Assembly: GCF_965641715.1 (NCBI RefSeq)
Contig: NZ_OZ282453.1
Reading direction: 5' to 3' (one strand)
Length of the DNA stretch: 64,000 nucleotides
From: Escherichia coli
GTDB lineage: Bacteria > Pseudomonadota > Gammaproteobacteria > Enterobacterales > Enterobacteriaceae
Positions within the stretch are counted from its first letter, which is position 1, and the number at the start of each line of letters is the position of its first letter. The notes below the pieces were generated by a model. The model was given only the letters and a program-made list of their open reading frames with translations, was not told the origin of the DNA and did no database searches. Of this stretch, positions 1 through 64,000 are shown one piece after another. Made by a program: the position numbers and the translations under genes.

Positions 1-2
1 AC

Positions 3-179
3 ATGTTATCACCGATTATTGAAAAATTGCAGAAGATGGAAATTAACTGCAAAATACATCCTTACATTTACATTGCAACAAATGATAGCATGAGCGGATT
101 TTATGCTTTCACCTGTAGTCAGATGTTAAACTCTGAATCACCAAATAATTGCAACTCTCTCTATTATAAAGCGGAGTAA
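3..179 (+). CDS. C-terminal end of an unidentified ORF entering from the left window edge (...NSLYYKAE*)
   Basis: Frame 3 is open from the window edge to TAA at 177-179. GGAG at 173-176 serves the next ATG at 184, suggesting an operon. Confidence 0.3.
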   Translation: MLSPIIEKLQKMEINCKIHPYIYIATNDSMSGFYAFTCSQMLNSESPNNCNSLYYKAE

Positions 180-183
180 TCAT

Positions 184-675
184 ATGACTCAAAGATATTT
201 TCTGTTTGCGGGAATAATTTTATGTGCTTTTATTGCAGCAATTCTGAGCCATATTGCGTTTCATCATGCCAATGAACCAGCAGAGCAAAACATATCATGT
301 AATGCCCATGTTATTAATTTCACCGATCATACAAAAATGGATCAATATTTTTCGTTAAATATGATTTCTGAAAATAACACAGGAAACATGTATCTCACGG
401 GCGCATACACGGTAGATGGAAAAAAGATGGGCTTCATCCGCCGATATGTGAGTTTTACATACAAGAAATTCCGTGATACCGTTTACTTCACCACTGTTAA
501 AATACAAAAAATACAAAAAGATGATAACATTAGTGATGAAATCCTTGAAAATATCACTTCTGATTTTTTCATAAAAGTAGACACCTCAATTAATTTTTAT
601 GTTACACGTCAAAATGATTACAACTACGTATTCTCTACAGGCAGGACACCACGCTTCATATGTATTTCCCACTAA
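184..675 (+). CDS. hypothetical protein, 163 aa, with one N-terminal TM helix
   Basis: ORF track. SD GGAG lies 7 nt upstream. Hydrophobic segment YFLFAGIILCAFIAAILSHIAF. AT-rich accessory-like DNA. No family recognised with certainty. Confidence 0.5.
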   Translation: MTQRYFLFAGIILCAFIAAILSHIAFHHANEPAEQNISCNAHVINFTDHTKMDQYFSLNMISENNTGNMYLTGAYTVDGKKMGFIRRYVSFTYKKFRDTVYFTTVKIQKIQKDDNISDEILENITSDFFIKVDTSINFYVTRQNDYNYVFSTGRTPRFICISH

Positions 676-776
676 CAGCATTGTTGCTCCTGGCGTTTGT
701 CACCAGTTAATAACCTTCTGATGGCTTTGTTTATATTTTAAGGCAATAAAAAACCATTCCAATATTGGTTAATTAT

Positions 777-2291
777 TTATCTGTTTACATACCATTGATA
801 AAACTCTGTCGCTTTCATTGGTTTTGCATATAAGTATCCCTGAACTAATGTCACGTTATTATGAATAAGATATTCCGCCTGGTGAGAGGTACTGACACCT
901 TCTGCAATCGTTATCAAATTGAGTCGATTACTCAGCTTAATAATAATATCTAAAACAGGCGTTTCGTCTTCCGCTGTAGTGAGCGTGTCTATAAAGCTTT
1001 TATCTATTTTAAGATAATCAACAGACAACTTTTGCAGAAGGCCAAGGGAACAATATCCCGTGCCAAAATCATCAACTGCAAATTCACAGCCATGGATCCT
1101 TAATTCATTTATTTTCTGTAATGCAAGATCAGTATCTTCAACCAGATTGCGTTCGGTAATCTCAAGAACAATGTTAAATTTATCAGATATTGCATTTTTA
1201 ATATGTAAAACATCAGCAACAAAATCAGGATGTGCAAGATGCTCCGCGGCAATATTTATCCCAAGGTGAAACGGCTTTTTCACTTTCCAGCTTTGTACAT
1301 CCTGAATAATCAGTTCAAAGAGATGCTTAGTTAACGGTATAATTAAATTTTCCTCTTCTGCAGCGCGGATAAAAACTACCGGAGATATATTTTTACCATC
1401 TTCGCGTTGCCAACGCATTAACGCCTCAACCCCCAGACACGCTTTGGTTGTCGTGTCACATACTGGTTGATAATGCACAGAAAATTCTCCGGATGACATT
1501 CCTTTCTTAATTTCTTCTGCCAGGGACATTTTCCGAGATATCCAGCGCTGCCATAAGAAGTACAGGATAAAAGAAAGAAGAATAGATAATGGAAGAATGT
1601 AAAATACATTACTAATGACATAGGGATATAATGAAATCATCGGCGTAGTAACTGTAAGACTAGCCTGACTGATCGCAGAATTAAAATCTTTTTTTAACAT
1701 ATATAACTTGTCATTATTATTTACACCACTAATAATTGCAGGCCCTTCAGTAAAGCTAAGAGAAAATGAATCATCATTCTCATCATCAAGAACATCCATC
1801 AGATCATAGATATATCGTGACTCTACAATACTAAAAGCTGTCATATCATTCCCTATTGGCATAAGGAACACTATGGCTGTTTTACCTGGTACAAAACTTG
1901 TACCGCTAATTGATACTATGCGTGATTCTTTATTTTTATTGTGAAAGCTCGTACCGTAAACATCGTTAACATTCATTTTTTTGAAACCGCTAACTGAAGA
2001 ACATATTTGGAAATTATTTTCTATAAGACCCGTTGTTCGAACATAGGGGGTCAATGCTCCGTTAGCAATCAATTGTTCCAGGATATCTTTGCAGGGTTTC
2101 ATCACCAGAATAGAAGTAAGCTTTGTCGTATGTTTGACAATTTGCGTAACATTATCAAGCTGTTTTAACAGAATACCGGCGGTAATTGTCGTATCTCTAT
2201 TCATTTGAAATATTGACATAGCAAACGATAGTAACACCCCCAGAATGCCTGGTATTATAATGAGTACAAACATTTTTTTGTTGAATACCAT
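777..2291 (-). CDS. pdeT: c-di-GMP phosphodiesterase, CSS-motif sensor domain + EAL domain (PdeT/VmpA-like)
   Basis: EAL signatures EALMRW, EITER, DDFGTGY, KIDKSF. N-terminal TM, a CSS tripeptide (QICSSVSG) and a second TM. Start trimmed to MVFNKKMFVL. Sits beside dgcT, where non-K-12 E. coli carry pdeT (from memory). Confidence 0.8.
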   Translation of the reverse strand: MVFNKKMFVLIIIPGILGVLLSFAMSIFQMNRDTTITAGILLKQLDNVTQIVKHTTKLTSILVMKPCKDILEQLIANGALTPYVRTTGLIENNFQICSSVSGFKKMNVNDVYGTSFHNKNKESRIVSISGTSFVPGKTAIVFLMPIGNDMTAFSIVESRYIYDLMDVLDDENDDSFSLSFTEGPAIISGVNNNDKLYMLKKDFNSAISQASLTVTTPMISLYPYVISNVFYILPLSILLSFILYFLWQRWISRKMSLAEEIKKGMSSGEFSVHYQPVCDTTTKACLGVEALMRWQREDGKNISPVVFIRAAEEENLIIPLTKHLFELIIQDVQSWKVKKPFHLGINIAAEHLAHPDFVADVLHIKNAISDKFNIVLEITERNLVEDTDLALQKINELRIHGCEFAVDDFGTGYCSLGLLQKLSVDYLKIDKSFIDTLTTAEDETPVLDIIIKLSNRLNLITIAEGVSTSHQAEYLIHNNVTLVQGYLYAKPMKATEFYQWYVNR

Positions 2292-2484
2292 ACATGTTTC
2301 CCCACGCATCAGGGTGATGCAACCTAAGAAATTATAGTACAATTGCCAGTAAAAGCGGGTGATAGCAGACTGATCAATGATAAGCATTTAAGATCATATA
2401 GTACTATGATATTTCTGAAAATTGTTACGCATGTCTGCGAATAGCTATTTAGCGCTTACCAAAATCACCCGCTAAAATGCCGCT

Positions 2485-3843
2485 TTATGGTGACTCACAA
2501 AAATTCACCACATCCCTCACAACCACCTTATTACGCCCGGTCTCTTTCGCCTCGTATAGTGCGTTATCAGCCAGTCGATAGATCTCATTCGGGTTTAACG
2601 CATTTTCCTGAGTCACAACAGCGCCAATACTAATCGTCACTTTTTGTGGTATGGCGTATTCAGGATTATCACCAGTTAAACGCTCAACATTTTCCCGAAT
2701 CCTTTCCGCTAAAGCTTTCGCACGTTCAGTATCGATGTCCGTCAGCAAGACGCCAAACTCTTCGCCGCCGACGCGCGCAAAAAGGTCATCTGGCCGTATG
2801 CTTTTCCCAATGATATTCACCACTGTTTTTATCACCTGATCGCCAATCGGATGCCCCCAGGTGTCGTTGACTTTTTTGAAGTGGTCGATATCCATAATCA
2901 TGACGCAATAAGGCGTTTTTTTGGCCGATGCTGATTGAACCGTCAGTTCATTAAAAAAATAATTTCTGTTAAATATATTGGTTAAGGGATCGCGATGTGC
3001 AATGTCCTTTGTTACTCGTAGCGCACTGAATATATGGCACATAAATATTACCATAACGGTTAACTTACTGACTACTTCAATAGTGCGACTAATATACCAA
3101 ATGGACACGCTATACCTGCTCATAAATAAAAGAGAGACATTGTACAGTACGGCACAAAAAGCAATCACTGTCACTCCATTCCAGATATCATAGCGTAAAC
3201 CATTAAAGTATAGATTAACCGAAAGCAAGGTTAACCACATGAAAATCATTATGGTAACATATGAAGCTTTCCAAACCACTTGACCATTTTCATTGGTTAA
3301 CTCGGCAATGTGTAAATCGTAGCTCTCATAATGGCTAGAAAGTATGTGAGCAACTATCGGCCCCCCAAGAACAAAAAACAAACTTATGCACAAAGTCATT
3401 TTTTTGGAAAATAAATTGCGCTGTTTTGTGTTTTCACTAACTTTATTCACCAATGCCAGAAATATTAATATGCACAAACTCATCTGACGAAACAAATAAT
3501 AAATTGCAATGTCATTTTGAACAACACTGCTTGTCAAACGCCCCTCAATCATTTGCTGAATGATAATGACGGTTTTAACAAAGTAAATCAAACAACTCAG
3601 AAAAGCCAAACTAAGTATACAGTTTGAAAATTGCCTACGGTCATAAATGAAATACAACTGCATAAAAATAAATGCAACAGTATCGATAAAAAATAAAGCA
3701 ATCATTACCATCAGATAGGTTGATCGTGGAACAACTTCCTCAACGCCTGGCTGATTAAACCAACTATTCACCAAAACCAAAGCAAGCCCAAACAATAAGC
3801 TCACTAAGACAGTACTACTAATTCTCAAATAGTCTTTTTCCAT
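2485..3843 (-). CDS. dgcT: diguanylate cyclase DgcT (YcdT), multi-TM + GGDEF
   Basis: Translation matches remembered YcdT from MEKDYLRISS. GGEEF active site (RVGGEEFGVLL). Divergent from pgaA. 452 aa from the trimmed start. Confidence 0.92.
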   Translation of the reverse strand: MEKDYLRISSTVLVSLLFGLALVLVNSWFNQPGVEEVVPRSTYLMVMIALFFIDTVAFIFMQLYFIYDRRQFSNCILSLAFLSCLIYFVKTVIIIQQMIEGRLTSSVVQNDIAIYYLFRQMSLCILIFLALVNKVSENTKQRNLFSKKMTLCISLFFVLGGPIVAHILSSHYESYDLHIAELTNENGQVVWKASYVTIMIFMWLTLLSVNLYFNGLRYDIWNGVTVIAFCAVLYNVSLLFMSRYSVSIWYISRTIEVVSKLTVMVIFMCHIFSALRVTKDIAHRDPLTNIFNRNYFFNELTVQSASAKKTPYCVMIMDIDHFKKVNDTWGHPIGDQVIKTVVNIIGKSIRPDDLFARVGGEEFGVLLTDIDTERAKALAERIRENVERLTGDNPEYAIPQKVTISIGAVVTQENALNPNEIYRLADNALYEAKETGRNKVVVRDVVNFCESP

Positions 3844-4189
3844 AAAGCTACACCAACCTGTAGGTTGTAGATCCCTTTCTATTATTAATAGATATAAGAA
3901 CTCTACAGTTGTCAATATGAAAACCCACTCACAAACAATACCGATGATGATAGTTGCAGACCGCAATTATTATTACCTTAGTGCTTTATACATTCTTTGC
4001 GACAAGACAGGCTTGTAAATATTTATAAATGGTTATAAGGAAATCCTTATAAAACATTCATTCATAGATATATTAGGAATAACAATTGAATCCGTGAGTA
4101 CAGTAACGCTGCATTTCATCAGGACTTTCGAAAAATCCGAAATCATGCATCGGAATTTACTGATTTAATTATTTTACTCCTAATTTATT

Positions 4190-4431
4190 TTGAAAAAGGC
4201 ATTGGGATTTATGCCGTATTCCTGAAGATCCTCATCATTGGAATGGATTTTCGGGCGAGAAAAGGATTTTATATGGACACTCTGCTCATCATTTCTTCTT
4301 CTCATCATCAACAATTCACGTCTCTCTTCCGCGTTTAATAACGGATTATGAGGTGCAAAAAATATCTTTCTTTTCAGTTACCTGTCATTAGATACAGAGA
4401 GAGATTTTGGCAATACATGGAGTAATACAGG
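4190..4431 (+). promoter_or_regulatory. pgaA 5' leader with GGA (CsrA-type) motifs, including over the SD and start codon
   Basis: Seen: cattGGAatGGAtttt, aaaaGGAtttt and acatGGAgtaatacaGGATG. CsrA repression of the pgaA leader is established in K-12. Confidence 0.5.
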
Positions 4432-6855
4432 ATGTATTCAAGTAGCAGAAAAAGGTGCCCGCAAACCAAATGGGCTTTGAAAATTCTTACTGCCGCATTT
4501 TTAGCAGCGAGTCCCGCGGCGAAGAGTGCCGTTAATAACGCCTATGATGCATTGATTATTGAAGCTCGCAAGGGAAATACTCAGCCAGCTTTGTTATGGT
4601 TTGCACAAAAATCAGCACTCAGTAATAACCAAATTGCTGACTGGTTACAGATTGCCTTATGGGCCGGGCAAGATAAACAGGTTATTACCGTTTACAACCG
4701 CTATCATTATCAGCAATTACCAGCGCGTGGTTATGCAGCTGTCGCCGTCGCTTATCGTAACCTGCAACAATGGCAAAACTCGCTTACACTGTGGCAAAAG
4801 GCGCTCTCTCTGGAGCCGCAAAATAAGGATTATCAACGGGGACAAATTTTAACCCTGGCAGATGCGGGTCACTATGATACTGCGCTGGTTAAACTTAAGC
4901 AGCTTAACTCTGGAGCACCGGACAAAGCCAATTTACTCGCAGAAGCCTATATCTATAAACTGGCAGGGCGTCATCAGGATGAATTACGGGCGATGACAGA
5001 GTCATTACCTGAAAATGCATCTACGCAACAATATCCCACAGAATACGTGCAGGCATTACGTAATAATCAACTTGCTGCCGCGATTGACGATGCCAATTTA
5101 ACGCCAGATATTCGCGCTGATATTCATGCCGAACTGGTCAGACTGTCGTTTATGCCTACGCGCAGTGAAAGTGAACGTTATGCCATTGCCGATCGCGCCC
5201 TCGCCCAATACGCTGCATTAGAAATTCTGTGGCATGATAACCCTGACCGCACTGCCCAGTACCAGCGTATTCAGGTTGATCATCTTGGCGCGTTATTAAC
5301 TCGCGATCGTTATAAAGACGTTATTTCTCACTATCAGCGTTTAAAAAAGACGGGGCAAATTATTCCGCCCTGGGCGCAATATTGGGTTGCGTCGGCTTAT
5401 CTCAAAGAACATCAGCCAAAAAAAGCACAGTCAATAATGACAGAGCTCTTTTATCACAAGGAGACCATTGCCCCGGATTTATCCGATGAAGAACTTGCGG
5501 ATCTCTTTTACAGCCACCTGGAGAGTGAAAATTATCCGGGCGCGCTAACTGTCACCCAACATACCATTAATACTTCGCCGCCTTTCCTTCGGTTAATGGG
5601 CACGCCTACGAGCATCCCGAATGATACCTGGTTACAGGGGCATTCGTTTCTCTCAACCGTAGCAAAATATAGTAATGATCTTCCTCAGGCTGAAATGACA
5701 GCCAGAGAGCTTGCTTATAACGCACCAGGAAATCAGGGACTGCGCATTGATTATGCGAGTGTGTTACAAGCCCGCGGTTGGCCTCGTGCAGCAGAAAATG
5801 AATTAAAAAAAGCAGAAGTGATCGAGCCACGTAATATTAATCTGGAGGTTGAACAAGCCTGGACAGCATTAACGTTACAAGAATGGCAGCAGGCAGCGGT
5901 CTTAACGCACGATGTTGTCGAACGTGAACCGCAAGATCCCGGCGTTGTACGATTAAAACGTGCGGTTGATGTACATAATCTTGCAGAGCTTCGTATCGCT
6001 GGCTCAACAGGAATTGATGCCGAAGGTCCGGATAGTGGCAAACATGATGTCGACTTAACCACCATCGTTTATTCACCACCGCTGAAGGATAACTGGCGCG
6101 GTTTTGCTGGATTCGGTTATGCCGATGGACAATTTAGCGAAGGAAAAGGGATTGTTCGCGACTGGCTTGCGGGTGTTGAGTGGCGGTCACGTAATATCTG
6201 GCTCGAGGCGGAGTACGCTGAACGCTTTTTCAATCATGAGCATAAACCCGGCGCGCGCCTGTCTGGCTGGTATGATTTTAATGATAACTGGCGTATTGGT
6301 TCGCAACTGGAACGCCTCTCTCACCGCGTTCCATTACGGGCAATGAAAAATGGTGTTACAGGCAACAGTGCACAGGCTTATGTTCGTTGGTATCAGAATG
6401 AGCGGCGTAAGTACGGTGTCTCCTGGGCTTTCACTGATTTTTCCGACAGTAACCAGCGTCATGAAGTCTCACTTGAGGGTCAGGAACGCATCTGGTCTTC
6501 ACCATATTTGATTGTCGATTTCCTCCCCAATCTGTATTACGAACAAAATACAGAACACGACACCCCATACTACAACCCTATAAAAACGTTCGATATTGTT
6601 CCGGCATTTGAGGCAAGCCATTTGTTATGGCGAAGCTATGAAAATAGCTGGGAGCAAATCTTCAGCGCAGGTGTTGGTGCCTCCTGGCAAAAACATTATG
6701 GCACGGATGTCGTCACCCAACTCGGCTACGGGCAACGCATTAGCTGGAATGACGTGATTGATGCTGGCGCAACGCTACGCTGGGAAAAACGACCTTATGA
6801 CGGTGACAGAGAACACAACTTATACGTTGAAATCGATATGACATTCAGATTTTAA
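4432..6855 (+). CDS. pgaA: PGA (poly-beta-1,6-GlcNAc) outer-membrane export porin
   Basis: 807 aa with TPR-like N-terminus and beta-barrel C-terminus. Matches PgaA length and sequence from memory. First gene of the pgaABCD order. Confidence 0.95.
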   Translation: MYSSSRKRCPQTKWALKILTAAFLAASPAAKSAVNNAYDALIIEARKGNTQPALLWFAQKSALSNNQIADWLQIALWAGQDKQVITVYNRYHYQQLPARGYAAVAVAYRNLQQWQNSLTLWQKALSLEPQNKDYQRGQILTLADAGHYDTALVKLKQLNSGAPDKANLLAEAYIYKLAGRHQDELRAMTESLPENASTQQYPTEYVQALRNNQLAAAIDDANLTPDIRADIHAELVRLSFMPTRSESERYAIADRALAQYAALEILWHDNPDRTAQYQRIQVDHLGALLTRDRYKDVISHYQRLKKTGQIIPPWAQYWVASAYLKEHQPKKAQSIMTELFYHKETIAPDLSDEELADLFYSHLESENYPGALTVTQHTINTSPPFLRLMGTPTSIPNDTWLQGHSFLSTVAKYSNDLPQAEMTARELAYNAPGNQGLRIDYASVLQARGWPRAAENELKKAEVIEPRNINLEVEQAWTALTLQEWQQAAVLTHDVVEREPQDPGVVRLKRAVDVHNLAELRIAGSTGIDAEGPDSGKHDVDLTTIVYSPPLKDNWRGFAGFGYADGQFSEGKGIVRDWLAGVEWRSRNIWLEAEYAERFFNHEHKPGARLSGWYDFNDNWRIGSQLERLSHRVPLRAMKNGVTGNSAQAYVRWYQNERRKYGVSWAFTDFSDSNQRHEVSLEGQERIWSSPYLIVDFLPNLYYEQNTEHDTPYYNPIKTFDIVPAFEASHLLWRSYENSWEQIFSAGVGASWQKHYGTDVVTQLGYGQRISWNDVIDAGATLRWEKRPYDGDREHNLYVEIDMTFRF

Positions 6856-6863
6856 GGATAAAT

Positions 6864-8882
6864 ATGTTACGTAATGGAAATAAATATCTCCTGATGCTGG
6901 TGAGTATAATTATGCTCACCGCGTGCATTAGCCAGTCAAGAACATCATTTATACCGCCACAGGATCGCGAATCTTTACTCGCCGAGCAACCGTGGCCGCA
7001 TAATGGTTTTGTAGCGATTTCATGGCATAACGTTGAAGACGAAGCTGCCGACCAGCGTTTTATGTCAGTGCGGACATCAGCACTGCGTGAACAATTTGCC
7101 TGGCTGCGCGAGAACGGTTATCAACCGGTCAGTATTGCTCAAATTCGTGAAGCACATCGAGGAGGAAAACCGCTACCGGAAAAAGCTGTAGTGCTGACTT
7201 TTGATGACGGCTACCAGAGTTTTTATACCCGCGTCTTCCCAATTCTTCAGGCCTTCCAGTGGCCTGCTGTATGGGCCCCCGTCGGCAGTTGGGTCGATAC
7301 GCCAGCGGATAAACAAGTAAAATTTGGCGATGAGATGGTCGATCGAGAATATTTTGCCACGTGGCAACAAGTGCGAGAAGTTGCGCGTTCCCGGCTCGTT
7401 GAGGTCGCTTCTCATACATGGAATTCTCACTACGGTATTCAGGCTAATGCCACCGGCAGCTTATTGCCTGTATATGTAAATCGTGCATATTTTACTGACC
7501 ACGCACGGTATGAAACCGCAGCAGAATACCGGGAAAGAATTCGTCTGGATGCTGTAAAAATGACGGAATACCTGCGTACAAAGGTTGAGGTAAATCCACA
7601 CGTTTTTGTTTGGCCTTATGGCGAAGCGAATGGCATAGCGATAGAGGAATTAAAAAAACTCGGTTATGACATGTTCTTCACCCTTGAATCAGGTTTGGCA
7701 AATGCGTCGCAATTGGATTCCATTCCGCGAGTATTAATCGCCAATAATCCCTCATTAAAAGAGTTTGCCCAGCAAATTATTACCGTACAAGAAAAATCAC
7801 CACAACGGATAATGCATATCGATCTTGATTACGTTTATGACGAAAACCTCCAGCAAATGGATCGCAATATTGATGTGCTAATTCAGCGGGTGAAAGATAT
7901 GCAAATATCAACCGTGTATTTGCAGGCATTTGCTGATCCCGATGGTGATGGGCTGGTCAAAGAGGTCTGGTTTCCAAATCGTTTGCTACCAATGAAAGCA
8001 GATATTTTTAGTCGGGTTGCCTGGCAATTACGTACCCGCTCAGGTGTAAACATCTATGCGTGGATGCCGGTATTAAGCTGGGATTTAGATCTCACATTAA
8101 CGCGAGTAAAATACTTACCAACAGGAGAGAAAAAAGCACAAATTCATCCTGAACAATATCGCCGTCTCTCTCCTTTCGATGACAGGGTCAGAGCACAAGT
8201 TGGCATGTTATATGAAGATCTTGCCGGACATGCTGCTTTTGATGGCCTATTGTTCCACGATGATGCTTTGCTTTCAGATTATGAAGATGCCAGTGCACCG
8301 GCTATCGCGGCTTATCAGCAAGCAGGCTTTAGCGGGAGTCTGAGCGAAATTCGACAAAACCCGGAGCAATTTAAACAGTGGACCCGCTTTAAAAGTCGTG
8401 CGTTAACTGACTTCACTTTAGAACTTAGTGCGCGCGTAAAAGCCATTCGTGGTCCACATGTTAAAACTGCACGAAATATTTTTGTACTTCCGGTAACACA
8501 ACCTGAAAGTGAAGCCTGGTTTGCACAGAATTATGCTGATTTCCTAAAAAGCTATGACTGGACTGCTATTATGGCTATGCCTTATATGGAAGGTGTCGCA
8601 GAAAAATCGGCTGATCAATGGTTAATACAACTGATCAATCAGATTAAAAGCATCCCTCAGGCTAAAGACAAATCTATTTTAGAATTACAGGCACAAAACT
8701 GGCAGAAAAATGGTCAGCATCAGGCTATTTCTTCGCAACAACTCGCTCACTGGATGAGCCTATTACAACTGAATGGAGTGAAAAACTATGGTTATTATCC
8801 CGACAATTTTCTGCATAACCAACCTGAAATAGACGTTATTCGTCCTGAGTTTTCAACAGCCTGGTATCCGAAAAATGATTAA
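6864..8882 (+). CDS. pgaB: PGA N-deacetylase lipoprotein
   Basis: 672 aa. Lipobox LTAC. Polysaccharide deacetylase motif LTFDDGY. Synteny. Confidence 0.95.
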
Positions 8883-10200
8883 TCGCATCGTATCGTTTTT
8901 TATATTATGTCTGGTGTTATGCATACCCCTATGCGTAGCGTACTTTCACTCTGGTGAACTGATGATGAGGTTCGTTTTCTTCTGGCCGTTTTTTATGTCC
9001 ATTATGTGGATTGTTGGCGGCGTCTATTTCTGGGTCTATCGTGAACGCCACTGGCCGTGGGGAGAAAACGCACCAGCTCCCCAGTTGAAAGATAATCCGT
9101 CTATCTCCATTATCATTCCCTGTTTTAATGAGGAGAAAAACGTTGAGGAAACCATACACGCCGCTTTAGCACAGCGTTATGAGAACATTGAAGTTATTGC
9201 CGTAAATGACGGTTCAACAGATAAAACCCGTGCCATCCTGGATCGCATGGCTGCACAAATTCCCCATTTGCGGGTCATTCATCTGGCGCAAAACCAGGGG
9301 AAAGCCATTGCGCTTAAAACCGGAGCTGCCGCGGCGAAAAGTGAATATCTGGTGTGCATTGATGGCGACGCGTTATTAGACCGCGATGCGGCGGCATATA
9401 TTGTGGAACCGATGTTGTACAACCCGCGTGTGGGTGCTGTAACCGGTAATCCTCGTATTCGTACACGTTCTACCCTCGTGGGTAAAATTCAGGTTGGCGA
9501 GTATTCCTCAATTATTGGTTTGATCAAGCGAACCCAGCGTATCTATGGAAACGTATTTACCGTTTCCGGTGTTATTGCCGCATTTCGTCGCAGCGCCCTG
9601 GCAGAAGTGGGTTACTGGAGTGACGATATGATCACCGAAGATATTGATATTAGCTGGAAGCTGCAGTTAAATCAGTGGACGATTTTTTACGAGCCTCGGG
9701 CGCTGTGCTGGATATTAATGCCTGAAACGTTAAAAGGGCTGTGGAAACAGCGCCTGCGCTGGGCTCAGGGCGGTGCAGAAGTATTCCTCAAAAATATGAC
9801 AAGGCTATGGCGCAAAGAAAACTTTCGAATGTGGCCACTGTTTTTTGAATACTGTCTGACGACAATATGGGCCTTTACCTGCCTGGTCGGTTTCATTATT
9901 TACGTAGTCCAACTTGCCGGTGTACCGTTAAATATTGAATTGACACATATCGCTGCGACACATACTGCCGGAATATTATTGTGTACGTTATGTTTACTGC
10001 AATTTATTGTCAGCCTGATGATCGAGAATCGCTATGAGCATAATCTGACTTCATCGCTTTTCTGGATTATTTGGTTCCCGGTTATTTTCTGGATGCTGAG
10101 CCTGGCAACGACATTGGTATCATTTACACGAGTCATGTTGATGCCTAAAAAGCAACGCGCCCGTTGGGTAAGTCCCGATCGCGGGATTCTGAGAGGTTAA
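8875..10200 (+). CDS. pgaC: PGA synthase, family-2 glycosyltransferase
   Basis: 441 aa with GT2 motifs ([20 protein letters not shown]). Overlaps the pgaB stop. Confidence 0.95.
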
Positions 10201-10201
10201 T

Positions 10202-10615
10202 ATGAACAATTTAATTATTACGACCCGACAATCGCCAGTACGTTTACTGGTTGATTATGTTGCCACAACCATCTTGTGGACATTATTTGCTTTGTTCATA
10301 TTCTTATTCGCCATGGATCTGCTGACGGGTTATTACTGGCAAAGCGAGGCCAGAAGCCGACTTCAGTTCTATTTTTTGCTGGCAGTGGCGAATGCCGTCG
10401 TGTTAATTGTCTGGGCGCTGTACAATAAGCTGCGTTTTCAAAAACAGCAGCATCATGCAGCCTACCAATATACGCCGCAAGAATATGCAGAGAGCTTAGC
10501 AATACCTGATGAGCTCTATCAGCAACTACAAAAAAGCCACAGGATGAGCGTACACTTCACCAGCCAGGGGCAAATAAAAATGGTGGTTTCAGAAAAAGCG
10601 CTAGTCCGGGCGTAA
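10202..10615 (+). CDS. pgaD: PGA synthase auxiliary subunit
   Basis: 137 aa with two TM helices. Immediately follows pgaC. Confidence 0.93.
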
Positions 10616-10628
10616 ACACCCAAAACAA

Positions 10629-10647
10629 AGCCCGGTTCGCCCGGGCT
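10629..10647. terminator. GC-rich hairpin between convergent pgaD and phoH
   Basis: AGCCCGG-ttcgc-CCGGGCT stem-loop. The T-run is on the minus-strand side (ctttgtttt), so it fits phoH best. Confidence 0.5.
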
Positions 10648-10664
10648 CTGCGCTTATAACACAC

Positions 10665-11729
10665 TTAACTGTAGGCATGTAGCGTACGTTGGCAAAGTGC
10701 CGAACGTACGCAATCCTCTTTACCGAACCGGACGATCCCGACCATTTCATCTTCTTCGAAACGTTCCAGCGCGTCACTTAATCCGGAGCACACGCCGCGA
10801 GGCAAATCGCATTGCGTGATATCACCGTTGACGATAACCGTCACGTTCTCCCCGAGGCGGGTTAAAAACATTTTCATTTGCGCGGCAGTCACATTCTGCG
10901 CCTCGTCAAGAATGACGACTGCATTTTCAAAGGTACGTCCACGCATATAGGCGAACGGCGCAATTTCCACCTTCCCTATTTCCGGTCGCAGGCAGTACTG
11001 CATAAAGGAAGCCCCTAAGCGCCGGACCAGCACGTCGTAGACCGGGCGAAAATAGGGAGCAAACTTTTCTGCGATATCTCCAGGTAAGAAGCCAAGATCT
11101 TCATCGGCTTGCAGAACTGGACGGGTGACGATAATCCTGTCGACATCCTTATGTATCAGGGCCTCTGCCGCTTTTGCTGCACTGATCCAGGTTTTTCCGC
11201 ACCCGGCTTCGCCCGTGGCGAATATCAGCTGCTTACTCTCAATAGCCTTCAGATAGTGCAATTGCGCTTCATTTCGCGCGAGGATGGGCGAAGTATCGCG
11301 ACTGTCGCGGGCCATACCAATGGCTTCTACGCCGCTCATCTGCACAAGCGAGGTGACCGATTCTTCTTCACGCTGCTTATGGCTGCGCGAATCCCGTCTC
11401 AGCACACGTTTTGCCTCGCGACGAGCTTTGATCACTGCTTTTTGTCTTCCCATGGAGAGCACCTTGAGTTGTTTGTATTCATCACACGCGCCGTTGGCAG
11501 CGCGATTATGCGCACGAACATCAGAGGGTTGGCTTCCTTGTAAGCCATAGTTTGCTTTTGGATAAAATGCCGAAAAACGGCTACGCGCACCGTTTACGGC
11601 GTCGGTAACACATGAAAAGAAAGGATGAGGTTGAAAATGCAAAGTGACGAGATGACTACCGGAGGAGAAAACTCCGCGAGTGGTGGCGCGTTGATTATCT
11701 AAAACATGTCCAGTACAGGACGTTACCAT
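10665..11729 (-). CDS. phoH: PhoH, ATP-binding Pho-regulon protein
   Basis: 354 aa. Walker A GEAGCGKT. Matches remembered PhoH. Confidence 0.95.
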   Translation of the reverse strand: MVTSCTGHVLDNQRATTRGVFSSGSHLVTLHFQPHPFFSCVTDAVNGARSRFSAFYPKANYGLQGSQPSDVRAHNRAANGACDEYKQLKVLSMGRQKAVIKARREAKRVLRRDSRSHKQREEESVTSLVQMSGVEAIGMARDSRDTSPILARNEAQLHYLKAIESKQLIFATGEAGCGKTWISAAKAAEALIHKDVDRIIVTRPVLQADEDLGFLPGDIAEKFAPYFRPVYDVLVRRLGASFMQYCLRPEIGKVEIAPFAYMRGRTFENAVVILDEAQNVTAAQMKMFLTRLGENVTVIVNGDITQCDLPRGVCSGLSDALERFEEDEMVGIVRFGKEDCVRSALCQRTLHAYS

Positions 11730-11949
11730 CCGCGATCTCCATAGTGACTGACTATCACTGCCGGGAACTTCCGCTGCTACTTAATAAGTACAACAGATCT
11801 CGCATTCATTGCAACAATATATTCACTTATATTTAACTATAAAACTCCATTTTAGTGACATTAGTTTCTACTGGAAAGATGACAGAGTGATGACAGAGAT
11901 GAAAAAAGCTGTGTGCTTTCAGCAGGATTCACATCAGGCATCAGTGCAC

Positions 11950-24609: not shown

Positions 24610-24795
24610 GCGCTCTCCCCTCTTGTAGATTGGCAACAGGATAGCAAAACCCCCGCCCGGCCTCGACCTTCTGCACTCTCATCGCGCACGAATGCATGTT
24701 TTATGTGCAACTGTTTTGACCGTTTAGTCCACTTTTTTCCAGATATTTTAGATAACCAGACATTAACACGCTAATAACATTCACTTTTTAAAAAC

Positions 24796-24811
24796 TGGCA
24801 TCCGCTTTGCA
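24796..24811 (+). promoter_or_regulatory. sigma54 (-24/-12) promoter of the rut operon
   Basis: TGGCAT-ccgct-TTGCA against consensus TGGCAC-N5-TTGCW. The rut operon is NtrC/sigma54-dependent (established). Confidence 0.8.
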
Positions 24812-24839
24812 AACAAGCCATTACGCGGCTGAAAAGGAT

Positions 24840-26680
<1,841 letters not shown>

Positions 26681-26691
26681 GGAGTTTAACG

Positions 26692-27078
26692 ATGCCAAAA
26701 TCCGTAATTATTCCCGCTGGCAGCAGCGCACCGCTGGCCCCCTTCGTTCCCGGCACGCTGGCTGATGGCGTGGTGTATGTCTCCGGTACGCTGGCTTTTG
26801 ATCAACATAATAACGTGCTGTTTGCCGATGACCCAAAGGCGCAAACCCGCCACGTTCTGGAAACTATCCGCAAGGTGATCGAGACGGCGGGTGGCACGAT
26901 GGCGGATGTGACCTTCAACAGCATCTTTATTACCGACTGGAAAAATTACGCCGCGATTAACGAAATCTACGCCGAGTTTTTTCCGGGTGATAAACCGGCG
27001 CGATTCTGCATTCAGTGCGGACTGGTAAAACCTGACGCGCTGGTGGAAATCGCCACAATTGCGCATATCGCCAAGTGA
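26692..27078 (+). CDS. rutC: RutC, RidA/YjgF-family aminoacrylate deaminase
   Basis: 128 aa. Synteny. Confidence 0.95.
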
Positions 27079-27085
27079 GGCCGCG

Positions 27086-27886
27086 ATGAAACTTTCACTC
27101 TCACCTCCCCCTTATGCTGATGCACCCGTAGTGGTGTTGATTTCGGGTCTTGGCGGTAGCGGCAGTTACTGGTTACCGCAACTGGCGGTGCTGGAGCAGG
27201 AGTATCAGGTAGTCTGTTACGACCAGCGCGGCACCGGCAATAATCCCGACACACTGGCAGAAGATTACAGTATCGCCCAGATGGCAGCGGAACTGCATCA
27301 GGCGCTGGTAGCCGCAGGGATTGAGCATTACGCAGTGGTCGGCCATGCGCTCGGTGCGCTGGTGGGAATGCAGCTGGCGCTGGATTATCCCGCGTCGGTA
27401 ACTGTGCTGGTCAGCGTAAACGGCTGGCTACGAATAAACACCCATACGCGCCGCTGTTTTCAGGTTCGCGAACGATTACTGTATAGCGGCGGCGCGCAGG
27501 CATGGGTGGAAGCGCAGCCGTTGTTCCTCTATCCCGCCGACTGGATGGCGGCCCGCGCACCTCGCCTGGAGGCAGAAGACGCGCTGGCACTGGCGCATTT
27601 TCAGGGCAAAAATAATTTACTGCGTCGACTTAACGCCCTCAAACGCGCTGACTTTAGTCATCATGCGGTTCGCATCCGCTGCCCGGTGCAAATCATCTGC
27701 GCCAGTGATGATCTGCTGGTGCCATCAGCATGTTCCAGTGAACTTCATGCCGCCCTGCCCGATAGCCAGAAAATGGTGATGCGCTATGGCGGACACGCCT
27801 GCAACGTGACCGATCCCGAAACATTTAATGCTCTGTTACTCAACGGGCTTGCCAGCCTGTTACATCACCGTGAAGCCGCCCTGTAA
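27086..27886 (+). CDS. rutD: RutD, alpha/beta hydrolase
   Basis: 266 aa from [15 protein letters not shown] nucleophile elbow. Confidence 0.94.
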
Positions 27887-27895
27887 GGAATTGCT

Positions 27896-28486
27896 ATGAA
27901 CGAAGCCGTTAGCCCAGGTGCGCTTAGCACCCTGTTCACCGATGCCCGCACTCACAACGCCTGGCGGGAGACACCCGTCAGCGATGAGACGTTACGGGAG
28001 CTTTATGCCCTGATGAAATGGGGGCCGACATCAGCTAACTGTTCTCCGGCACGTATCGTGTTTATCCGCACTGCAGAGGGAAAAGAACGTCTGCGCCCGG
28101 CGCTTTCCAGCGGCAATCTGCAAAAAACCCTGACCGCGCCCGTCACCGCTATCGTCGCATGGGACAGTGAATTTTATGAACGGTTACCGCAACTGTTTCC
28201 TCACGGCGATGCCCGCAGTTGGTTTACCTCCAGCCCACAACTTGCCGAAGAAACAGCGTTTCGCAACAGTTCCATGCAGGCGGCTTATCTTATCATCGCC
28301 TGCCGTGCGCTGGGGCTGGATACCGGCCCGATGTCGGGTTTTGACCGTCAACACGTAGACGACGCTTTTTTTGCAGGCAGCACGCTGAAGAGCAATCTGC
28401 TGATTAATATCGGCTATGGCGATAGCAGCAAACTTTTTGCGCGCCTGCCACGTCTGTCCTTTGAAGAAGCCTGCGGGCTGTTGTAA
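27896..28486 (+). CDS. rutE: RutE, nitroreductase-like malonic semialdehyde reductase
   Basis: 196 aa. Synteny. Confidence 0.94.
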
Positions 28487-28496
28487 GGAGCAAACT

Positions 28497-28991
28497 ATGA
28501 ACATTGTCGATCAACAAACTTTTCGCGATGCGATGTCCTGCATGGGTGCGGCGGTCAATATCATCACCACGGACGGTCCAGCCGGGCGCGCCGGGTTCAC
28601 CGCCAGCGCCGTCTGCAGCGTGACCGACACGCCTCCCACATTACTGGTGTGCCTGAATCGTGGGGCTTCCGTCTGGCCGGTATTCAATGAAAATCGAACG
28701 CTGTGTGTAAATACACTTAGCGCCGGGCAGGAGCCGCTTTCAAACCTTTTTGGCGGCAAAACGCCCATGGAACACCGCTTTGCCGCCGCCCGCTGGCAGA
28801 CGGGTGTGACCGGATGCCCGCAACTGGAAGAGGCGCTGGTTTCGTTTGACTGCCGTATCAGCCAGGTGGTGAGCATCGGCACCCACGACATTCTGTTTTG
28901 CGCCATCGAAGCGATTCATCGTCACGCCACACCCTACGGGCTGGTGTGGTTCGATCGCAGTTATCACGCGCTGATGCGCCCTGCTTGTTAA
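28497..28991 (+). CDS. rutF: RutF, flavin reductase
   Basis: 164 aa from [10 protein letters not shown]. Confidence 0.94.
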
Positions 28992-29011
28992 CCTCCTTAA
29001 GGAGACAGCTG

Positions 29012-30340
29012 ATGGCAATGTTCGGTCTTCCTCACTGGCAGTTAAAATCGACCTCTACAGAGAGCGGCGTGGTCGCGCCGGATGAACGATTGCCGTTTGC
29101 TCAGACGGCAATAATGGGCGTTCAACACGCGGTGGCGATGTTTGGCGCGACGGTGTTAATGCCGATTCTGATGGGGCTGGATCCCAATCTTTCCATTTTA
29201 ATGTCGGGGATCGGCACGTTACTGTTTTTCTTTATTACCGGCGGGCGCGTTCCCAGTTATCTCGGTTCCAGCGCGGCTTTTGTTGGTGTGGTGATTGCTG
29301 CAACGGGCTTTAACGGCCAGGGGATTAACCCAAATATCAGCATCGCGCTGGGCGGGATTATCGCCTGTGGGCTGGTTTATACCGTCATTGGCCTGGTGGT
29401 GGTGAAAATCGGCACGCGCTGGATTGAACGGCTAATGCCGCCGGTGGTGACGGGTGCGGTGGTGATGGCGATTGGCCTGAACTTAGCGCCTATCGCGGTA
29501 AAAAGTGTATCGGCTTCAGGCTTTGATAGCTGGATGGCGGTAATGACGGTGCTGTGTATTGGGCTGGTGGCGGTGTTTACCCGTGGCATGATCCAGCGGT
29601 TATTGATTCTTGTAGGATTAATTGTCGCCTGTCTGCTGTATGGCGTGATGACCAACGTTTTAGGGCTGGGAAAAGCCGTCGATTTTACTCTCGTCAGCCA
29701 TGCTGCCTGGTTCGGTCTGCCACATTTTTCCACTCCTGCTTTTAATGGTCAGGCAATGATGCTGATTGCGCCCGTGGCGGTGATTCTGGTGGCGGAAAAC
29801 TTAGGTCATCTCAAGGCGGTCGCCGGGATGACCGGACGCAATATGGACCCGTATATGGGGCGAGCATTCGTAGGCGATGGTCTGGCAACGATGCTTTCTG
29901 GTTCTGTCGGTGGCAGCGGCGTAACCACCTACGCCGAGAATATCGGTGTAATGGCCGTGACAAAAGTCTACTCGACGCTGGTGTTTGTCGCTGCTGCCGT
30001 CATCGCCATGCTGTTGGGCTTTTCACCGAAATTTGGCGCGCTGATTCATACCATTCCGGCCGCGGTGATTGGTGGTGCATCAATTGTTGTGTTCGGGCTG
30101 ATTGCCGTCGCAGGCGCAAGGATATGGGTACAAAACCGTGTCGATTTAAGCCAGAACGGTAATTTGATTATGGTCGCAGTAACCTTAGTGCTGGGCGCGG
30201 GTGATTTTGCTCTCACGCTGGGCGGTTTTACGTTGGGAGGAATCGGTACAGCAACCTTTGGCGCGATTTTACTCAATGCGTTATTAAGCAGAAGGTTGGT
30301 TGACGTTCCACCGCCAGAAGTTGTTCATCAGGAGCCATAA
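29012..30340 (+). CDS. rutG: RutG, pyrimidine (NCS2 family) permease
   Basis: 442 aa from MAMFGLPHWQ. SD AAGGAG upstream. Confidence 0.94.
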   Translation: MAMFGLPHWQLKSTSTESGVVAPDERLPFAQTAIMGVQHAVAMFGATVLMPILMGLDPNLSILMSGIGTLLFFFITGGRVPSYLGSSAAFVGVVIAATGFNGQGINPNISIALGGIIACGLVYTVIGLVVVKIGTRWIERLMPPVVTGAVVMAIGLNLAPIAVKSVSASGFDSWMAVMTVLCIGLVAVFTRGMIQRLLILVGLIVACLLYGVMTNVLGLGKAVDFTLVSHAAWFGLPHFSTPAFNGQAMMLIAPVAVILVAENLGHLKAVAGMTGRNMDPYMGRAFVGDGLATMLSGSVGGSGVTTYAENIGVMAVTKVYSTLVFVAAAVIAMLLGFSPKFGALIHTIPAAVIGGASIVVFGLIAVAGARIWVQNRVDLSQNGNLIMVAVTLVLGAGDFALTLGGFTLGGIGTATFGAILLNALLSRRLVDVPPPEVVHQEP

Positions 30341-30347
30341 ACAGAAA

Positions 30348-30380
30348 ACCGCCGGGATTACCGGCGGTGATGACTTTTTG
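30348..30380 (+). terminator. intrinsic terminator after rutG
   Basis: ACCGCCGG-gatta-CCGGCGGT 8-bp stem followed by gatgacttttt. Confidence 0.75.
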
Positions 30381-30422
30381 ACGAGCTTAAGAAAAAAATG
30401 CATTCGTCATTGATTAGCCCGG

Positions 30423-30596
30423 CTAGTTGTCGCTTTTGCCGTGACTGCTCTTGCCACCTTTTTTACCTGCTTCAGATGCGCGCTGCGGGTCATTCTTGAA
30501 ATTACCCCCGCTGTGCTGTCCACCTTTTTTACCTGCTTCTGATGCTCTTTCGCGGTCTTCTGCAAAATTGCCGGAACCGCCTCGATGGTTTGCCAT
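30423..30596 (-). CDS. ymdF: YmdF, KGG-repeat stress-induced small protein
   Basis: 57 aa from MANHRGGSGNF. Repeated ASEAGKKGG. Matches YmdF. Confidence 0.9.
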   Translation of the reverse strand: MANHRGGSGNFAEDRERASEAGKKGGQHSGGNFKNDPQRASEAGKKGGKSSHGKSDN

Positions 30597-30963
30597 TACT
30601 GACCTCCGTCTGGGTATAGACATCATATTGCATAGAATTAACGCGGCGTATGGCGGCTGCCATATTTTCGCTACGTGGGACTAAGCTTAGTGAACTGACG
30701 CGGGCAGACCCGCGTTTGGTAATATCCTGCAACAGCTTCTTAGCGAGAATAGATATCATCTCCAATAATTATCTATAAGCCGCTCTTATGATTAAAAAAA
30801 CGCGATGAGATAAAAATGTGTCATTTTGCGACAAAATTGCGTGCTTGTGAAAGTTGTTATAAATCAAATAAGTGGTTGTGAAATTTGCACTCTGAAAAGG
30901 ACGTCTTATCTTTAAATAAGTGGTAGCGAATCGCTACGGAATAGAGATAACACGAGGAGTGGT

Positions 30964-31005
30964 TAGAAATGGCTAAAGTTCTGGTGCTTTTACATAGCTA
31001 AACAC
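30964..31005. other. attL of the wrbA island (proposed crossover GT at 30984-30985)
   Basis: The host-to-island transition is located by comparison with the attR junction. GTGCTTT is shared at 30984-30990 and 42533-42539. Confidence 0.7.
30969..31001 (+). pseudogene. wrbA: orphaned native 5' end of wrbA (MAKVLVLLHS*), severed by island insertion
   Basis: ATGGCTAAAGTTCTGGTGCTTT equals the remembered native wrbA start (MAKVLVLYYS...). The sequence diverges after 30990 and hits TAA at 30999-31001. Confidence 0.85.
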
Positions 31006-31329
31006 GTACATTCAACTACCTGTTAATTACAGGACATAAACAGGTTAGTACCTATTCAATTTAAAGGCATTTCCCCAAGTATCTAAGCAATTCTACACAG
31101 ATTCTATGCAGTATCGGTATAGTCCCTTTTTATCATAACTTATTGAAATATATAAAGAATCTGTGAAGTATCTTTTCAGGGTAAACTGTATCGTGTTAGT
31201 CGTCCCTCTCCAGACACTACATATAGTGCTATATACAGGGTTATATAGCGATGTATAGATGCTTGGTCACCATACGTTACAGTTGCAAGAGATAACAATC
31301 AGCTATGTGAAAGTTAGGAAGTGATGGTT

Positions 31330-31367
31330 ATAGTTGATTCGGTTAGTTCTAGGAATCAACCTCATAG
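31330..31367 (+). repeat. hairpin unit U1 (ATAGTTGATTC...CTCATAG family)
   Basis: Stem GTTGATTC (31333-31340) / GAATCAAC (31353-31360), 12-nt loop, then CTCATAG. Confidence 0.7.
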
Positions 31368-31934
31368 TTACCTTGTCAAATCTTCGTAGTTCCTCTTAAA
31401 AAATCACTTACAGACACCTTAATATCTATACAGATTTCATGTAGAACACGATTAGTGCGTAAAAAAGCTATTATGTTAAAAACGCACTGTATACGTATCA
31501 GTACTGATTTATAAGGGTTTTGTGTATTGGCTGATAAGAGGCTATACAGCACCTTGAGAGCATGTCTTGTAAGTCATTGATACATAAGGTCACAGAAGTT
31601 TGTAGCTGTTACAGAGAAAACTGGATAGGACTTCACAGGACTATAAAATGTTACAGCAATTGATAGGTGAAATCTTCTTGATAGATGCTGTGAAGTGTGA
31701 TGAAGGTTTCTTGAGGTGGAGTTAACAGATGCTATGAAGAAAGTCAATAGATATTTTAAAATTCTGCAAAGGGGGCCACATAGCTGGTGTGACGGGTACT
31801 TAGCAGGTATAGACCTGTGATAGATATTTTCGAAGATTCGGGGAAGATGAGATTCAAAGAGGACTAGTCATTTTTTATAAAAATTTTCAGAGTCTGAAAA
31901 GTTACTGCACAGATTTTGCACAATCCTACCAAGC

Positions 31935-31969
31935 CTCATAGTTGATTCGATTAGAAGCTAATCTCATAG
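31935..31969 (+). repeat. hairpin unit U2
   Basis: CTCATAG-TTGATTC, then stem GATTAG / CTAATC with loop AAG, then (C)TCATAG. Confidence 0.7.
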
Positions 31970-31972
31970 AAA

Positions 31973-32085
31973 GCTCTGTAGCGAGTTTTAACCCCATTTT
32001 TAGGGGTAACCTGTAGGGATGTACCACCCACCTTAAAATAAAGGGGTAAAATCGCTTAGAATGCGTTACAGAGCGTCTGAGAAGC
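31973..32085. repeat. inverted-repeat arm Y (partner 35643-35755)
   Basis: The reverse complement aligns without gaps to 35643-35755. 81 of 113 positions are identical by hand count. Confidence 0.75.
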
Positions 32086-32596
32086 CATATTCACAGATTT
32101 TACTAAAACCTCAGACTTCTAAGTGGTCTTTTTAACAGGAGGGTTCTTTCTCATGTATCACCCTCTCTTCCCGCCAAGTAAGCTACACAGACCTAGAGAA
32201 TATGCCTTCACAGCATCTATATCAGGTCAGATTTAGAGGTCTTGATAGAATCTTCAAAGGTACTTGACAGATAACTATGAAGTTGTTAGGAAGGGGTGTT
32301 TAACGGGGGAAGAGATACGATATAACCCGAAGGGGAGAGTATCATCTTAACAGTGATTGTAAGAGTAAAACTGAAAAGATACTTAACAGAACTACCAAGA
32401 GGGAGCGATAAGACCAGAGGTAGTGACCTGTTAAACAGTTCGTTTCAAAGCTCTTAAGAGTCTGTTAAGTAAGGTCATGTGAACAATCATATCATTTTGT
32501 CAATGCTTTTGTCTTTGACCTAAATCAATAAAATGTATCGTTTGATGTGCTTTTAAACAAAATAGTTAAAAATCTTTTTAGAGGGGCGCTTCGCTT

Positions 32597-33265
32597 GTGT
32601 CACATCCAATAATCCATATCGGTCGTTATCATGGTGGTTCTGATGACTGGCGTACACCGTATCGTCTATTTCATAACCTGCATCGTGAGTATAGCTTCAG
32701 TCTAGATGGCGCTGCAACTGAGCATGACGCATTGTTGCCACGGTTCACCGATGATATAAACCGTCAATCATGGGTTGGTGAACGGGTCTTCGTTAACCCG
32801 CCGTTTAGCATGGCTGAACAGTTCCTCGCAAAAGCCCCTGAAGCTGATGTGTGTGTATGTCTGGTTCCGCACAGGTCAAAGACAACTTACTGGCTTCGGT
32901 GTGTATATACAAACCCCTTCCTGCATGAGATTCGAACATTACACCGAGCGGTTAAATACCTTCCACCAGCAGGAAAGAGAGGTGTTGTAGCGCGTTCACC
33001 ATTTGCAAGCTGTGTTTTGATATACAGGAACACACCCCGTAAACCGAAGGTTGAAATTACCCAGACAATCTATTGTGGCGACACAATGCTTTTACTTGCC
33101 GTGGTTAATAGGGGTGGTTTACGTGGAAGACCTCATATACACGATGCACAGACGCTTGACAGGTTGATTAAAATGCATGACCAAGGGCAATCCGTCAAGA
33201 GTATCGCAGAATCGCTAAGAATGCCTCTAAGCACCACTTACAGGATTGTTCAAAGGTTGAGCTAA
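32597..33265 (+). CDS. phage Dam-family N6-adenine DNA methyltransferase fused to a C-terminal resolvase-type HTH
   Basis: GTG start with GAGGGG 10 nt upstream. DWRTP...FSLDGAA and VFVNPPFS (motif IV) resemble the phage T1/Stx-phage Dam family. The C-terminus GRPHIHDAQTLDRLIKMHDQGQSVKSIAESLRMPLSTTYRIV resembles the Hin/resolvase HTH. Confidence 0.75.
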   Translation: MSHPIIHIGRYHGGSDDWRTPYRLFHNLHREYSFSLDGAATEHDALLPRFTDDINRQSWVGERVFVNPPFSMAEQFLAKAPEADVCVCLVPHRSKTTYWLRCVYTNPFLHEIRTLHRAVKYLPPAGKRGVVARSPFASCVLIYRNTPRKPKVEITQTIYCGDTMLLLAVVNRGGLRGRPHIHDAQTLDRLIKMHDQGQSVKSIAESLRMPLSTTYRIVQRLS

Positions 33266-33266
33266 A

Positions 33267-33296
33267 ATTCTCATATAGAGCACTGATTATGAGAAT
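33267..33296 (+). terminator. 9-bp perfect hairpin directly after the methyltransferase stop
   Basis: ATTCTCATA (33267-33275) / TATGAGAAT (33288-33296), 12-nt loop. No clear T-tract, so its function is uncertain. Confidence 0.35.
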
Positions 33297-33474
33297 GTTA
33301 AAGAGGCGATTTCCCCTTTCTGGGGTTATTCGCTTTTTACTGGAAGGGTTATTTTACAGAGGTTTTTCAAACCCCCTCAATAATAAAAAACGAGCAACAA
33401 ACGAAGAGCGAGAAATAAAATATTGAGACTGGTGAACGGGGTCTGTAAAGATTGTTTAAGAAGTCGGTTTAGGG

Positions 33475-33518
33475 ATTGGTAGATGATTCGGATGAAGCAT
33501 CCTCATAACAATACCAAT
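33475..33518 (+). repeat. hairpin unit U3 (nested stems)
   Basis: Outer stem ATTGGTA / TACCAAT. TGATTCG. Inner stem GGATG-AAG-CATCC, then TCATAA. Confidence 0.65.
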
Positions 33519-33574
33519 TAGAAGGTGGCTCTCCCTTTCTGGGGATATCGCCTTGTATCTTAGTGAGTCCAGGA

Positions 33575-33751
33575 AGTTCTCTGTGAAGGGACTTGTCAGT
33601 CCTTTATATTGGCTAATTACAACTTATTGAAAAATAAGCATTTTTAGAAATCACTGTTAAGGTTACAGAGTTCTCTGTGAAGAGACTCGTCAGCTCTCTA
33701 TATTGGCTAATTACAACTCATTGAAAAATAAGCATTTTTAGAAATTGCTGT
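33575..33751 (+). repeat. two direct 83-bp repeats with 94-bp period
   Basis: 33575-33657 against 33669-33751: 75/83 identical by hand count. Each copy contains CTGTGAAG...CTTGTCAG/CTCGTCAG and the hairpin CTTATT-gaaa-AATAAG (copy A; copy B reads CTCATT). Confidence 0.85.
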
Positions 33752-33871
33752 CAGAGAGGTGAGTACTTGATAGATACAGCTTTCCGGTTCTGTCAAGATA
33801 TTTTTTAATAGATAGCACAAAATGCTAAAGATACCCCTATACCATCACGTACAGGGGGTTTTGAAGGGAGT

Positions 33872-34060
33872 TTAACGGGGTTCTGTGTGGTTATCTGTTC
33901 TGGTCCTGTCCTTGAGGTCAAATGACCATTCACGACCAAACAATCTGAACACGATAAACACCCGAACGATGAAATAGCGGAGCAGAAGACCTGCAATCAG
34001 CCCAACACCTCCACCAGCCCATACATCAGGTGACCCCAGCTCAGGAGGGAGATTTACCAT
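33872..34060 (-). CDS. possible small membrane protein (62 aa from the internal ATG; 74 aa from the first ATG at 34096)
   Basis: Only minus-strand ORF in the island besides int. This patch is visibly more GC-rich than the surrounding non-coding DNA. AGGAA lies upstream of ATG 34060. TM segment GGGVGLIAGLLLRYFIVRVFIVF followed by a basic tail. Confidence 0.35.
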   Translation of the reverse strand: MVNLPPELGSPDVWAGGGVGLIAGLLLRYFIVRVFIVFRLFGREWSFDLKDRTRTDNHTEPR

Positions 34061-34097
34061 TAAATTTCCTGTGTGCAATGCAATACCATGTGACATA

Positions 34098-34153
34098 CAT
34101 AGTTGATTCGGTTAGTTGGGCTTGTACCAACCCCTATCGAATAAACCTCATAG
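34098..34153 (+). repeat. hairpin unit U4 (nested stems)
   Basis: CATAGTTGATTCGGTTAGTT is identical to U1 over 19 nt. Outer stem TTGATTCG / CGAATAAA, inner stem GTTGG / CCAAC, ends in CTCATAG. Confidence 0.7.
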
Positions 34154-34222
34154 CCACGCTTCATATTTCCCCCTCTCTCATAAACCATTATACCACAAAT
34201 GTTACGAAATTGTTAAAAATAC

Positions 34223-34251
34223 TTGACATTAGTCTTTGAAAATGCTAGTAT
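34223..34251 (+). promoter_or_regulatory. island promoter P1 (sigma70-type)
   Basis: TTGACA-17 nt-TAGTAT, preceded by TGTTAAAAAT and followed by TGTATATA. It is a near-copy of P2. A GTTAA-N7-TTAAC palindrome follows at 34261-34277. Confidence 0.65.
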
Positions 34252-34299
34252 TGTATATAAGTTAACAGAGAATTAACAATTATAAGGACTAGCTTATGA

Positions 34300-34857
34300 A
34301 TGAACGACAGAGAATTTAGAGCGATGCTTCAGGCATCGAGACAACGTAACAGATACAACTCCTACAGCTACACAGACACCCCCACCAGCTACGAACTACC
34401 CAAGCTCACCAGAGCAGAACGCAAAGGCCTTGATGAATTAATTCGTAGCATTACGCCACGAGATAGATTTATGCCAACCAGAAAGAGCACGAAGAACACT
34501 ATTAAAAATTATCTGGCTAACTTTGACAGCTACGAACAATTACCAAGTAAGCTTGATGATGTAATTATCGGATTCTGTAGAAGTGAAGGTCACCCGAAAT
34601 ACAACAAAAAACTATTTTATCTTCTAAAGAATCTTGACGAAATTAACTCAGCCACCGTGACAAATCATCTTCAGCGTCAAGCAACCAGACTTAGCCATGA
34701 ATTACCAAGCGATAAATATTGCGCTTTGCTTGCTGTAATGTGCGCAAAGTTAATTGGTGTTGTTGAGCATCATATTGCCGTTGGAAATATTGAGCCAATG
34801 GAAAACGAGCAACCAGATTTCGAGTTTGACCCGTATTTAGTTACAGAGGAATTTTAA
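34300..34857 (+). CDS. hypothetical protein, 185 aa
   Basis: AAGGA upstream. First gene after P1. No family recognised. Confidence 0.65.
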   Translation: MNDREFRAMLQASRQRNRYNSYSYTDTPTSYELPKLTRAERKGLDELIRSITPRDRFMPTRKSTKNTIKNYLANFDSYEQLPSKLDDVIIGFCRSEGHPKYNKKLFYLLKNLDEINSATVTNHLQRQATRLSHELPSDKYCALLAVMCAKLIGVVEHHIAVGNIEPMENEQPDFEFDPYLVTEEF

Positions 34858-35136
34858 ATGAAGAAACACACTTTGACCCGTATTTCAGAAGAAGCCTTTC
34901 ACGAGCTTACCCGAATTAAACAGACAACTAACCTCCCTCATCAAACTGTTATGCAGCTTGCAATTGCTAAAGAGGTTACTGAGTCGGATTTACTGAAATA
35001 TCCAGTCTCTAAAGGTCGTAAGCACATCCGAATTACTCAGGACGCTTTAGATACTTTGAAGGCACTTAACAACTTTAAAATTGATATCGCCCGACTATTG
35101 AGTATTAAGATTCACAAGTTAGCAATGGGGGTTTAA
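34858..35136 (+). CDS. hypothetical protein, 92 aa (possible ribbon-helix-helix DNA binder)
   Basis: ATG abuts the upstream TAA. The N-terminal KKHTLTRISEEAFHEL pattern looks RHH-like (weak). Confidence 0.55.
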   Translation: MKKHTLTRISEEAFHELTRIKQTTNLPHQTVMQLAIAKEVTESDLLKYPVSKGRKHIRITQDALDTLKALNNFKIDIARLLSIKIHKLAMGV

Positions 35137-35351
35137 TGCTATGCGTTACCTTTGAATACCACACGGATAAAATGATTCGCTACATCTCCGACCTCCTGAT
35201 TGAAGGAAACGGATTCGGTGACATCCATAACTCAAAAGATATTTTCATTAAAGCCATTGGCCCAAATGAAGTACTGAAAACAGCAGTTAAACCGGAATGG
35301 TTTGAGCGTCACAAGATTGAATTAGGTTATTGGGGTGAGGAGGTTTTATGA
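35136..35351 (+). CDS. hypothetical protein, 71 aa
   Basis: TAATG overlap with the upstream gene. Confidence 0.55.
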   Translation: MLCVTFEYHTDKMIRYISDLLIEGNGFGDIHNSKDIFIKAIGPNEVLKTAVKPEWFERHKIELGYWGEEVL

Positions 35352-35635
35352 AACCTTGGCATGAAGATGTTAGACGATATTTTACAGAACACCTTATCTA
35401 TGATGAATCCAGTGATTCCCTGTGCTGGTCTGATGGAGAGTCAGTCACGATAAACACCGACGACTACGGCAACAAAACATTTAATATAGGCCGATATACT
35501 TTCTACGTGAAATATGTTGTCTGGTTCCTTTATCATGGCTATCAATCCAACAAGCAAATTATCCATCGAAATGGTAACAGAGCCGATACCAGACCAAAAA
35601 ATCTTATGCAAGTCCGAGACTTTAAGAGAAATTAG
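35348..35635 (+). CDS. small HNH-type endonuclease-like protein, 95 aa
   Basis: ATGA overlap with the upstream gene. YVVWFLYHGY...IHRNGNRADTRPKNL resembles the HNH_3 motif (H-x-N-G-N..DNR..NL). Confidence 0.65.
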   Translation: MKPWHEDVRRYFTEHLIYDESSDSLCWSDGESVTINTDDYGNKTFNIGRYTFYVKYVVWFLYHGYQSNKQIIHRNGNRADTRPKNLMQVRDFKRN

Positions 35636-35642
35636 AAAAACA

Positions 35643-35755
35643 GCTTCTCAGACGCTCTCAATCGCATTCTAACGCAAAAAACTATCTTATTTTAGGGTGG
35701 GTAATACCACTGTACAGGCTACCCCTGAAAAAGACTGTTTAGCTCGTTACAGAGC
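35643..35755. repeat. inverted-repeat arm X (partner 31973-32085)
   Basis: See arm Y. Lies in the 156-bp gap between the HNH gene and the next ORF. Confidence 0.75.
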
Positions 35756-35791
35756 GATTGAGGAGGTCTGGTAAAAAGGAGATTTTAAGAA

Positions 35792-36121
35792 ATGAGAGAA
35801 TTAAACTTCCCACTACAGATTTTTATTGATACCGACACCGCCATGATGATTCAGGCTTTCACTGATGTAGGTGTTAGCATTGACTTTGATAAGTTGTTAG
35901 AGTTAATGACTGATAATGCGGAAAGCATCTCTGACTTTATTCAGTCGGTGGAGTTTAACGAGCCTCGAATGATGCTACCAATTAAAGACAGCAACATGAA
36001 AAGATTGGTTATCGAGCAAACGAACAAATTCAGCGTTAGCCCTGAAAAATATCTCAAGGCGGCTATAGCAATTTTGTACGCTGACAATATTTTGGTGACG
36101 GATTCGAAGGTGGTGCATTAA
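35792..36121 (+). CDS. hypothetical acidic protein, 109 aa
   Basis: AAGGAG lies 8 nt upstream of the ATG. Confidence 0.6.
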   Translation: MRELNFPLQIFIDTDTAMMIQAFTDVGVSIDFDKLLELMTDNAESISDFIQSVEFNEPRMMLPIKDSNMKRLVIEQTNKFSVSPEKYLKAAIAILYADNILVTDSKVVH

Positions 36122-36186
36122 TGGAATTGGTGATTATCTGTTTTGTATTGATTGGTATGATTGCAGGTGCATCTATTAAAGTATAA
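36121..36186 (+). CDS. 21-aa hydrophobic peptide MELVIICFVLIGMIAGASIKV
   Basis: TAATG overlap with the upstream stop (translational coupling). Single TM-like stretch. Below the ORF-track size cutoff. Confidence 0.4.
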   Translation: MELVIICFVLIGMIAGASIKV

Positions 36187-36211
36187 ATGTTACCAATCTG
36201 TTAAAAATCTG

Positions 36212-36240
36212 TTGACAAATAACCTTGAGCATGACATAAT
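36212..36240 (+). promoter_or_regulatory. island promoter P2 (sigma70-type)
   Basis: TTGACA-17 nt-CATAAT, preceded by TGTTAAAAAT and followed by TGTATATA. Confidence 0.65.
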
Positions 36241-36246
36241 TGTATA

Positions 36247-36503
36247 TATATGAGGATAGTCTTCTATCCGAAGTCTATAGGGAGAGCAATTCTCCTTGAA
36301 TTAAAATATTAATCATCTCTACATCAATGATAACTATATTCTGAGTTGGTGAGGTATGTTCTATACCGAACATTCTGAAAGGTGCAATGCTTTTCGTCAT
36401 GGCCTTTCAGTTTAGTCTGAGAGGCTATCTCAAAAAGTGCTTAATCATTCATTCATTGAATCCTTTACAGCTTTGCCCTAATCATGAGTTAGGGCGTTTC
36501 TTT
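36247..36503 (+). ncRNA. putative ~255-nt leader/short RNA from P2 to the first terminator
   Basis: No ORF of 60 aa or more. Hairpins GGATAG-tctt-CTATCC, GGAGA-gcaat-TCTCC and CTGAAAGG (36375-36382) / CCTTTCAG (36403-36410). Ends at an intrinsic terminator. Confidence 0.3.
36475..36503 (+). terminator. intrinsic terminator in the P2 leader
   Basis: GCCCTAA-tcatgag-TTAGGGC followed by GTTTCTTT. Confidence 0.7.
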
Positions 36504-36573
36504 AAGAGTTTTAAGCAGAGCTTTTAAAGAAAGTTTTTCCTGAAACTTCGTTAACGTTATAAAGCAAACCTTC

Positions 36574-36610
36574 AAAGCCCTTCACAGATTCAATGTTTAG
36601 GGCTTTTCTT
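36574..36610 (+). terminator. second hairpin/terminator in the P2 leader
   Basis: AAAGCCCT / AGGGCTTT 8-bp stem. The 17-nt loop contains CTTCACAGATT. Followed by TCTT. Confidence 0.45.
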
Positions 36611-36707
36611 AATAGAGCATCTTTAATAAATCGTTAAGTCATCTTCTAAGTGTATTGGCGTTGAAGGTGCTCTGTTAAGAAATAAACCACACTTAGAGGA
36701 AGTTATA

Positions 36708-37418
36708 ATGACAAACGATTTATATATTAACGGTAAAAAGGTTGATAGCTTCGGTGACTGGTCGCCACAGACTGAACATCCAGCTATCACTATTCAGCGC
36801 AAAGAACACGATGAAAGAATTGCACTTGAGCAAGAAATCCGAATGTCACCAAAGGTAATTTCCTTTGTGGCTCCTGAGCCTCAAGATATGCCGGATATTT
36901 GCAAAACTGAAGCATTGCTTGAGCTTGAAAAGAAATTTTACCCAGCTTTAAAAGCACAGCGTCTTAAACTAGATGACGCTTACAGTAAAGTTACCCTGAT
37001 GCAATCAGCTATTGAGCCATCAGAATTTGAGATTCAGGATGAATTGTCACAGAAACCATTTGTCTATTACCAATATGAAGACAATGATGGTTTTGGTACT
37101 TTTCCTGAGAATATCCCAGACGTGATTAATAATCCGATGGATGGATATCGAATTGTGAAGATGGTTAAGGCATCAAGAGGTGCTGGTCAGTTTATTTACA
37201 TGACTAATAAGAGCGATGAAGAACTCGCTGAACTTGCTAGACAGAACATCTTGGCATCACGTAACAAGCAGCTTGATAATGTTAAGTTGTATCTCTCAAG
37301 AGAGCTTCAGGCTATGAAAGACCTTGTGAAAGAATATGAAGATGCTAAGAAGATTGCTATGCAAGCCGATATTGAGCAGTTAGTGAAGATTTCTAGCAAA
37401 TATGCAAAGGCTATTTAA
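36708..37418 (+). CDS. hypothetical acidic/coiled-coil protein, 236 aa
   Basis: AGAGGAAG upstream. It sits where tail assembly chaperones sit in siphophage gene order, but I saw no sequence motif supporting that role. Confidence 0.6.
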   Translation: MTNDLYINGKKVDSFGDWSPQTEHPAITIQRKEHDERIALEQEIRMSPKVISFVAPEPQDMPDICKTEALLELEKKFYPALKAQRLKLDDAYSKVTLMQSAIEPSEFEIQDELSQKPFVYYQYEDNDGFGTFPENIPDVINNPMDGYRIVKMVKASRGAGQFIYMTNKSDEELAELARQNILASRNKQLDNVKLYLSRELQAMKDLVKEYEDAKKIAMQADIEQLVKISSKYAKAI

Positions 37419-37437
37419 TTATGATGTGAGGTGAAGA

Positions 37438-37653
37438 ATGATTGATTTAACTGAACGCTATGAAGTTATTAAGTCTGTTTGTGAGAACTTAAAGCTTCAG
37501 ACTAAACCAAAGCTACGAATTAAAAATCAGCATCAAGTTATCACCTCACACAAACCAAAGGTTAGAAGGATTCCTTCATGGTGTATTGACCGTGTTCCTG
37601 CTGATGCTCAATTAATTGGTGAGTCTGGTTCTTACACTTATATCCTTCATTAA
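37438..37653 (+). CDS. hypothetical basic protein, 71 aa
   Basis: GAGGTGAAG upstream. Confidence 0.5.
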   Translation: MIDLTERYEVIKSVCENLKLQTKPKLRIKNQHQVITSHKPKVRRIPSWCIDRVPADAQLIGESGSYTYILH

Positions 37654-37660
37654 AAATTAC

Positions 37661-37704
37661 AAAGGGGAGAGATTAGCCTTAATTGGTTAGTCTTTCCCTT
37701 TTTC
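37661..37704 (+). terminator. imperfect hairpin + T-run upstream of the tape-measure gene
   Basis: aaaggggagaga ... tctttccctttttcg, with a bulged stem. Confidence 0.4.
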
Positions 37705-37734
37705 GTATATGAACACTTAAGAGGTGAAACATGA

Positions 37735-39864
37735 ATGGCACAGTTTAAAGTTGATAGTTTTATCGTTGAGCTAGGCTTCAGCGAGAACGTTATTAAGGGC
37801 TTGCAAAGAGTTGAAAAGGCAGCTTTGCAGTCAGCACAAAGAATTGAGCGTAATTTGAATAGAGCGTTTAAGGTCGATACCAAGCAACTTGACAGCAATT
37901 TAACGGCTTCTTTGAAGTCAATGGAAGGAAAAATTAATAAGACCTTTGACCGTCTGGAAGCTAGAGCAAAAAATACTAAAGCTTTCCAGTTTACCACCAG
38001 ATTTAATGACACTGTTAATCCTCCAAAACAACCGAGACAGCCACGAATTAGCGGCAACAGAGCAATCACAGCAGCTTACTCAGCGAATATGAGCAAGTTA
38101 AAGGGCTTTGACCCTATTTTGCAGAAATACATCAAATCTCAGTTTTACGGGCTATCTGCTAAAGCTGGGTCAATGGATAACACCAAGTTTAATGAAGCCC
38201 TTGCTAAACTAAATTCAAGTGTAAGAGAAGCAATTGCTAAAGCTAAAGGTCATACATCCACCAGCATTAACGGTGACAGAGCAGCTAATAGTCTTGATAA
38301 CCTGTCTTCAGCGGCGGTTAAAACAGCAGGTGCATTTATCTCAATGCAGGCTGTATTAGCCAGTTATCAGAAGATTATGGAGGTTGGTTTACAGCGTGCA
38401 AGTGCTGAGCGTTCAATTGATTTCGTATTTGATAAAGATGCAGGTCAGGTAAAAGAGTTCACAAAGTCATTAGCTCAAACAACGGGTTTAGATATCGCTG
38501 AACTGCAATCACAGTTTGCTGGTTTCGGTGCTTCAGCTAAAGAGTCTATGGGTATTCAAGGTTCTGAAGAGCTTTTTAGAAATATGATTGGCTATGCTCG
38601 TTTAATGGGTCGAAGTGAAGAAGAGATTAAGCGAGCACTGACAGCATTATCACAGATGGCTGGTAAGGGTCAGGTTATGGCTGAAGAGCTTAAGGGGCAA
38701 CTAGCTGAAGCTGTTCCTGGTATGGTTCAGGTATTCGCTAAAGCAACCGGAAAGAGTGAACAGGAATTATTTGATGCCATGAAGAAGGGGGCTTTAAAAT
38801 CTGCCGATACTCTTCAGAAGGTCACTCAGGAACTGAATAGACAAATCACCGCTAAAGGTGGCTGGAAAGCTATTTCAGAAAGTACACAGGCACAACTAGG
38901 GAACTTGAAAAACTCTTGGAATACCACGCTTGACAGTATTTTCAGAGGTTCTGAAGATGGTTTACAGGACTTCACAAGAAGCTTAACCAATCTTCTAAAC
39001 GCTCTTGGTGGAACTGGTAAAACATTAGGTGAAAGTTTTGGTAGCTTGATGAGCGATATGTCACATGGTATCGATTCATTGACTGATATCTCTTACAGGG
39101 TACGAGGTTTCTTTGATGAGGTGACATTAGCTTACCGTTCACTAAATGACACTCAGAAAAAAATTGTTGATGGTTTATCTGATGGGTTAATTGATGGTTT
39201 GAAAATGCTTGCCGTAGCTGTTACTGCTCAAAAGGCTGCAAATGTAGCTGGAGGCTTGTTAAACCTTGCAAACGCTGTTACTTCATTCGGTGACGCTGTT
39301 AATAAAGCTAAAGCTGGCAAGGCTGGTTCTTCAGGTGGTGCGCTAAGTAAAGTCGGTAGAGTTGTCCTTTATGCTGAGTTGGTAAACTTTGCTCTTGATA
39401 ATTTAAACCCTGAAGCAGCTAAGAATCCGAACTTACATCAATCAGGTATTGGAACAGAGACAAACTTCAACCCTGAATACAAAGGCGATTCTACACCAAA
39501 CCAAATTAATGATGGATGGGCTAAGATTGGTAGTTCTATCGCTGACTGGTTTAATGGTGCGGCTAATAAAATTGCTAACTTCCAAGAGCCAATGAGTAAC
39601 CTTGTTAATAACACACAATCAACTCCACCAGCTATTACAGGTGACATGGTTAATAGCAATGCTCAACTTGCAATGGCTATTAGTGAACTATCACGTAAGG
39701 TTGATGCTTTAACAGCAGAATCTAAGAAGCCCTTGTCACTTAATATCAAAGGTGAAGCAATTGTTAGACCGGATGAACCAGCTTTCTTTACTTTCAATCA
39801 ATCAGCTAATGACCAGTTCACGCAGGATATGCTCTTAAGTTCAAGCTATCCAGAGGAAGAATGA
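37735..39864 (+). CDS. phage tail tape-measure protein, 709 aa
   Basis: GAGGTG lies 8 nt upstream. LSQMAGKGQVMAEELKGQLAEAVPGMVQVFAKATGKSEQELFDAMKKGALKSADTL matches the conserved tape-measure N-terminal domain pattern. Long Ala/Gly/Ser-rich helical protein. Confidence 0.8.
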   Translation: MAQFKVDSFIVELGFSENVIKGLQRVEKAALQSAQRIERNLNRAFKVDTKQLDSNLTASLKSMEGKINKTFDRLEARAKNTKAFQFTTRFNDTVNPPKQPRQPRISGNRAITAAYSANMSKLKGFDPILQKYIKSQFYGLSAKAGSMDNTKFNEALAKLNSSVREAIAKAKGHTSTSINGDRAANSLDNLSSAAVKTAGAFISMQAVLASYQKIMEVGLQRASAERSIDFVFDKDAGQVKEFTKSLAQTTGLDIAELQSQFAGFGASAKESMGIQGSEELFRNMIGYARLMGRSEEEIKRALTALSQMAGKGQVMAEELKGQLAEAVPGMVQVFAKATGKSEQELFDAMKKGALKSADTLQKVTQELNRQITAKGGWKAISESTQAQLGNLKNSWNTTLDSIFRGSEDGLQDFTRSLTNLLNALGGTGKTLGESFGSLMSDMSHGIDSLTDISYRVRGFFDEVTLAYRSLNDTQKKIVDGLSDGLIDGLKMLAVAVTAQKAANVAGGLLNLANAVTSFGDAVNKAKAGKAGSSGGALSKVGRVVLYAELVNFALDNLNPEAAKNPNLHQSGIGTETNFNPEYKGDSTPNQINDGWAKIGSSIADWFNGAANKIANFQEPMSNLVNNTQSTPPAITGDMVNSNAQLAMAISELSRKVDALTAESKKPLSLNIKGEAIVRPDEPAFFTFNQSANDQFTQDMLLSSSYPEEE

Positions 39865-40020
39865 TTTAACGGTGTTCTACGTGAATAAAGCAAAGTTAAT
39901 ACCCACACCAAAAATTATTTTTCACGTAGCTCACGCTTAACAGAGAAAATACATATATATCAAAGGCTTGGTTAAAAATGATTAAAATACACTAAGCCTT
40001 TGAAATCAAAGGAGAATTTA

Positions 40021-40794
40021 ATGATTTTTAGCAATCAAATCCGCTACAGTGGCAAAGATGGCATCTATTTCCACTTAAGAGATAATGTAGATGCCTTCTT
40101 AACCTTATCAGCAACTGAAAACATGGAATTTGACAGTCCTATGCAGGTGACTACACAGAACATGCAATCAGGGCAAACCGTCACAGATAATGTGCAAAGA
40201 GCACCCAGAACAATCACTATTAGTGGTGTCGTTGTAGTTGGCTATGAAGGAAGCTTATTATTAACTCGTCAGGGTCAATTAGTAGAAAACTTCATTGACA
40301 CTCTTGAAAGCTGGAGAGACCAGAAACAAATTATTTCAGTGATTTGTAAAGATGGTATCAAGATTGATGACTCAATTATTACCAACTTTAAAGCCTCTAA
40401 AGATGTTACTATCTCTAACGGTCTTCGTATCCAGCTAACTTTTCAGGAAATTAACTTCAAAGCCATTGTAGGGCAAACTGATGTTTCAGCAGCTACTGGC
40501 AAAACTGCTACCACTAATGATGGTGGTGCTACCAGTAAAAAGAATGCGGGTAACGTGACTACTGAACGCAATAACGCACCTATGTTGATGTGTCAGGAAC
40601 TGTATAGCTACTCAGCATCTGAGCTATCTGATGAAGCGCTAAGGGTCCGTAGCAATTGCTCTAAAAATGTCACGGTGAAAGATGGTGTAAGCACCTTCAC
40701 AGCCTCAGCTAATGAGCAGGCTTCAAAAGTGCTTAAGTCGGGTAATGCTTTACGGAAGTTTAGTGTGAATCCGAATAAGAAGGGCACTTATTGA
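40021..40794 (+). CDS. putative tail-tip/distal-tail-like protein, 257 aa
   Basis: GGAG lies 6 nt upstream of ATG 40021. Sits directly after the TMP. The assignment rests on position only. Confidence 0.45.
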
Positions 40795-40811
40795 TTGGTA
40801 ACAATACCAAT
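40794..40811. terminator. hairpin between the convergent tail gene and int
   Basis: ATTGGTA-acaa-TACCAAT. These are the same arms as the outer stem of unit U3. Confidence 0.45.
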
Positions 40812-40813
40812 TC

Positions 40814-42457
40814 CTAAGCGTCCACCTCTTCCATATCACCAGCAGGATAAATCCTTGTTACTGGTTCACCAAAAATAAGCATATCATCTAGTGACTGCAT
40901 CTCATCGGTTGCTTCTTCAAGCGTTAAGGTGTGGTCATCTTTACCATCAAGAGGGAAACCACGAATCATATTTCCATTGTGAAGATATATATCCACCAGC
41001 TTTTCATTACCAGAAACAACAATCTCTTTCACCAGACGCTTAATGATAATCTGGGCTTCAGTTCTCCCCTCTACAGACTCCATATCAAGACCGCTTAAAT
41101 CCAAGCTTGATACAGATTTTACCCTCGCCTTTTCTCGTGATAACTGAACTATCAGTTCATCTTTTTCTTCCTGCTTAACCCGTAGTGCTTCCTGAATCTG
41201 AGTGATGTTAGGAAGCTGTATCAGCGTCTCAGTAAGTTTTTCAAGTTCACTATCAACGGTGTTTAGTCTGCGTTGTAGCTCATCCAATTTAGCTGTGTCA
41301 GTAGCTTCATCGTGTAGCTGTGATAGTTTGCTGAACAGACGACTACAAAGCTGTGTATCAAGTAACTTTCTGGACACTGTACCGTAGCTACAACGGGACT
41401 CCTTATTACCATTGCAACGGTAAGTACCTTGATAAACGGGTTTACGTATCCCTGTAGGAGTCATTACAAGCCCACACTTACAACGGATAAGCCCCTTCAG
41501 TATGTTCACATATAGCCAGTGTTCACCGCTGGATGTTTTCCCCTTCCCTGTTTCCTCTAACAGTTGCTGTACAGCGTAAAACTTAGAGTCTGTGACAATC
41601 TGAGGATAGAACCCTTCAATTTCTTCACGTAACACTGTTTTACGGTCTTCTGTAGAAATCTTAGCGGGAAGGTAACCTAATACACTTCGTGAAGTCAGGA
41701 TGTGTTTAACGCTTAATGCTGACCAGTTGCCATCCGGTTTCTTAGTCTTGGATATTCTGACCTTACGCTGATTAATGGTCGGGTAACCTTGTTCGTTTAG
41801 CCATTTACAGATAGCAAACATCGACATACCAGAAAGACGCTTGTCATAGATGATATTCACCAGTGACGCTTTATCTTCATCAACGATGTAGTGTGAACCG
41901 TCTTCTGATAGCTCTAACCATCCGGGGGCTTGCTTACCCATAGGCTTCTTAAGTTCTCTTGCAAGCTGTGTTTTATGGTTCCAGACCTGAGCTATACGCT
42001 TTTGCTTAACAAGAGATTCCTGATGTGCTCTCTCAGCTATGATGATGTGCTTAATCAACTTCACAGGGTCTGTTAATGCTGATTTGTCGTAGAGTTCACC
42101 ATCTCCCAGAGTCAGTATAGAGACTCCTTTCCTCAGTATCTGCCTGACATCATCTATAGCTGTGTCGATATCAGCCCTACTGAAGCGGTCAAAGTTCTCT
42201 ACAACAATCAGGGAACCTTCTGGAATAGCCCCAGACATAACATTTTCAAACATACGTCTGAAGTCAGAACCTTGAGCCTTATGTTGCTGGTGAAAACCAG
42301 ATTTACCCTTATCAACGTATCTGTGAGCAGGAAGAAGGTAATAATCGTTTTTGTGCTTAGAGTAGAAAGCATCAATGAGGTTTGTTTGCCGTCTTAAGGA
42401 GTCTCCTGAGTCTTGCTCTTTAGTACTCCACCTGATGTATGTCACTAGCAGCTTCAT
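40814..42457 (-). CDS. large serine recombinase (integrase), 547 aa
   Basis: N-terminal resolvase catalytic domain ([28 protein letters not shown]). Recombinase domain. Cys-rich zinc ribbon (CKCG...YRCNG...C). Coiled-coil. Terminal position 75 bp from attR. Confidence 0.88.
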
Positions 42458-42508
42458 ATCTTCGGACTATGCTTATCTAAGTGGTTCATTGAACAGGAGA
42501 ACAATGAT

Positions 42509-43114
42509 ATGAGTGTTAAGGCAAGAATACTAGTGCTTTATTATTCCATGTACGGACATATTGAAACGATGGCACGCGCAGTCGCTGAGGGTGCAAGCAA
42601 AGTGGATGGCGCTGAAGTTGTCGTTAAGCGTGTACCGGAAACCATGCCGCCGCAATTATTTGAAAAAGCAGGCGGTAAAACGCAAACTGCACCGGTTGCA
42701 ACCCCACAAGAACTGGCCGATTACGACGCCATTATTTTTGGTACACCTACCCGCTTTGGCAACATGTCCGGTCAAATGCGTACCTTCCTCGACCAGACGG
42801 GCGGCCTGTGGGCTTCCGGCGCACTATACGGAAAACTGGCGAGCGTCTTTAGTTCCACCGGTACTGGCGGCGGTCAGGAACAAACCATCACATCCACCTG
42901 GACGACCCTTGCGCATCACGGCATGGTGATTGTCCCCATTGGCTACGCAGCGCAGGAATTATTTGACGTTTCACAGGTTCGCGGCGGTACGCCGTACGGC
43001 GCAACCACCATCGCAGGCGGTGACGGCTCACGCCAGCCAAGCCAGGAAGAACTGTCTATTGCTCGTTATCAAGGGGAATATGTCGCAGGTCTGGCAGTTA
43101 AACTTAACGGCTAA
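42509..43114 (+). CDS. wrbA: NAD(P)H:quinone oxidoreductase WrbA, hybrid allele with an island-encoded N-terminus
   Basis: 201 aa. [17 protein letters not shown]... against remembered native [14 protein letters not shown].... AGGAG at 42495-42499. The remainder matches WrbA. Confidence 0.92.
42513..42554. other. attR of the wrbA island (proposed crossover GT at 42533-42534)
   Basis: Island-to-wrbA transition. See attL. Confidence 0.7.
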
Positions 43115-43134
43115 TCTTCAACAGGAGGATACGC

Positions 43135-64000: not shown

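Follow-up and report, generated by a model that had tools for sequence, protein, structure and literature searches.

The window analyzed here, a stretch of 64,000 nucleotides of E. coli DNA, carries an insert in the wrbA gene. We lean toward the view that this insert, some 11 kb long, is an integrative element that is still active and acts as a PLE-like satellite or parasite of virulent myophages of the Felix-O1 type. This interpretation draws on features that were observed directly, namely the anatomy of the insertion, its site specificity, the frequencies of the element and of its target site, a circular attP form, the homology and mosaicism of two tail proteins, and homology to non-coding phage DNA.

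Insertion into wrbA and the rebuilt gene

The insert is 11,549 bp in length, counting one copy of the crossover core, and is located within codons 6 and 7 of wrbA. The native ATG is at position 30969, and its reading frame, ATGGCTAAAGTTCTGGTGCTTT, continues into the island as TTACATAGCTAA, creating an orphaned stub (30969–31001, plus strand) in which the native ribosome-binding site, the ATG, and seven codons are fused to island DNA and translation stops after 10 codons (MAKVLVLLHS*). The 7-bp core GTGCTTT is present at both junctions, once in attL (30984–30990) and once in attR (42533–42539). At the right end the island supplies a replacement 5′ end for the gene (42458–42532, plus strand), with AGGAG at 42495–42499, an ATG at 42509, and the codons MSVKARIL, and this segment is identical in 11 copies that were read. 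The result is a 201-aa ORF (42509–43114, plus strand), which PGAP annotates, where the site is occupied, as NAD(P)H:quinone oxidoreductase. The first-pass annotation had claimed the truncated native start, the shared core, and the island-encoded ribosome-binding site and start codon, and every element that it described was found at the position it gave. It had also called the insert AT-rich, in agreement with a GC content of 39.8% for the island and of 48.7% and 50.0% for the flanks.

To count empty and occupied alleles, a check proposed in that annotation, we examined 5426 complete E. coli genomes. The joined empty site was contiguous in 5127 of them, and the island-side right junction was found in 73, nearly all annotated as a recombinase gene next to wrbA. 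All 11 copies that were read, namely the one in the window, the copy L001, and nine further loci in other assemblies, have the same junction base for base, and the attL of L001 is identical to that of the window. The arrangement is not due to chance; insertion is site-specific.

The last gene of the island (40814–42457, minus strand) encodes a large serine recombinase of 547 aa, as had been proposed. Pfam matches to Resolvase (PF00239, E = 6e-11, residues 5–155) and Recombinase (PF07508, E = 6e-20) are above cut-off, and the former comprises the catalytic domain with its serine nucleophile that characterizes such enzymes. The match to Zn_ribbon_recom (PF13408), at 22.1 bits, falls slightly under the cut-off of 25.3, and the zinc ribbon is therefore weakly supported. 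The N-terminal motif YIRWS(11)TKEQ...GDSLRRQ aligns across three sibling recombinases. The identical recombinase protein adjoins wrbA in 10 of 10 listed places, and, conversely, the exact 201-aa WrbA has the recombinase directly upstream in 10 of 10 listed places, in three of which it is interrupted by an IS element.

We reconstructed attB from the two junctions, and attP was observed in metagenome contigs. The predicted wrbA-type attP junction is present in three of these (L035–L037), one of which, L036 (11,233 bp), is circular as judged by a 55-bp terminal overlap and encodes a recombinase 99.6% identical to that of the window. A second type of attP, corresponding to insertion at yecE, was seen in a permuted scaffold (L018). 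As is typical for large serine recombinases, attP and attB are short and non-identical, share a small core, and yield precise, conservative junctions. The circular contigs demonstrate excision, not encapsidation. That the element is adapted to its site rather than accidentally inserted, as the first-pass annotation had suggested, is thus upheld by invariant junctions in many lineages, by the constant pairing of rebuilt allele and recombinase in the places examined, by the circular attP form, and by a sibling that behaves alike at tonB. That sibling, which has a different recombinase, is inserted within the first four codons of its target, with the core ATGACCCTTGA, and leaves the ORF intact.

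The rebuilt WrbA retains the Pfam domains FMN_red and Flavodoxin_1, with matches starting at residues 7–9, and in its sequence the first strand and the SMYGH loop for FMN, hallmarks of the flavodoxin-like fold, are intact. Because the DNA adjacent to attP has a Shine–Dalgarno sequence, an ATG, and seven codons, integration would regenerate full-length WrbA, and the cost of insertion should stay low. The likeness of ARILVL to the native AKVLVL is forced in part. In their inner left half-sites attP and attB agree at 14 of 20 bases, which half-site recognition by the recombinase would lead one to expect no less than selection on WrbA would. The native promoter is now 11.5 kb from the rebuilt ORF, and a promoter scan detected no strong site just upstream of it; the gene is presumably expressed.

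Lambdoid (Stx-type) prophages use the same target gene, and in them, too, the part of the wrbA ORF that remains lies directly beside the integrase gene. They differ in having a tyrosine integrase, as had been anticipated, together with an excisionase, and in a junction that lies about 13 codons further into the gene. What remains after such an insertion is MINHILSHVETMARAV..., without the first strand and the YYSMYGH loop. As the replacement N-terminus, MINHILSHVETMA..., does away with both, WrbA is probably not restored in this case.

Gene content and kinship with Felix-O1-like phages

The left arm of the island (30991–32596, about 1.6 kb) is poor in ORFs, with none above 58 aa, and is kept at 80–85% nucleotide identity in family members at other sites. 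It is followed by a plus-strand gene (32597–33265) for a 222-aa N6-adenine DNA methyltransferase of the Dam type, whose C-terminus carries a helix-turn-helix of the resolvase type (PF05869, E = 5.7e-13; PF02796, E = 4.5e-5; phrog_111, E = 2e-24). PADLOC classifies it as an orphan methyltransferase, its sole match in the island, and recognized no known anti-phage defense system there. Two tandem 83-nt repeats, 90% identical (33575–33751), are carried by family members too. A small minus-strand operon (33872–34164) encodes a 34-aa peptide (34164–34060) and then a conserved 62-aa peptide with a single transmembrane segment (34060–33872); it has a promoter-like sequence, TTAACA-18-TATAAT, at 34216–34187 and a terminator-like hairpin at 33857–33834. 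On the plus strand, the promoter-like sequence TTGACA-17-TAGTAT (34223–34251) precedes an operon (34300–35635) composed of o185, o92, o71a, and a gene for an HNH endonuclease (35348–35635), whose HNH_3 domain is the only functional assignment in the operon. Members of the o185 family are found in E. coli, Shigella, E. albertii, E. fergusonii, and Salmonella. The conserved hypothetical gene o109 (35792–36121, plus strand) had no match in a search of family profiles. Finally, o236 and o71b (36708–37653, plus strand) are both directly upstream of the tape-measure gene described below. The name "transposase" that NCBI gives to o236 is a misnomer; its product is a helical, coiled-coil orphan protein (pLDDT of the AF2 model, 65) for which a set of 1.84 billion representative proteins yielded only 20 relatives.

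The genes that connect the island to phages are a pair encoding tail-hub proteins. The first (37735–39864, plus strand) encodes a tape-measure protein of 709 aa homologous to gp17 of Felixounavirus (PF20155; phrog_4036, E = 2e-82); it matches the solved protein gp017 of phage Bas63 (PDB 9ndy_F, E = 2e-67), closely so over residues 1–72. The second (40021–40794, plus strand; the ORF opens at a TTG at 40000) encodes a Dit-like tube-initiator protein of 257 aa (PF21821), which matches the Bas63 "Tube initiator protein gp018" (PDB 9ndy_A, E = 7e-121). Amino-acid identity to the proteins of phage garuso is about 29% for the tape measure and about 77% for the tube initiator.

In both proteins similarity to the phage is confined to particular parts. 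The tube-like N-domain of the tube initiator is 90–96.5% identical in nucleotide sequence to Felixounavirus genomes, with 90–94% for the copy in the window, the match always ending near nucleotide 519, and about 80 aa of divergent sequence make up the C-terminal extension. Likewise, the tape measure is phage-like over its N-terminal 45–70 aa or so and at its C-terminal tip (the last 30 nt of the gene are 97–100% identical to phage in several copies), and its body is only about 15–35% identical to phage and is hypervariable, with about 50–65% identity among island copies. Neither the island-type tape-measure body nor the tube-initiator extension was found in any sequenced phage. In the structure of Bas63, the last 25 residues of the tape measure touch both the hub and the puncturing protein, the N-terminal part of the tube initiator forms a tube-like hexamer, and its C-terminal extension spans the baseplate (PMC12609058). 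Conservation in the island proteins therefore falls on the parts that dock.

Similarity extends to non-coding DNA. Positions 31750–31905 of the left arm are similar to a segment of Felixounavirus garuso that has no ORF (49952–50107), at 53.6 bits, whereas neither 40 shuffles nor control regions scored above 34.7, and left arms across the family score 53.6–69.3 bits against ORF-free phage DNA, with a shuffle maximum of 36.3. The GC content of the phage is 38.9%, as against 39.8% for the island. Several siblings have a phage-like (NNACC)n repeat, which is missing from the window copy; we found no phage promoter motif in common with the island. One sibling also encodes a homing endonuclease of the HNH-AP2 type that has relatives among phage genes.

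Family profiles revealed no gene for capsid, portal, terminase, sheath, tube, or lysis in the island, so that the tape measure and the tube initiator are the only components recognized of a virion, packaging, and lysis set. Nor was a replication initiator, a small terminase, a capsid-size factor, or a directionality factor recognized among its small ORFs. As expected of a satellite, then, the element lacks a full set of such genes, has its own integrase, and excises to a circle.

The element family and known satellites

The cargo was detected at 80–92% nucleotide identity in 569 of the 5426 genomes and the start of the left arm in 548, that is, in about 10% of complete E. coli genomes. Hosts of the family are Escherichia, Shigella, and Salmonella. 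A common gene order is found at the wrbA, yecE, tonB, and lafU–dinB sites, and the recombinases of the four sites are only 29–38% identical to one another; recombinase/att modules are exchanged between members, and the cargo is shared. IMG/VR contigs contained no copy except in regions from isolate genomes. Our search of the literature turned up no published description of the family, which is apparently undescribed so far.

The satellite P4, whose helper is P2, is 11.6 kb in size. The present elements resemble it in size (median, 11.24 kb), in being integrative, and in their frequency in E. coli, whereas P4 has a tyrosine integrase, a primase, a psu–delta–sid operon, and a temperate helper, none of which has a marker in the island. 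Searches with Pfam and PHROG excluded the island from the P4-like, PICI, and cf-PICI classes: psu, delta, sid, alpA, primase-replicase, terS, capsid, portal, and adaptor genes are absent, and tail genes are present. Known satellites almost never carry tail genes, and SatelliteFinder rejects candidates that do (PMC10085698).

The closest parallel is to the PLEs of Vibrio cholerae, parasites of phage ICP1, which are likewise small chromosomal islands with a large serine recombinase, tied to one lineage of virulent myophage, having a circular excised form, and common in their host species, in about 10–12% of genomes (PMC10085698, PMC9638900). For PLEs, however, induction, replication, packaging, and phage inhibition have been shown by experiment, whereas the present family is known from sequence; moreover, it carries homologues of helper tail-hub proteins, which are not known of PLEs. 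It does not belong among them: its hosts and helper lineage are different, and searches of annotated family profiles detected no homologues of PLE core genes, the recombinase being the only match in this respect.

A precedent for borrowed structural proteins is Ccm of SaPIbov5, a satellite homologue of the helper capsid protein that co-assembles with it and redirects capsid shape (PMC8569155). Here, too, a putative parasite's diverged homologue of a helper structural protein keeps its assembly interfaces. The difference is that Ccm is a capsid protein with a mechanism established by cryo-EM, whereas the island proteins belong to the tail hub and their incorporation is suggested by patterns of conservation.

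Possible interaction with the phage

How might the element use its tail proteins? The recombinase recombines attP with attB in codons 5–8 of wrbA. We suppose that when a Felix-O1-like phage infects, the element would excise, circularize, and then produce the tape measure and the tube initiator that it encodes. With docking ends like those of the phage, these proteins would enter the phage's baseplate hub, and their divergent bodies would alter or spoil the tails that are formed. That the phage induces the element, that the island proteins are built into its tails, and that the element is packaged and transferred are all steps that we infer.

An unlikely alternative is that the island is purely defensive, mobile by its recombinase and never packaged, its tail-protein variants being dominant-negative poison subunits that abort the assembly of Felix-O1-like tails and so protect neighboring cells. 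Conserved docking regions joined to divergent, hypervariable bodies are what an arms race predicts, packaging and replication genes were not recognized, and the small conserved membrane peptide and the HNH nuclease could be effectors. Also, interference with tail assembly is an established strategy of mobile elements: the Tai systems of PICIs, P4-like satellites, and prophages stop phages at this step, although each consists of one small protein, the tests were made with lambdoid phages, and, unlike the island candidates, they are not homologues of tail components (PMC11364771). Yet a poison subunit need not stay near full length, and the tape measure is 680–726 aa in every copy, including copies alongside an identical recombinase. 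The narrow range of sizes (9.8–11.9 kb, median 11.24 kb, for 16 IS-free wrbA-type copies, the one in the window and L036 included), centered on about 11.2 kb, points to a constraint of the packaging type, as the copies differ in gene content. A pure decoy would hardly account for the phage-like non-coding DNA of the left arm, and PADLOC matched no defense system. Finally, the element is without conjugative functions, and its wide spread and diversity therefore call for some vehicle.

It is quite improbable that the island is instead a cryptic remnant, the decayed right end, with tail genes and integrase, of a temperate phage related to the Felix-O1-like group, with no current phage interaction. 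The adjacency of tape measure, tube initiator, and integrase is that of a prophage end, PGAP calls the genes phage proteins, and IS insertions in the recombinase fix some copies in place. But one compact architecture with intact ORFs is seen again and again, in about 550 genomes and at four or more sites; searches revealed no larger relative, and the span of best coverage was always about 11 kb plus IS elements; circular excised forms exist; and the phage genome has homologues of the two tail genes but of no other island ORF. Mosaic boundaries this sharp, with nucleotide identity of up to 96.5%, imply that sequence was exchanged recently with living virulent phages.

Least plausible of all is that the tape-measure 5′ end and tube-initiator N-domain are homology arms that insert an aberrant tape-measure body into phage genomes, leading to defective progeny: the divergent segment is indeed flanked by 79% identity over 145 nt on one side and 90–96% over about 519 nt on the other, and the elements carry HNH endonucleases, but the absence of that body from sequenced phages, though expected if recombinants die, lends no positive support, and docking constraints plus gene conversion fully explain the pattern of conservation.

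The link between the cargo and Felix-O1-like phages, a feature that the first-pass annotation had missed, is more important than the rebuilding of wrbA. Under the satellite interpretation, the element could bring about its own transfer, protect the bacterial population, or do both.

Architecture and site specificity of the wrbA insertion

The island lies between ymdF and wrbA, in the order rutG, ymdF, island, wrbA, yccJ, agp when compared with an annotated genome. The native wrbA start at 30969 (ATGGCTAAAGTTCTGGTGCTTT) runs into foreign DNA and is followed by a stop after 10 codons (MAKVLVLLHS*, 30969-31001). At the other end an island-supplied AGGAG (42495-42499), nine bases 5' of a replacement ATG (42509), opens a 201-aa ORF that rejoins WrbA and, as judged by domain search, retains the FMN_red and flavodoxin domains. 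The heptamer GTGCTTT is present at both junctions (30984-30990 and 42533-42539), giving an insert of 11,549 bp when one core copy is counted. Its GC content is 39.8%, as against 48.7% and 50.0% in the flanks, and it ends in a minus-strand gene (40814-42457) for a large serine recombinase of 547 aa, in which Resolvase and Recombinase domains and a weak zinc-ribbon match were found. The truncated start, the reopened gene, the common heptamer, the AT-richness and the terminal recombinase had all been proposed in the first-pass annotation from the sequence alone, and all were borne out.

In the rebuilt protein the native AKVL is replaced by the island residues ARIL, so that the first strand and the SMYGH loop of WrbA are kept. 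The inner left half-sites of attP (the circle junction) and attB (the empty wrbA site) match at 14 of 20 positions, and thus part of the amino-acid mimicry may reflect a requirement of recombinase recognition. A promoter scan found no strong σ70-like site directly 5' of the rebuilt gene. The stretch that holds the replacement ribosome-binding site (42476-42499, TCTAAGTGGTTCATTGAACAGGAG) has an 83%-identical copy in the left arm (32118-32141, TCTAAGTGGTCTTTTTAACAGGAG). As an adaptation, the repair of wrbA is neat, and of a kind already known.

How often is the site occupied? The joined-flank empty site was contiguous in 5127 of 5426 complete E. coli genomes, and the island-side right junction was found in 73, nearly all of them annotated as a recombinase beside wrbA. 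The junction was identical base for base in the 11 copies that were read, from the window, L001 and nine other assemblies. Exactly this 201-aa WrbA is encoded widely among public assemblies, and in 10 of the 10 contexts shown the recombinase lay directly upstream of it (interrupted by an insertion sequence in three); MSVKARILV thus did not emerge there as the beginning of a native allele.

The predicted attP joins the right end of the element to its left end, and a 24-nt probe across this junction matched three metagenome contigs. One of these, L036 (11,233 bp), overlaps itself by 55 bp at its ends and is therefore circular; it contains the whole element, with a recombinase 99.6% identical to that of the window. 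It follows that a circle of about 11.2 kb is the form in which the element excises or enters cells. For the yecE type, too, the attP form was seen, in a permuted metagenome scaffold. Other candidate circles were discarded: L033 and L034, which have short flanks of chromosomal DNA, are integrated copies, and L015 and L021 have no terminal overlap. Another of the three probe-matched contigs, L037 (OOBX01000469.1, 23,009 bp, of which 6 kb was read), has the wrbA-type attP inside it and is about twice the length of the element, which may be present there in tandem or as a dimer. On account of the invariant junctions and of the attP circle we reject a random insertion that restored the reading frame by chance, and uphold the earlier view of an element adapted to its site.

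A lambdoid prophage with a tyrosine integrase also uses wrbA, joining it about 13 codons further in than the island does (L006:3400-4058, NZ_CP074791.1, strain 94_0962). The occupied gene is a 192-aa ORF (MINHILSHVETMARAV...) from which the first strand and the YYSMYGH loop are missing; it is listed in RefSeq as an intact wrbA, and to judge from its sequence the product is probably non-functional. Among relatives of the island at other sites, one with a different recombinase sits in tonB, inside its first four codons (core ATGACCCTTGA), and leaves the ORF intact, and a third type cuts yecE in mid-gene and does not repair it. Repair of the 5' end is thus recurrent but not universal in the family.

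Organization and cargo of the family

DNA related to the cargo, at 80-92% identity, was present in 569 of the 5426 genomes, and the start of the left arm in 548. Comparison of several loci revealed a constant gene order: an ORF-poor left arm of about 1.6 kb; a Dam-type methyltransferase; a small minus-strand operon; o185 and o92 (island ORFs are named by length in amino acids) with variable small genes, often including an HNH endonuclease; o109, o236 and o71b; a tape-measure protein and then a tube initiator; and last the recombinase. The recombinases found at wrbA, yecE, tonB and lafU-dinB are only 29-38% identical to one another, as compared with 80-90% for the cargo, indicating that recombinase/att modules have been swapped. 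Sixteen wrbA-type copies free of insertion sequences, measured from genome coordinates and including the window and L036, span 9.8-11.9 kb (median 11.24 kb). According to the sequence sources, the family occurs in E. coli, Shigella, E. albertii, E. fergusonii and Salmonella; one more locus, from an Escherichia sp., came out of a scan of species-representative genomes.

Cargo varies in the left arm (L015:1168-1692, L036:5981-6529 and L021:2333-2881). In some copies this arm encodes an HNH-AP2 homing endonuclease akin to genes 18 and 31 of garuso, a Felix-O1-like virulent phage, and in others a 182-aa small serine recombinase/invertase; the window copy has neither. The sequence TTA(A)CAGAG occurs nine times in the island (window:31609-39945), eight times on the plus strand and mostly between genes, as compared with a single time in the remaining 52 kb of the window. 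It may serve the island as an operator or promoter; garuso intergenic DNA is not enriched for it, and we saw no motif in common when the regions preceding phage late genes were compared with those preceding island genes. Two tandem 83-nt repeats (33575-33751), 90% identical and each with a hairpin, are kept in family members, and a related 21-mer lies at 31132-31152. On the minus strand at 33872-34164, a 34-aa peptide is translationally coupled to a conserved 62-aa single-pass membrane peptide (MVNLPPELGSPDVWAGGGVGLIAGLLLRYF...), with a strong promoter-like site that diverges from the promoter of the o185 operon. The pair may act as a switch, or as an effector of lysis or abortive infection.

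NCBI calls o236 (window:36708-37418) a "transposase," a name with no Pfam or NCBIfam model behind it. A profile search of 1.84 billion representative proteins found only 20 relatives, all unannotated; the AlphaFold2 model is a coiled coil (pLDDT 65), for which a fold search of BFVD gave no match below E 0.06. The model of o185 (pLDDT 43) was unusable, and a sequence search of the PDB with either protein returned nothing meaningful. Applied to the island, PADLOC reported an orphan methyltransferase only and NCBIfam nothing useful, and no RNA family of Rfam was detected in 30700-42700 at an E-value limit of 0.1. Two other stretches of the window are low in GC (30-38%) and look like ordinary E. 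coli genes: 1-4000, encoding a CSS-EAL phosphodiesterase and a MASE4-GGDEF cyclase beside pgaA, and 44923-46173, which is yccE.

Tail-hub proteins and DNA common to Felix-O1-like phages

Two products of the cargo match central baseplate components of the Felixounavirus Bas63: a 257-aa protein matches the tube initiator gp018 (9ndy_A, E 7e-121), and a 709-aa protein the tape-measure protein gp017 (9ndy_F, E 2e-67). Dozens of Felixounavirus genomes match the first ~519 nt of the tube-initiator gene at 90-94% identity (96.5% for the copy in a sibling element), and the match stops at the same point every time. The tape-measure gene has only its first ~145 nt (79%) and last 30-44 nt (86-100%) in common with the phage. 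Among 19-21 members, the N-terminal domain of the tube initiator is as similar between island and phage (81-96%) as it is between islands, whereas the C-terminal extension of that protein and the body of the tape measure are 15-49% identical to the phage and ~50-70% identical among islands. Tape measures of 680, 682, 709, 719, 725 or 726 aa are found behind identical recombinases. Neither the island-type tape-measure body nor the island-type tube-initiator extension was found in any sequenced phage. A sequence deposited as "Staphylococcus phage SA1" (GU169904.1) also matches the Felixounavirus tube-initiator gene (91-95% at the nucleotide level); it probably holds Felix-O1-like sequence through contamination or chimerism.

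The structure of Bas63 suggests what has been conserved. The last 25 residues of its tape measure touch the hub and the puncturing protein, and the N-terminal part of its tube initiator forms the tube-seeding hexamer while the C-terminal extension passes through the baseplate (PMC12609058). It is thus the docking parts that are conserved in the island proteins.

The resemblance extends to non-coding DNA. Part of the left arm of the window (31750-31905) resembles part of a 1.65-kb ORF-free stretch of garuso, and several siblings hold a ~90-nt copy of a phage intergenic repeat. These non-coding matches scored 53.6-69.3 bits, as compared with at most 36.3 for shuffled sequences and 34.7 for other parts of the window. 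The repeat-like unit, GATTTTTAACGTGGCTAC... with about 12 NNACC pentamers, lies beside a minus-strand terminator hairpin (L008:4625-4720, L009:1770-1859, L002:5216-5298 and L021:3112-3199) and is absent from the window copy. It is 76-81% identical to a repeat present three times in early intergenic regions of garuso (4385-4480, 5651-5740 and 5776-5856), and may be a small RNA or a cis-acting site. The GC contents of island and phage (38.9%) are nearly equal. Apart from the two tail genes, the garuso genome has no homologue of any ORF of the island.

A proposed parasite of virulent phages

The evidence firmly supports an active, recombinase-driven family that has repeatedly exchanged DNA with virulent Felix-O1-like phages and that maintains altered versions of two central phage-baseplate proteins. 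The most economical reading is that it is a satellite-like parasite of these phages, whose induction, replication, packaging and interference we infer. This reading draws on excision as a circle, the tight size of about 11 kb, the mimicry of helper non-coding DNA and the retention of assembly interfaces in the phage homologues. By analogy, the V. cholerae PLE with its phage ICP1 may be likened to the family in the same four respects. Searches of Pfam and PHROG found no marker genes of the PLE, P4-like, PICI or cf-PICI families, and on this ground we reject membership in any of them. No replication, packaging or directionality genes were recognized in the island; the wrbA-type attP had no match in IMG/VR, where protein-guided scans for packaged copies returned isolate-genome regions only.

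The main rival is pure defense, in which the tail proteins would act as poison subunits. It explains their hypervariability well, but accounts less well for the preservation of a full-length tape measure, for the constraint on size and for the spread of the element. The Tai systems likewise act at tail assembly, but their proteins are small and unrelated to tail components (PMC11364771), unlike the homologues in the island. We consider a prophage remnant unlikely: the architecture is conserved, the genes are intact, circular forms exist and no larger relative was found.

Taking the satellite reading further, we tentatively propose, at somewhat less than an even chance, that this is the first case of a satellite-type parasite that exploits a virulent coliphage, and the first among satellite families to bring its own tail-hub parts (tape measure and tube initiator) instead of capsid-remodeling factors, one that rides Felix-O1-like phages, resides in about one-tenth of E. 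coli genomes and retargets itself by swapping gene-repairing serine-recombinase/att modules. The full-text literature, in which most subscription journals are not covered, yielded no published description of the family and nothing under the metagenome sample accessions. Current satellite detectors reject elements with tail genes (PMC10085698), so the family would be invisible to them.

The first-pass annotation was right, as far as it went, in recognizing a real insertion; it missed the link between the cargo and Felix-O1-like phages. The greater interest lies in that cargo rather than in the repair of wrbA, for it points to a common, apparently undescribed class of E. coli element that targets these phages via the tail hub. 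Occupied wrbA is often taken as evidence of a Stx phage; for typing, it is of note that 299 complete genomes lack a contiguous site and that in 73 of them the occupant is this island. As candidate tools for genome engineering the family offers four recombinase/att pairs, and two of these restore the gene that they enter. To our knowledge, the V. cholerae PLE with ICP1 is the only parasite of a virulent phage described in detail. If our reading is true, the family would provide a tractable second system in E. coli and Salmonella, since the phages are easy to work with (Felix O1, and Bas63 with its solved virion structure), and substitution of the tail hub would join the known mechanisms of hijacking or defense. 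Felix-O1-like phages are used in Salmonella typing, in biocontrol and in therapy cocktails, and a common chromosomal element aimed at them could alter their host range and efficacy.

Follow-up and report, generated by a model that had tools for sequence, protein, structure and literature searches.

A GT-centred attP and probable crossover site of the large serine integrase Ec04 in an 11.5-kb element at Escherichia coli wrbA

Classical serine integrases generally act on an attP of ~50 bp and an attB of ~40 bp, which have imperfect dyad symmetry, a 2-bp non-palindromic crossover and no long identity with each other. The integrases of Bxb1, phiC31, A118/LI and TP901-1 have the same domain organisation as Ec04, the large serine recombinase (LSR) considered here, but are very distant from it in sequence; phiC31 integrase matches it over the catalytic domain only (E = 8e-10). 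In contrast to these classical systems, the host of Ec04 is Gram-negative, its carrier is a small non-phage element, and its attP additionally supplies a substitute 5' end for the gene it targets. Durrant et al. 2022 (Nat Biotechnol; PMC10083194) include Ec04 (WP_053290909.1) among the 'experimentally characterized' LSRs of their Supplementary Table 2, a list called '68 active integrases' in PMC12286644. Of the 17 first-batch LSR candidates of Durrant et al., 15 were functional, and their database classed the carrier element as 'Other'. The sites given for Ec04 are predicted ones of ~107 bp, and a core dinucleotide, half-site symmetry and the replacement of the WrbA N-terminus were not found in the accessible portion of the paper (PMC10083194). 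Similarly, the literature text searched contained no individual activity value, cleavage mapping or stated core dinucleotide for Ec04, and nothing specific was found on wrbA in combination with a serine recombinase or integrase.

The window, which is the whole analysed stretch of 64,000 nucleotides from E. coli (assembly GCF_965641715.1, contig NZ_OZ282453.1), has the gene order rutG-ymdF-insert-wrbA-yccJ-agp of the E. coli chromosome. The native wrbA start at 30969 (ATGGCTAAAGTTCTG-GTGCTTT) runs into foreign DNA, and the wrbA frame is taken up again at 42533 by the same GTGCTTT (ATTATTCCATGTACGG…). Just inside the right end of the element, on the minus strand, lies the gene of a 547-aa integrase, which contains an N-terminal catalytic domain (PF00239, Resolvase, E = 6e-11), a Recombinase domain (PF07508, 71.9 bits) and a Zn-ribbon (PF13408) whose 22.1 bits fall just below the Pfam cutoff of 25.3; C326, C328, C348 and C356 are invariant among the sibling integrases described below, and the catalytic-motif residues Y7, R9 and S11 as well as Q15 are invariant in four of them. 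The protein is 100% identical to the L001 protein annotated WP_053290909.1 and to the published Ec04 residues. Moreover, the published attB is identical to the window at 107 of 107 bases and the published attP at 103 of 107, the four mismatches all falling in the far right flank, beyond the arm. Judged by these identities, the integrase and its sites are already known as the published LSR Ec04, with the same protein, the same att sites and no substantive difference. Between 30984 and 42534 the window very probably holds an 11.5-kb integrative element in the 5' end of E. coli wrbA, inserted by its own LSR Ec04 (Table 1).

Table 1. Features of the element and its attachment sites in window coordinates
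Feature	Coordinates	Strand	Remarks
Integrated element	30986..42532	+	GT-to-GT distance 11,549 bp; circular relative L024 ~11,178 bp
attL	30960..31009	+	attB left half-site + GT (30984-30985) + attP right half-site (30986 to ~31009)
attR	42509..42558	+	attP left half-site (42509-42532) + GT (42533-42534) + attB right half-site
GTGCTTT identity, attL copy, 7 bp	30984..30990	+	GT crossover (predicted) 30984-30985
GTGCTTT identity, attR copy, 7 bp	42533..42539	+	GT crossover (predicted) 42533-42534
Outer inverted-repeat motif GTGTTAAG, attP left arm	42513..42520	+	Positions 21-14 from centre
Outer inverted-repeat motif CTAAACAC, attP right arm	30998..31005	+	Positions 14-21; non-coding
Cargo backbone common to tonB and yecE siblings	31018..40792	+	Given by homology limits
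Tape-measure protein (37735-39864) and tail-tube initiator (40000-40794)	37735..40794	+	Homologs adjacent in Felix O1-like phages
Large serine recombinase (integrase), 547 aa	40814..42457	-	Identical to WP_053290909.1 = Ec04; Pfam domains
Hybrid wrbA, 201 aa	42509..43114	+	Start codon and first 8 codons from attP left arm; rest native

Both junctions of the element are hybrid, as the left half of attL consists of the wrbA ribosome-binding site, the ATG and codons 1-5, while the right half of attR consists of the wrbA codons for LVLYYSMYG. An earlier reading of the sequence alone (hereafter the sequence-only reading) had designated 30964-31005 as the attP, and had joined the ends of the island into gtgttaaggcaagaatactaG followed by Tgcttttacatagctaaacac. 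The joined string is exactly window 42513-42533 plus 30985-31005, so the attP sequence stands; the coordinates do not, as they are those of attL, and the attP left arm lies at 42509-42533. The empty form of the site is real and common. Of 5,426 complete E. coli genomes, 5,128 have the reconstructed attB without an insertion, including 100%-identical examples, and about 58-75 have the integrase next to wrbA, marking an occupied site. Contiguous attP was absent from the 5,426 complete E. coli genomes, GenBank phages, PLSDB plasmids and IMG/VR, and a metagenome scan with GAATACTAGTGCTTTTACATAG returned three contigs that contain it. In one of these (L024; 11,233 bp, covered 14.7x) the two ends share 55 bp as a direct repeat, as is typical of circular molecules after assembly; the contig consists of element DNA only, and the right end of the element passes straight into the left end via …GGCAAGAATACTA-GTGCTTT-TACATAGCTAAACAC…. 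The terminal repeat, the element-only content and the joined ends together indicate that an attP-bearing circle exists in nature. The attP junction is also present inside the 23,009-bp contig OOBX01000469.1 (L025:3960-3981), which is ~2x the unit length and, based on 6 kb of the contig, may be a head-to-tail dimer of the element.

The sequence-only reading had further described the attP as a 42-bp imperfect palindrome centred on GT. GT is indeed present at both junctions (30984-30985 and 42533-42534), the base 5' of it differs between them (G in attL at 30983, A in attR at 42532), 11 of 21 symmetric positions pair on recounting, and the outer arms GTGTTnAG…CTnAACAC are nearly perfect, with GTGTTAAG and CTAAACAC pairing at 7 of 8 positions. 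The identity around GT is short, as had been proposed, but comprises the 7 bp GTGCTTT and not 2 bp, leaving six possible dinucleotides from the window alone. The palindrome is present as well, but its count alone is not beyond chance, with P = 0.11 in a test that shuffled the flanks and scored the best of the six core centres. Over longer arms, 12 of 24 positions pair at G/T, compared with only 6-8 of 24 at the other core centres. Among all window positions, 0.9% reach at least 11 of 21, and only 0.07% match as well as the outer arms do (at least 7 of 8 at positions 14-21). Two nearby T/A centres, at 42528/29 (12/21) and 42531/32 (10/21), were rejected as crossover sites because they lie outside the identity and attP and attB differ there (TA vs TT and TA vs TG, respectively). 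The symmetry of attB is slight (9/24, P = 0.56), and matches were too weak when a shift of the ZD motif between the attP and attB half-sites was sought by eye. The significance of the palindrome comes from the comparison with relatives and not from the single site.

Orthologous integrases with 61-65% identity were found in Klebsiella michiganensis, Enterobacter hormaechei, Erwinia sp. and several metagenome bins, and every one of them adjoins wrbA-yccJ. With the integrase as query against genome contigs no relatives were returned, while a later scan with a degenerate attL pattern gave two, in Pantoea dispersa (…CTG-GT-CATCTTACTTAGCTAAAC) and E. albertii. For the loci with both junctions available, the extent of attL/attR identity beside GT was compared. 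The E. coli element has no identical bases to the left and five to the right (GTGCTTT, 7 bp), K. michiganensis has three to the left and none to the right (CTGGT, 5 bp, ending at GT), and Erwinia has none on either side, so that its identity is GT only (2 bp). Since the limits of identity in the three genera intersect only at GT, the single dinucleotide common to attL and attR in E. coli, Klebsiella and Erwinia, the crossover is placed there, and the earlier choice of GT as the centre is upheld. Provided that the 61-65%-identical orthologs cut the same wrbA position, which this assignment assumes, the non-palindromic GT can be named the crossover dinucleotide with high confidence on comparative grounds. 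In the Erwinia sp. ortholog (L017:9774-11533), the integrase is split into ORFs of 76 aa and 510 aa by an apparent frameshift and the island is short; this copy looks to be decaying, with its junctions still clean.

The arms of attP are conserved in addition to its centre. In the non-coding right arm, T6 T7 A8 C9, T11 A12 and C14 T15 A16 A17 (TTAC.TA.CTAA) are invariant in four genera, with the CTAA of CTAAACAC unchanged across E. coli, Klebsiella, Erwinia and Pantoea, and the six E. coli copies compared do not vary in this arm as far as 31006, the first SNP being at 31007. In the left arm, T3 C4, T6 A7, G9, C12, G14 A15 A16 T17, G19 and G21 are kept in seven ortholog loci, a conservation that is partly confounded by the coding role of this arm. 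Conserved pairs that are complementary between the arms occur at positions 7, 9, 11, 14, 15 and 17, while positions 6, 8, 12 and 16 are conserved in both arms, yet not complementary. C12 is fixed although its codon specifies Ala, Pro or Thr, G14 is fixed at a synonymous site, and T17 is fixed as the third base of Val, Gly and Ala codons; these three bases point to a constraint at the DNA level in the left arm. The TAAG part of GTGTTAAG likewise remains unchanged in orthologs even where the encoded amino acid is altered, and its register matches that of TTTAG in the attP of the yecE-type sibling described below. Taken with the Resolvase, Recombinase and Zn-ribbon protein, the real empty attB and the contiguous attP, the conserved arms bear out the serine-integrase architecture that had been proposed for the site.

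Related left-end DNA is present in about 548 of the 5,426 complete E. coli genomes, and includes sibling elements of ~11 kb with the same gene order, located at the tonB start codon or within yecE (L002, L005, L006 and L007). Their attB reconstructions equal the empty sites of MG1655. Homology between the siblings and the window sets in at 31017/18, 33 bp to the right of GT, and extends to ~40790, just short of the integrase stop codon; because it stops at both of these limits, the integrase gene and attP together are read as a swapped specificity cassette, and the integrases of the wrbA, tonB and yecE types are only 30-36% identical. The attP palindromes of both sibling types are significant in the shuffle test, each with one peak that lies inside the identity core. 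The tonB-type attP has the core CAATGACCCTTGA with its centre at A/C, pairs at 15 of 24 positions (P = 0.008) and has the outer arms CCGAATAG/CTATTCGG. The yecE-type attP has the 7-bp core AAAATCA, pairs at 17 of 24 positions (P = 0.00015) and has perfect 11-bp outer arms, and its centre is the first two bases of the core, as at wrbA. When aligned by their centres, the wrbA and yecE half-sites have GTGT(A)TTTAG in common, and in each the TTTAG occupies positions 18-14.

For the tonB type, the integrases are those named Ec03 and Kp03 by Durrant et al. 2022; their elements belong to the same ~11-kb family as the Ec04 carrier and are inserted at the tonB start codon. The attP architecture is the same, the 8-bp outer inverted repeats CCGAATAG standing ~15-22 bp away from a non-palindromic dinucleotide at the centre; in contrast, Ec03 and Kp03 are only about 30% identical to Ec04, use another target gene and have a core identity of 13 bp. 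Substitution of the core dinucleotide has been reported for Kp03 (PMC10083194) and is tolerated, and among the top 40 human pseudo-sites of Kp03, 39 have AC at the centre, which is the symmetry centre of its attP (ATGA/CCCT). Reading the crossover from the symmetry centre of attP is thus experimentally supported within the same element family. In the tonB type (L002:23100-23185), the AC crossover lies 2 nt after the tonB ATG, which is kept in the core, while the native promoter region is moved ~11 kb away with element DNA in its place; this element DNA before tonB holds a sigma-70-like TTATAA-N16-TACAAT. The yecE type simply splits its target gene.

Several other explanations of these data have to be weighed. 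The crossover could lie at another dinucleotide of GTGCTTT (TG, CT or TT), the symmetry about GT being a coincidence, and the window considered alone, with its six dinucleotides and P = 0.11, would allow this. The identity CTGGT that stops at GT in K. michiganensis, the GT that is all the identity in Erwinia, the weaker pairing at other core centres (6-8 of 24 against 12) and the TTTAG, which enters the register of the yecE sibling only with G/T as centre, together make it exceedingly improbable. Alternatively, the palindrome may not be a recognition feature at all, the left arm being kept to encode the WrbA N-terminus and the integrase reading an asymmetric sequence. Such a view agrees with the ORF (…K-x-R-I-L-V-L) that runs through the left arm and is kept in frame in every ortholog, and with the non-complementary bases at positions 6, 8, 12 and 16 conserved in both arms; what weighs against it is that the non-coding right arm is equally conserved over four genera, that C12, G14 and T17 do not change when the amino acid or codon does, that complementary conserved pairs occur at 7, 9, 11, 14, 15 and 17, and that outer repeats are near-perfect in siblings whose att arms are not coding on both sides. 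We consider a purely coding constraint very unlikely.

It may also be asked whether the element is a dead prophage remnant that became fixed in wrbA, with its sites as unused relics. Its length of only 11.5 kb, with tail genes and without head or packaging genes, the frameshifted integrase of the Erwinia copy and the absence of the attP form from all 5,426 complete genomes (0/5,426) would be in line with this. The integrase ORF is intact, however, and its product is the same as a protein on the list of experimentally characterised, active LSRs; a circular attP-bearing copy was assembled from a metagenome at 14.7x coverage. Moreover, the same size and gene order recur at three chromosomal sites with the int-attP modules swapped, and presence is patchy, the wrbA type being found in ~1% of genomes and the whole family in ~10%. 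We judge the relic reading to have a very low probability. An integrative element with a GT-centred attP is the reading preferred here.

Under this preferred reading, the attP of the element would comprise ~44-50 bp, with two imperfectly symmetric half-sites around the non-palindromic GT, each half-site having a conserved outer motif G.G.T(A/T)AG at positions 21-14 together with inner conserved bases. The functional length of ~44-50 bp is suggested by the left-arm conservation to position 22, the invariance of the right arm to position 22 and the module boundary at +33. By analogy with LSR biochemistry, dimers of the integrase would bind attP and the wrbA attB and then synapse, 2-nt staggered cuts would be made at GT in both sites, and subunit rotation and religation would yield attL and attR, while the non-palindromic GT would fix the orientation. 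Excision would presumably need a directionality factor, and the assignment of protein domains to bases likewise follows LSR biochemistry.

In addition to its predicted function in recombination, the attP left arm replaces the start of the gene into which the element is inserted. It contributes a Shine-Dalgarno AGGAG at 42496-42500 and the leader MSVKARIL- in place of the native MAKVL-, and the resulting 201-aa hybrid is annotated as wrbA by PGAP. The leader of wrbA is swapped in all seven ortholog loci (including L009, L012, L014, L015, L017 and L018), with differing leaders and proteins of 205-206 aa. The attP left arm would therefore double as ribosome-binding site, start codon and substitute N-terminus, and wrbA would be left intact after insertion.

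The cargo of the element appears to link it to virulent Felix O1-like phages. The tube initiator matches the 'Tube initiator protein' of PDB 9ndy (gp018 of the Felixounavirus Bas63; E = 7e-121; Bas63 baseplate described in PMC12609058), and it has ~75% amino-acid identity to its counterparts in >250 Felix O1-like phage genomes. At the nucleotide level it is 89.8% identical to phage wV8 over 519 bp, and further short DNA matches occur at gene borders. No capsid, portal or terminase gene was recognised in the island, six of its ORFs gave nothing from NCBIfam, Pfam or PHROGs, an Rfam scan of the island returned no matches, a PADLOC scan returned an orphan methyltransferase only, and a 236-aa ORF annotated as 'transposase' by PGAP had no match in a PDB search.

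Several non-coding parts of the island were also noted. The hairpin-forming CCTGTTAATTACAGG at 31019-31033, at the start of the backbone common to all siblings and just outside the attP right arm, is a possible terminator or binding site. The 1.6 kb from 31006 to 32596 contain no ORF of at least 60 aa and had no Rfam matches; at this place the siblings have a small serine recombinase (183-190 aa), an AP2/ERF-type regulator, or nothing. A 160-bp block within it (31750-31905) is conserved in island variants (L001 and L024) and is ~70% similar to a CDS-free part of wV8 (14903-15059), with the motifs TTCTGCAAAGGGG and TTTTATAAAAATTTT in common, and may be a phage-type regulatory region. As well, the intergenic gap 33575-33745 contains a 94-bp tandem repeat (1.8 copies, 92% match), which is repeated in the siblings too and is a candidate iteron or origin.

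A parallel for the carrier, as distinct from its att site, is found in the PLE of Vibrio cholerae (ICP1 satellites), which likewise are small islands in the chromosome, encode an LSR integrase and are linked to a virulent myovirus. The PLE have no sequence relationship with the carrier, and we know of no PLE that carries the tape-measure and tube-initiator pair of its helper. No publication connecting Felix O1-like phages with a satellite or island came up in the literature search. Circumstantial pointers to a helper phage are the circular metagenome form and the tail genes that the carrier has in common with Felixounavirus at up to 89.8% nucleotide identity. It is conceivable, and we offer it only as a tentative suggestion, that the carriers form a family, as yet undescribed, of ~11-kb satellites of virulent Felix O1-like myoviruses or of islands acting against such phages. 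Its members would move by interchangeable LSR-attP modules (Ec04, Ec03/Kp03 and the yecE type), would use their own versions of the tape-measure and tube-initiator proteins to subvert or poison tail assembly, and would have evolved an attP that rebuilds the 5' end of the target at no cost to the host.

For the Ec04 att site itself little is new; the present comparison independently confirms the published pipeline prediction and adds the likely core dinucleotide GT and the positions of the half-sites, which would be useful for designing minimal sites or orthogonal core variants. Kp03, Ec03 and Ec04, which are used as landing-pad integrases in genome engineering, all come from one small enterobacterial element family, which is present at wrbA, tonB and yecE in ~10% of complete E. 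coli genomes and is also found in Klebsiella, Enterobacter, Erwinia and Pantoea. This carrier family and its apparent link to Felix O1-like phages may matter more than the att site, and are the more interesting lead.

Follow-up and report, generated by a model that had tools for sequence, protein, structure and literature searches.

The locus described here raises the question of what some 1.6 kb of DNA without genes does at the left end of a mobile island of Escherichia coli. We refer to the whole stretch of DNA that was analysed, 64,000 nucleotides in length, as the window, and to the gene-free segment as the arm. The initial annotation had reported no ORF of at least 60 aa within 30766-32596 and had interpreted the arm as a field of over-represented short words of the kind that marks replication origins, or alternatively as putative operator arrays for the HTH protein of the island or putative methylation targets. 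The absence of such ORFs was confirmed. The two largest ORFs of the arm, of 57 and 58 aa on the minus strand, are interrupted by stops or frameshifts in relatives, and since they are broken there and none reaches 60 aa, the arm is truly non-coding. No gene remnants were detected in a check of the arm for decayed genes, and the small ORFs in one of its segments (block B, Table 1) were rejected as genes, as they are not conserved. The view of the arm as non-coding, cis-acting DNA of a mobile island was retained and is supported by what follows. In our view, with a probability of about one half, the island is satellite-like and depends on lytic phages of the Felix O1 type, and the arm is its cis-acting 'hijack' region.

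The island is a low-GC element of 11,549 nt (30991-42539) in the E. coli chromosome, inserted within the first codons of wrbA, which it replaces, supplying a new RBS and start codon at 42509; the same insertion is seen in loci L001 and L004. The methyltransferase-HTH fusion is always the first gene downstream of the arm. The only island proteins with phage homologues are the tape measure and the Dit-like distal tail protein, and the order of their genes, tape measure followed by Dit-like, is the same in the island and in the Felixounavirus phage. Apart from the integrase, the remaining genes encode a small HNH protein and several small proteins without family assignment. None of the island proteins could be placed in a family for replication, capsid, terminase or defence functions, and searches of Pfam, PHROGs and NCBIfam, which left six small proteins without assignment, revealed no RepA_N, primase, helicase or other initiator. 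No tRNA genes were found. The island contains no GATC site, against 45 expected, and neither does the phage (83 kb), against 266 expected; this absence is repeated in the relatives, except in an IS element inserted in one of them, and no other 4-bp palindrome is avoided to a comparable degree. The complete avoidance of GATC, common to island and phage, is independent support for a shared life style.

Table 1. Positions of the features discussed in the text, in window coordinates (signs after word copies give the strand).
Feature	Positions	Strand	Remark
Crossover core GTGCTTT, left boundary	30984-30990		Repeated at 42533-42539
ORF-free arm	30991-32596		Mosaic of non-coding blocks A to E
Block A, left-end block	31017-31335		Kept in 39 distinct relatives
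Left arm of 19/20 inverted repeat	31160-31179		Partner at 32371-32390
Block B, non-coding cassette	31335-31683		Rich in TCACAG and TTACAG words
Block C	31683-31917	-	Homologue of the Felixounavirus direct-terminal-repeat/unique DNA junction
Module D, strongly folding, ~105-150 nt	31973-32125	+	Contains GTTACAGAG
Block E	32125-32596
Block E2, weak hairpin run	32290-32480		Stems formed by TTAACAG/CTGTTAA words
Block E3, leader of the methyltransferase-HTH gene	32470-32596	+	Nearly invariant
Dam-family N6-adenine methyltransferase fused to a resolvase-type HTH_7 domain	32597-33265	+
Two tandem repeats, ~94 nt	33575-33751	+	Contain CTGTGAAG words
Divergent sigma-70-like promoters, TGTTAC-N5-TGTTAA box	34187-34251		Second copy at 36175-36240
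Tape measure protein	37735-39864	+	Homologous to Felixounavirus protein
Dit-like distal tail protein	40000-40794	+	75% identical to Felixounavirus (Felix O1-like) proteins
Large serine recombinase, the island's integrase	40814-42457	-
CTTCACAG copies	31631+, 32206+, 36580+, 31161-, 31688-, 33581-, 33675-
CACAGATT copies	31096+, 31908+, 32092+, 36583+, 31158-
GTTACAGAG copies	31608, 32065, 33662, 35746
20-nt dyad	31160, 33580, 33674		Inverted copy at 32371
Repeated 16-mer	31093, 31426, 36580
Repeated 21-mer	32064, 35745

The anatomy of the arm was established from 53 related loci. The same architecture occurs in other strains, both at wrbA and at a DUF72 gene located between yecN and yecD, and the arms of the relatives are collinear mosaics of 1050-2000 nt. 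Nearly all relatives have blocks A and C, which are kept in both methyltransferase clades. Block A contains CTACACAGATTCTATG (31093-31108) and a 20-nt dyad, TCTGTGAAGTATCTTTTCAG (31160-31179). Block C is retained in all 49 island loci that have enough upstream DNA, always in one orientation and upstream of the methyltransferase gene. Of 5426 complete E. coli genomes, 538 (~10%) have a block C-like sequence, in every case on the chromosome. A methyltransferase-based scan of species-representative genomes and viral contigs gave no relatives, and the island-sized metagenome contigs were all integrated copies that begin in chromosomal flanks, with no circular or packaged forms among them.

All the copies of the repeated words listed in the initial annotation were found again at the correct coordinate and strand, as were the variant words at 32089 and 31429, and the words of the arm do recur in the other non-coding gaps of the island. 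Three intragenic copies were absent from that list: two of CTTCACAG, at 40695+ and 42059+, and a fifth copy of GTTACAGAG, at 34840. The claimed over-representation held for the core of the words, but is weaker than had been proposed. ACAG, which is common to all leading words of the arm, occurs 23 times on its plus strand against 9.1 expected, and any 4-mer as deviant as this appeared in only 5 of 1000 dinucleotide shuffles, in a family-wise test. The leading 5-mers and 6-mers do not reach significance by the same family-wise measure (122 and 129 of 1000 shuffles, respectively), and the commonest exact 8-mer in the non-coding DNA of the island, with 7 copies, is borderline (mean of 3.8 and maximum of 7 in shuffles). 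A unified word, T[ACT]ACAG, reaches 21 copies against 3.4 ± 1.9 expected, for a pattern picked post hoc. Part of the excess stems from longer repeated modules of 16-21 nt that have these words as their cores, and the two tandem repeats downstream of the methyltransferase gene also have sub-motifs in common with the arm (31132-31179). Within the arm, the longest families of direct repeats consist of two to three dispersed copies of 16-21 nt, and the words themselves are 8-9-mers on both strands, irregularly spaced and neither tandem nor phased. Their positions are not more conserved than the surrounding non-coding bases (identity of 0.896 versus 0.873, p = 0.24).

The weakness of the exact 8-mers, the ordinary conservation of the word positions and the mosaic, length-variable nature of the arm are what would be expected of decaying or neutral DNA, in which the word excess would simply reflect duplicated modules and a phage-like composition. 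This we consider very improbable, given the frequency of block C-like sequence among E. coli genomes, the retention of blocks A and C in both methyltransferase clades, the lack of detectable gene remnants, and the invariance of boxes that the islands have in common with distant phages, as described below.

The relationship to phages is not apparent in a conventional search: a blastn comparison of the whole arm with 50,697 phage records gave no match at E <= 1e-5, and the homology surfaced only in profile searches and when a single phage was compared by short-word blastn. In the comparison of the arm with this 83-kb phage, the three best matches all lie in the phage non-coding region, and two of them are collinear, with an identical spacing of 123 nt. 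A profile built from four phage non-coding regions was then searched against the whole window with nhmmer, and its seven best matches all fall in non-coding DNA of the island. The best of these is 31917-31683 (E = 1.1e-13), corresponding to block C, followed by 32466-32398 (E = 0.002), on the minus strand, which resembles the interior of the phage terminal repeat and for which the equivalents in relatives reach E-values down to 1e-6. In the reciprocal direction, a block C profile matches phage positions 81179-81311 (E = 3e-11) and a block E2 profile matches 81532-81647 (E = 1.4e-4). A similarity between module D and the phage region beyond the repeat was not relied upon, because it is marginal in the window (E = 0.018) and was not recovered in relatives.

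The phage region concerned has a defined place in the phage genome. Felixounavirus phage Andreotti has a 1.6-kb ORF-free region (80708-82363), in which CTTAACA(G/A) (CTTAACAR) and CTAACAAG sites are densely packed, for the most part at 11-bp intervals. The two ends of the Ro111lw phage record are identical over 613 bp and map to Andreotti 81296-81909, and several independent phage records begin or end exactly at position 81296 or 81909. Direct-terminal-repeat packaging, with repeats of 581 bp, has been reported for a Felixounavirus (PMC8303462). Together, the record ends and the reported mode of packaging indicate that the phage non-coding region contains the direct terminal repeat, with the iteron array inside it. 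The aligned block C segment, in five phages and nine islands, spans the junction between the 613-bp repeat and unique DNA, and the point equivalent to the phage terminus falls between 31800 and 31801. All of these sequences agree without exception at the bases next to the terminus (CTG.T..GTA.CC) and in three boxes that flank it; the conserved boxes of block C are AAAATTTTTATAAAA, GAAAATATCT, CTGCT..GTA.CC and CCCCCTTTGCA.AATTTTAAAATATC. The TTAACAG motif beside the phage terminus is altered in the islands, where it reads GTCACAC or is absent. The second junction of the terminal repeat has no significant match in the island, such that only one junction has a detectable homologue. In the phage, the junction region could serve replication, end protection or packaging.

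The short words of the arm are in part related to the phage array. A weight matrix of the phage sites gives 18 matches in the arm, about threefold the expected 6.7 ± 2.6, and 7 matches against 2.1 ± 1.3 expected at a stricter threshold. It is the TTAACAG/CTGTTAA subfamily of the arm that matches the phage iteron, and the CTTCACAG copy at 31688 (minus strand) aligns position for position with phage CTTAACAG, although the words of the island lack the 11-bp phasing of the phage array. The proposal that the arm is an iteron field is thus partly borne out, as its words are related to a real one, the CTTAACAR array of the phage repeat, but the role in replication that had been attached to it is not supported. 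The TGTTAA boxes of the divergent island promoters were considered as phage-type operators, a reading that is weakened because TTAACA there is no more than the -35 hexamer of the leftward promoters.

An iteron-type replication origin, similar to P4 ori/crr or to that of PLE, would require an initiator, encoded by the island or by the helper, that binds the words and melts an adjacent AT-rich tract. The repeats in the 2.7-kb non-coding region of PLE do form the PLE origin (PMC7145576). In the arm the word cores are enriched and block C includes a conserved AT-rich box, AAAATTTTTATAAAA; moreover, the island must replicate somehow, and the helper's own origin could be located in the same phage non-coding region. 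Against this, the words are short and irregularly spaced on both strands, without extra conservation, and the arm has no phased or tandem direct repeats of a single sequence of ~17-30 bp. No gene for an initiator was detected in the island with Pfam, PHROGs or NCBIfam. The resemblance of some words to DnaA boxes, which the initial annotation had pointed out, is at chance level, since the arm has no exact TTATNCACA and copies with one mismatch number 55 in the whole window, compared with 62 expected. In addition, the homologous phage segment lies exactly on the mapped genome terminus. P4 ori/crr and the arm are alike in having repeated short words in the non-coding DNA of a satellite, but those of P4 are direct repeats in phase, to which its own alpha primase-helicase binds, and the island has neither. 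An origin of this type is, in our opinion, unlikely. The strongest signal in the arm is its homology to the genome-end junction of the presumed helper, which points to packaging or end-processing and not to an origin of the P4 or PLE type, and since the conserved core copies the spot where the phages cut their genome ends, we consider a hijacking signal more probable than a classical origin of replication.

A second subfamily of words has a different character. CTGWRAAG, which corresponds to the CTTCACAG words read on the opposite strand, has 17 copies in the island, of which 8 lie in the arm, compared with 5 in the 52 kb outside it, and is not concentrated within the phage non-coding region. 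Its half-sites form dyads, including both arms of the 31160-31179/32371-32390 repeat, and the same pair is found in locus L014. The island-specific occurrence of this subfamily and its dyads suggest that it is more likely to be bound by a protein encoded in the island. A candidate for such a protein is found in the relatives, where the position of block B is occupied by a small serine recombinase gene (182-205 aa) in 16 of 31 distinct arms, and the HTH_7 domain encoded by the first gene after the arm would be another. The words could accordingly be binding or crossover sites for either protein, as part of a res-like or invertible segment whose recombinase cassette was lost, or as an operator field. 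The inverted repeat brackets the centre of the arm and, in L014, the recombinase gene itself, an arrangement similar to that of the Hin/Gin/Cin invertases and Tn3-type res sites, which also have dyad sites of ~20 nt in inverted orientation; in the relatives of the island a small serine recombinase gene lies between such sites. In contrast to Hin/Gin/Cin, an AAACC-NN-GGTTT core is absent and no inversion was seen: the recombinase gene and the segment enclosed with it keep one orientation within each gene type across 16 loci, and the arms are collinear. Furthermore, the words persist in islands without a recombinase, and the arm in the window has no recombinase gene and no remnant of one detectable by tblastn, for which reason block B was rejected as a decayed invertase gene. 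As an explanation of the whole arm this is rather doubtful, less probable than an origin, and it leaves the homology to the phage terminus unaccounted for, whereas the CTGWRAAG dyads may function as recombinase sites or operators.

We also considered whether the arm is transcribed into a large structured non-coding RNA, or into several small ones. Module D folds far better than shuffled sequences (z = -4.2), and so does an inverted copy of it with ~80% identity at 35600-35770 (z = -4.0), the closing stems of the two being made of different sequences. Pairing is also preserved in the hairpins of block E2 between two alleles that differ in sequence. These hairpins are weak, however (z = -0.4 to -2.0), and for most 160-nt segments of the arm neither strand folds better than shuffled sequence, so that z-scores stay near zero outside module D and covariation is confined to the two alleles of block E2. 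The plus- and minus-strand consensus folds of block B have only 5 pairs in common, and an attempt to infer the strand from G-U versus A-C pairs was uninformative. An Rfam scan of 28000-48000 at E <= 1 gave no match in the island, and the arm is without a strong promoter. Sliding-window folding and the consensus folds on both strands led us to reject a single giant structured RNA, and we regard RNA products as improbable in general.

The reading that we prefer, that of a region through which the island exploits a Felix O1-type helper, draws on the homology to a phage terminus, its conservation in all members of the family, and the absence of terminase and capsid genes of the island's own, together with the other signs of dependence on phages. 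In mechanistic terms, the core of the arm (31683-31917) would be a copy of the site at which the phage generates its ends, the junction between its 613-bp direct terminal repeat and unique DNA; the segment 32398-32466 would be a second piece, similar to the interior of the repeat, and part of the ACAG-core words (TTAACAG/CTGTTAA) would be degenerate CTTAACAR iterons, each word being a putative binding site as judged from sequence alone. Upon infection, the helper terminase and an iteron-binding protein would take the replicated island DNA as a phage-like substrate, the helper machinery would cut it and package it into helper capsids, and the filled capsids would be joined to tails made with the tape measure and distal tail proteins of the island. 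The homology, its location at the mapped phage terminus, its conservation in the family and the oligonucleotide signature common to island and phage are direct observations, whereas binding, cutting, packaging and dependence on a helper are all steps that we infer.

Several known systems provide precedents for parts of this scheme. The analogy with the Vibrio PLEs, already drawn in the initial annotation, proved apt, although there is no sequence relationship. PLE, whose helper is the lytic myovirus ICP1, resembles the island in its large serine integrase, in having a lytic myovirus as helper (presumed for the island), and in a non-coding region on the kilobase scale that holds several types of repeat (PMC7145576). 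Both also encode their own tape measure and a tail hub or distal protein (PMC12987554, PMC7145576), which in the PLEs replace the tape measure and hub proteins of the helper (PMC12987554), and both lack capsid and terminase genes. The two elements differ in host and phage (Vibrio cholerae and ICP1 for PLE, E. coli and the Felixounavirus group for the island) and in that PLE has a RepA_N initiator, for which its repeats are the iterons, whereas the island has no such initiator and its conserved core is a homologue of the helper terminal-repeat junction.

Satellites that carry the packaging signal of their helper are represented by P4 with its cos site, by cos-type SaPIs (SaPIbov5) and by the E. 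coli cos PICIs. Like the island as proposed here, these have no terminase of their own, and a copy of the end-generating site of the helper allows the helper terminase to package them. They rely on temperate cos phages, whose ends are cohesive, whereas that of the island would have direct terminal repeats, and in the island only one junction and scattered iteron-like words are recognisable. For packaging through direct terminal repeats a parallel is T7, which has a direct terminal repeat with arrays of short repeats, and which packages plasmids that bear its junction. The T7 concatemer junction is similar to that of Felixounavirus in that a direct terminal repeat is flanked or filled by short-repeat arrays, but no sequence similarity is known.

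A satellite with the packaging signal of its helper is thus a known principle, of which a mimic of the terminal-repeat junction of a lytic helper would be a new variant. We know of no satellite packaging signal described for helpers with direct terminal repeats and, to our knowledge, Vibrio PLE and ICP1 are the only case in which satellites of a virulent phage have been characterised in detail. In a full-text literature search, incomplete in its coverage, neither this island family nor satellites of Felix O1-like phages were found to have been described. It is possible, if somewhat short of an even chance, that the island belongs to a common and so far undescribed family of satellites whose helpers are the strictly lytic Felix O1-like phages, and which would be to E. 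coli what PLE is to Vibrio, with the arm as a miniature phage genome end that serves the terminal-repeat packaging machinery of the helper. If so, the boxes conserved at the phage terminus would become candidate cis-elements for packaging in Felixounavirus itself, and the arm would illustrate by what means a helper with direct-terminal-repeat packaging can be exploited by a satellite. As Felix O1-like phages are widely used in typing, biocontrol and therapy, a common E. coli family tied to them would offer a tractable second system, and about one in ten E. coli strains may carry an element that interferes with these phages or rides on them.

The 11.5-kb low-GC, satellite-like island in wrbA contains 0 GATC sites (window 30991-42539), against 45 expected, and the 83-kb Felixounavirus Andreotti also has 0, against 266 expected. 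Since the GATC-free island nevertheless carries a gene for a Dam-family methyltransferase, this enzyme probably has a target other than GATC, or other DNA as its substrate. In the phage, both ends of the terminal repeat (a 613-bp direct repeat of Felix O1-like phages; Andreotti 81296-81909, corresponding to 36296-36909 of locus L055) begin with an inward-facing ...CCCTTAACA motif, and inside the repeat about 25 CTTAACAR/CTAACAAG sites follow one another every 11 bp, an array that we did not find described in the paper on the Felix O1 genome (PMC3185647).

Coordinates of further features are collected in the table. The insertion leaves wrbA intact (201 aa), because the right end of the island supplies its own ribosome-binding site and start. 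The paired promoters look like a switch region serving two rightward island operons and the leftward membrane-like ORF. Outside the island, the naRNA4 match is an ordinary E. coli feature.

Features of the window and of related loci, with positions in window coordinates
Feature	Position	Strand or direction	Remarks
Mini hairpin element (ATAGTTGATTCGGTTAG...CTCATAG)	31330-31368, 31938-31962, 34099-34140		short direct repeats on both sides
Strongly folding element, 105-150 nt, two inverted copies	31973-32125, 35600-35770	+, -	about 80% identity
Small serine recombinase, 182-205 aa	equivalent to 31335-31683 (block B, a non-coding cassette of the left arm)		in relatives
Membrane-like ORF, 74 aa	33872-34096	leftward	
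Two pairs of sigma-70-like promoters	34187-34251, 36175-36240	back-to-back	34-nt box in common
Island right end	42494-42540		own RBS and start in place of the first wrbA codons
naRNA4 match (REP-derived nucleoid-associated RNA)	47721-47799	both	outside island

Some relatives have the mini hairpin element where others do not: L001-L004 lack it at 31935-31962, and L013 lacks it at 31336-31368. In this respect it behaves like a tiny mobile insertion. The closing stems of the two folding copies are built from differing sequences, and the copy at 35600-35770 overlaps both the HNH gene, at its end, and the leader of the ORF that follows; the element could be a small RNA or form an antisense pair, or else be a signal at the DNA level. 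The recombinase genes in the arms of relatives (L011, L013-L015, L017, L018, L027, L031, L033, L034, L036, L042, L043, L046, L047 and L053) are of two types, with constant orientation within each type; multimer resolution, inversion and a place as a cargo marker are candidate roles. At L002 (strain O177:H21), an IS21-family element (22466-24773) is inserted in the serine recombinase region of the island, and this copy has probably been immobilised.

Gene order in the island parallels that in the phage, with a 71-aa ORF, the tape measure and a Dit-like gene at 37438-40794, and a chaperone, the tape measure and a 265-aa protein at 6211-9475 of the Felixounavirus locus L055. The tape measures are also close in length (709 aa in the island vs 742 aa in the phage). 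By analogy with the PLE satellites of the Vibrio phage ICP1, which supply their own tape measure and tail hub proteins, the island may build chimeric tails.

Follow-up and report, generated by a model that had tools for sequence, protein, structure and literature searches.

Four short hairpins, which share their flanks but differ in their stems, are located within 3 kb of each other in the window, i.e., the whole stretch of 64,000 nucleotides of Escherichia coli DNA that was analyzed here. This raises the question whether they belong together and what kind of element they represent. A motif search of the window for GATTCG-N{8,38}-CTCATA found all four units (U1-U4) where the original prediction had placed them, with matches at 31336, 31944, 33485 and 34105, all on the plus strand and with an observed spacer of 11-35 nt between GATTCG and CTCATA.

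Definition of the units and pairing of their stems

A comparison of 18 related islands and ~15 phage regions of Ounavirinae (the loci are referred to by L numbers) redefined the unit as a cassette consisting of 5'-(TT)GATTC, a Watson-Crick hairpin and TCATA(G)-3', with a length of 26-51 bp in the window and 24-51 bp in the relatives. The conserved helix sits directly inside the flanks and comprises 4-7 bp of perfect Watson-Crick pairs, sometimes extended, with a small loop. In the window the cassettes are as follows:

31334..31367, + strand: U1 cassette, 34 nt, TTGATTC-GGTT A GTTC TAG GAAT C AACC-TCATAG, located 3' of TATAG (site A); from motif and stem scan
31942..31969, + strand: U2 cassette, 28 nt, TTGATTC-GATTAG AAG CTAATC-TCATAG; from motif, stem scan and covariation
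33482..33507, + strand: U3 cassette, 26 nt, GATGATTC-GGATG AAG CATCC-TCATA; from motif, stem scan and covariation
34103..34153, + strand: U4 cassette, 51 nt, TTGATTC-GGTT[..]TAT CGA ATAAACC-TCATAG, located 3' of ACATAG (site C)
34114..34134, + strand: 21-nt hairpin AGTTGGGCTTGTACCAACCCC nested in U4, missing from the short form in L022

The flank-adjacent helices are GGTT/AACC in U1 and U4, GATTAG/CTAATC in U2 and GGATG/CATCC in U3. As predicted, U2 and U3 both have an AAG loop, and 19 nt are identical between U1 and U4. The stems proposed for U2 and U3 were also confirmed, whereas for U1 (GTTGATTC/GAATCAAC) and U4 (TTGATTCG/CGAATAAA) the comparison backs the flank-adjacent GGTT/AACC instead. 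These two alternative stems are the minimum-free-energy folds and exclude the conserved helix; they are beyond the reach of covariation, since the invariant flank itself serves as their 5' arm.

The expectation that the sequence changes while pairing is kept was borne out by an alignment of 11 short variants, in which 55 of 55 cells form Watson-Crick pairs without a single G-U pair, all five pairs show double changes and 18 cells are compensatory. None of 500 shuffles equaled the observed pairing, and only 31-56% of the cells paired in slid controls. Stems of 4-7 bp are formed by the own arms in 17 of 19 variants, compared with at most 3 bp for stems across classes. The flanks are invariant and the helix occurs in at least seven sequence classes, always paired. 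A stepwise path leads from GGTT/AACC to GGAT/AACC with a mismatch (L031, L033) and on to GGAT/ATCC (L023), presumably in this direction.

A structured scan that required both flanks and ≥4 bp of stem directly next to them gave 36 matches in 19 island loci and no unit in 52.3 kb of flanking chromosome. A coincidental likeness of the four units in AT-rich non-coding DNA would be in line with the half-motifs GATTCG and CTCATA, which taken singly occur at chance frequency in the window, but the combined motif is expected only 0.23 times per 64 kb, 0 of 100 shuffles reached the four copies seen, and dozens more copies with compensated stems are present in relatives. Furthermore, a pattern scan of 185,579 species genomes resulted in 28 matches. 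E. albertii accounts for the single match from the Escherichia group, and no other match contains a known unit variant; chance matches of the flanks in other phyla are mostly stemless, as in 22 of the remaining 27 nothing pairs beyond the GG/CC forced by the search pattern. The excess of the motif, the empty flanking chromosome and the stem covariation rule out this explanation, whose probability we consider negligible.

Insertion sites and exact junctions

A comparison of filled and empty sites revealed exact junctions at sites A, B, C, D, E and H. Besides the cassettes, the window contains the following sites (^ marks the junction):

31385..31389, + strand: target site B, CGTAG^TTCC, without a cassette in the window, occupied by a U1-type cassette in L021 and by a hybrid type in L027
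31745..31750, + strand: empty target site D, CAATAG^ATATTTTAAAA, filled only in L033, by a U4-type cassette
31750..31775, - strand: 26-nt site CCCCCTTTGCAGAATTTTAAAATATC, context outside any unit, common to the terminal non-coding region of Ounavirinae
31817..31823, + strand: empty target site E, GTGATAG^ATATTTTCGAAG; from filled/empty comparison
31936..31941, + strand: TCATAG target of U2 (site H), pre-existing; from filled/empty comparison
33475..33518, + strand: palindrome ATTGGTA..ACAATACCAAT with U3 in its loop; from sequence comparison
40794..40811, + strand: ATTGGTAACAATACCAAT, host palindrome of U3 in its empty form, flanked by the Dit-like and recombinase genes; from sequence comparison

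The cassette sits 3' of YAG (usually TAG, ATAG or CATAG), which is already there in the empty site. A target duplication is absent at sites A-E and H, the downstream sequence continues unaltered, and the left flank at sites B and E is the original target. The left flank and the 3' end of the cassette are identical over 1-7 nt (G, TA, AG, TAG, ATAG, CATAG or CTCATAG). Site A is empty as ATAG^TTACC in L026 and L021, the latter carrying the U1 cassette 22 nt further right, and site C is empty as ACATAG^CCACG in L001, L023, L021 and L026, with the short form GATTCGGTTTATCGAATAAACCTCATA in L022. Site E is filled in L033 (GCAG[TTGATTCGGTAGAATCTACCTCATAG]ATATTTTCG, insert in brackets) and empty as GCAG^ATATTTTCG in L022, L027 and L031. 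The CTCATAG immediately 5' of U2, which had been counted as part of this unit, is an older target outside of it: empty sites read (C/A/T)TCATAG^AAAGC, with CTCATAG^AAAGC in L024, ATCATAG in L028 and L029 and TTCATAG in L037. The 26-nt site is 92-100% identical to positions 3097-3122 of phage L002 and to L004-L008 and L010, and the 21-nt sub-module of U4 is also found within a U1-like background in L027 and L043.

At least 10 sites on both strands are used by cassettes, and the orthologous positions are empty in other genomes. One variant can occupy several sites (U1-type at A, B and G; U4-type at C and D), and a GGTAG-AAT-CTACC variant is common to islands and phage Moogle. The predicted location of all units on the plus strand is valid for the window, but not for related islands, which carry units on both strands; cassettes antisense to the island operon are present in relatives at sites F and G and at position 7115 of L023.

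Favored landing places are the loops of other hairpins, namely phage terminators, a palindrome and another cassette. In line with the original prediction, the outer stem of U3 (ATTGGTA/TACCAAT) recurs at 40794-40811, where it contains no insert (expected 0.01 times), and this empty form of the host palindrome is also present in phage L002 (3279-3296). The composite of U3 and palindrome is wholly absent in L001 and L023, and a stretch in phages NBEco004, NBEco005 and EC106 matches it with 94-98% identity. A unit within a unit was found in Moogle. The phage terminator AGCCCC..GGGGCTTTTT holds a unit in its loop, and it also occurs without one. The terminator at the right border contains a unit in mio and SUSP2, but not in H12, BPSELC-1, HY02, Moogle and ESh22; the one at the left border contains a unit in Moogle and ESh22, but not in EC106. 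Altogether, a filled terminator is present in ~44 of ~285 Ounavirinae records (~15%).

Phages and islands that carry the cassettes

Only two settings were found to contain the cassettes. The first is the terminal non-coding region of Felix O1-like phages (Ounavirinae), the second a family of integrative 11-12 kb islands in Escherichia and Salmonella, whose tail genes resemble those of Ounavirinae. The whole genome of EC106 contains just two units, both in the non-coding region, the U1-type occurs in 108 of 5426 genomes at one or two places each, and scans of IMG/VR contributed no more than three further copies in islands and one in a phage. One unit-bearing Felixounavirus is Bas63/JohannRWettstein. 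An identical 23-nt unit is located in terminator loops of Mooglevirus, Suspvirus and Felixounavirus, with ~74-85% identity of the surrounding DNA, and the units at phage borders are oriented sense to convergent genes. One phage genome terminus could be placed at ~3684/3685 of L002 using the ends of the H12 record, and the phage units are no more than a few hundred bp away from it. For UAB_Phi87, terminal repeats of 608 bp have been mapped experimentally (PMC4837284), but the record start differs from the physical end, so that only one terminus was placeable.

The island in the window has a length of 11.5 kb, is inserted in wrbA and belongs to a family present in 539 of 5426 complete E. coli genomes (~10%). 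It carries Felixounavirus-like tape-measure (TMP) and Dit genes as well as non-coding DNA resembling a phage terminus, and short repeats form a mosaic in the DNA around the units. The TMP and the Dit-like protein are related to Felixounavirus, with 30 and 75% identity, respectively. Searches with NCBIfam, Pfam, PHROGs and PDB sequences identified only Dam-HTH, HNH, TMP, Dit-like and serine recombinase among the island ORFs; all recombinases are of the serine type, including a large serine recombinase, and the same searches found no transposase, HUH nuclease or other candidate mobilizing enzyme. A 236-aa protein labeled as “transposase” by PGAP in some genomes has no family support. No Felixounavirus homolog was found for the island HNH, which is encoded at 35348-35635, and the Dam-HTH protein had no match in GTDB genomes or IMG/VR. 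Related islands have an HNH-AP2 protein. A 185-aa island protein has more than 1000 homolog clusters, every one of them unnamed. Judged from sequence, the large serine recombinase, the Felixounavirus-related TMP and Dit-like proteins and the helper-like terminal motifs would be satellite-like traits. An identity with SpLE2 of O157 Sakai was ruled out, as SpLE2 is a CP4-44-like element, and a literature search on Felixounavirus satellites or on the cassette repeats found nothing relevant.

Possible explanations and comparison with known systems

Among the explanations suggested originally, an sRNA or terminator family is not supported. No terminator-like site was called at U1-U4 and the sequence downstream of them lacks T-runs. 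With Rfam 15 at gathering threshold only Ysr251, cspA and naRNA4 were detected in the whole window, none of them at the units, and at E≤5 the region 30900-34400 gave only a chance match to mir-194 away from the units. Moreover, the units occur on both strands and antisense in relatives, show no G-U pair in the 55 aligned cells, and their orientation relative to genes is inconsistent. A promoter with TTGATT as -35 element was dropped, because the spacing of the flanks varies (11-35 nt) and the scan revealed neither a consistent promoter nor a sigma-70-like call at U1-U4. An essential packaging signal is contradicted by the fact that each unit is missing from some otherwise homologous islands or phages. 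Recombination signals come nearest to the data, in so far as the whole unit is inserted or deleted at precise junctions.

As a tiny cassette is inserted at many places in the island and at phage ends, it has the look of a very small mobile element, and we assume with moderate confidence that U1-U4 belong to a family of miniature non-coding hairpin cassettes acting as non-autonomous mobile insertions. In analogy to the logic of IS200/IS605 and REP-RAYT, in which a hairpin is recognized and the cut falls 3' of a short sequence, a factor reading flanks and hairpin might copy or move the cassette in single-stranded form, and conservation of the helix would reflect its role as the structure that is recognized. 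As for the cassettes themselves, they are probably selfish or neutral, residing as passengers at positions where they cause little harm. Against this stand the lack of a candidate enzyme among the island ORFs and the low copy number of the U1-type. Furthermore, the junction identity of 1-7 nt equally fits microhomology-mediated template switching, a deletion between flanking ATAG repeats could yield some of the “empty” sites, and the identical 23-nt unit in terminators of three phage genera could reflect a function. Only tentatively do we extend the idea of mobile cassettes to the footprint of an undescribed ssDNA insertion system in virulent Felix O1-like infection, which possibly shuttles hairpins of 24-51 bp between phage termini and unrecognized 11-12 kb serine-recombinase satellites copying terminal non-coding DNA and two tail genes of the helper.

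The invariant flanks and the compensated helix imply a reader, which would also suit functional cis-acting structures of phage and island that are spread by modular recombination without transposition. Possible roles are a DNA or RNA hairpin bound by a protein, an element that stabilizes transcript 3' ends or enhances a terminator, or an accessory signal for packaging or replication close to the terminal repeats. The persistence of the same 23-nt unit in terminator loops of three genera despite their diverged surroundings, the sense orientation of the phage border units, their proximity to the mapped terminus and further short phage-terminus motifs shared by the island are in line with such a function. 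Nevertheless, we consider it rather unlikely, since each unit is dispensable in some relatives and the terminator unit is restricted to a minority of Ounavirinae records, island units lie on both strands and even antisense to the operon, no G-U pair occurs in the 55 cells, triloops are a typical feature of hairpins in DNA, and U1-U4 show neither terminator or promoter signals nor an Rfam family. It seems improbable that the cassettes arose passively, by template switching at microhomologies or by illegitimate recombination in a very repeat-rich, recombinogenic region, comparable to PeSL-like shuffling without dedicated machinery or function and with the hairpin doing no more than promoting polymerase pausing. 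As copy-choice expects, 1-7 nt are always common to left flank and cassette 3' end; in addition, the cassettes recombine mutually, with the 21-nt sub-module in U4-, U1- and E'-type backgrounds, and the neighboring DNA is a short-repeat mosaic. However, this leaves unexplained why the 5' flank TTGATTC is invariant beside seven diverged helix classes and why pairing is restored after single changes, and other ATAG-bounded sequence was not seen to move likewise.

If mobility of the cassettes holds true, they would be among the smallest described mobile DNA elements and a sequence marker of DNA traffic between virulent phages and a candidate satellite, and a flanked hairpin oligonucleotide would be a simple bait for the mobilizing enzyme. 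Their habitat is unusual, as it comprises the terminal non-coding region of strictly virulent typing and biocontrol phages (Felix O1 relatives) and islands mimicking this region. The common island family may also influence how well phage therapy or biocontrol with Felixounavirus works.

Features shared with IS200/IS605 elements and PATEs, their non-autonomous derivatives, are an insertion point 3' of a short specific sequence, no target-site duplication, precise empty sites, a hairpin beside conserved short single-stranded sequences and the implied ssDNA intermediate. In contrast to these elements, which have hundreds of bp and a hairpin per end, the cassettes of 24-51 bp have one hairpin between GATTC and TCATA without separate left- and right-end hairpins; they are limited to phage termini and one island family, and no Y1 HUH transposase was found among the island ORFs. 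REP/BIME-RAYT systems resemble them as very short extragenic palindromes with a conserved sequence beside the stem and variable compensated arms. However, REPs are GC-rich, carry a 5' GTAG and are present in hundreds of chromosomal copies, often as inverted pairs, whereas the cassettes are AT-rich, are conserved on both sides of the stem and number 0-5 per island or phage. Their AT-richness, the one or two places per genome for the U1-type and the absence from the flanking chromosome exclude membership in REP/RAYT. PeSL cassettes of T4-type phages consist of an early promoter and a stem-loop and bracket ORFs; like the units described here, they are short conserved stem-loop motifs in phage intergenic DNA at boundaries of insertions, deletions or replacements (PMC2839356, PMC4122927). 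As the units have variable flank spacing, no sigma-70-like call and no cargo ORF, they were not assigned to PeSL. With integron attC sites they share conserved ends, a variable self-complementary center and, presumably, a function as folded single strand, but R'' and R' of attC are mutually complementary and need the integron integrase, whereas GATTC and TCATA are not complementary, and the island has no IntI and only serine recombinases, so that this class was rejected. The same applies to MITEs, as TTGATTC and TCATAG are not inverted repeats and the left copy of the 1-7 nt junction identity is the original target. Group IIC introns insert beside hairpins such as terminators and are kilobase-sized ribozymes encoding their own enzyme; the cassettes differ from them in size and in this self-encoded enzyme, but are alike in their preference for landing at hairpins.

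Hairpin units with constant flanks and a compensated helix

Four copies of a hairpin unit are present in the window:

31334-31367, plus strand, U1
31942-31969, plus strand, U2
33482-33507, plus strand, U3
34103-34153, plus strand, U4

The original prediction of four plus-strand units with common flanks was reproduced with the pattern GATTCG-N{8,38}-CTCATA, which matches at 31336, 31944, 33485 and 34105 versus 0.23 expected matches per 64 kb; none of 100 shuffles yielded four, and the half-motifs GATTCG and CTCATA taken singly occur at chance level in the window. As a repeat finder also recovered the 19 identical nucleotides common to U1 and U4, and the outer stem of U3 recurs as predicted at 40794-40811 as ATTGGTAACAATACCAAT, the four-unit observation is real and non-random. 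Chance resemblance among the units is excluded, and they match no Rfam family.

Unit copies were gathered at 19 loci in islands and about 15 in phages. Their consensus is 5'-(TT)GATTC, helix, small loop, helix', TCATA(G)-3', with the conserved helix beginning immediately inside the flanks and falling into seven classes (GGTT/AACC, GGATG/CATCC, GATTAG/CTAATC, GATAG/CTATC, GGTAG/CTACC, GGTTTAT/ATAAACC and AGGTAA/TTACCT). Own arms pair over 4-7 bp in 17 of 19 variants, the exceptions being a mismatch intermediate in L031 (2 bp) and Moogle 2600 (0 bp, offset by one mismatched pair), and arms of different classes pair over at most 3 bp. In an alignment of 11 short variants with five helix pairs, all 55 cells are Watson-Crick and none of 500 shuffles was as good, which bears out the claim that pairing is kept while the sequence changes. 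Two-sided changes occur at all five pairs (18 compensatory cells), and pairing falls to 31-56% if the partner is slid by 1-3 columns. A stepwise series leads from GGTT/AACC (U1) via mismatched GGAT/AACC (L031, L033) to GGAT/ATCC (L023), a direction that we infer. Since G-U pairs are absent from all 55 cells and triloops predominate, a DNA-level hairpin may fit better than an RNA hairpin, but this is only suggestive. The stems originally proposed for U1 and U4 are minimum free energy folds, but exclude the conserved helix and lie beyond the covariation test, because the invariant 5' flank is paired with the 3' half; this alternative fold arises because GAATC is the reverse complement of the GATTC flank. 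Both GATTC and the loop-closing GAATC of many variants are GANTC, a HinfI/CcrM-type site.

Presence and absence of units in islands and phages

Island alignments revealed that units are precisely present or absent at orthologous positions. The YAG of the empty site is always directly 5' of the cassette, whose own end is CATAG. At aligned filled and empty sites there is no target duplication of fixed length, and left flank and cassette end are identical over 1-7 nt.

Table. Cassette sites in the window and related islands (L numbers); ^ marks the junction.
Site A: empty ATAG^TTACC; filled ATAG(TTGATTCGG..CCTCATAG)TTACC by U1 in the window, L024, L030, L033
Site B, 22 nt right of A: empty CGTAG^TCCC; filled by the U1-type cassette as at A (L021) or a hybrid cassette (L027)
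Site C: empty ACATAG^CCACG or TCTCATAG^CCACG; filled by 51-nt U4 (window, L025, L027, L030) or a 30-nt short form (L022, L032)
Site D: empty CAATAG^ATATTTTAAAA; filled by a U4-type cassette in L033 only
Site E: empty GCAG^ATATTTTCG; filled by a GGTAG-AAT-CTACC cassette in L033 only
Site H: empty (C/A/T)TCATAG^AAAGC; filled by U2 in the window and L001
Minus-strand copies between 71-aa gene and tape-measure gene: L032, L033, L037
Minus-strand copies between 102-109-aa gene and gene for the 235/236-aa protein: L023, L034, L035
Minus-strand copies at the left island end: L023, L031

Units also occupy hairpin loops. The palindrome ATTGGTA^ACAATACCAAT is interrupted by U3; an intact, perfect copy separates the Dit-like gene from the convergent recombinase gene of the same island, and the phage non-coding region has another intact one (L002 3279-3296, within the inferred terminal repeat). 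U4 corresponds to the L022 short form with a 21-nt hairpin nested in it, a sub-module also found in other cassette backgrounds. In phages, the unit GATTCGATAGAATCTATCTCATA occupies the loop of an intrinsic terminator; the filled form is present in about 44 of some 285 Ounavirinae records. At the right border, the terminator of mio and SUSP2 contains the unit and that of H12, BPSELC-1, HY02, Moogle and ESh22 does not; at the left border, Moogle and ESh22 have a filled terminator and EC106 an empty one. In Moogle, one unit lies within the loop of another.

The U1-type cassette occurs in 108 E. coli genomes at one or two places each, presumably within islands, with no annotated gene under the copies among the matches listed; the 52.3 kb of the window that lie beyond the island hold no unit. 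A pattern scan of one genome per species (185,579 species) gave 28 matches, with E. albertii as the sole match from the Escherichia group and the sole one with a known unit variant; 22 of the other 27 have no stem past the GG/CC that the pattern itself imposes. From IMG/VR came only a few more copies, in islands and phages.

The island and its link to Felix O1-like phages

Matches to the cspA thermoregulator, REP/naRNA4 and Ysr251 led us to judge the window to be Escherichia-type chromosome:

10670-10863, 47721-47799 and 58482-58904, Rfam gathering-level matches away from the units: Ysr251 (190.9 bits), naRNA4/REP (82.5 bits), cspA thermoregulator (161.3 bits)

The units lie in an 11.5-kb island (about 30995-42500) inserted into the 5' end of wrbA. 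Besides a series of small ORFs without an assigned family, it encodes Dam-HTH, HNH endonuclease, tape-measure, Dit-like and large serine recombinase proteins; capsid and terminase genes are absent, as are recognisable replication genes, and the island is distinct from SpLE2. The first residues (12 letters) of wrbA (42509-43114) appear unlike the usual start, which we take to be MAKVLVLYY; if the start differs, the insertion would give wrbA a new 5' end with the ORF kept open. Of 5426 complete E. coli genomes, 539 carry related islands (median two places per genome; at wrbA, next to yciI, in yecE), which are also present in Salmonella, E. fergusonii and E. albertii. The Dam-HTH slot in the non-coding part is a variable cargo hotspot. 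In place of Dam-HTH or next to it, relatives have unknown ORFs, a small serine recombinase or a 174-aa HNH-AP2 protein labelled 'AP2/ERF transcription factor' by PGAP:

L025 3508-4032, variable cargo slot
L030 2916-3440, variable cargo slot
L034 2112-2636, variable cargo slot

Apart from the Dam-HTH gene (32597-33265, plus strand) and a small minus-strand membrane ORF, 31000-34300 is mostly non-coding. Two tandem 94-nt direct repeats (33575-33751, 90% identical over 83 nt), also carried by related islands, each hold the motif TCTCTGTGAAG and, on the minus strand, a weak promoter-like match. Strong divergent sigma-70-like promoters lie at 34187-34251 and 33872-34060 (plus strand TTGACA-17-TAGTAT; minus strand TTAACA-18-TATAAT with extended TG). 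The predicted minus-strand promoter would read across the U4 complement into a 62-aa hydrophobic ORF, so that U4 would make this leader about 51 nt longer than in empty-site islands.

About 2.5 kb of non-coding island DNA resembles the phage terminal region. Two island proteins alone, the tape-measure protein at 30% and the Dit-like protein at 75% amino acid identity, have homologues in a Felixounavirus genome, where their genes are neighbours too. In the Felixounavirus phages NBEco004, NBEco005 and EC106, a stretch of the about 1.7 kb non-coding region between convergent gene blocks matches U3 plus its outer stem at 94-98% identity. This region contains the genome termini, as judged from the experimentally mapped 608-bp direct terminal repeats of UAB_Phi87 (PMC4837284) and the PhageTerm-opened H12 record, whose ends map to about 3684/3685 of L002. 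The complete EC106 genome has only two copies of the motif, both in this region, and further short motifs are common to island and phage terminus region. A 26-nt site, CCCCCTTTGCA(A/G)AATTTTAAAATATC (window 31750-31775, minus strand; L002 3097-3122), is 92-100% conserved between island and Felixounavirus/Mooglevirus, is situated some 20-45 bp within the inferred terminal-repeat boundary of the phage and is a candidate for a packaging or terminus signal shared by both. Short repeated words crowd both strands of 31000-32600 in the island (CTGTGAAG, TTAACAG, TTACAG) and of L002 2455-4191 in the phage (CTTAACAG, CTAACAAG) and may be iterated protein-binding sites. By its sequence, the island looks like a possible satellite or parasite, as yet undescribed, of virulent Felix O1-like phages, which is a more novel lead than the units. 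Targeted literature searching found no description of either these units or this island family.

Proposed mobility of the units

Invariant flanks, a compensated helix, precise insertion polymorphism at many sites 3' of YAG without duplication, and identical variants in phages and islands make a family of miniature non-autonomous mobile hairpin cassettes the best reading of these comparisons. A functional cis-element, in DNA or RNA, spread by recombination remains a rival in line with the identical terminator-loop unit in three phage genera, but every unit is dispensable, both strands are used and antisense copies occur. Template switching at microhomologies, as a passive process comparable to the PeSL shuffling of T4-type phages (PMC2839356), is a further remaining rival that accounts for the junction identities, but it leaves the invariant 5' flank and the restored pairing without explanation.

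As mobile cassettes, the units would move through a single-stranded DNA intermediate by means of a trans-acting enzyme; the island yielded no candidate of HUH or transposase type. Closest in logic are the IS200/IS605-PATE and REP-RAYT systems, in which a hairpin is accompanied by short stretches of conserved single-stranded sequence, cleavage falls 3' of a short motif and no duplication arises. We rate the units as belonging with the miniature hairpin-type mobile elements, a known kind.

Follow-up and report, generated by a model that had tools for sequence, protein, structure and literature searches.

A portable palindromic intergenic module as the source of an inverted repeat in an Escherichia coli island

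The inverted repeat that brackets a 3.6-kb block of the 64,000-nucleotide stretch of E. coli DNA analysed here (the window; contig NZ_OZ282453.1) is real, and its arms are two diverged copies of a portable, palindromic intergenic module of about 130 bp. The enclosed 3.6 kb is no functional unit; the arrangement looks like an inverted repeat because two copies of the module sit in opposite orientation. The reading that we prefer, at a probability of about 0.4, is that the arms are paralogous copies of a cer-derived module of bent DNA with a regulatory or architectural role, which may also serve as a recombination linker between island modules.

The arms and their surroundings

The first-pass annotation had described a 113-bp inverted pair around the 3.6-kb block, and our recount agrees with it in position and detail: once reverse-complemented, 31973-32085 matches 35643-35755 at 81 of 113 positions in a gapless alignment (72% identity), and all of the quoted runs are found (GCTTCTCAGACGCTCT, CGCATTCTAA, GGTGGGT, TATTTTA, TACAGG, TACCCCT and TACAGAGC). 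BLASTN of the left arm against the right gives E = 1e-11, and in ten shufflings of 31001-37000 the best gapless inverted match over 113 nt had 55-64 identities, vs. 81 in the real sequence. Weaker similarity runs beyond the 113 bp to about 165 bp in all, on to about 32118 in the left arm, within which the originally described segment lies, and from about 35610 in the right; a repeat search likewise placed arms at 32056-32118 and 35610-35672, past the 113-bp limits, while nhmmer bounds the copies at 31954-32087 (-) and 35642-35773 (+).

The right arm does stand directly after an HNH gene, as had been noted, starting 8 nt past its stop codon and filling the gap between this gene, the fourth and last upstream of the arm, and a gene of 109 amino acids (Table 1). 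To judge from its candidate promoter, a rightward operon would read through this arm in the sense direction. The left arm lies in a 1.8-kb region without annotated gene, where a consensus scan found no strong promoter from which it would be transcribed in sense orientation; a weak promoter may lie inside the arm, with its candidate -10 in a stretch that, aligned with the ColE1 and ColE2-like sites, falls beside the cer XerC arm. The iteron-like repeats of the island are at 33575-33751, away from the arms, and there are none within them.

Each arm is in itself an imperfect palindrome about 125 nt long. The right arm folds as RNA into a long imperfect hairpin (MFE -47.8 kcal/mol, z -5.7) and the left to -40.9 (z -3.1), and the corresponding DNA folds have z-scores of -4.7 and -4.0. 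In the right arm, pairing between the 3' box and the region of the 5' box makes the basal stem of the folds, TTCTRACG / CGTYAGAA, which is kept in islands, plasmids and loci L015 and L023 with one G-C to A-T exchange. The palindromic nature of each arm had been missed by the first-pass annotation.

Table 1. Positions of the island, the module copies and associated features in the window
Feature	Coordinates	Strand	Basis
Host element, 11.5-kb island in 5' end of wrbA	30991..42529	.	empty-site comparison with L038
Left arm, type B module copy	31954..32087	-	nhmmer E = 4e-36
Left-arm 3' box CTCGCTACAGAGC	31973..31985	-	alignment A2
Candidate promoter in left arm, TTAAAA-18-TAGAAT, module antisense strand	32033..32062	+	scan 9/12
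Left-arm 5' box, variant ACGCTCTGTAACGCATTCTAAG	32055..32076	-	alignment A2
Type C site remnant	34052..34069	-	only exact XerD-arm match in window
Candidate sigma-70-like promoter, TTGACA-17-TAGTAT, TG-extended	34223..34251	+	consensus scan 10/12
HNH_3 endonuclease gene	35348..35635	+	Pfam PF13392, E = 1.8e-8
Right arm, type A module copy	35643..35771	+	nhmmer E = 3.6e-40
Right-arm 5' box ACGCTCTCAATCGCATTCTAAC	35652..35673	+	pattern scans
Right-arm 3' box CTCGTTACAGAGC	35743..35755	+	columns invariant in 22 copies

Distribution of the module and its relation to cer

The module has three sequence types, B (the left arm, -), A (the right arm, +) and a shorter C, found in sister islands and lacking about 23 nt relative to the longer types; a 5' box, ACGCTCTCAATCGCATTCTRAC, and a 3' box are common to all three. 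Type C folds no better than shuffled sequence (z 0 to -1.2 as RNA, -1.7 as DNA). The window keeps a remnant of its site, consisting of the XerD-arm-like TAATGGTAAAT and a 7-bp central region; by comparison with L003, the type C module of some 105 bp and an XerC-like arm are absent exactly between 34069 and 34070. Across related islands the types occur singly or in every combination, at three positions: A alone in L002, C alone in L003 and L033, B alone in L031, L032 and L034, and C with A in L001. The B(-)...A(+) arrangement of the window, with the 5' boxes inward, is shared by L006, L011, L104, L114 and L118. The arms are no dedicated pair.

Altogether 421 of 5426 complete E. coli genomes carry the module, in up to 6 places per genome, and the 590 places comprise 564 chromosomal and 26 plasmid ones. 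All of the loci inspected, a minority of the 590, belong to the island family, to its IS-disrupted remnant by prophage genes (L035) or to a ColE2-like plasmid. Within a type, the conservation of arms A and B greatly exceeds that of one or both flanks. The left arm is 94-96% identical to the B copies of L006, L032 and L034, vs. 53-66% for the left flank; the right arm is 97-100% identical in L001, L002 and L006, while for the gene downstream of it the figures are 60-77% (L001 and L006) and 81-86% (L002). Identity profiles put mosaic breakpoints at the module edges; in the A2 variants one falls at the 5' edge.

The cer site of ColE1 and the cer-like sites of ColE2-related plasmids (Col156, MOBQ4) are Xer/ArgR/PepA multimer-resolution sites with a Pcer/Rcd promoter. 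By alignment and profile search, the module's 5' box is homologous to the accessory arm beside the XerC half-site of such ColE2/ColE1-type cer sites. In ColE2-like (Col156) plasmids it lies directly beside a perfect cer-type core, GGTGCGTACAA-GAGGAG-TTATGGTAAAT, with the module spanning about the 100 bp between ARG box and core, and its counterpart in the alignment with ColE1 cer is the sequence next to the XerC arm. A profile made from the ColE2-like plasmid cer regions alone matches 35644-35683 (E = 1.8e-6), its sole match below E = 1 in the window; it also matches type C along the whole stretch from Xer core to 5' box (E about 2e-6) and finds ColE1 cer at E = 1e-3. It does not detect arm B, and the cer homology is limited to about 40 nt of arm A. 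A basal inverted repeat and A/T-tract-rich DNA are features of both cer and the module. A cer-like site has been reported for ColE2-type plasmids (PMC6856555).

Xer-type sites belong to this island family, since a second, dif-like core at 31454-31481 (9/11 + 10/11) is conserved in four sister islands; the type C core there is GCGTCTTACAA-GGAAAWY-TAATGGTAAAT, scoring 7/11 + 11/11. In arms A and B, unlike in cer, the XerD arm is missing (3-5 of 11), nor can an ARG box be recognised with any confidence: the window has no more ARG-box-like matches than chance would give, and the arms have none next to them. These arms also lie in a chromosomal island rather than a multicopy plasmid, and are long palindromes present in up to three copies and both orientations. 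Having no Xer core, whether lost or never possessed, they cannot be Xer crossover sites. The 5' box is also found without any Xer core in T5-like phages and in L015 and L023, so that its own function may be unrelated to Xer.

In our preferred reading the module, some 130-165 bp long in serine-recombinase E. coli islands and here on the - strand as B and the + strand as A, would go back to the accessory arm of plasmid cer-type (Xer) multimer-resolution sites, or to an ancestor that the two have in common. The ancestral segment would be the bent DNA, with an inverted repeat at its base, between the accessory-protein sites and the XerC half-site; in sister islands type C, as in cer, still abuts an XerC-arm / 7-bp / XerD-arm core. 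The module would act at the DNA level, as curved palindromic DNA bound by nucleoid or accessory proteins, and its antisense strand may bear a weak Pcer-like promoter; in the window, such promoters in both copies would fire inward. The putative -35 is not conserved, and the scores of the candidate promoters reach only 8-9 of 12. The module is probably also a homology linker where island modules are exchanged, because no other sequence between the otherwise divergent gene blocks is as well conserved, much like the conserved intergenic linker sequences at the mosaic boundaries of phages. The suggestion in the first-pass annotation of divergent inverted copies of a regulatory module came closest to this: the copies are indeed paralogous and conserved and their arrangement recurs, while regulation itself is something that we infer. 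Lambdoid nutL/nutR and putL/putR are similarly diverged, opposite copies of one cis module around a control region; unlike those, the arms lack boxA/boxB and put-like structures and match nothing in Rfam, and the window promoters between them (34187-34251) are not adjacent to them. A purely DNA-architectural role does not obviously need a palindrome kept through many paired differences in A and B, and the extended palindrome of these types fits a single-stranded function (RNA or ssDNA) better.

Alternative explanations

Somewhat unlikely, though ahead of the other alternatives, is a structured RNA, in which the module would form a long imperfect hairpin in mRNAs and be a processing or stabilising site for RNase III/RNase E, or modulate translation of the next gene, in the manner of ERIC/IRU repeats, T7 R sites or lambda sib. 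The two copies would supply mutually complementary segments only if both were read from the same strand. Beside the strong, significant folds of A and B, it is favoured by the fit of type A, and of type B in L031, to the gap between two genes of an operon, which they fill exactly, starting 8-25 nt after a stop codon and ending 20-30 nt before the next start codon, in sense orientation and downstream of a good promoter; in L003 and L033 an unrelated hairpin holds the same position. Many paired substitutions between A and B preserve both palindromes, the one-sided variation that stays paired in type B involves 12 pairs on the sense strand vs. 4 on the antisense, and one apical pair in L114 appears by eye to be fully compensated (GGG/CCC to GGU/ACC). 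RNAalifold, however, finds no long hairpin common to A, B and C and no covarying pairs, the type C fold does not exceed shuffles, substitutions within a type disrupt pairs about as often as they leave them intact, and those of type A have no clear strand preference. The left copy, moreover, is in the gene-free region with no strong sense promoter, no Rfam family matches the module, and the conserved 5' box is common to a DNA site, cer.

It is less probable still that the module is a selfish or neutral, MITE-like palindromic repeat without dedicated function, spread or shuffled among mobile elements, whose conservation reflects recent spread and recombination. The likeness is to ERIC/IRU elements, intergenic imperfect palindromes of about 127 bp that often lie within operons, can have either orientation, include internally deleted variants (as type C could be, at about 23 nt less) and may affect mRNA. 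Location at mosaic boundaries, imperfect terminal inverted repeats (AGACGCYCTCAATCGC / GCGATTGARGAGGTCT), the clean presence/absence polymorphism at the type C site and a possible 2-bp CT duplication there all fit such an origin. To our knowledge, though, the module has no sequence similarity to the ERIC consensus, and unlike ERIC it is not dispersed on the chromosome; the inspected loci are mobile elements (the island family, its remnant and the ColE2-like plasmid), in which its place with respect to the genes is constant from island to island. There is no accompanying transposase, and the target duplication is ambiguous. Many lineages have the module at the same locus with 97-100% identity although the flanks diverge, which suggests that it is under constraint and was not newly inserted.

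We consider it improbable that the copies are res- or hix-like sites for the HTH_7 proteins of the islands, namely the small serine recombinases of some relatives and the window's fusion of a Dam-MTase with a Hin-type DNA-binding domain, through which they could mediate resolution, inversion or targeted methylation. The modules occur without a small recombinase in L002, L003, L006 and L033, the first three of which also have no MTase gene, so that module and gene are not correlated; the recombinases come from three different families, that of L031 is 2.5 kb away in opposite orientation, the inverted configuration is seen in 0/543 genomes and the candidate palindrome GTCTSAGAC is not enriched. 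In favour of such sites are the res-like size (about 120 bp), several imperfect inverted half-sites seen by eye in alignments, and the mini-islands L032 and L034, where type B precedes a small serine recombinase gene by about 350 bp and has the same orientation as the gene. The unrelated element L015 also has two tandem copies with a recombinase of the same family, and at its end the window MTase has a GRP + HTH_7 domain, which can be aligned with the recombinase DNA-binding domains.

The other proposals of the first-pass annotation, drawn from the inverted pair around a 3.6-kb block with one arm directly after the HNH gene, and matched by the same B(-)...A(+) arrangement in five other loci, are very improbable: an invertible segment is contradicted by a synthetic inverted junction that is absent from all 543 complete E. 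coli genomes with matching sequence, by the absence of an invertase gene from the window and by arms only 72% identical, paired sites like P4 ori/crr by types that stand alone or in any combination and by iteron-free arms, and an HNH-served cos site by the module's presence after non-HNH genes too (L031, A2 variants), by no match in helper-type Felixounavirus genomes and by no terminase family match in 11 island ORFs, both genes flanking the right arm included. These ORFs matched no primase or replication initiator family either (the tape measure gene, outside the scan, was named from annotation), and none of the three functions is annotated in sister islands. Only one orientation was seen, as that annotation had expected should its ideas fail, yet the arms are conserved among island homologues, where it had then expected no conservation.

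The host island

The island's crossover with the empty site of L038 lies within GTGCTTT, and the element has a serine recombinase and Felixounavirus-like tail genes. Its family has two inverted Xer-like cores, at 31454-31481 (+) and at type C (-), with a variable cargo region, including the MTase, between them, as in the pdif modules of Acinetobacter plasmids and in Xer-dependent mobile elements (IMEX); unlike there, the two cores have different central regions (AAGCTA and GGAAAWY), the cargo has its breakpoints elsewhere than at the cores, and no alternative orientation or context was seen. Other variable genes (AP2/ERF, small recombinases) are found nearby, partly outside the interval between the cores.

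The module recurs in a family of phage-satellite-like E. coli islands, and the host island is of more interest than the repeat.

The inverted arms and their module family

The 113-bp inverted match reported by the first-pass annotation is borne out: in a gapless alignment the reverse complement of 31973-32085 agrees with 35643-35755 at 81 of 113 positions, and every identical run quoted there is found in the arm pair. BLASTN gives E = 1e-11 for the two arms, and the best inverted 113-mer in ten shuffles of 31001-37000 scores 55-64, versus the 81 observed. The similarity runs past those limits, since a repeat search also pairs 32056-32118 with 35610-35672, and an nhmmer profile delimits two somewhat longer copies (see table). 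Each arm is by itself an imperfect palindrome, so part of the inverted-repeat signal is the self-symmetry of the copies; this notwithstanding, the arms clearly align better in inverted orientation (93 identities with gaps, score 47) than in direct orientation (score 2). They are 72% identical to each other and, judging from the comparisons below, best regarded as diverged paralogues, each a copy of a palindromic intergenic module related to cer, the dimer-resolution site of plasmids.

Searched against 5426 complete E. coli genomes, the right arm is present in 421, with about 590 copies in total and no more than six places in any one genome. When copies taken from sister islands, viral contigs and metagenomes are aligned, they fall into three types; the metagenome scan gave mostly chance matches, and the 45 true copies recovered by nhmmer went into the variant analysis. 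Type A, the right arm, usually follows an HNH gene, with a variant, A2, that follows another gene. Type B, the left arm, replaces A in the related locus L031, and in L032 and L034 its neighbour is a gene for a small serine recombinase. Type C, about 23 nt shorter, occupies the space between the divergent promoters and the gene for a 62-aa protein, directly upstream of that gene's ribosome-binding site; it is absent from the window, which has a clean empty site between 34069 and 34070. Where B and A occur together (the window, L006, L011, L104, L114 and L118) they always take the window's arrangement, with their 5' boxes inward. Every other combination of types exists too (A only, B only, C only, C+A, B+C+A), so the arms are not obligate partners; on this sequence evidence they are members of a module family rather than a dedicated pair. 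The mini-islands in L032 and L034, inserted in mdtG or beside tonB, hold nothing beyond type B, one coiled-coil protein and two serine recombinases, one large and one small; they look like either a minimal form of the island or products of deletion from it.

Compared with loci L001 and L006, the block through the HNH gene to the end of arm A is 97-100% identical and the following gene 60-77%; compared with L002, identity past arm A falls little, to 81-86%. Arm B is 94-96% identical to its counterparts in L006, L032 and L034, with a left flank at 53-66%, and in the A2 variants homology begins exactly at the module's 5' edge. Conserved arms amid diverged flanks, together with this edge, thus mark the module as constrained and as a recurrent recombination breakpoint.

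Features of the window and of the loci compared with it
Feature	Locus	Position	Strand	Remark
Host island	window	30991-42529		11.5 kb
Stretch without ORF >60 aa	window	~30780-32597		1.8 kb, contains left arm
94-bp repeat, partial third copy	window	31132-31179		2.4 kb leftward of the tandem pair
dif/cer-like Xer core	window	31454-31481	+	AGTGCGTAAAA-AAGCTA-TTATGTTAAAA
Left arm (type B), profile limits	window	31954-32087	-	
Weak promoter candidate	window	32033-32062		TTAAAA-18-TAGAAT, 9/12
Methyltransferase-HTH_7 gene	window	32597-33265	+	
Two tandem 94-bp repeats	window	33575-33751		90% identical
Terminator-like hairpin	window	33857-33834		after 62-aa gene
62-aa membrane protein gene	window	33872-34060	-	single-pass
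Exact XerD arm	window	34052-34062		sole one in window
XerD arm plus central region	window	34052-34069		remains of type C
TG-extended promoter of 62-aa gene	window	34216-34187	-	near-consensus
Divergent promoter pair	window	34187-34251		consensus
34-nt direct repeat	window	34187-34220, 36175-36208		79% identical
Right arm (type A), profile limits	window	35642-35773	+	
Second rightward promoter	window	36212-36240		consensus
Tape measure gene	window	37735-39864		
Dit-like baseplate gene	window	40000-40794		
Large serine recombinase gene	window	40814-42457	-	
Rfam matches outside island	window	10670-10863, 47721-47799, 58482-58904		
5' box, T5-like phages	L005	820-849		also L014, L020, L025-L029
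5' box, 348-kb phage contig	L023	711-732		no Xer core
5' box, mobile element	L015	6204-6480		tandem pair, no Xer core
Mini-island	L032	5796-9729		
Mini-island	L034	5821-9816		
Unrelated hairpin	L003	9745-9881		GAGTGAGAC...GTCTCACTC; type A absent
Unrelated hairpin	L033	9515-9652		as in L003

Kinship with cer

All types share a 5' box, AGACGCTCT[CAAT/GTAA]CGCATTCTRAC, and a 3' box, CTCGYTACAGAGC. When public collections are scanned for the 5' box, it is found in ColE2-like (Col156, MOBQ) plasmids, in T5-like phages, in the phage contig L023 and in L015, a mobile element with a small serine recombinase gene of its own. The plasmid box directly adjoins GGTGCGTACAA-GAGGAG-TTATGGTAAAT, a perfect cer-type XerC/XerD core (11/11 + 11/11), and an ARG box, TGCATAACTATGCA, stands directly after the plasmid 3' box; the plasmid 'module' is therefore the spacer of about 100 bp that leads from the ArgR site to the Xer core. 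The alignment with ColE1 cer spans the core and the segment beside it (GCGCTGAACGCGTTTTAG in ColE1, GCGATTGAGAGCGTTTTAG in the plasmids). A cer-like site has been reported on ColE2-type plasmids (PMC6856555), and for cer itself phased A/T tracts, sites for FIS and ArgR, and the promoter Pcer, from which the 70-nt Rcd RNA is made, are reported (PMC2831885, PMC5935869). In plasmid pREF2-1179-2 the box falls just beyond the cer-like core, some 170-200 nt before rep. A small ORF after the plasmid box (MVNG...) was rejected as a gene, its ATGGTAAAT being the XerD arm of the cer-like core. A ColE2 Rep-leader/RNAI idea was also rejected, the 316-aa protein of L004 not being a Rep.

A profile built from the plasmid copies only has a sole match below E = 1 in the window, at arm A (35644-35683, E = 1.8e-6). 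It also picks up type C over a span that takes in both the Xer core and the box (E about 2e-6), L015 and L023 across about 100 nt, and ColE1 cer (E = 1e-3). Arm A is thus homologous to the accessory arm of cer, beside the XerC half-site; arm B's tie to cer runs only via its homology with arm A. Taking as a cer-type core an 11-bp XerC arm, a 6-8-bp central region and an 11-bp XerD arm, type C in the sister islands, like the plasmid site, carries all three parts (GCGTCTTACAA-GGAAAWY-TAATGGTAAAT, 7/11 + 11/11), and of these the window retains the XerD arm and central region, with the ATG of the 62-aa gene inside the XerD-arm-like TAATGGTAAAT. In contrast to cer, with its core and ARG box, arms A and B have neither: the expected core position matches the XerD consensus by eye at 3-5/11, and a search of the window for TGMATWWWWATKCA with at most two mismatches gives 15 matches versus 14.8 expected, none of them beside the arms. 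A separate dif/cer-like core with arms at 9/11 and 10/11 to consensus lies in a region without annotated gene, and is kept in L002, L003, L006 and L033 with central region CAGCTA.

In the T5-like (Epseptimavirus) phages the 22-nt 5' box (CTAAAACGCYCTCAAWCGCATTCTRAC) has no Xer core with it; it stands close to the left end of the terminal repeats, adjoining DnaA-box-like TGTTGATAA repeats. The presence of this box in ColE2-like plasmids, T5-like terminal repeats, the 348-kb contig and the islands hints that it may be a recognition sequence for a host factor.

The reading we favour, at a probability of roughly 0.4, is that the module acts at the level of DNA as an architectural and regulatory element. 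It may include a weak Pcer-like promoter facing inward, for which the consensus scan offers just the weak 9/12 candidate at 32033-32062, and would double as a linker for module exchange.

Weighing the other readings

That the module works instead as an RNA hairpin is rather unlikely, though types A and B do fold strongly as single strands. The right arm reaches -47.8 kcal/mol (z -5.7) as RNA and the left arm -40.9 (z -3.1), or -45.9 (z -5.0) on the opposite strand, with DNA-fold z-scores of -4.7 and -4.0 for right and left. Many A/B differences are paired (AACG/CGTT vs AGCG/CGCT; AAAAAC/GTTT vs TTTTA-CCCC/GGGG-TAAAA), the module is placed within an operon, and L003 and L033 bear an unrelated hairpin at type A's intergenic position. 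Other observations speak against an RNA role or are neutral: RNAalifold over types A, B and C yields no shared long hairpin and no covariation, type C folds no better than chance, substitutions within a type disrupt roughly as many pairs as they preserve and point to neither strand, and the conserved box belongs to a known DNA site. Covariation and wobble pairs counted within types, on each of the two strands, give an ambiguous picture; a basal stem, TTCTRACG/CGTYAGAA, is present in every context, with a G-C to A-T exchange. No arm matches the Rfam 15 covariance models at the gathering threshold; a permissive search of 30700-36800 gives two matches only (E 1.8 and 3), neither in or near an arm, and a plasmid locus and a T5-like locus give none at either threshold. 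The tRNA/tmRNA scan found nothing, and an intrinsic terminator (GC-rich hairpin plus U tract) is absent at both arms, the sequence following arm A being GGTAAAAAGGAG. The Rfam matches outside the island (Ysr251, naRNA4 (CssrE) and the cspA thermoregulator) are ordinary chromosomal features.

A selfish repeat of the MITE or ERIC kind is improbable. The module has imperfect terminal inverted repeats and a possible, ambiguous 2-bp CT duplication at the type C site; all inspected loci lie in islands, island remnants or ColE2-like plasmids, and dispersal is not seen. Very doubtful is a res-like site for the HTH_7 proteins; a scan for the palindrome GTCTSAGAC stayed at chance level. An att site of the large serine recombinase was rejected, attB, attL and attR having been determined and being unrelated to the module.

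The proposals that the arms bound an invertible segment, hold a cos site after the HNH gene or pair as a P4-type ori/crr are essentially excluded. The inverted junction (left flank, arm and reverse complement of the HNH gene, at no less than 80% coverage) occurs in none of 543 matching genomes among the 5426 searched, the highest coverage, 61%, representing the parental arrangement; moreover, Hin/Gin/Cin sites are short and nearly identical, unlike these arms, and the window has no resolvase catalytic domain, only a methyltransferase with an HTH_7 tail. HK97-like HNH-dependent packaging places cos between HNH and terminase genes, whereas the 11 island ORFs scanned (tape measure gene left out) give no terminase match in Pfam or PHROGs, none is annotated in the sister islands, and the module follows non-HNH genes too. 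Nor does a cos/pac site or promoter derived from a helper fit, the arm having no match in Felixounavirus genomes and, among phages, only marginal 30-nt matches in T5-like ones. The P4 ori/crr consists of clusters of short iterons with a cognate primase or initiator; the arms contain no iterons or internal direct repeats, and the ORFs scanned include no initiator or primase gene. Elsewhere in the island, the motifs TCTGTGAAG...CAG and AACTTATTGAAAWATA are common to the 94-bp repeats, which are candidates for iterons, an origin or a packaging site.

The island and what the module may mean for it

The chromosomal genes of the window are those of E. coli (rut operon, wrbA, agp). The AT-rich island sits in the first codons of wrbA, with the crossover within GTGCTTT, and provides a replacement wrbA N-terminus; its relatives are located in yecE, near tonB and in mdtG. 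Its tape measure gene is about 88% identical in DNA to the tape measure gene of Felixounavirus garuso. The methyltransferase is a Dam-family N6-adenine enzyme with a Hin/resolvase-type GRP and HTH_7 tail that aligns with the C-termini of sister-island small serine recombinases; the fusion could be a site-targeted methylase. An HNH_3 protein and the 62-aa protein, whose gene resembles a small toxin or holin-like gene, are also encoded, and several island proteins have no match in Pfam or PHROGs. The promoter positions put the right arm inside a rightward operon, where it separates the HNH gene from the one that follows; the sister-island counterpart of the ORF-poor stretch around the left arm has no annotated gene. 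At both strong rightward promoters the -35 is overlapped or closely preceded by the 34-nt direct repeat (AAATGTTAC-N6-TGTTAAAAAT), probably an operator common to the two.

Its gene content suggests that the island is an as yet undescribed satellite that depends on virulent Felix O1-like phages; a literature search turned up no described satellite or element with its features. It is a long shot that the three types are cer-derived cis-control elements repurposed by an undescribed E. coli satellite family exploiting virulent Felixounavirus phages. They may then be promoters of short Rcd-like antisense RNAs, directed inward on island excision or multimerisation, structured RNA switches sensing helper infection, or defined exchange points for Xer- or serine-recombinase-assisted cargo shuffling. 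If true, this would be a new use of a plasmid dimer-resolution and checkpoint module in phage-satellite biology.

The arm pair is of moderate interest, and the satellite-like island merits separate attention. In place of an invertible segment, a cos site or an ori pair there now stands a testable, conserved and portable module related to cer, which ties Xer-type sites to a chromosomal family of satellite-like islands, pieces of which are carried by roughly 8-10% of complete E. coli genomes. As the best-conserved non-coding sequence of these islands, it is a natural first target for studies of their regulation and mobilisation.

Follow-up and report, generated by a model that had tools for sequence, protein, structure and literature searches.

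The 64-kb stretch of Escherichia coli DNA analyzed here (the window) raises the question of what a pair of long direct repeats does for the low-GC island that carries it. A preliminary description of this DNA reported two 83-bp direct repeats with a 94-bp period, each holding an imperfect palindrome and an AT hairpin, and likened them to the crr repeats of P4 or to an operator duplication. In our repeat search of the window the pair was recovered with 75 of 83 positions identical (90%) and starts 94 bp apart, a match far beyond chance, and the same arrangement is kept in other genomes. Each copy contains the palindrome CTGTGAAG(G/A)GACT(T/C)GTCAG, as had been described, and TATATTGGCTAATTACAACT is found in both copies. 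The hairpin letters CTTATT-GAAA-AATAAG followed by CATTTTT are present in copy A, copy B reading CTCATT, and the hairpin half AACTTATTGAAA occurs again at 31135-31146, 15 bp ahead of CTGTGAAG at 31161. The longest perfect run common to the two copies is 26 bp, and in the window they show gene-conversion-like mixing. The units and the elements mapped in and beside them are as follows.

33575-33657, plus strand: repeat unit A, the first copy (repeat search; aligned with 24 other copies).
33581-33599, plus strand: 19-bp imperfect palindrome CTGTGAAGGGACTTGTCAG, the site of unit A, found with the pattern CTGTKAAGNNNCTKKWCAG.
33620-33632, minus strand: IHF-like element TTTCAATAAGTTG in the AT-rich half of unit A, overlapping the "AT hairpin".
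33654-33661, plus strand: the word CTGTTAAG at the junction of A and B, 21 bp ahead of the next CTGTGAAG.
33669-33751, plus strand: repeat unit B, the second copy (repeat search; B copies of separate loci, E. albertii included, cluster together).
33675-33693, plus strand: 19-bp site CTGTGAAGAGACTCGTCAG of unit B, one mismatch to the pattern.
33714-33726, minus strand: IHF-like element TTTCAATGAGTTG of unit B.
33748-33756, plus strand: the word CTGTCAGAG, closing unit B.
33752-33871, no strand assigned: highly conserved stretch after the units, with 94.9% mean identity across loci, the top of the intergenic region.

The window is chromosomal DNA, and the island occupies 30991-42539 (11,549 bp), within the 5' end of wrbA, with a duplicated GTGCTTT core at its two ends. 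The same gene order is present at no fewer than three chromosomal sites (yciI/tonB, ymdF/wrbA, and yecE), and relatives were found in about 440-470 of 5,426 complete E. coli genomes (∼8%), at a median of two places per genome. Its main features, other than the repeats, are listed here.

32597-33265: Dam-type methylase with a C-terminal HTH.
33872-34060, minus strand: small conserved ORF of ∼62 amino acids with one hydrophobic stretch.
34187-34251: strong divergent sigma-70 promoter pair.
34858-35136, plus strand: p92, a 92-residue tandem ribbon-helix-helix (RHH) protein, second gene of the conserved operon (AF2 pLDDT 90.6).
37735-39864: tape-measure-like protein.
40000-40794: Dit-like tail protein.
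40814-42457, minus strand: large serine recombinase.

The operon that follows the promoter pair encodes small proteins of unknown function, an HNH nuclease among them. No capsid, terminase, or recognizable replication genes were found in the island; scans of its ORFs with Pfam, PHROGs, NCBIfam, and PADLOC identified no primase, helicase, or Rep domain, and there were no DnaA boxes. The orphan methylase was the sole match to defence-system models, and a tRNA/tmRNA scan returned nothing. The literature searched held no description of this island, nor of a satellite of Felix O1-type phages. The small ORF at 33872-34060, with a possible toxin or holin-like role, has a near-consensus promoter (TTAACA-18-TATAAT with TG) divergent from that of the operon. 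In one Logan contig of about island size (L028, ERR13984191, 10,907 bp), from a related element, the left non-coding region has a serine recombinase gene as its immediate left-hand neighbour, and this contig may represent a circular or excised form or another gene order. Elsewhere in the window, a second low-GC patch (44923-46173, minus strand, 33% GC) holds a 416-codon ORF ∼2.4 kb past the island, and Rfam matches outside the island were to Ysr251 (10670-10863), naRNA4 (47721-47799), and the cspA thermoregulator (58482-58904).

We next consider how widely the unit is kept. It was found in all 25 related loci read, which were drawn from E. coli, E. albertii, Citrobacter, and metagenome or assembly contigs, with one or two copies in each. 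These 25 include 9 of 9 loci that had been retrieved through neighbouring-protein homology alone and thus were not selected on the repeat. On comparison with 19 loci, the identity of the unit was 88-90% and that of the adjoining genes 81-88%, and the block just upstream of unit A proved to be a mosaic of cassettes. An alignment of 20 copies contains 44 invariant columns that are grouped as four blocks: (C)TGTGAAG; then CT..CAG, which closes the palindrome; TATAT followed by TGGnTnATTACAACT-n-ATTGAAAAATAAG; and TTTTAGAA..CTGT. The A-to-B junction, a marker of the two-copy state, was detected (≥80% coverage) in 323 E. coli genomes and the whole region in 439, and the plasmid collection gave no match. 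Distant relatives of p185, the first protein of the operon, were located in L020, a contig of phage type, and in L021, a contig from a metagenome. Neither contains a tandem unit of this sort, the only repeats in L021 being a weak 34-nt pair with a spacing of 81 bp.

The two copies differ in their histories. The B copies are near-identical across loci and species (E. coli and E. albertii) and cluster together, and the A copies, which differ at the palindrome centre, comprise three variants among the islands. All two-copy loci share almost the same second copy, and the duplication is therefore an old one. A lone copy was found in six of the first 16 loci, with an A-like 5' end and a B-like 3' end, a hybrid sequence that points to an origin by A/B deletion. 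As single-copy islands occur at several places in the chromosome, persistence does not require the second copy. No three-copy array was present among the loci read, and the one flagged candidate (H83) has two copies. It had been proposed that copy number varying freely among homologues, with no phenotype, would count against a function; half of this is seen, in that copy number is one or two among the homologues. The unit could accordingly be one functional module accompanied by a neutral tandem duplicate that persists as deletion is slow. The hybrid single copies would fit repeated recombinational loss, the A/B mixing in the window agrees with such exchange, and with a longest perfect run of only 26 bp the loss may indeed be slow. 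However, the first copy is variable and the second near-identical among divergent islands and between species, a difference suggestive of separate constraints. Moreover, two copies are retained by most carriers, and the lack of three-copy arrays in the loci read disfavours free slippage. We regard a neutral duplicate as rather improbable.

On the basis of the alignment, the first two conserved blocks of the unit form a 19-bp motif, CTGTKAAG-N3-CTKKWCAG. The word CTGTGAAG/CTTCACAG, previously described as island-wide, occurs nine times in the 64 kb, in every case within the island (31161-42066), compared with 1.7 expected, and 0 of 100 shuffles reached nine. When the window was scanned for the full site with the pattern CTGTKAAGNNNCTKKWCAG, one mismatch being allowed, five sites were obtained against 0.01 expected, all in non-coding DNA of the island and in both orientations. 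Two are those of the units, and the other three are dispersed, as listed with the block that precedes one of them.

31132-31152: partial AT/IHF-like block ahead of the 31161 site, with an IHF-like element at 31136-31148 on the minus strand.
31161-31179, plus strand: dispersed 19-bp site ∼170 bp inside attL, preceded by the partial AT/IHF-like block.
31894-31912, minus strand: dispersed 19-bp site with one mismatch.
32371-32389, minus strand: dispersed 19-bp site, the inverted partner of 31160-31179 (95% complementary).

These three sites share one non-coding region, 1.2-2.4 kb from the tandem repeats. The position of the first is kept in five full-length islands at three integration sites, the last is conserved in L001, L005, L007, L011, and L025-L028, and the motif occurs at matching positions in other islands; none was found in the phage loci examined. 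A further copy of CTGTGAAG, at 40695-40702, has a conserved position within the Dit-like gene of five islands, and the word is nowhere in the homologous Dit-like gene of the phage.

Within each unit a single 19-bp site adjoins an AT-rich core of 27-32% GC. In iteron-type origins (SaPI, PLE, or plasmid style) the initiator sites are repeated beside an AT-rich unwinding region and the initiator gene is adjacent; here each unit has one site, and none of the nearby genes was recognized as an initiator. The sequence TCAA-N4-TTG is invariant in every aligned copy of this core, and the variable bases are the N positions. The IHF consensus is WATCAANNNNTTR; the minus-strand TTTCAA-N4-TTG agrees with it at 12 of 13 positions, a match that is not significant alone, as the relaxed pattern occurs 14 times in the window versus 8.5 expected, and some homologues read ATCAA-N4-TTG.

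Could the unit instead act as RNA? In this alternative it would be a small RNA gene or an intrinsic terminator, duplicated, with the AT hairpin and its T-run terminating transcription. The string CTTATT-GAAA-AATAAG and then CATTTTT does resemble a weak terminator, but its stem has six base pairs, five of them A-T, and the units were not called in a terminator scan. RNA folding of the units was at the shuffle level (z of -0.35 to -1.27), and Rfam gave nothing at the gathering threshold for the whole window and nothing at E ≤ 1 for 30900-34400. Covariation in three candidate helices, the palindrome and the AT hairpin among them, did not rise above that of shuffle or slide controls, the apparent compensatory changes amounting to one pair in three sequences. 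The variants CTCATT and CTCGTT break the AT hairpin without a compensating change, and pair 65-76 is broken, uncompensated, in 8 of 19 sequences. The letters of the hairpin are thus as first described, whereas its structure is not conserved, and we judge an RNA or terminator function highly improbable for the units. The adjacent stretch 33752-33871 contains three predicted hairpins, with fold z values of -2.8 and -2.9 on the two strands and a terminator-like stem at 33834-33857; it is possibly a 3' UTR, a bidirectional terminator, or a small RNA.

The suggestion of an operator duplication belongs to a broader possibility of transcriptional control, according to which the units would be duplicated operators, a silencer, or tandem weak leftward promoters, and an island regulator bound at the 19-bp sites would silence the island until helper infection. 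Each unit has a conserved minus-strand match to a promoter (CTGACA or TTAACA, 18 nt, TATTTT; 9/12), the 19-bp sites are scattered in the manner of regulator sites (near attL and int, ahead of the methylase gene, and within the units), RHH proteins often act as repressors, and the strong sigma-70 promoter of the operon needs some restraint. However, 9/12 matches occur at about chance frequency (six versus 3.1 expected around the units; five versus 5.5 in the left region), and 440-680 bp separate the units from the strong promoters at 34187-34251, where no 19-bp site occurs. Moreover, no conserved ORF or structured RNA lies downstream on the minus strand, where the block is mosaic. A sigma-70 scan gave no credible plus-strand promoter in the units and none over the dispersed sites, and CTGTGAAG has no -10-like element after it at its other sites. 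The operator duplication is weakly supported, since the strong promoters are distant and free of the site and the promoter-like matches that overlap the units are weak; transcriptional control as a whole seems unlikely to us. Taken together, the evidence supports a DNA-level, cis-acting protein-binding module over an RNA or a promoter.

The island is related to Felix O1-type phages. Its Dit-like gene shares 92% DNA identity with them over 519 bp, a stretch matched by 278 phage records. At the protein level, the Dit-like product and its phage counterpart share 75% identity, and the tape-measure protein shares 31.5% over 478 residues with that of the phage. Felix O1-type genomes have direct terminal repeats of ∼580-650 bp, with published lengths of 581-608 bp (PMC4837284, PMC8303462). 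In phage NBEco005, bases 1-651 equal bases 87622-88272, and we read this segment as the direct terminal repeat, a reading that fits the published lengths. Island 31750-31905 resembles NBEco005 601-756, which spans the right boundary of the 651-bp repeat, and the first part (31750-31774) is identical at 25 of 25 positions; from this resemblance, 31750-31905 is a candidate packaging-signal mimic. A second stretch, 33453-33520, is 91% identical to NBEco005 242-307 and ends ∼55 bp ahead of unit A. It overlaps a 52-bp cassette (33470-33523) with inverted ends ATTGGTA...TACCAAT, ∼50 bp upstream of unit A, that is 98-100% identical to a stretch inside the terminal repeats of NBEco004 and NBEco005 and 94% identical to EC106; only three phage records contain it. 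Among islands the cassette is absent from several, cut to ∼24 bp in others, and located elsewhere in one. Its sequence shows that DNA has been exchanged with the phages, but the cassette does not hold a fixed place beside the repeat.

The phage terminal repeat is also rich in plus-strand TGTNARR words (e.g., TGTTAAG), spaced by 11, 20, 22, 31, and 33 bp; the first kilobase holds 18, compared with a genome mean of 2.4 per kb per strand. Island 33400-33900 contains six such words, all on the plus strand, at spacings of 138, 73, 21, 73, and 42 bp, the last four of which are close to whole helical turns, a phasing drawn from five spacings only. These words flank the repeats, so that each unit opens and closes with one.

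Such resemblances raise the possibility of a packaging-recognition module, in which the units would mimic the terminal-repeat region of the helper and recruit its terminase or a specificity factor, the oriented words with an IHF bend between them acting as in lambda cosB. The direct terminal repeats of Felix O1-type phages, the word family common to the phage repeat and island 33400-33900, and the matches of 31750-31905 and 33453-33520 to the terminal-repeat region all speak for it, and in PLE a short pac mimicry beside the origin can suffice (PMC11417361). Against it, the unit itself has no phage counterpart: a profile search with nhmmer gave no significant match in NBEco005 (best E 0.1), and the 19-bp motif is absent from the phage. 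In addition, the phage-like piece near unit A is the 52-bp insertion, which is missing from many unit-bearing islands and present in three phage records only. The IMG/VR matches to the unit are contigs of 25-55 kb that are probably host-genome predictions and so uninformative on packaging. We consider a packaging role somewhat unlikely.

Other repeated sequences were noted in the same non-coding DNA. The sequence ATAGTTGATTCGGTTAGTT has three copies (31330-31348, 31938-31956, and 34099-34117), and the last belongs to a ∼50-bp hairpin-forming cassette (∼34094-34145) that is found in some islands and absent from others. A 14-bp repeat array, GTCGGTTAAGAAGG, has one to four copies among islands (upstream of unit A in L016, L018, and L004; ∼33453-33470 in the window) and resembles the GTTGTTAAGAAGG words of the phage terminal non-coding region. 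A perfect 15-nt inverted repeat, ATAGATGCTGTGAAG at 31681-31695 and CTTCACAGCATCTAT at 32206-32220, has arms 510 bp apart that bracket the segment resembling the phage terminal-repeat boundary; a segment like 31750-31905 is also present in a Citrobacter island (L017, 2559-2734).

Which protein might bind the repeats? The AF2 model of p92, obtained with high confidence, comprises two ribbon-helix-helix repeats in one chain. Its best Foldseek matches were ∼102-120-residue chains of F-plasmid relaxosome entries, which we take to be TraY, followed by DndE and AvtR, with E values that were weak (0.02-0.5) and mutually consistent. Neither p92 nor p236 had a sequence match among solved structures. 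From this predicted fold we infer that p92 may bind the repeats. However, the 19-bp site is unchanged in islands whose p92 is only 60-73% identical, and no co-variation of the site with p92 variants was seen; as the site stays constant while p92 diverges, nothing ties this protein specifically to the site. The other nearest conserved gene encodes p185, a member of a narrow family (22 matches among 1.8 billion representatives) whose model had no fold match, and neither p185 nor p92 has similarity to Rep proteins. In the 22.7-kb phage-like contig L020 (Logan DRR517675), which includes a large terminase and a portal, a distant p185 homologue is the first gene after ∼1.6 kb of non-coding DNA, so the p185 family may stem from a phage early region.

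We conclude that the repeats are two copies of a conserved non-coding module, and that this module most likely binds proteins in cis. Each module is made up of three parts: the 19-bp imperfect palindrome, suited to a dimeric or pseudo-dimeric DNA-binding protein; an AT-rich stretch of ∼55 bp with a putative IHF-type bend site (TCAA-N4-TTG, minus strand); and a closing CTGTYAR word. Placed in tandem, the modules set these words 21, 42, and 73 bp apart, equivalent to 2, 4, and 7 helical turns. A site-binding protein, either island-encoded (p92 being the candidate) or helper-encoded, together with IHF-type bending could then form a looped nucleoprotein complex that would mark the island DNA. After infection by a helper, its most likely role would be as an origin or replication enhancer, in the manner of ori and crr of P4. 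We assign this reading, in which the protein binding, the use of IHF, the looping, and the replication role are all inferred, a probability of roughly 0.35.

The proposed likeness to P4 crr holds for layout and not for family membership. As in P4 ori/crr, each of two tandem direct repeats of about 100 bp carries a short site, further copies of which cluster in other non-coding DNA 1-4 kb away, and both elements are small and integrative, P4 being dependent on a helper phage. Origin and enhancer regions in general are laid out along similar lines. The P4 type I iteron, TGTTCACC, is bound by the alpha primase-helicase. In the window this iteron has three matches in 64 kb versus 2.0 expected, none of them in non-coding DNA of the island, where the sole match (41520) is within the recombinase gene, and no alpha-like protein was detected in the island. 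The repeats also differ in form, being 83 bp with a 94-bp period and a single 19-bp palindromic site each, compared with ∼120 bp for P4 crr, and the helper family would be a virulent Felix O1-type myovirus rather than P2. As membership fails on both the iteron word and an alpha-type initiator, the likeness is functional and architectural only.

Three other systems offer partial parallels. The modules resemble lambda cosB, with its terminase-binding R sites and IHF site I1, in that an IHF-type bend site lies between short, oriented repeats, but the 19-bp site lacks a phage counterpart and Felix O1-type phages use direct terminal repeats; we know of no cos site or terminase small subunit for these phages. 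In the F plasmid, TraY beside IHF sites bends DNA into a nucleoprotein complex. The predicted tandem RHH fold of p92 recalls this oriT relaxosome through a weak fold match (E 0.02), whereas no relaxase or nic site was found in the island. The Vibrio cholerae PLE is similarly an island of ∼11-18 kb with a large serine recombinase and a relation to a virulent myovirus, and it too has short helper-identical stretches, as well as a long non-coding region followed by clustered small genes of unknown function (PMC11417361). We found no sequence or protein similarity to PLE and no RepA-like initiator, and the island has tape-measure and Dit-like genes that PLE lacks.

A bolder reading, tentative and with the balance against it, is that the island belongs to an undescribed satellite family of virulent Felix O1-type myoviruses, in which the modules and the three dispersed sites would mark the element's identity, acting in cis as an origin or packaging platform recognized by an island protein and IHF. 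Existing satellite categories (P4-like, PICI, cfPICI, PLE, and PICMI) are unlikely to catch such islands, given their gene content. Should the repeats prove dispensable, they would amount to no more than a regulatory site duplicated long ago. As a feature, the repeat is real, conserved, and specific to this island family, and the surrounding island is arguably the bigger lead. Being small, conserved, island-specific, and easily deleted, the repeats may also provide a sequence signature for islands of this kind. Felix O1-type phages are the classic typing and biocontrol phages of Salmonella and E. coli, and if they are exploited or blocked by this island family, its most obvious cis-acting handle would be the repeats with their 19-bp sites. 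If the satellite reading is true, the modules would enable an 88-kb lytic phage with direct terminal repeats to replicate and mobilize 11.5 kb of DNA.

Follow-up and report, generated by a model that had tools for sequence, protein, structure and literature searches.

Several described systems share parts of their layout with the locus analysed here. In the late control region of lambda (PR'-tR'/Q, with the 6S RNA), a near-consensus promoter is followed by a short non-coding RNA, an intrinsic terminator and then the structural genes, and additional downstream terminators imply processive read-through. Our locus shows the same order. Unlike lambda, it has no recognised Q-family protein and, just past the start, no pause-inducing element that can be called conserved, its leader is 460 nt long compared with 194 nt, it has two or three terminators and a probable translational gate, and its carrier is a small island instead of a lambdoid phage. 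The lambda PL-nutL-N leader, which contains an RNase III hairpin, is similar in its promoter, its small conserved leader hairpin, the long double-stranded hairpin directly before the first Shine-Dalgarno (SD) sequence, and the gated genes behind terminators. In our locus, however, the terminators lie within the leader, ahead of the first gene, no boxA (CGCUCUUA-like) is found near the hairpin SL-A, the SL-A loop (pentaloop GCAAU) does not match the boxB GNR(N)A pentaloop, and no N-family protein was recognised on the island.

The put RNAs of HK022 are about 70 nt long, contain two stem-loops and are protein-independent (PMC9378689). An adjacent stem-loop pair is likewise present in our nascent leader ahead of the terminators, but it has no covariance-model similarity to put and its spacing from the promoter is different and variable. 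P4 immunity (CI RNA, terminated PLE leader; Rfam C4, RF01695) is comparable in that a satellite has a constitutive promoter whose non-coding leader terminates early and may act as a stable effector RNA, whereas our locus gave no RF01695 match, and no seqA/seqC-type repeats with complementarity to the RNA were found upstream of the terminators. The V. cholerae PLE, a satellite of the lytic phage ICP1, is likewise small, encodes a large serine recombinase, contains helper-related sequences and is linked to a single virulent myovirus genus. Its sequences and host are unrelated to ours, and our island shares with the phage only the tape-measure gene, the tube-initiator gene and one non-coding segment. 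To our knowledge, satellite-like or interference elements against virulent coliphage have few precedents, the best known being PLE and ICP1 in Vibrio.

The island and its relation to Felixounavirus

The island covers about 11.5 kb (~30992-42537) of the window, the 64,000-nt stretch of E. coli DNA analysed here, and is inserted within wrbA. The features are listed in Table 1. A direct repeat (32118-32141 and 42476-42499) was considered as att sites and dropped, as a truncated wrbA start turned up at 30970. Family searches recognised no capsid, terminase, replication or packaging genes on the island. In gene content it corresponds to a phage satellite, with a serine recombinase and helper-related sequences and without a full virion gene set.

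Table 1. Positions of the promoters, boxes, RNA elements and genes of the island in the window
Feature	Position	Strand	Details
Bas63-like non-coding segment	31750-31905	+	156 bp, ~70% identical to Bas63 71516-71671
58-62-aa membrane protein gene	33872-34060	-	MVNLPPELGSPDVWAGGG...; downstream of Pdiv
Pdiv, divergent promoter	34187-34216	-	TTAACA-18-TATAAT, TGg extended -10, 11/12 match
Paired TGTTA boxes upstream of P1	34200-34215	+	TGTTACGAAATTGTTA
P1	34223-34251	+	TTGACA-17-TAGTAT, 10/12, TG extended -10, then TGTATATA
Second TGTTA box pair	34263-34278	-	just past P1 start
P1 operon	34300-36186	+	six ORFs, then P2
185-aa orphan protein	34300-34857	+	P1 operon
92-aa tandem ribbon-helix-helix protein	34858-35136	+	P1 operon
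71-aa ORF	35136-35351	+	P1 operon
HNH endonuclease	35348-35635	+	P1 operon
109-aa ORF	35792-36121	+	P1 operon
21-aa hydrophobic ORF	36121-36186	+	last of P1 operon
Three TGTTA/TGTTG boxes	36188-36214	+	11-bp spacing; upstream of and overlapping P2 -35
P2	36212-36240	+	TTGACA-17-CATAAT, 11/12, TG extended -10
Optional 29-nt insertion hairpin	36254-36269	+	−7.6 kcal/mol
Universal 5' stem-loop	36280-36296	+	−6.9 kcal/mol
Conserved two-hairpin core SL-A/SL-B	36377-36428	+	~52 nt
SL-A	36377-36395	+	−5.5 kcal/mol; contains 9-mer GUGCAAUGC
SL-B	36399-36428	+	−17.8 kcal/mol; 0/200 shuffles as good
T1, intrinsic terminator	36475-36503	+	stem GCCCUAAU/GUUAGGGC (hairpin 36475-36495, −11.7 kcal/mol), then GUUUCUUU
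T2, terminator-like hairpin	36574-36612	+	AAAGCCCU...AGGGCUUU + UCUUAAU; 17-nt loop
Long hairpin	36606-36681	+	21-bp outer stem, 36606-36626 with 36661-36681
Candidate apical anti-SD sequence	36642-36653	+	UCUUCUAAGUGU, by complementarity
236-aa gene initiation region	36689-36710	+	ACACUUAGAGGA (36689-36700) complementary to hairpin loop; AUG 36708
236-aa gene	36708-37418	+	island-specific; without phage homologue
71-aa gene behind 236-aa gene	37438-37653	+	island-specific; without phage homologue
T3, strong terminator-like hairpin	37658-37704	+	18 bp + UUUUUCG, −26.8 kcal/mol; precedes tape-measure gene
Tape-measure protein	37735-39864	+	PF20155; Felixounavirus-derived
Tube-initiator/Dit-like protein	40000-40794	+	likely start ATG 40022; Felixounavirus-derived
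Large serine recombinase	40814-42457	-	right island end, adjoining rebuilt wrbA start (42510)

Phages of the genus Felixounavirus are used for typing and in phage therapy. Both the tape-measure gene and the tube-initiator gene showed up to 92% nucleotide identity with Felixounavirus and are the only island genes with homologues in Bas63. By their sequence, these tail genes are borrowed from virulent Felix-O1-like phages. The Bas63 counterpart of the non-coding segment sits in a 1.66-kb ORF-less TGTTA-repeat array of the phage. Since tail genes as well as a non-coding stretch have this origin, the helper-phage factor suggested originally has become more credible. Of 5426 complete E. coli genomes, 474 contained a related 3.7-kb stretch, and there are related proteins under the names of Salmonella, Citrobacter, Shigella, E. 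albertii and E. fergusonii. Our literature search, which covered only part of the journals, found nothing on a Felixounavirus satellite or a wrbA island and was uninformative on Felix O1 late transcription.

None of the island ORFs matched an antiterminator family in Pfam, PHROG or NCBIfam, Q and N families included. The 185-aa protein was considered as an antiterminator candidate and set aside, as its AlphaFold model was unusable (pLDDT 45) and it is almost without relatives (just 22 related clusters in a set of 1.8 billion representatives). It gave no sequence match in the PDB; in the same unusable model its N-terminal helix is basic (R4, R7, R14, R16, R18), with R7 and R16 alone conserved. 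The 236-aa protein showed no phage match and no noteworthy PDB match and fell into no family of Pfam, PHROG, NCBIfam or PADLOC; its RefSeq label 'transposase' is unsupported by these family and structure-database searches.

Promoters and TGTTA boxes

A sigma-70 consensus scan of 30000-44000 gave P2 and P1 as the best + strand matches, and both are near-consensus as originally predicted. Promoter-like sites in this stretch (32) were not in excess of those in shuffled sequence (30.9); therefore, the case for the promoters rests on quality and conservation, not on number. The flanks said to be shared were found at both sites, with TGTTAAAAAT upstream of the -35 (gap of 2 nt at P1 and 3 nt at P2) and TGTATATA behind the -10, and the likeness continues for 34 nt further upstream with 79% identity (34187-34220 versus 36175-36208). 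We read P1 and P2 as paralogous cassettes. P1 leads into the small-gene operon as described, and the P2 transcript is predicted from the -10 position to start near 36247.

P2 showed 93-98% identity over 60 nt in most of the 45 distinct related loci (minimum 84%), compared with 77-95% for the less conserved coding sequence behind it. In one of the related loci, L053, the -35, the extended -10 and the upstream boxes of P2 are all retained; the TGTTA/TGTTG boxes are conserved in the related loci and have a diverged form in L053. Conservation above that of the coding sequence, with the elements kept even in L053, argues for a selected function. The stretch just past the -10 varies by lineage (TGTATATA, TTTAATTAT, GGTAATAG): P2 of the window has TATATA and GATAGT where other lineages have TTTAATTAT or GGTAATAG, so a conserved sigma-dependent pause element is not assertable. 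The -35 of Pdiv, which is kept in 22 distinct loci, is the reverse complement of the TGTTAA box upstream of P1. The paired TGTTA pattern occurred five times in 64 kb against 1.1 expected, and four of the five lie at P1 or P2.

Leader RNA and terminators

The original prediction described an ORF-less leader of about 255 nt behind P2. The distance from P2 to T1 is indeed ~257 nt, but the ORF-less run is longer, ~460 nt up to the ATG at 36708. It contains no ORF of at least 60 aa, as stated; the largest on the + strand has 46 aa (36387-36527), and in related loci its frame is interrupted by indels of 1, 2 and 4 nt. The fold of the whole 474-nt leader gave z = −8.6. The hairpins that had been listed were folded again, T1 and T2 included, whereas the 21-bp hairpin had been missed.

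The stems of the 5' stem-loop vary by lineage yet by inspection remain self-complementary. The stem and loop of SL-A are nearly invariant across all lineages amid mosaic neighbouring sequence. SL-B has a 12-bp stem in the window and nine pairs in the consensus structure, two of them with compensatory changes. A covariance model recovered the core in L053 (56 bits) and in a further locus, L009 (85 bits); between the core and the start are 80-135 nt that include variable insertions. The model did not find the core in the Bas63 genome, so the island appears to carry no copied helper RNA element. No Rfam family reached the gathering score in the island, nothing relevant appeared at E up to 10 in 35600-37800, and a blastn search with the leader over 50,697 phage records turned up nothing beyond a 32-nt chance match. 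The leader is a conserved structured RNA without an Rfam family.

One to three hairpin and U-run terminators were found in 44 of the 45 distinct leaders; their sequences were swapped between lineages though their presence is conserved. L053 has the same layout of promoter, terminated RNA and structural genes, though its 236-aa gene is only 64% identical, and its T1 covaries to GCCCUC/GAGGGC followed by a six-U run. The layout of the proposed lambdoid PR'-tR' logic is thus conserved; membership in the Q system was not supported, with no antiterminator match. The T2 hairpin (36574-36606, then UUUUCUU) gave −13.7 kcal/mol, and the 3' halves of T2 and T1 are near-duplicates. The T runs behind the hairpins are confined to the + strand. 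As the U tract of T1 is interrupted and the T2 loop is 17 nt long, both may be leaky, and a factor would then not be required. The hairpin and T-run announced ahead of the tape-measure gene is T3. The scan gave no sigma-70-like promoter between T2 and 36708 in the window, where a separate promoter had been named as the finding that would speak against the prediction, and none was seen by eye in that stretch of the two other sequence classes. A T4-type late-promoter motif behind T2 was dropped because it was found in one sequence class only. A boxA-like UGCUCUGUUAA at 36667-36677 was also dropped; it lies in a stem, past T1 and T2, and is lost in classes V2 and V3.

The stretch from T2 to the ATG falls into three sequence classes, which preserve base pairing and have no common linear motif. 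In the alignment of the long hairpin 98.9% of the cells were paired and nine pairs had changed on both sides, which none of 500 shuffles matched; slid controls were only 40-60% paired. Its G-U pairs assign the structure to the + strand RNA. The duplex between loop and SD gave −26.6 kcal/mol in the window (0/1000 shuffles) and −19.9 kcal/mol (3/1000) and −14.4 kcal/mol (26/1000) in the other two diverged classes, among which the SD sequences differ. The leader therefore probably carries a second, translational gate, a covarying hairpin with a loop complementary to the SD. RNase III could process the long hairpin constitutively, leaving this gate permanently open.

Discussion

Our preferred reading, to which we give a little less than an even chance, is that the leader is off by default, gated at transcription and translation, and needs a trans factor for expression of the tail-gene module (236-aa gene, 71-aa gene, tape measure and tube initiator). 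A default-off leader that needs a trans factor makes lambda-Q logic plausible. P2 would be a strong sigma-70 promoter making a non-coding regulatory leader for this module. In the resting cell, polymerase from P2, or reading in from the P1 operon, would halt at T1/T2 and give a stable RNA of ~200-260 nt that begins with a hairpin and ends in a terminator. Escaping transcripts would be shut to ribosomes by pairing of the 21-bp hairpin apex with the first-gene SD, and T3 would be a further block ahead of the tape-measure gene. With these blocks in place, expression would need a trans-acting trigger that confers terminator resistance. It would most likely be recruited, in analogy to nut, qut or put, at the invariant SL-A/SL-B core, as all terminators are further downstream, and it may come from the P1 operon or from an infecting Felixounavirus. 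The sequences show promoter quality and conservation, covarying RNA structures, the conserved occurrence of terminators, the complementarity of loop and SD, and the phage link; the start site, termination itself, that a factor exists and which one it is, and what the core does are inferred.

The P2-to-T1 RNA may instead be functional itself, as a stable trans-acting or immunity RNA like that of P4, where the leader is processed to CI RNA, with the tail genes expressed from whatever reads through; we consider this rather unlikely. The form of the RNA is that of a stable sRNA, and the near-invariance of SL-A amid mosaic neighbours is in keeping with it. The candidate target is the divergent membrane-protein mRNA. 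The SL-A 9-mer GTGCAATGC has just two + strand copies in 64 kb, and the second, at 34073, lies within the leader of this mRNA, which gives the two RNAs a complementary stretch (GCAUUGCAC in the membrane-protein 5' leader). This copy is conserved in 23 of 23 loci examined despite differing flanks. A type I toxin-antitoxin system would combine a small hydrophobic protein with an sRNA of extended complementarity to its mRNA; the 58-62-aa membrane protein and the 21-aa hydrophobic ORF may be of the protein kind. However, beyond these 9 nt only scattered pairs form, the SL-A stem takes up most of the 9-mer, and motif and membrane-protein start are separated by anything between 12 and ~120 nt. The duplex energy (−19.9 kcal/mol, rank 838 of 12792 windows) is ordinary, and antisense pairing was therefore kept as a lead only. 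No Rfam C4/CI or other family matched, and the covarying hairpin and anti-SD past the terminators are left unexplained by this reading. It is improbable that T1 and T2 are terminators or insulators of the P1 operon, with the P2 RNA a by-product and the tail genes transcribed by leakage or from a phage-specific non-sigma-70 promoter past T2. The scan of 30000-44000 did find no terminator between the P1 operon and P2, and Bas63 has a strong terminator (10777-10806) inside a co-directional late cluster, followed by a further 13 kb of late genes, so leaky terminators in tail modules would be normal for this phage group. Such a role does not account for the conservation of P2 above the coding sequence and in L053, nor for a T2-to-ATG stretch in which three classes preserve pairing and share no promoter-like motif.

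Two adjacent conserved stem-loops between the promoter and all terminators could also form a put-like, protein-independent antiterminator; P2 transcripts would then always pass T1-T3, and control would lie with the TGTTA boxes and the ribbon-helix-helix protein only. We hold this to be very improbable, as the core model (R1) on HK022 24000-31000 with filters off, a test in one direction, gave at most 7.2 bits, the distance of the core from the start is variable, and the extra translational gate suggests off as the default. Packaging or origin sequences of satellites are often found in ORF-less stretches, and the island has no recognisable genes for either function, which would suit a DNA-level element. 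That the region acts as DNA and not as RNA is nevertheless scarcely credible, because the compensatory changes include G-U pairs workable only in + strand RNA, the T runs keep to that strand, and the phage-like DNA segment is elsewhere on the island (31750-31905).

Returning to the default-off leader, a wider and unlikely extension is that the island represents an as yet undescribed satellite of virulent Felix-O1-like phages, or an element that interferes with them, with the twin promoters and the leader as an infection sensor. The tandem ribbon-helix-helix protein would repress P1 and P2 through the paired TGTTA boxes, and an incoming, replicating phage genome, whose ORF-less array repeats these boxes dozens of times, would titrate the repressor; alternatively, a phage box-binding protein may act on P1 and P2 directly. 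An island or phage factor at the SL-A/SL-B core would then take polymerase through T1-T3, and the variant tape measure and tube initiator would redirect or poison helper tail assembly.

If it works as proposed, the leader would control a widespread family of islands as a compact switch in which promoter, conserved RNA core, terminators and an SD-occluding hairpin are combined. It would then explain the silence, in uninfected cells, of tail-assembly genes with the potential for interference.

Promoters P1 and P2

A consensus scan of 30000-44000 ranked P2 and P1 as the top + strand sites, which bears out the twin promoters of the original prediction, with the sequence as described. The total of promoter-like sites in this interval was not above that of shuffles, so the promoter argument rests on match quality and conservation and not on counts. 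P2 was 93-98% identical over 60 nt in most related loci (minimum 84%), the first 190 nt of the gene after it showed 77-95% identity, and P1 was likewise kept in 22 distinct versions. The likeness of the two promoters reached 34 nt further upstream (79% identity) and also ran into TGTATATA 3′ of the −10; by sequence, P1 and P2 are paralogous cassettes.

Two small hydrophobic ORFs lie close to these sites, one coding for the membrane protein behind the divergent promoter and one for a 21-aa peptide just upstream of P2. In every locus inspected, both were conserved in kind.

Features of the island and flanking DNA
Feature	Position	Strand	Details
Truncated wrbA start	30970		ATGGCTAAAGTTCTGGTGCTT
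Rebuilt wrbA start	42510		ATGAGTGTTAAGGCAAGAATACTAGTGCTT
Island	~30992-42537		~11.5 kb; GTGCTTT at both junctions
ORF-less left region	31000-32590		1.6 kb
63-nt inverted repeat	32056-32118, 35610-35672		73% complementary
Direct repeat	32064-32084, 35745-35765		CGTTACAGAGCG..TGAG.AG
222-aa ORF	32597-33265
Tandem 83-nt repeat	33575-33657, 33669-33751		90% identical, 94-bp period
Membrane protein ORF (58-62 aa)	33872-34060	-	MVNLPPELGSPDVWAGGG...
9-mer sites	34073-34081, 36382-36390	+	GTGCAATGC
Upstream likeness of P1 and P2	34187-34220, 36175-36208
Divergent promoter	34216..34187	-	TGgTATAAT; −35 is the TGTTAA box upstream of P1; aims at membrane protein gene
Paired boxes at P1	34200, 34263	+, -
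Paired boxes at P2	36188, 36199
P1	34223-34251	+	TTGACA-17-TAGTAT, 10/12, TG
92-aa protein gene	34858-35136		P1 operon gene 2
21-aa peptide ORF	36121-36186	+	MELVIICFVLIGMIAGASIKV; overlaps stop codon of 109-aa ORF
P2	36212-36240	+	TTGACA-17-CATAAT, 11/12, TG ahead of −10
SL-A	36377-36395	+	GAAAGGUGCAAUGCUUUUC
46-aa ORF	36387-36527
SL-B	36399-36428	+	12-bp stem
T1	36475-36503	+
T2	36574-36612	+
T1/T2 near-duplicate 3′ halves	36488-36510, 36599-36620		TTAGGGC-TTTCTT-AA-AGAG
Long hairpin	36606-36681	+	21-bp outer stem
T3	37658-37704		−26.8 kcal/mol
Bas63-like DNA	37726-37869, 39836-39879, 40036-40554, 40765-40806		77%, 86%, 92%, 88% (phage side L057 11470-14515)
Rfam matches outside island	10670-10863, 47721-47799, 58482-58904		Ysr251 (190.9 bits), naRNA4 (82.5), cspA thermoregulator (161.3); all consistent with an Escherichia-like chromosome

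Extent and conserved structure of the leader RNA

The leader, which runs from P2 to the ATG of the 236-aa gene, proved ORF-less as claimed, but it is ~460 nt long and not 255 nt. It held no conserved ORF; the 46-aa ORF was broken by 1-, 2- and 4-nt indels in relatives. The 474-nt leader fold gave z = −8.6. All hairpins listed earlier folded as stated, the strongest being T3 ahead of the tape-measure gene, but the long hairpin had been missed.

The 3.7-kb region was present in 474 of 5426 complete E. coli genomes at 80-95% identity. Related loci were gathered via the 236-aa protein from viral, genome and metagenome contigs; the leaders of 47 loci, 352-551 nt long, came in 45 distinct versions. 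These leaders are mosaic: hairpin modules of 29 nt and 28 nt were present or absent between loci, there was more than one version of the terminator segment, and the final 100 nt fell into two sequence classes, V1 and V2. A third class, V3, was found in the diverged locus L053, whose 236-aa homologue is only 64% identical.

The 5′ stem-loop begins three or four bases past the predicted start. By inspection, its stems varied by lineage yet stayed self-complementary (GGGAGAG/CUCUCC, GGAAGA/UUUUCC, GAGAGA/UCUCUC, and GGGGA/UUCCC in L053). In the conserved core, the stem and loop of SL-A were nearly invariant, and its 9-mer GUGCAAUGC was retained in all leaders examined, including L053. The consensus structure of SL-B has nine pairs, two with compensatory changes and two more with G-C/G-U exchanges. 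In a simple scan, 44 of the 45 leaders carried one to three units of a hairpin and U run; the sole exception, L036, has an alternative GGGCU terminator version that lies outside the scan criteria. In L053 a single, better terminator is present (GCCCUC...GAGGGC, then six U). T1 and T2 nearly duplicate each other in their 3′ halves, and locus L044 has a single fused terminator without everything between T1 and T2.

A covariance model of SL-A through T1 scored 159 bits in the window, 85 bits in the related locus L009 and 56 bits in L053, and found nothing in phage Bas63 or the HK022 early region. No Rfam family matched the leader. We regard the leader as a new regulatory RNA, both conserved and structured. 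As a predicted terminator-gated leader it belongs to a familiar kind, to which it would add a lock on translation.

Long hairpin and the Shine-Dalgarno region

Covariation of the long hairpin was measured on a 19-sequence alignment across V1, V2 and V3. Pairing was kept in 98.9% of cells, and 9 of the 21 pairs were altered on both sides; none of 500 shuffles matched these values, and sliding the partners by 1-3 columns left just 40-60% pairing. The G-U pairs among them indicate that the structure belongs to the + strand RNA.

V1, V2 and V3 differ in their Shine-Dalgarno sequences, yet in each of them the apical part of this hairpin was complementary to the Shine-Dalgarno region of the 236-aa gene. 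The AUG and codons 3-6 of this gene are hidden too in the alternative fold of the window sequence.

Predicted duplexes between the hairpin apex and the Shine-Dalgarno (SD) region
Class	Apical part	SD region	Duplex (kcal/mol)	Loop shuffles reaching it
V1	UCUUCUAAGUGU	ACACUUAGAGGA	−26.6	0/1000
V2	UCUCUUCUAAGU	ACUUAGAAGAGG	−19.9	3/1000
V3	UUCACCUC	GAGGUGAA	−14.4	26/1000

Candidate regulators

Five copies of the paired-box pattern TGTTA-N5-7-TGTTR were present in the 64-kb window, where 1.1 would be expected, and four of the five were at P1 or P2. Bas63 50001-87100 held 16 against 1.2 expected, all within an ORF-less array. The 92-aa protein was modelled as two tandem ribbon-helix-helix units (pLDDT 91.6), and its best structural neighbours were the DNA-binding TraY, DndE and AvtR, with weak scores (E ~0.02-0.05, TM-score ~0.5-0.6). 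It is a candidate TGTTA-box binder. The 185-aa protein, first of the P1 genes, is an orphan with an unusable structure model. The P1 operon has no terminator of its own.

As the original prediction had stated, no antiterminator family was found among the island ORFs. The TGCAnTGCA-like 9-mer had just two + strand sites in 64 kb, one in SL-A and the other in the untranslated 5′ part of the divergent membrane-protein mRNA, and both were kept in all related loci. The two sites may bind the same protein, or they may mark where the two RNAs make contact.

The island and its link to Felixounavirus

The island sits inside the 5′ end of wrbA and contributes the new start of this gene; the shared junction sequence sets the length of the element. 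A large serine recombinase lies at its right end. The best phage relatives of the tape-measure protein were in Felixounavirus (Felix-O1-like virulent myoviruses), with ~31% identity over residues 1-478 and a length of 742 aa in the phage against 709 aa in the island. The next island gene matched, by 75% in protein and 92% in DNA over 519 bp, the gene that directly follows the tape measure in Felixounavirus; its homologue in the Felixounavirus phage Bas63, gp18, serves the baseplate hub as tube initiator (PMC12609058). DNA identity to Bas63 was patchy, covering both ends of the tape-measure gene (77%, 86%) and the tube-initiator gene; the tape-measure middle had just ~31% identity in protein. 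No other island protein had a Bas63 homologue.

Window 31750-31905 was ~70% identical to Bas63 71516-71671 (156 bp), the centre of the phage TGTTA array. This array is a 1.66-kb ORF-less region (70492-72155; 20492-22155 in L058, the second part of the Bas63 record) between convergent transcription units, dense in [CT]TGTTA[AG] repeats at 10-11-bp spacing. The left region of the island is ORF-less as well and may be an origin or packaging-site mimic. In Bas63 64572-70492 (L058 14572-20492), each early gene follows an intergenic cassette of ~90 nt, nearly the same in every copy, in which TTTACA-17-TAAAGT surrounds a GGGGCTTA...TAAGCCCC hairpin. Other Bas63 promoters read TTAAAAAAGtTGTTGACAA, a close likeness to P2 (GTTAAAAAGCTGTTGACAAA in most relatives, GTTAAAAATCTGTTGACAAA in the window).

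The 222-aa ORF, with its HTH-like tail, showed weak similarity to phage N6-adenine methyltransferases. At this place the E. coli relative L001 carries a small serine recombinase together with a methylase fragment, which shows that the island varies in its left part. Upstream of the membrane-protein gene, the tandem 83-nt repeat occupies DNA without ORFs. The 63-nt inverted and the direct repeats are shared by the non-coding DNA at the left of the island and the spacer that separates the HNH and 109-aa genes. Some related loci, L002 and L012 among them, carry the same element as an insertion that parts the GTGCAATGC motif from the membrane-protein gene. This element may be a small mobile repeat, or else a site for recombination.

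We found no paper on such an element in the literature. The island family is linked to Felixounavirus and is apparently undescribed.

Proposed mechanism and comparison with known systems

Our tentative reading, possible and somewhat short of probable, is that the leader is off by default, with one gate at transcription and a second at translation. Transcripts from P2, together with read-through from P1, would stop at T1/T2, the ribosome-binding site would be occluded on those that escape, and T3 would guard the tape-measure gene. The gate would be opened by a factor that acts in trans on RNA polymerase during elongation, and the invariant SL-A/SL-B core would be the likely site at which this factor loads. 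A functional leader sRNA, as in P4 immunity, is rather unlikely: the second + strand copy of the SL-A 9-mer (34073), in the divergent membrane-protein mRNA leader, was conserved in 23 of 23 loci despite different flanks, but the predicted pairing of SL-A with this mRNA was short and energetically ordinary.

It is improbable that T1 and T2 are insulating or leaky and that the tail genes are served by another promoter. Still less probable is that the leader core acts as a put-like, protein-free antiterminator RNA. A DNA-level role for the ORF-less region is the least probable of all; the covariation that includes G-U pairs argues against it.

The original interpretation was borne out in part. 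In its logic the leader does resemble the lambdoid PR′-tR′/Q late control that had been proposed, but on the features covered it could be assigned to none of the Q, N/nut, HK022 put and Rfam C4 families, and no Q protein was recognised on the island. It is also like the lambda PL-nutL-N leader, in which a small conserved hairpin is joined by a long one that borders directly on the Shine-Dalgarno site; no N protein and no boxA/boxB were found. The leader logic also resembles the lambdoid arrangement of HK022 put (PMC9378689). Nothing similar to the leader was found in the HK022 early region, nor did Rfam C4 match it.

For the island as a whole, the nearest analogue would be the Vibrio cholerae PLE, which is a satellite of a lytic myovirus and has a serine recombinase. 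The leader and the island matter mainly through this island context and through how directly the switch can be tested.

Follow-up and report, generated by a model that had tools for sequence, protein, structure and literature searches.

A probable satellite of Felix O1-like phages in Escherichia coli with a tape measure protein and tube initiator of its own

The stretch of Escherichia coli DNA considered here (64,000 nucleotides, referred to as the window) holds an integrated element with genes for a tape measure protein and one further tail protein, which raises the question of what a mobile element does with such a small part of a tail. An initial annotation offered two answers: a satellite that remodels the tail of a helper phage, or a prophage that has lost its head module and distal genes. 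Our analysis favors the former. The island is probably an integrative satellite, or “hitcher”, of virulent Felix O1-like myoviruses (Felixounavirus, Ounavirinae), because it brings two core tail proteins in versions of its own, together with non-coding DNA copied from the phage genome end. It has probably not been described before.

An island in the 5' end of wrbA

In an alignment with K-12, homology ends at 30990 and restarts at 42530, with a 10-bp core common to both sides. The resulting length of 11,549 bp, counting one core, is exactly that given in the initial annotation. Other E. coli have the same element at this site. The G+C content is 36–43%, against about 55% in the flanks.

30991..42529, + strand: island, 11,539 bp, plus one 10-bp core
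30981..30990, no strand: attL core, CTGGTGCTTT, within what was originally the 5' end of wrbA
42530..42539, no strand: attR core, CTAGTGCTTT
40814..42457, - strand: large serine recombinase (integrase), 547 aa

Both cores were placed from the K-12 alignment and the junction sequences. The displaced wrbA start codon (ATG at about 30970) and promoter lie just upstream of the attL core, and wrbA now occupies 42509–43114, with a new start and N-terminus (MSVKARI...) provided by the island. The terminal serine integrase was correctly recognized at the outset: it matches Resolvase (PF00239) and Recombinase (PF07508) above the cut-offs and Zn_ribbon_recom (PF13408) just below, as well as PHROG 95 and the PhiC31 integrase (8e-10).

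The open reading frames lie where they were first placed, as checked against the sequence, and the tightly coupled junctions at 34857/8, 35136, 35348 and 36121 are present. The single gene orientation noted earlier holds for nearly all of the non-recombinase genes, which are on the + strand, but one small conserved ORF is on the minus strand.

32597..33265, + strand: orphan N6-adenine DNA methyltransferase with a fused C-terminal HTH (PF05869, PF02796; PHROG 111)
33872..34060, - strand: conserved, divergently transcribed small membrane protein, about 62 aa (tblastn)
34187..34251, + strand: operator-like shared sequence (repeat D3) and sigma-70-like promoter TTGACA-17-TAGTAT for the o185 operon
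34300..34857, + strand: o185, core protein
34858..35136, + strand: o92, core protein (Pfam, PHROGs, family comparison)
35136..35351, + strand: o71a, small core protein (family comparison)
35348..35635, + strand: small HNH endonuclease, 95 aa (PF13392, 1.8e-8; PHROG 99)
35792..36121, + strand: o109, core protein (family comparison)
36175..36505, + strand: second operator copy and sigma-70-like promoter, then a terminated leader or small RNA
36708..37418, + strand: o236, core protein specific to the island family
37438..37653, + strand: o71b, small core protein directly upstream of the tape measure gene (family comparison)

The methyltransferase is an accessory gene, missing from relatives L001 and L027. 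Homologues of the membrane protein, 75–94% identical, were found by tblastn in L001, L007, L008 and L027 and are annotated as a CDS in L008; its ORF stays open as far as an ATG at 34096. A divergent minus-strand promoter (TTAACA-18-TATAAT) overlaps that of the o185 operon. Further downstream, a strong sigma-70-like promoter at 36212–36240 (11/12 matches) is followed by an intrinsic terminator at 36474–36496. Since the promoters are of the sigma-70 type, the expression of some island genes is suggested to be independent of the phage. The HNH endonuclease exists as two allelic types in the island family, with a 39% identical type in L001 and L008. The o236 protein, mislabeled as a “transposase” in RefSeq, is predicted to form a long helical hairpin with a small α/β domain.

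No island ORF of at least 65 aa matched head, portal, terminase, sheath, tube, lysis or replication families in searches of Pfam and PHROGs (ten ORFs, eleven with o71b) and NCBIfam (ten ORFs, with o71b in place of the recombinase), in line with the initial annotation. Neither a capsid-size or packaging gene (Pfam, PHROGs) nor a replication initiator was recognizable, and PADLOC, run on the same ORFs as NCBIfam, found no known defense protein except the orphan methyltransferase. Candidates for a role in regulation or replication, in redirecting capsids or packaging, or in interfering with the helper are the six family-specific proteins, along with the HNH nuclease and the small membrane protein. 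The 11.5-kb genome amounts to about one-eighth of the capsid capacity of the helper.

Two chimeric tail proteins

37735..39864, + strand: tape measure protein (TMP), 709 aa
40021..40794, + strand: tube initiator (TI), 257 aa from its ATG

The assignment of the 709-aa protein as a TMP is confirmed by profile search, with matches to Pfam PF20155 (TMP_3, 3e-20, above the curated cut-off), PHROG 4036 (2e-82) and TIGR02675, and to the tape measure of phage Bas63, gp017 (PDB 9ndy_F, 2.4e-67). The next ORF was called at 40000–40794, and its real start is probably the ATG at 40021. It was right to consider this a tail gene, as shown by matches to PF21821 (Dit_like, 5.5e-20), PHROG 3721 (2e-133) and the Bas63 “tube initiator gp018” (PDB 9ndy_A, 6.8e-121). 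However, the distal-tail reading first suggested by its position needs correction: the match is to a protein of the myovirus baseplate hub, not to a siphovirus Dit, and by homology it is the tube initiator of a contractile tail. In the Bas63 structure, which names both proteins, the hub contains the hexameric TI together with the 25 C-terminal residues of the TMP.

The TI gene is 90–94% identical in nucleotide sequence to Felixounavirus genomes, and the two genes are adjacent and in the same order as in those phages, although the phage genes overlap at their junction and the island genes are set 136 bp apart by a hairpin-containing spacer. The nearest TMPs in the phage collection, at about 31% identity, all belong to virulent Ounavirinae; no temperate phage in that collection has a closer one. 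Felixounavirus is a strictly virulent lineage with genomes of about 86 kb and no integrase. By sequence comparison, both tail genes thus derive from strictly virulent Felix O1-like phages, an origin that is first recognized here.

A second new point is that both proteins are, as judged from their alignments, chimeric throughout the island family. In TI, residues 8–190 are 93% identical to phage EC106, but the C-terminal ~75 aa only about 39%; across the islands examined, the corresponding values are 66–99.5% (the highest being from one island compared with a Felixounavirus) and 35–44%. The TMP is close to the phage in its N-terminal ~40 aa and C-terminal ~15 aa, with an island-specific middle: in the islands examined, the first 40 aa are 69–82% identical to phage, as opposed to 0–55% elsewhere in the protein. 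Island TMPs are 682–722 aa long, compared to 735–747 aa in the phages. No sequenced phage has the island-type TMP body or TI C-terminus. The phage-like parts are likely to be those that contact phage proteins.

Phage genome-end sequences, relatives and the excised circle

The non-coding arm was described as iteron-rich, and it does contain an excess of the motif CTTMACAG (18 copies in the window against 3.4 expected, 15 of them in the island and 10 in 30991–34300), which is common to island and phage, and a 94-bp tandem repeat, possibly an origin or a binding array.

31336..31367, + strand: mini-element GATTCGR-hairpin-YCTCAT, with more copies at 31944–31969, 33485–33508 and about 34105–34153
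31739..31905, + strand: block homologous to phage sequence that spans the inner end of the direct terminal repeat (DTR) in Ounavirinae
31973..32118, + strand: left copy of a ~145-bp inverted repeat
35610..35755, - strand: right copy of the same repeat
32400..32434, + strand: short block, 92% identical to the phage terminal-repeat interior (EC106 82070–82105, E = 3e-6)
33468..33521, + strand: non-coding block of 52–54 bp, 91–100% identical to the Felixounavirus terminal non-coding region
33575..33751, + strand: 1.8 copies of a 94-bp tandem repeat; each copy has CTTCACAG and a core rich in A+T

When the island is compared with an 88-kb phage genome, all significant non-coding matches fall in the 1.7-kb non-coding region of the phage that contains its physical end. 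Many phage records begin or end at one point of this region, where a 570-bp terminal repeat is annotated in one relative; a 581-bp DTR has been reported using PhageTerm (PMC8303462). The arm, as far as these alignments tell, copies cis-elements of the phage region that holds the terminal repeat. The block at 31739–31905 matches EC106 81665–81820 (blastn, E = 5e-10) and, in an alignment with five phages, including a Mooglevirus, retains sub-blocks that are invariant across phage genera: GATATTTTAAAATTCTGCAAAGGGG, TAC..AGCAG.TATA.ACC, AGATATTTT and TTTTATAAAAATTTT. The annotated DTR end of phage HP1 lies within the matching block, which is kept even in the distant island L023 and is a candidate recognition site for the packaging or replication machinery of the helper. 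Of the two phage terminal-repeat boundaries, only one is clearly matched in the island. The 52–54-bp block is present in only three Felixounavirus records, and the mini-element was found, among the sequences checked, only in island arms and in the phage terminal non-coding region.

The same gene order occurs with three different serine recombinases and att sites, at wrbA, at yecE, and at a third site flanked by genes for an MFS transporter and an acyltransferase, and it is kept even when marker proteins are only 28–45% identical. The TMP gene is present in 431 of 5,426 complete E. coli genomes (8%), in up to three copies per genome, and all ORFs are intact in independent copies of the island. 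Close o185 homologues are named from E. coli, Shigella, Salmonella, E. albertii and E. fergusonii, most of which are also recorded hosts of the Felixounavirus phages matched. In nucleotide sequence, the distant relatives L023 and L024 match known phages little or not at all. Searches of E. coli genomes, IMG/VR and assemblies yielded no longer relative that includes head genes.

The exact attP junction predicted for the excised element is present in three metagenome contigs. One of these is circular (11,233 bp with a 55-bp terminal overlap, at 14.7x coverage) and spans the complete element, its ORFs intact, without any flanking host DNA. The junction was found in none of the 5,426 complete chromosomes, although 86 have both island ends, and had no match in the viral contig collection. 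The flank-free circle in one metagenome suggests amplification or encapsidation.

A proposed tail-remodeling satellite and its alternatives

A satellite with its own TMP and tail-tip protein was the hypothesis of the initial annotation. On comparative evidence this is the best supported reading, with TI as the second protein, since the gene content is conserved across three integrase and att-site types, the chimeric tail proteins are phage-like at the likely phage-contact parts, the non-coding arm copies phage genome-end cis-elements, and an excised circular form occurs in metagenomes. The likely helper is a virulent phage, which had not been anticipated. Counting against the satellite reading are the absence of a recognizable capsid-size or packaging gene and replication initiator, the small share of the helper capsid that the genome would fill, the lack of an attP match in the viral contig collection, the single terminal-repeat boundary with a counterpart, the rarity of the 52-bp block and the sigma-70-type promoters. 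At rest, the island occupies the 5' end of wrbA, into which its own large serine recombinase has inserted it. Infection by the helper would trigger excision to the circle seen in metagenomes, and phage machinery that recognizes the copied cis-elements would then amplify and package the island. The island TMP and TI would take the place of the phage versions at the core of the baseplate hub, with TI residues 8–190 and both TMP ends allowing them to dock to the phage hub, tube and accessory proteins. By analogy with the PLEs of Vibrio cholerae, the island-specific TMP body and TI C-terminal extension may result in chimeric tails, about 2–10 nm shorter going by TMP length, that serve the satellite, harm the phage, or both.

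The PLEs, which have serine integrases, are satellites of ICP1, a virulent myovirus, and were shown in 2025–26 to encode a TMP of their own (PMC12987554). Every V. cholerae PLE has genes for a TMP and a tail assembly chaperone, some also have one for a baseplate hub protein, and the tails that they assemble are chimeric and slightly shorter, with the phage versions excluded (PMC12987554), so the earlier view that satellite families lack a tape measure no longer holds. Like the island, PLEs integrate, encode a large serine recombinase, have almost all of their genes in a single orientation, and contain an extensive, repeat-bearing non-coding region and small uncharacterized proteins, some of which are helper-interference factors in PLE. 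PLEs depend on or target a strictly virulent myovirus, as the island probably does, and both encode a TMP and a tail protein at the level of the baseplate hub, whose incorporation is shown for PLE and proposed for the island. Nevertheless, the two appear to be analogous, not homologous: no protein relationship was detectable by sequence, no RepA_N-type initiator was found in Pfam, and island proteins matched no solved structures beyond the phage TMP, phage TI and PhiC31-type integrases. Host and helper are Vibrio and ICP1 in one case and Enterobacteriaceae and probably Felixounavirus in the other, the second tail gene is BhuB in PLE instead of TI, and the island has no recognizable tail assembly chaperone. 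The tail proteins of PLE are 20–41% identical to those of ICP1, whereas the island proteins are recent chimeras that reach 99.5% identity to the phage in one domain. The PLE life cycle has been shown experimentally, whereas we infer that of the island. PLEs are also larger, at about 18 kb compared to 11.5 kb.

P4-like satellites, which use P2-like helpers, are about the same size as the island (P4 is about 11.6 kb), integrate in Enterobacteria, carry the packaging signal of their helper and possibly share an RNA-based or terminated-leader control region. P4 has a tyrosine integrase, the alpha primase-helicase, Sid, Psu, Delta and cos, a temperate helper and no tail protein; none of these P4 families was detected in the island using Pfam, PHROGs and NCBIfam. 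PICIs, cf-PICIs and PICMIs are likewise small integrative islands dependent on helper virion parts. They are defined by a tyrosine integrase, AlpA, a primase-replicase, and packaging or capsid genes, none of which was detected by the same searches. PICMIs are described as using virulent helpers (bioRxiv 10.1101/2023.07.18.549517), and some cf-PICIs are reported to have putative tmp genes (PMC12987554, Extended Data Fig. 10). The cf-PICIs make capsids and steal tails, the opposite of the division of labor proposed for the island. The direct homologues of the island genes are those of the Felixounavirus tail core (Bas63 gp17 TMP and gp18 TI, PDB 9ndy), with the same order, a nearly identical tube-like TI domain and conserved TMP termini. 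Unlike in the phage, they lie on a chromosomal island beside an integrase, with an island-specific TMP body and TI C-terminal extension. The satellite features also fit a mobile defense element that sabotages tails without being transduced.

Such an anti-phage island is the less likely, but most serious, alternative. TMP and TI would be dominant-negative “poison subunits” that dock via their phage-like parts and stall or misbuild Felixounavirus tails, the copied terminal sequences would be decoys or sensors, and excision would serve ordinary horizontal transfer or gene dosage. A chimeric design suits interference as well as substitution, tail-assembly interference is established according to an account of the Tai systems (PMC11364771), with Rta of PLE11 as another case, and the island combines the lack of a recognizable packaging or capsid gene with a conserved membrane protein gene that has its own sigma-70-like promoter. 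However, the only known defense protein is the orphan methyltransferase, and two large, full-length structural genes of correct length in every member exceed what a poison needs, for which a fragment is enough. Copied genome-end elements are a hallmark of elements packaged or replicated by phages, and the flank-free circle likewise points to amplification or encapsidation. Both roles coexist in PLE, so defense may complement the satellite reading instead of competing with it. It is improbable that the true helper is an unsampled phage, temperate or virulent, outside Felixounavirus and that the likeness reflects occasional recombination only. Its attraction lies in the low identity of the TMP body to any sequenced phage, the poor nucleotide matches of L023 and L024, and the rarity of the 52-bp block; yet TI residues 8–190 are at least 66% identical to Felixounavirus in all islands, the conserved non-coding block matches sub-blocks invariant across Ounavirinae, and the hosts largely coincide.

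Very improbable is a gene-conversion parasite, in which the HNH enzyme would cut the phage TMP–TI genes and the island copy would act as the repair template, so that island alleles, not the whole island, spread into phage genomes. The HNH gene is near-core, phage-like stretches bracket the divergent TMP body and TI C-terminus, and nuclease genes are described as marking exchange boundaries in phages (PMC10055350), but the island alleles are missing from sequenced phages, and the integrase, excised circle and terminal-region mimicry are left unexplained. The prophage with deleted head, terminase and distal tail genes is effectively refuted. Phage-derived structural genes beside an integrase, without the gene set for an autonomous virion, are what such a relic would show, but the tail genes come from a virulent lineage without an integrase, and the same short gene set recurs with three integrases and attachment sites, down to 28% protein identity; relatives with a marker protein of only 28–36% identity retain the short architecture. 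The ORFs are intact in independent copies, and the element is present in 8% of complete E. coli genomes. The island still excises, as seen from the attP junction and the circular contig, and no longer, head-bearing relative was found in the collections searched. The preferred reading, a satellite with its own TMP and TI, would make probable helpers of the Felix O1-like lytic phages, which are widely used in the typing and biocontrol of Salmonella and E. coli.

Integration into wrbA and the excised form

The island is integrated within wrbA by a serine recombinase of its own, and an excised form of it exists. The genes rutG, ymdF, wrbA, yccJ and agp in the window are those of the E. coli chromosome, and the G+C content of the island is 36–43% against about 55% in the flanks. 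Homology to K-12, whose wrbA site is empty, stops at 30990 and restarts at 42530 with a 10-bp core common to both, so that the island measures 11,549 bp counting one core. This is the length proposed in the initial annotation, whose ORF coordinates also match ours. Within wrbA the insertion falls in the first codons; it leaves the old start codon at the left junction, and at the right junction the island provides a new start and N-terminus.

The last island gene, on the opposite strand, encodes a large serine recombinase with the Pfam domains PF00239 and PF07508 above cut-off and a zinc ribbon (PF13408) at 22.1 bits, slightly under its cut-off of 25.3. The two junctions each have the 10-bp core but differ in it by one base, which locates the crossover within GTGCTTT. 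Domains and a short core at both element ends together identify the protein as a large serine recombinase integrase, as had been read from the sequence. Searches of the island ORFs with Pfam, PHROG and NCBIfam detected no head, portal, terminase, sheath, tube, lysis or replication family, which agrees with the earlier description of an element devoid of recognisable head, terminase, tube, lysis and replication genes; like satellites in general, it lacks a complete virion gene set. A tRNA search and an Rfam search found nothing within or beside the island.

The insertion replaces wrbA's own promoter and start codon and the N-terminus MAKVLVLYY... (window 30960-30990, 42509-42539). The wrbA start is now 51 bp from that of the divergently oriented integrase gene, and wrbA expression may therefore be under island control. 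Outside the island, a register shift in the K-12 alignment at ymdF 30347-30382 is an effect of internal repeats in ymdF.

The attP predicted from the two junctions, AATACTAGTGCTTTTACATAGCTAAA, was found in three metagenome contigs (from ERZ506742, ERZ506766 and OOBX01) by an exact-match scan. One of these (11,233 bp, 14.7x coverage, ends overlapping by 55 bp) holds the complete element in a form circularly permuted through attP; every ORF is intact, and host sequence is absent. The second, from another sample of the same series, carries the junction at its end. The third is 23,009 bp long, of which 6 kb was read, with the junction at its midpoint; it may represent a dimer or concatemer, or else be an artefact of assembly. 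The junction is present in none of the 5,426 complete E. coli genomes, 86 of which contain both island ends. Tandem chromosomal copies were thus rejected as its source, and it represents an extrachromosomal circle or concatemer. A viral contig collection gave no match to it. Taken with the empty K-12 site, the attP contigs show an element that integrates and excises as a discrete unit, another general property of satellites.

Tail proteins of Felixounavirus origin

Two adjacent genes precede the integrase gene:

37735-39864 (+), tape measure protein (TMP), 709 aa
40021-40794 (+), tube initiator (TI), 257 aa from the probable ATG start (ORF open from 40000)

TMP matches PF20155 (TMP_3) at 73 bits (cut-off 41), PHROG 4036 at 2e-82 and the structurally assigned TMP in PDB 9ndy_F at 2.4e-67, and NCBIfam agrees; its identification as a tape measure thus stands in the profile searches. 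TI matches the "tube initiator protein gp018" of the Felix O1-like phage Bas63 (PDB 9ndy_A) at 6.8e-121 over residues 11-264, the whole length, and PF21821 (Dit_like) at 72 bits (cut-off 24). It directly follows TMP, in the gene order of the phages. The initial annotation was right to call this a tail gene, but these two matches make its product the tube initiator of a contractile tail rather than a distal-tail protein. According to the Bas63 cryo-EM paper, gp17 is the TMP and gp18 a hexameric tube initiator, and both are part of the hub of the baseplate; the TMP touches the hub and puncture apparatus with its last 25 residues, and a C-terminal extension of about 100 residues on TI runs outward through the baseplate.

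The phage origin of both proteins is clear from their closest matches. A nucleotide search of a phage collection with the island matched 231 records, mostly from Felixounavirus, virulent myoviruses of ~86 kb in which the TMP gene is directly followed by the same gene of 266 aa. Window 40036-40554 (query 9337-9855) is 90–94% identical to Felixounavirus records. The nearest phage TMPs in a protein search were all from Ounavirinae, at only ~31% identity. When all island proteins were compared with two Felixounavirus genomes by tblastn, TMP and TI alone matched. A resemblance between the N-termini of the island protein o236 and a phage chaperone (6/7 residues) was not significant and was dropped.

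Comparison of nine to fourteen related islands with the phage shows that both proteins are consistently chimeric.

Identity of island TMP and TI segments to their phage counterparts
TI residues 8-190: 66–99.5%, the closely matching segment
TI C-terminal ~75 residues: 35–44% in every island compared
TMP first 40 residues: 69–82%
TMP last ~15 residues: conserved relative to the phage
TMP remainder: 0–55%

The boundary between the phage-like and divergent parts of TI is sharp, and the TMP is 682–722 aa long in the islands versus 735–747 aa in the phage. The rest of each protein has an island-specific form that is itself conserved across the island family. This pattern suggests that the phage-like segments are those that must contact phage proteins.

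The junction of the two genes is an overlap (ATGA) in the phage versus a 136-bp spacer in the island (within window 39865-40020). The spacer holds a CTTAACAG motif and a hairpin with an 8-bp stem immediately before the TI ribosome-binding site, and TI may be regulated separately from TMP.

The non-coding arm and candidate control elements

The similarity extends to non-coding elements, which the island has in common with the phage's terminal region. When the first 6.7 kb of the island were queried against all phages in a sensitive search, the only match was a block of 51–68 bp at ~33453-33521 that is 91–100% identical to unannotated sequence in three Felixounavirus genomes. When the island was compared with the complete genome of Felixounavirus EC106, all three significant non-coding matches fell within one gene-free region of 1.7 kb between convergent blocks of small genes. 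This region includes the physical genome end, since many independent records start or stop at one point there, and in a related Mooglevirus record an annotated 570-bp repeat region begins at that point. Packaging via direct terminal repeats of 581 bp has been reported for one Felixounavirus (PMC8303462). Island block 31739-31905 aligns to sequence spanning the inner boundary of the phage terminal repeat and keeps exactly those sub-blocks that are invariant in five phages from two genera; one distant island has kept it as well. The motif CTTMACAG occurs 18 times in the window versus 3.4 expected, 15 of the copies lying in the island, and the phage region contains nine CTTAACAG copies. A mini-element, GATTCGR-hairpin-YCTCAT, was found in the island arms and the 1.7-kb phage region only, among the sequences checked. 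In all, three blocks and two motifs are common to the island and the phage terminal non-coding region only and are candidate helper cis-signals. From their position and conservation, the copied sequences may act in cis in packaging or replication.

Copies of the mini-element lie at window 31336-31367, 31944-31969, 33485-33508 and ~34105-34153, and in the Felix O1-like phages at EC106 82474 and 82717, NBEco005 272 and BPS15Q2 609. Its ends are conserved around a variable internal hairpin, and its position and orientation differ among Felixounavirus genomes. In EC106 one hairpin site is "empty" (GGGATTGGTAACAATACCAATTAG) and another "filled", as if the ~26-bp insert were mobile. Two other readings of this region were rejected: the phage-identical block (52 bp) is not a tRNA fragment, as ARAGORN finds no tRNA in the phage region, and the ends of the BPS15Q2 record are no direct proof of a terminal repeat, which is absent from one or both of them.

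The candidate control elements are as follows:

34187-34251, sigma-70-like promoter with a preceding ~34-bp sequence
36175-36240, second sigma-70-like promoter with the same preceding ~34-bp sequence, followed by a putative terminated leader or small RNA
33872-34060 (−), gene for a small single-pass membrane protein of ~62 aa, divergently transcribed

The second promoter is strong (TTGACA-17-CATAAT with an extended -10) and is followed about 230 nt on by an intrinsic terminator, 200 nt before o236 (promoter and leader together, 36175-36512). The 3' 140 nt are conserved in 8 islands and form hairpins with some compensatory changes, while the middle is variable. The transcript may, judging from the sequence, be a small RNA or an attenuated leader. 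RNA-based control is used by P4, which this arrangement recalls, as it does the SviR small RNA of the Vibrio satellites known as PLEs. The membrane protein gene is 75–94% identical in four relatives, is the only conserved minus-strand gene other than the integrase gene and has its own strong sigma-70-like promoter at 34216-34187; its product is a candidate for a pre-infection function such as exclusion or toxicity. A hydrophobic ORF of 21 codons (36121-36186; MELVIICFVLIGMIAGASIKV) overlaps the stop codon of o109 (TAATG) and is conserved at 95–100% in two relatives.

An inverted repeat of ~145 bp (31973-32118 and 35610-35755; 73–74% complementary) flanks the 3.5-kb segment from the Dam to the HNH gene. 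Its right-hand copy is found in all seven matching relatives, one of them distant, and both copies are present in the window and in two related loci (L001 and L008). As RNA it folds better than shuffled sequences (z = -3.9), and a few base pairs differ at both positions between the two types of copy. The repeat may represent a structured RNA, a protein-binding site or a site of recombination for the small resolvase that some relatives carry.

The island family and its relation to known satellites

The island is a member of a family of mobile elements and not debris. Its relatives share the gene order o185, o92, small ORF, HNH, o109, o236, small ORF, TMP, TI and serine recombinase, sometimes with a Dam-HTH gene and/or a small resolvase as accessories. 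The same order is found at wrbA, inside yecE, where the recombinase is only 35% identical, and between an MFS-transporter gene and an acyltransferase gene, where o236 is only 28–36% and o185 45% identical. The TMP gene occurs in 431 of 5,426 complete E. coli genomes, always on the chromosome, in at most three copies and highly diverse. The taxa named for close homologues of o185 are E. coli, Shigella, Salmonella, E. albertii and E. fergusonii, and o236 is confined to the family (18 representative clusters among 1.84 billion proteins). A one-genome-per-species scan gave two loci only, because it requires exact peptide words. An IMG/VR search with TMP returned mainly prophage-style calls from isolate genomes and no virome evidence.

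Several relatives carry in the left arm an extra small serine recombinase (182–191 aa) of the resolvase/invertase type that is absent here:

L007 2709-3260, small serine recombinase
L023 5053-5622, small serine recombinase (distant island)
L024 5321-5896, small serine recombinase
L027 5981-6529, small serine recombinase

The Dam-HTH gene is absent from L001 and L027. Homologues of o236 are commonly labeled "transposase" in RefSeq (e.g., WP_097343995.1, and most of the best 120 of 3,125 clusters), a label without Pfam, NCBIfam or structural support that is probably propagated annotation; structure predictions of o236 and o185 led to no assignment. Many island copies are broken by IS3, IS21/ISEc12, IS100, IS26 or IS1414 (L018 5200-7600; H1, H3, H5, H7), and one metagenome contig has two IS-like ORFs inserted in TI. 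Part of the island population is therefore inactivated.

P4-like satellites are characterized by Sid/Psu/Delta, an alpha primase, a tyrosine integrase and the cos of a P2-like helper. None of the P4 families was detected in the island, and its integrase is a serine recombinase. In PICIs and cf-PICIs, AlpA and a tyrosine integrase are accompanied by a primase-replicase and by capsid or small terminase genes; Pfam, PHROG and NCBIfam found none of these families, and the island also falls outside the definition of PICMIs.

The closest known system in working mode is that of the PLEs of V. cholerae. The initial annotation had assumed that none of the known satellite families it compared carries a tape measure, a premise that fails, since genes for a TMP and a tail assembly chaperone are present in all PLEs and one for a baseplate hub protein in some (PMC12987554; 2026 Nature, preprint 2025). 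These proteins replace the versions of the helper ICP1, yielding chimeric tails that are 10 nm shorter, and PLE11 adds Rta, which blocks phage tail assembly via the phage TMP (PMC12987554). The island resembles the PLEs in its serine integrase and in its own tmp with another tail gene, and judging from sequence matches its helper, too, would be a virulent myovirus. The host is another, as is the putative helper, and the protein encoded by the second tail gene is a different one. No PLE-associated family, including RepA_N, was found in the island proteins with Pfam, PHROG and NCBIfam, and PDB searches with o185, o109 and o236 gave no significant match. PLE membership is thus not supported, as judged from family profiles and PDB searches.

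The islands are probably a new family of PLE-analogous satellites of virulent Felix O1-like phages. Infection by a Felixounavirus would set off island excision, and the phage machinery would act on the copied cis-elements in replication and/or packaging, while the island TMP and TI would be built into the hub instead of their phage counterparts, giving chimeric tails. How an 11.5-kb genome would be accommodated in an 86-kb capsid may be explained by packaging of multimers or by size redirection through an uncharacterized island protein.

The main rival explanation, a mobile defense island that sabotages tails and is itself not transduced, is rather unlikely, and PADLOC matched the island proteins to no defense system, its sole hit being "orphan methyltransferase" for the Dam-like protein. 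Tail sabotage may hold in part, alongside the satellite function. Far less probable is a prophage remnant, suggested earlier in the form of a prophage that had lost its head module. E. coli genomes, IMG/VR and assemblies contained no closely related complete prophage, no full-length relative with head genes was found, every relative has the same short architecture, and the nearest phage TMPs come from virulent Ounavirinae.

To our knowledge, very few systems are known in which satellites exploit virulent phages (PLE-ICP1, PICMI, MiniFlayer). No report was found in the literature of such a satellite in the main model and clinical enterobacteria, nor of a paper tying any satellite to Felixounavirus; coverage was incomplete, and an earlier description elsewhere is possible. 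The chances are about even that these islands represent the first satellites in E. coli, Salmonella and Shigella to depend on a strictly virulent phage. The family would then have arisen independently of the PLEs and reached the same strategy, in which a serine integrase is combined with substitution of the tape measure and of a tail protein at hub level; island bodies would be grafted onto nearly unchanged helper interfaces, and the terminal-repeat boundary would be copied for packaging.

The feature itself is genuine and was correctly spotted, and it draws its weight from the practical importance of the helper, the prevalence of the element and the clean dissection of tail-core interfaces. 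If the satellite reading is true, tail manipulation by a satellite, an idea only recently established for PLE, would have a second and independent example, in an E. coli system that is genetically tractable and whose helper virion structure has been solved (Bas63). One could then ask how the satellite's tape measure gets picked over that of the phage, with the chimeras as a natural experiment that maps the TMP and TI segments needed for docking. Felix O1-like phages are classic Salmonella typing phages, and therapy and food biocontrol are among their proposed or actual uses. A dedicated parasite and antagonist of these phages would be present in about 8% of E. coli strains, and a common chromosomal element that hijacks or sabotages their tails would be an unrecognized determinant of phage efficacy and host range.
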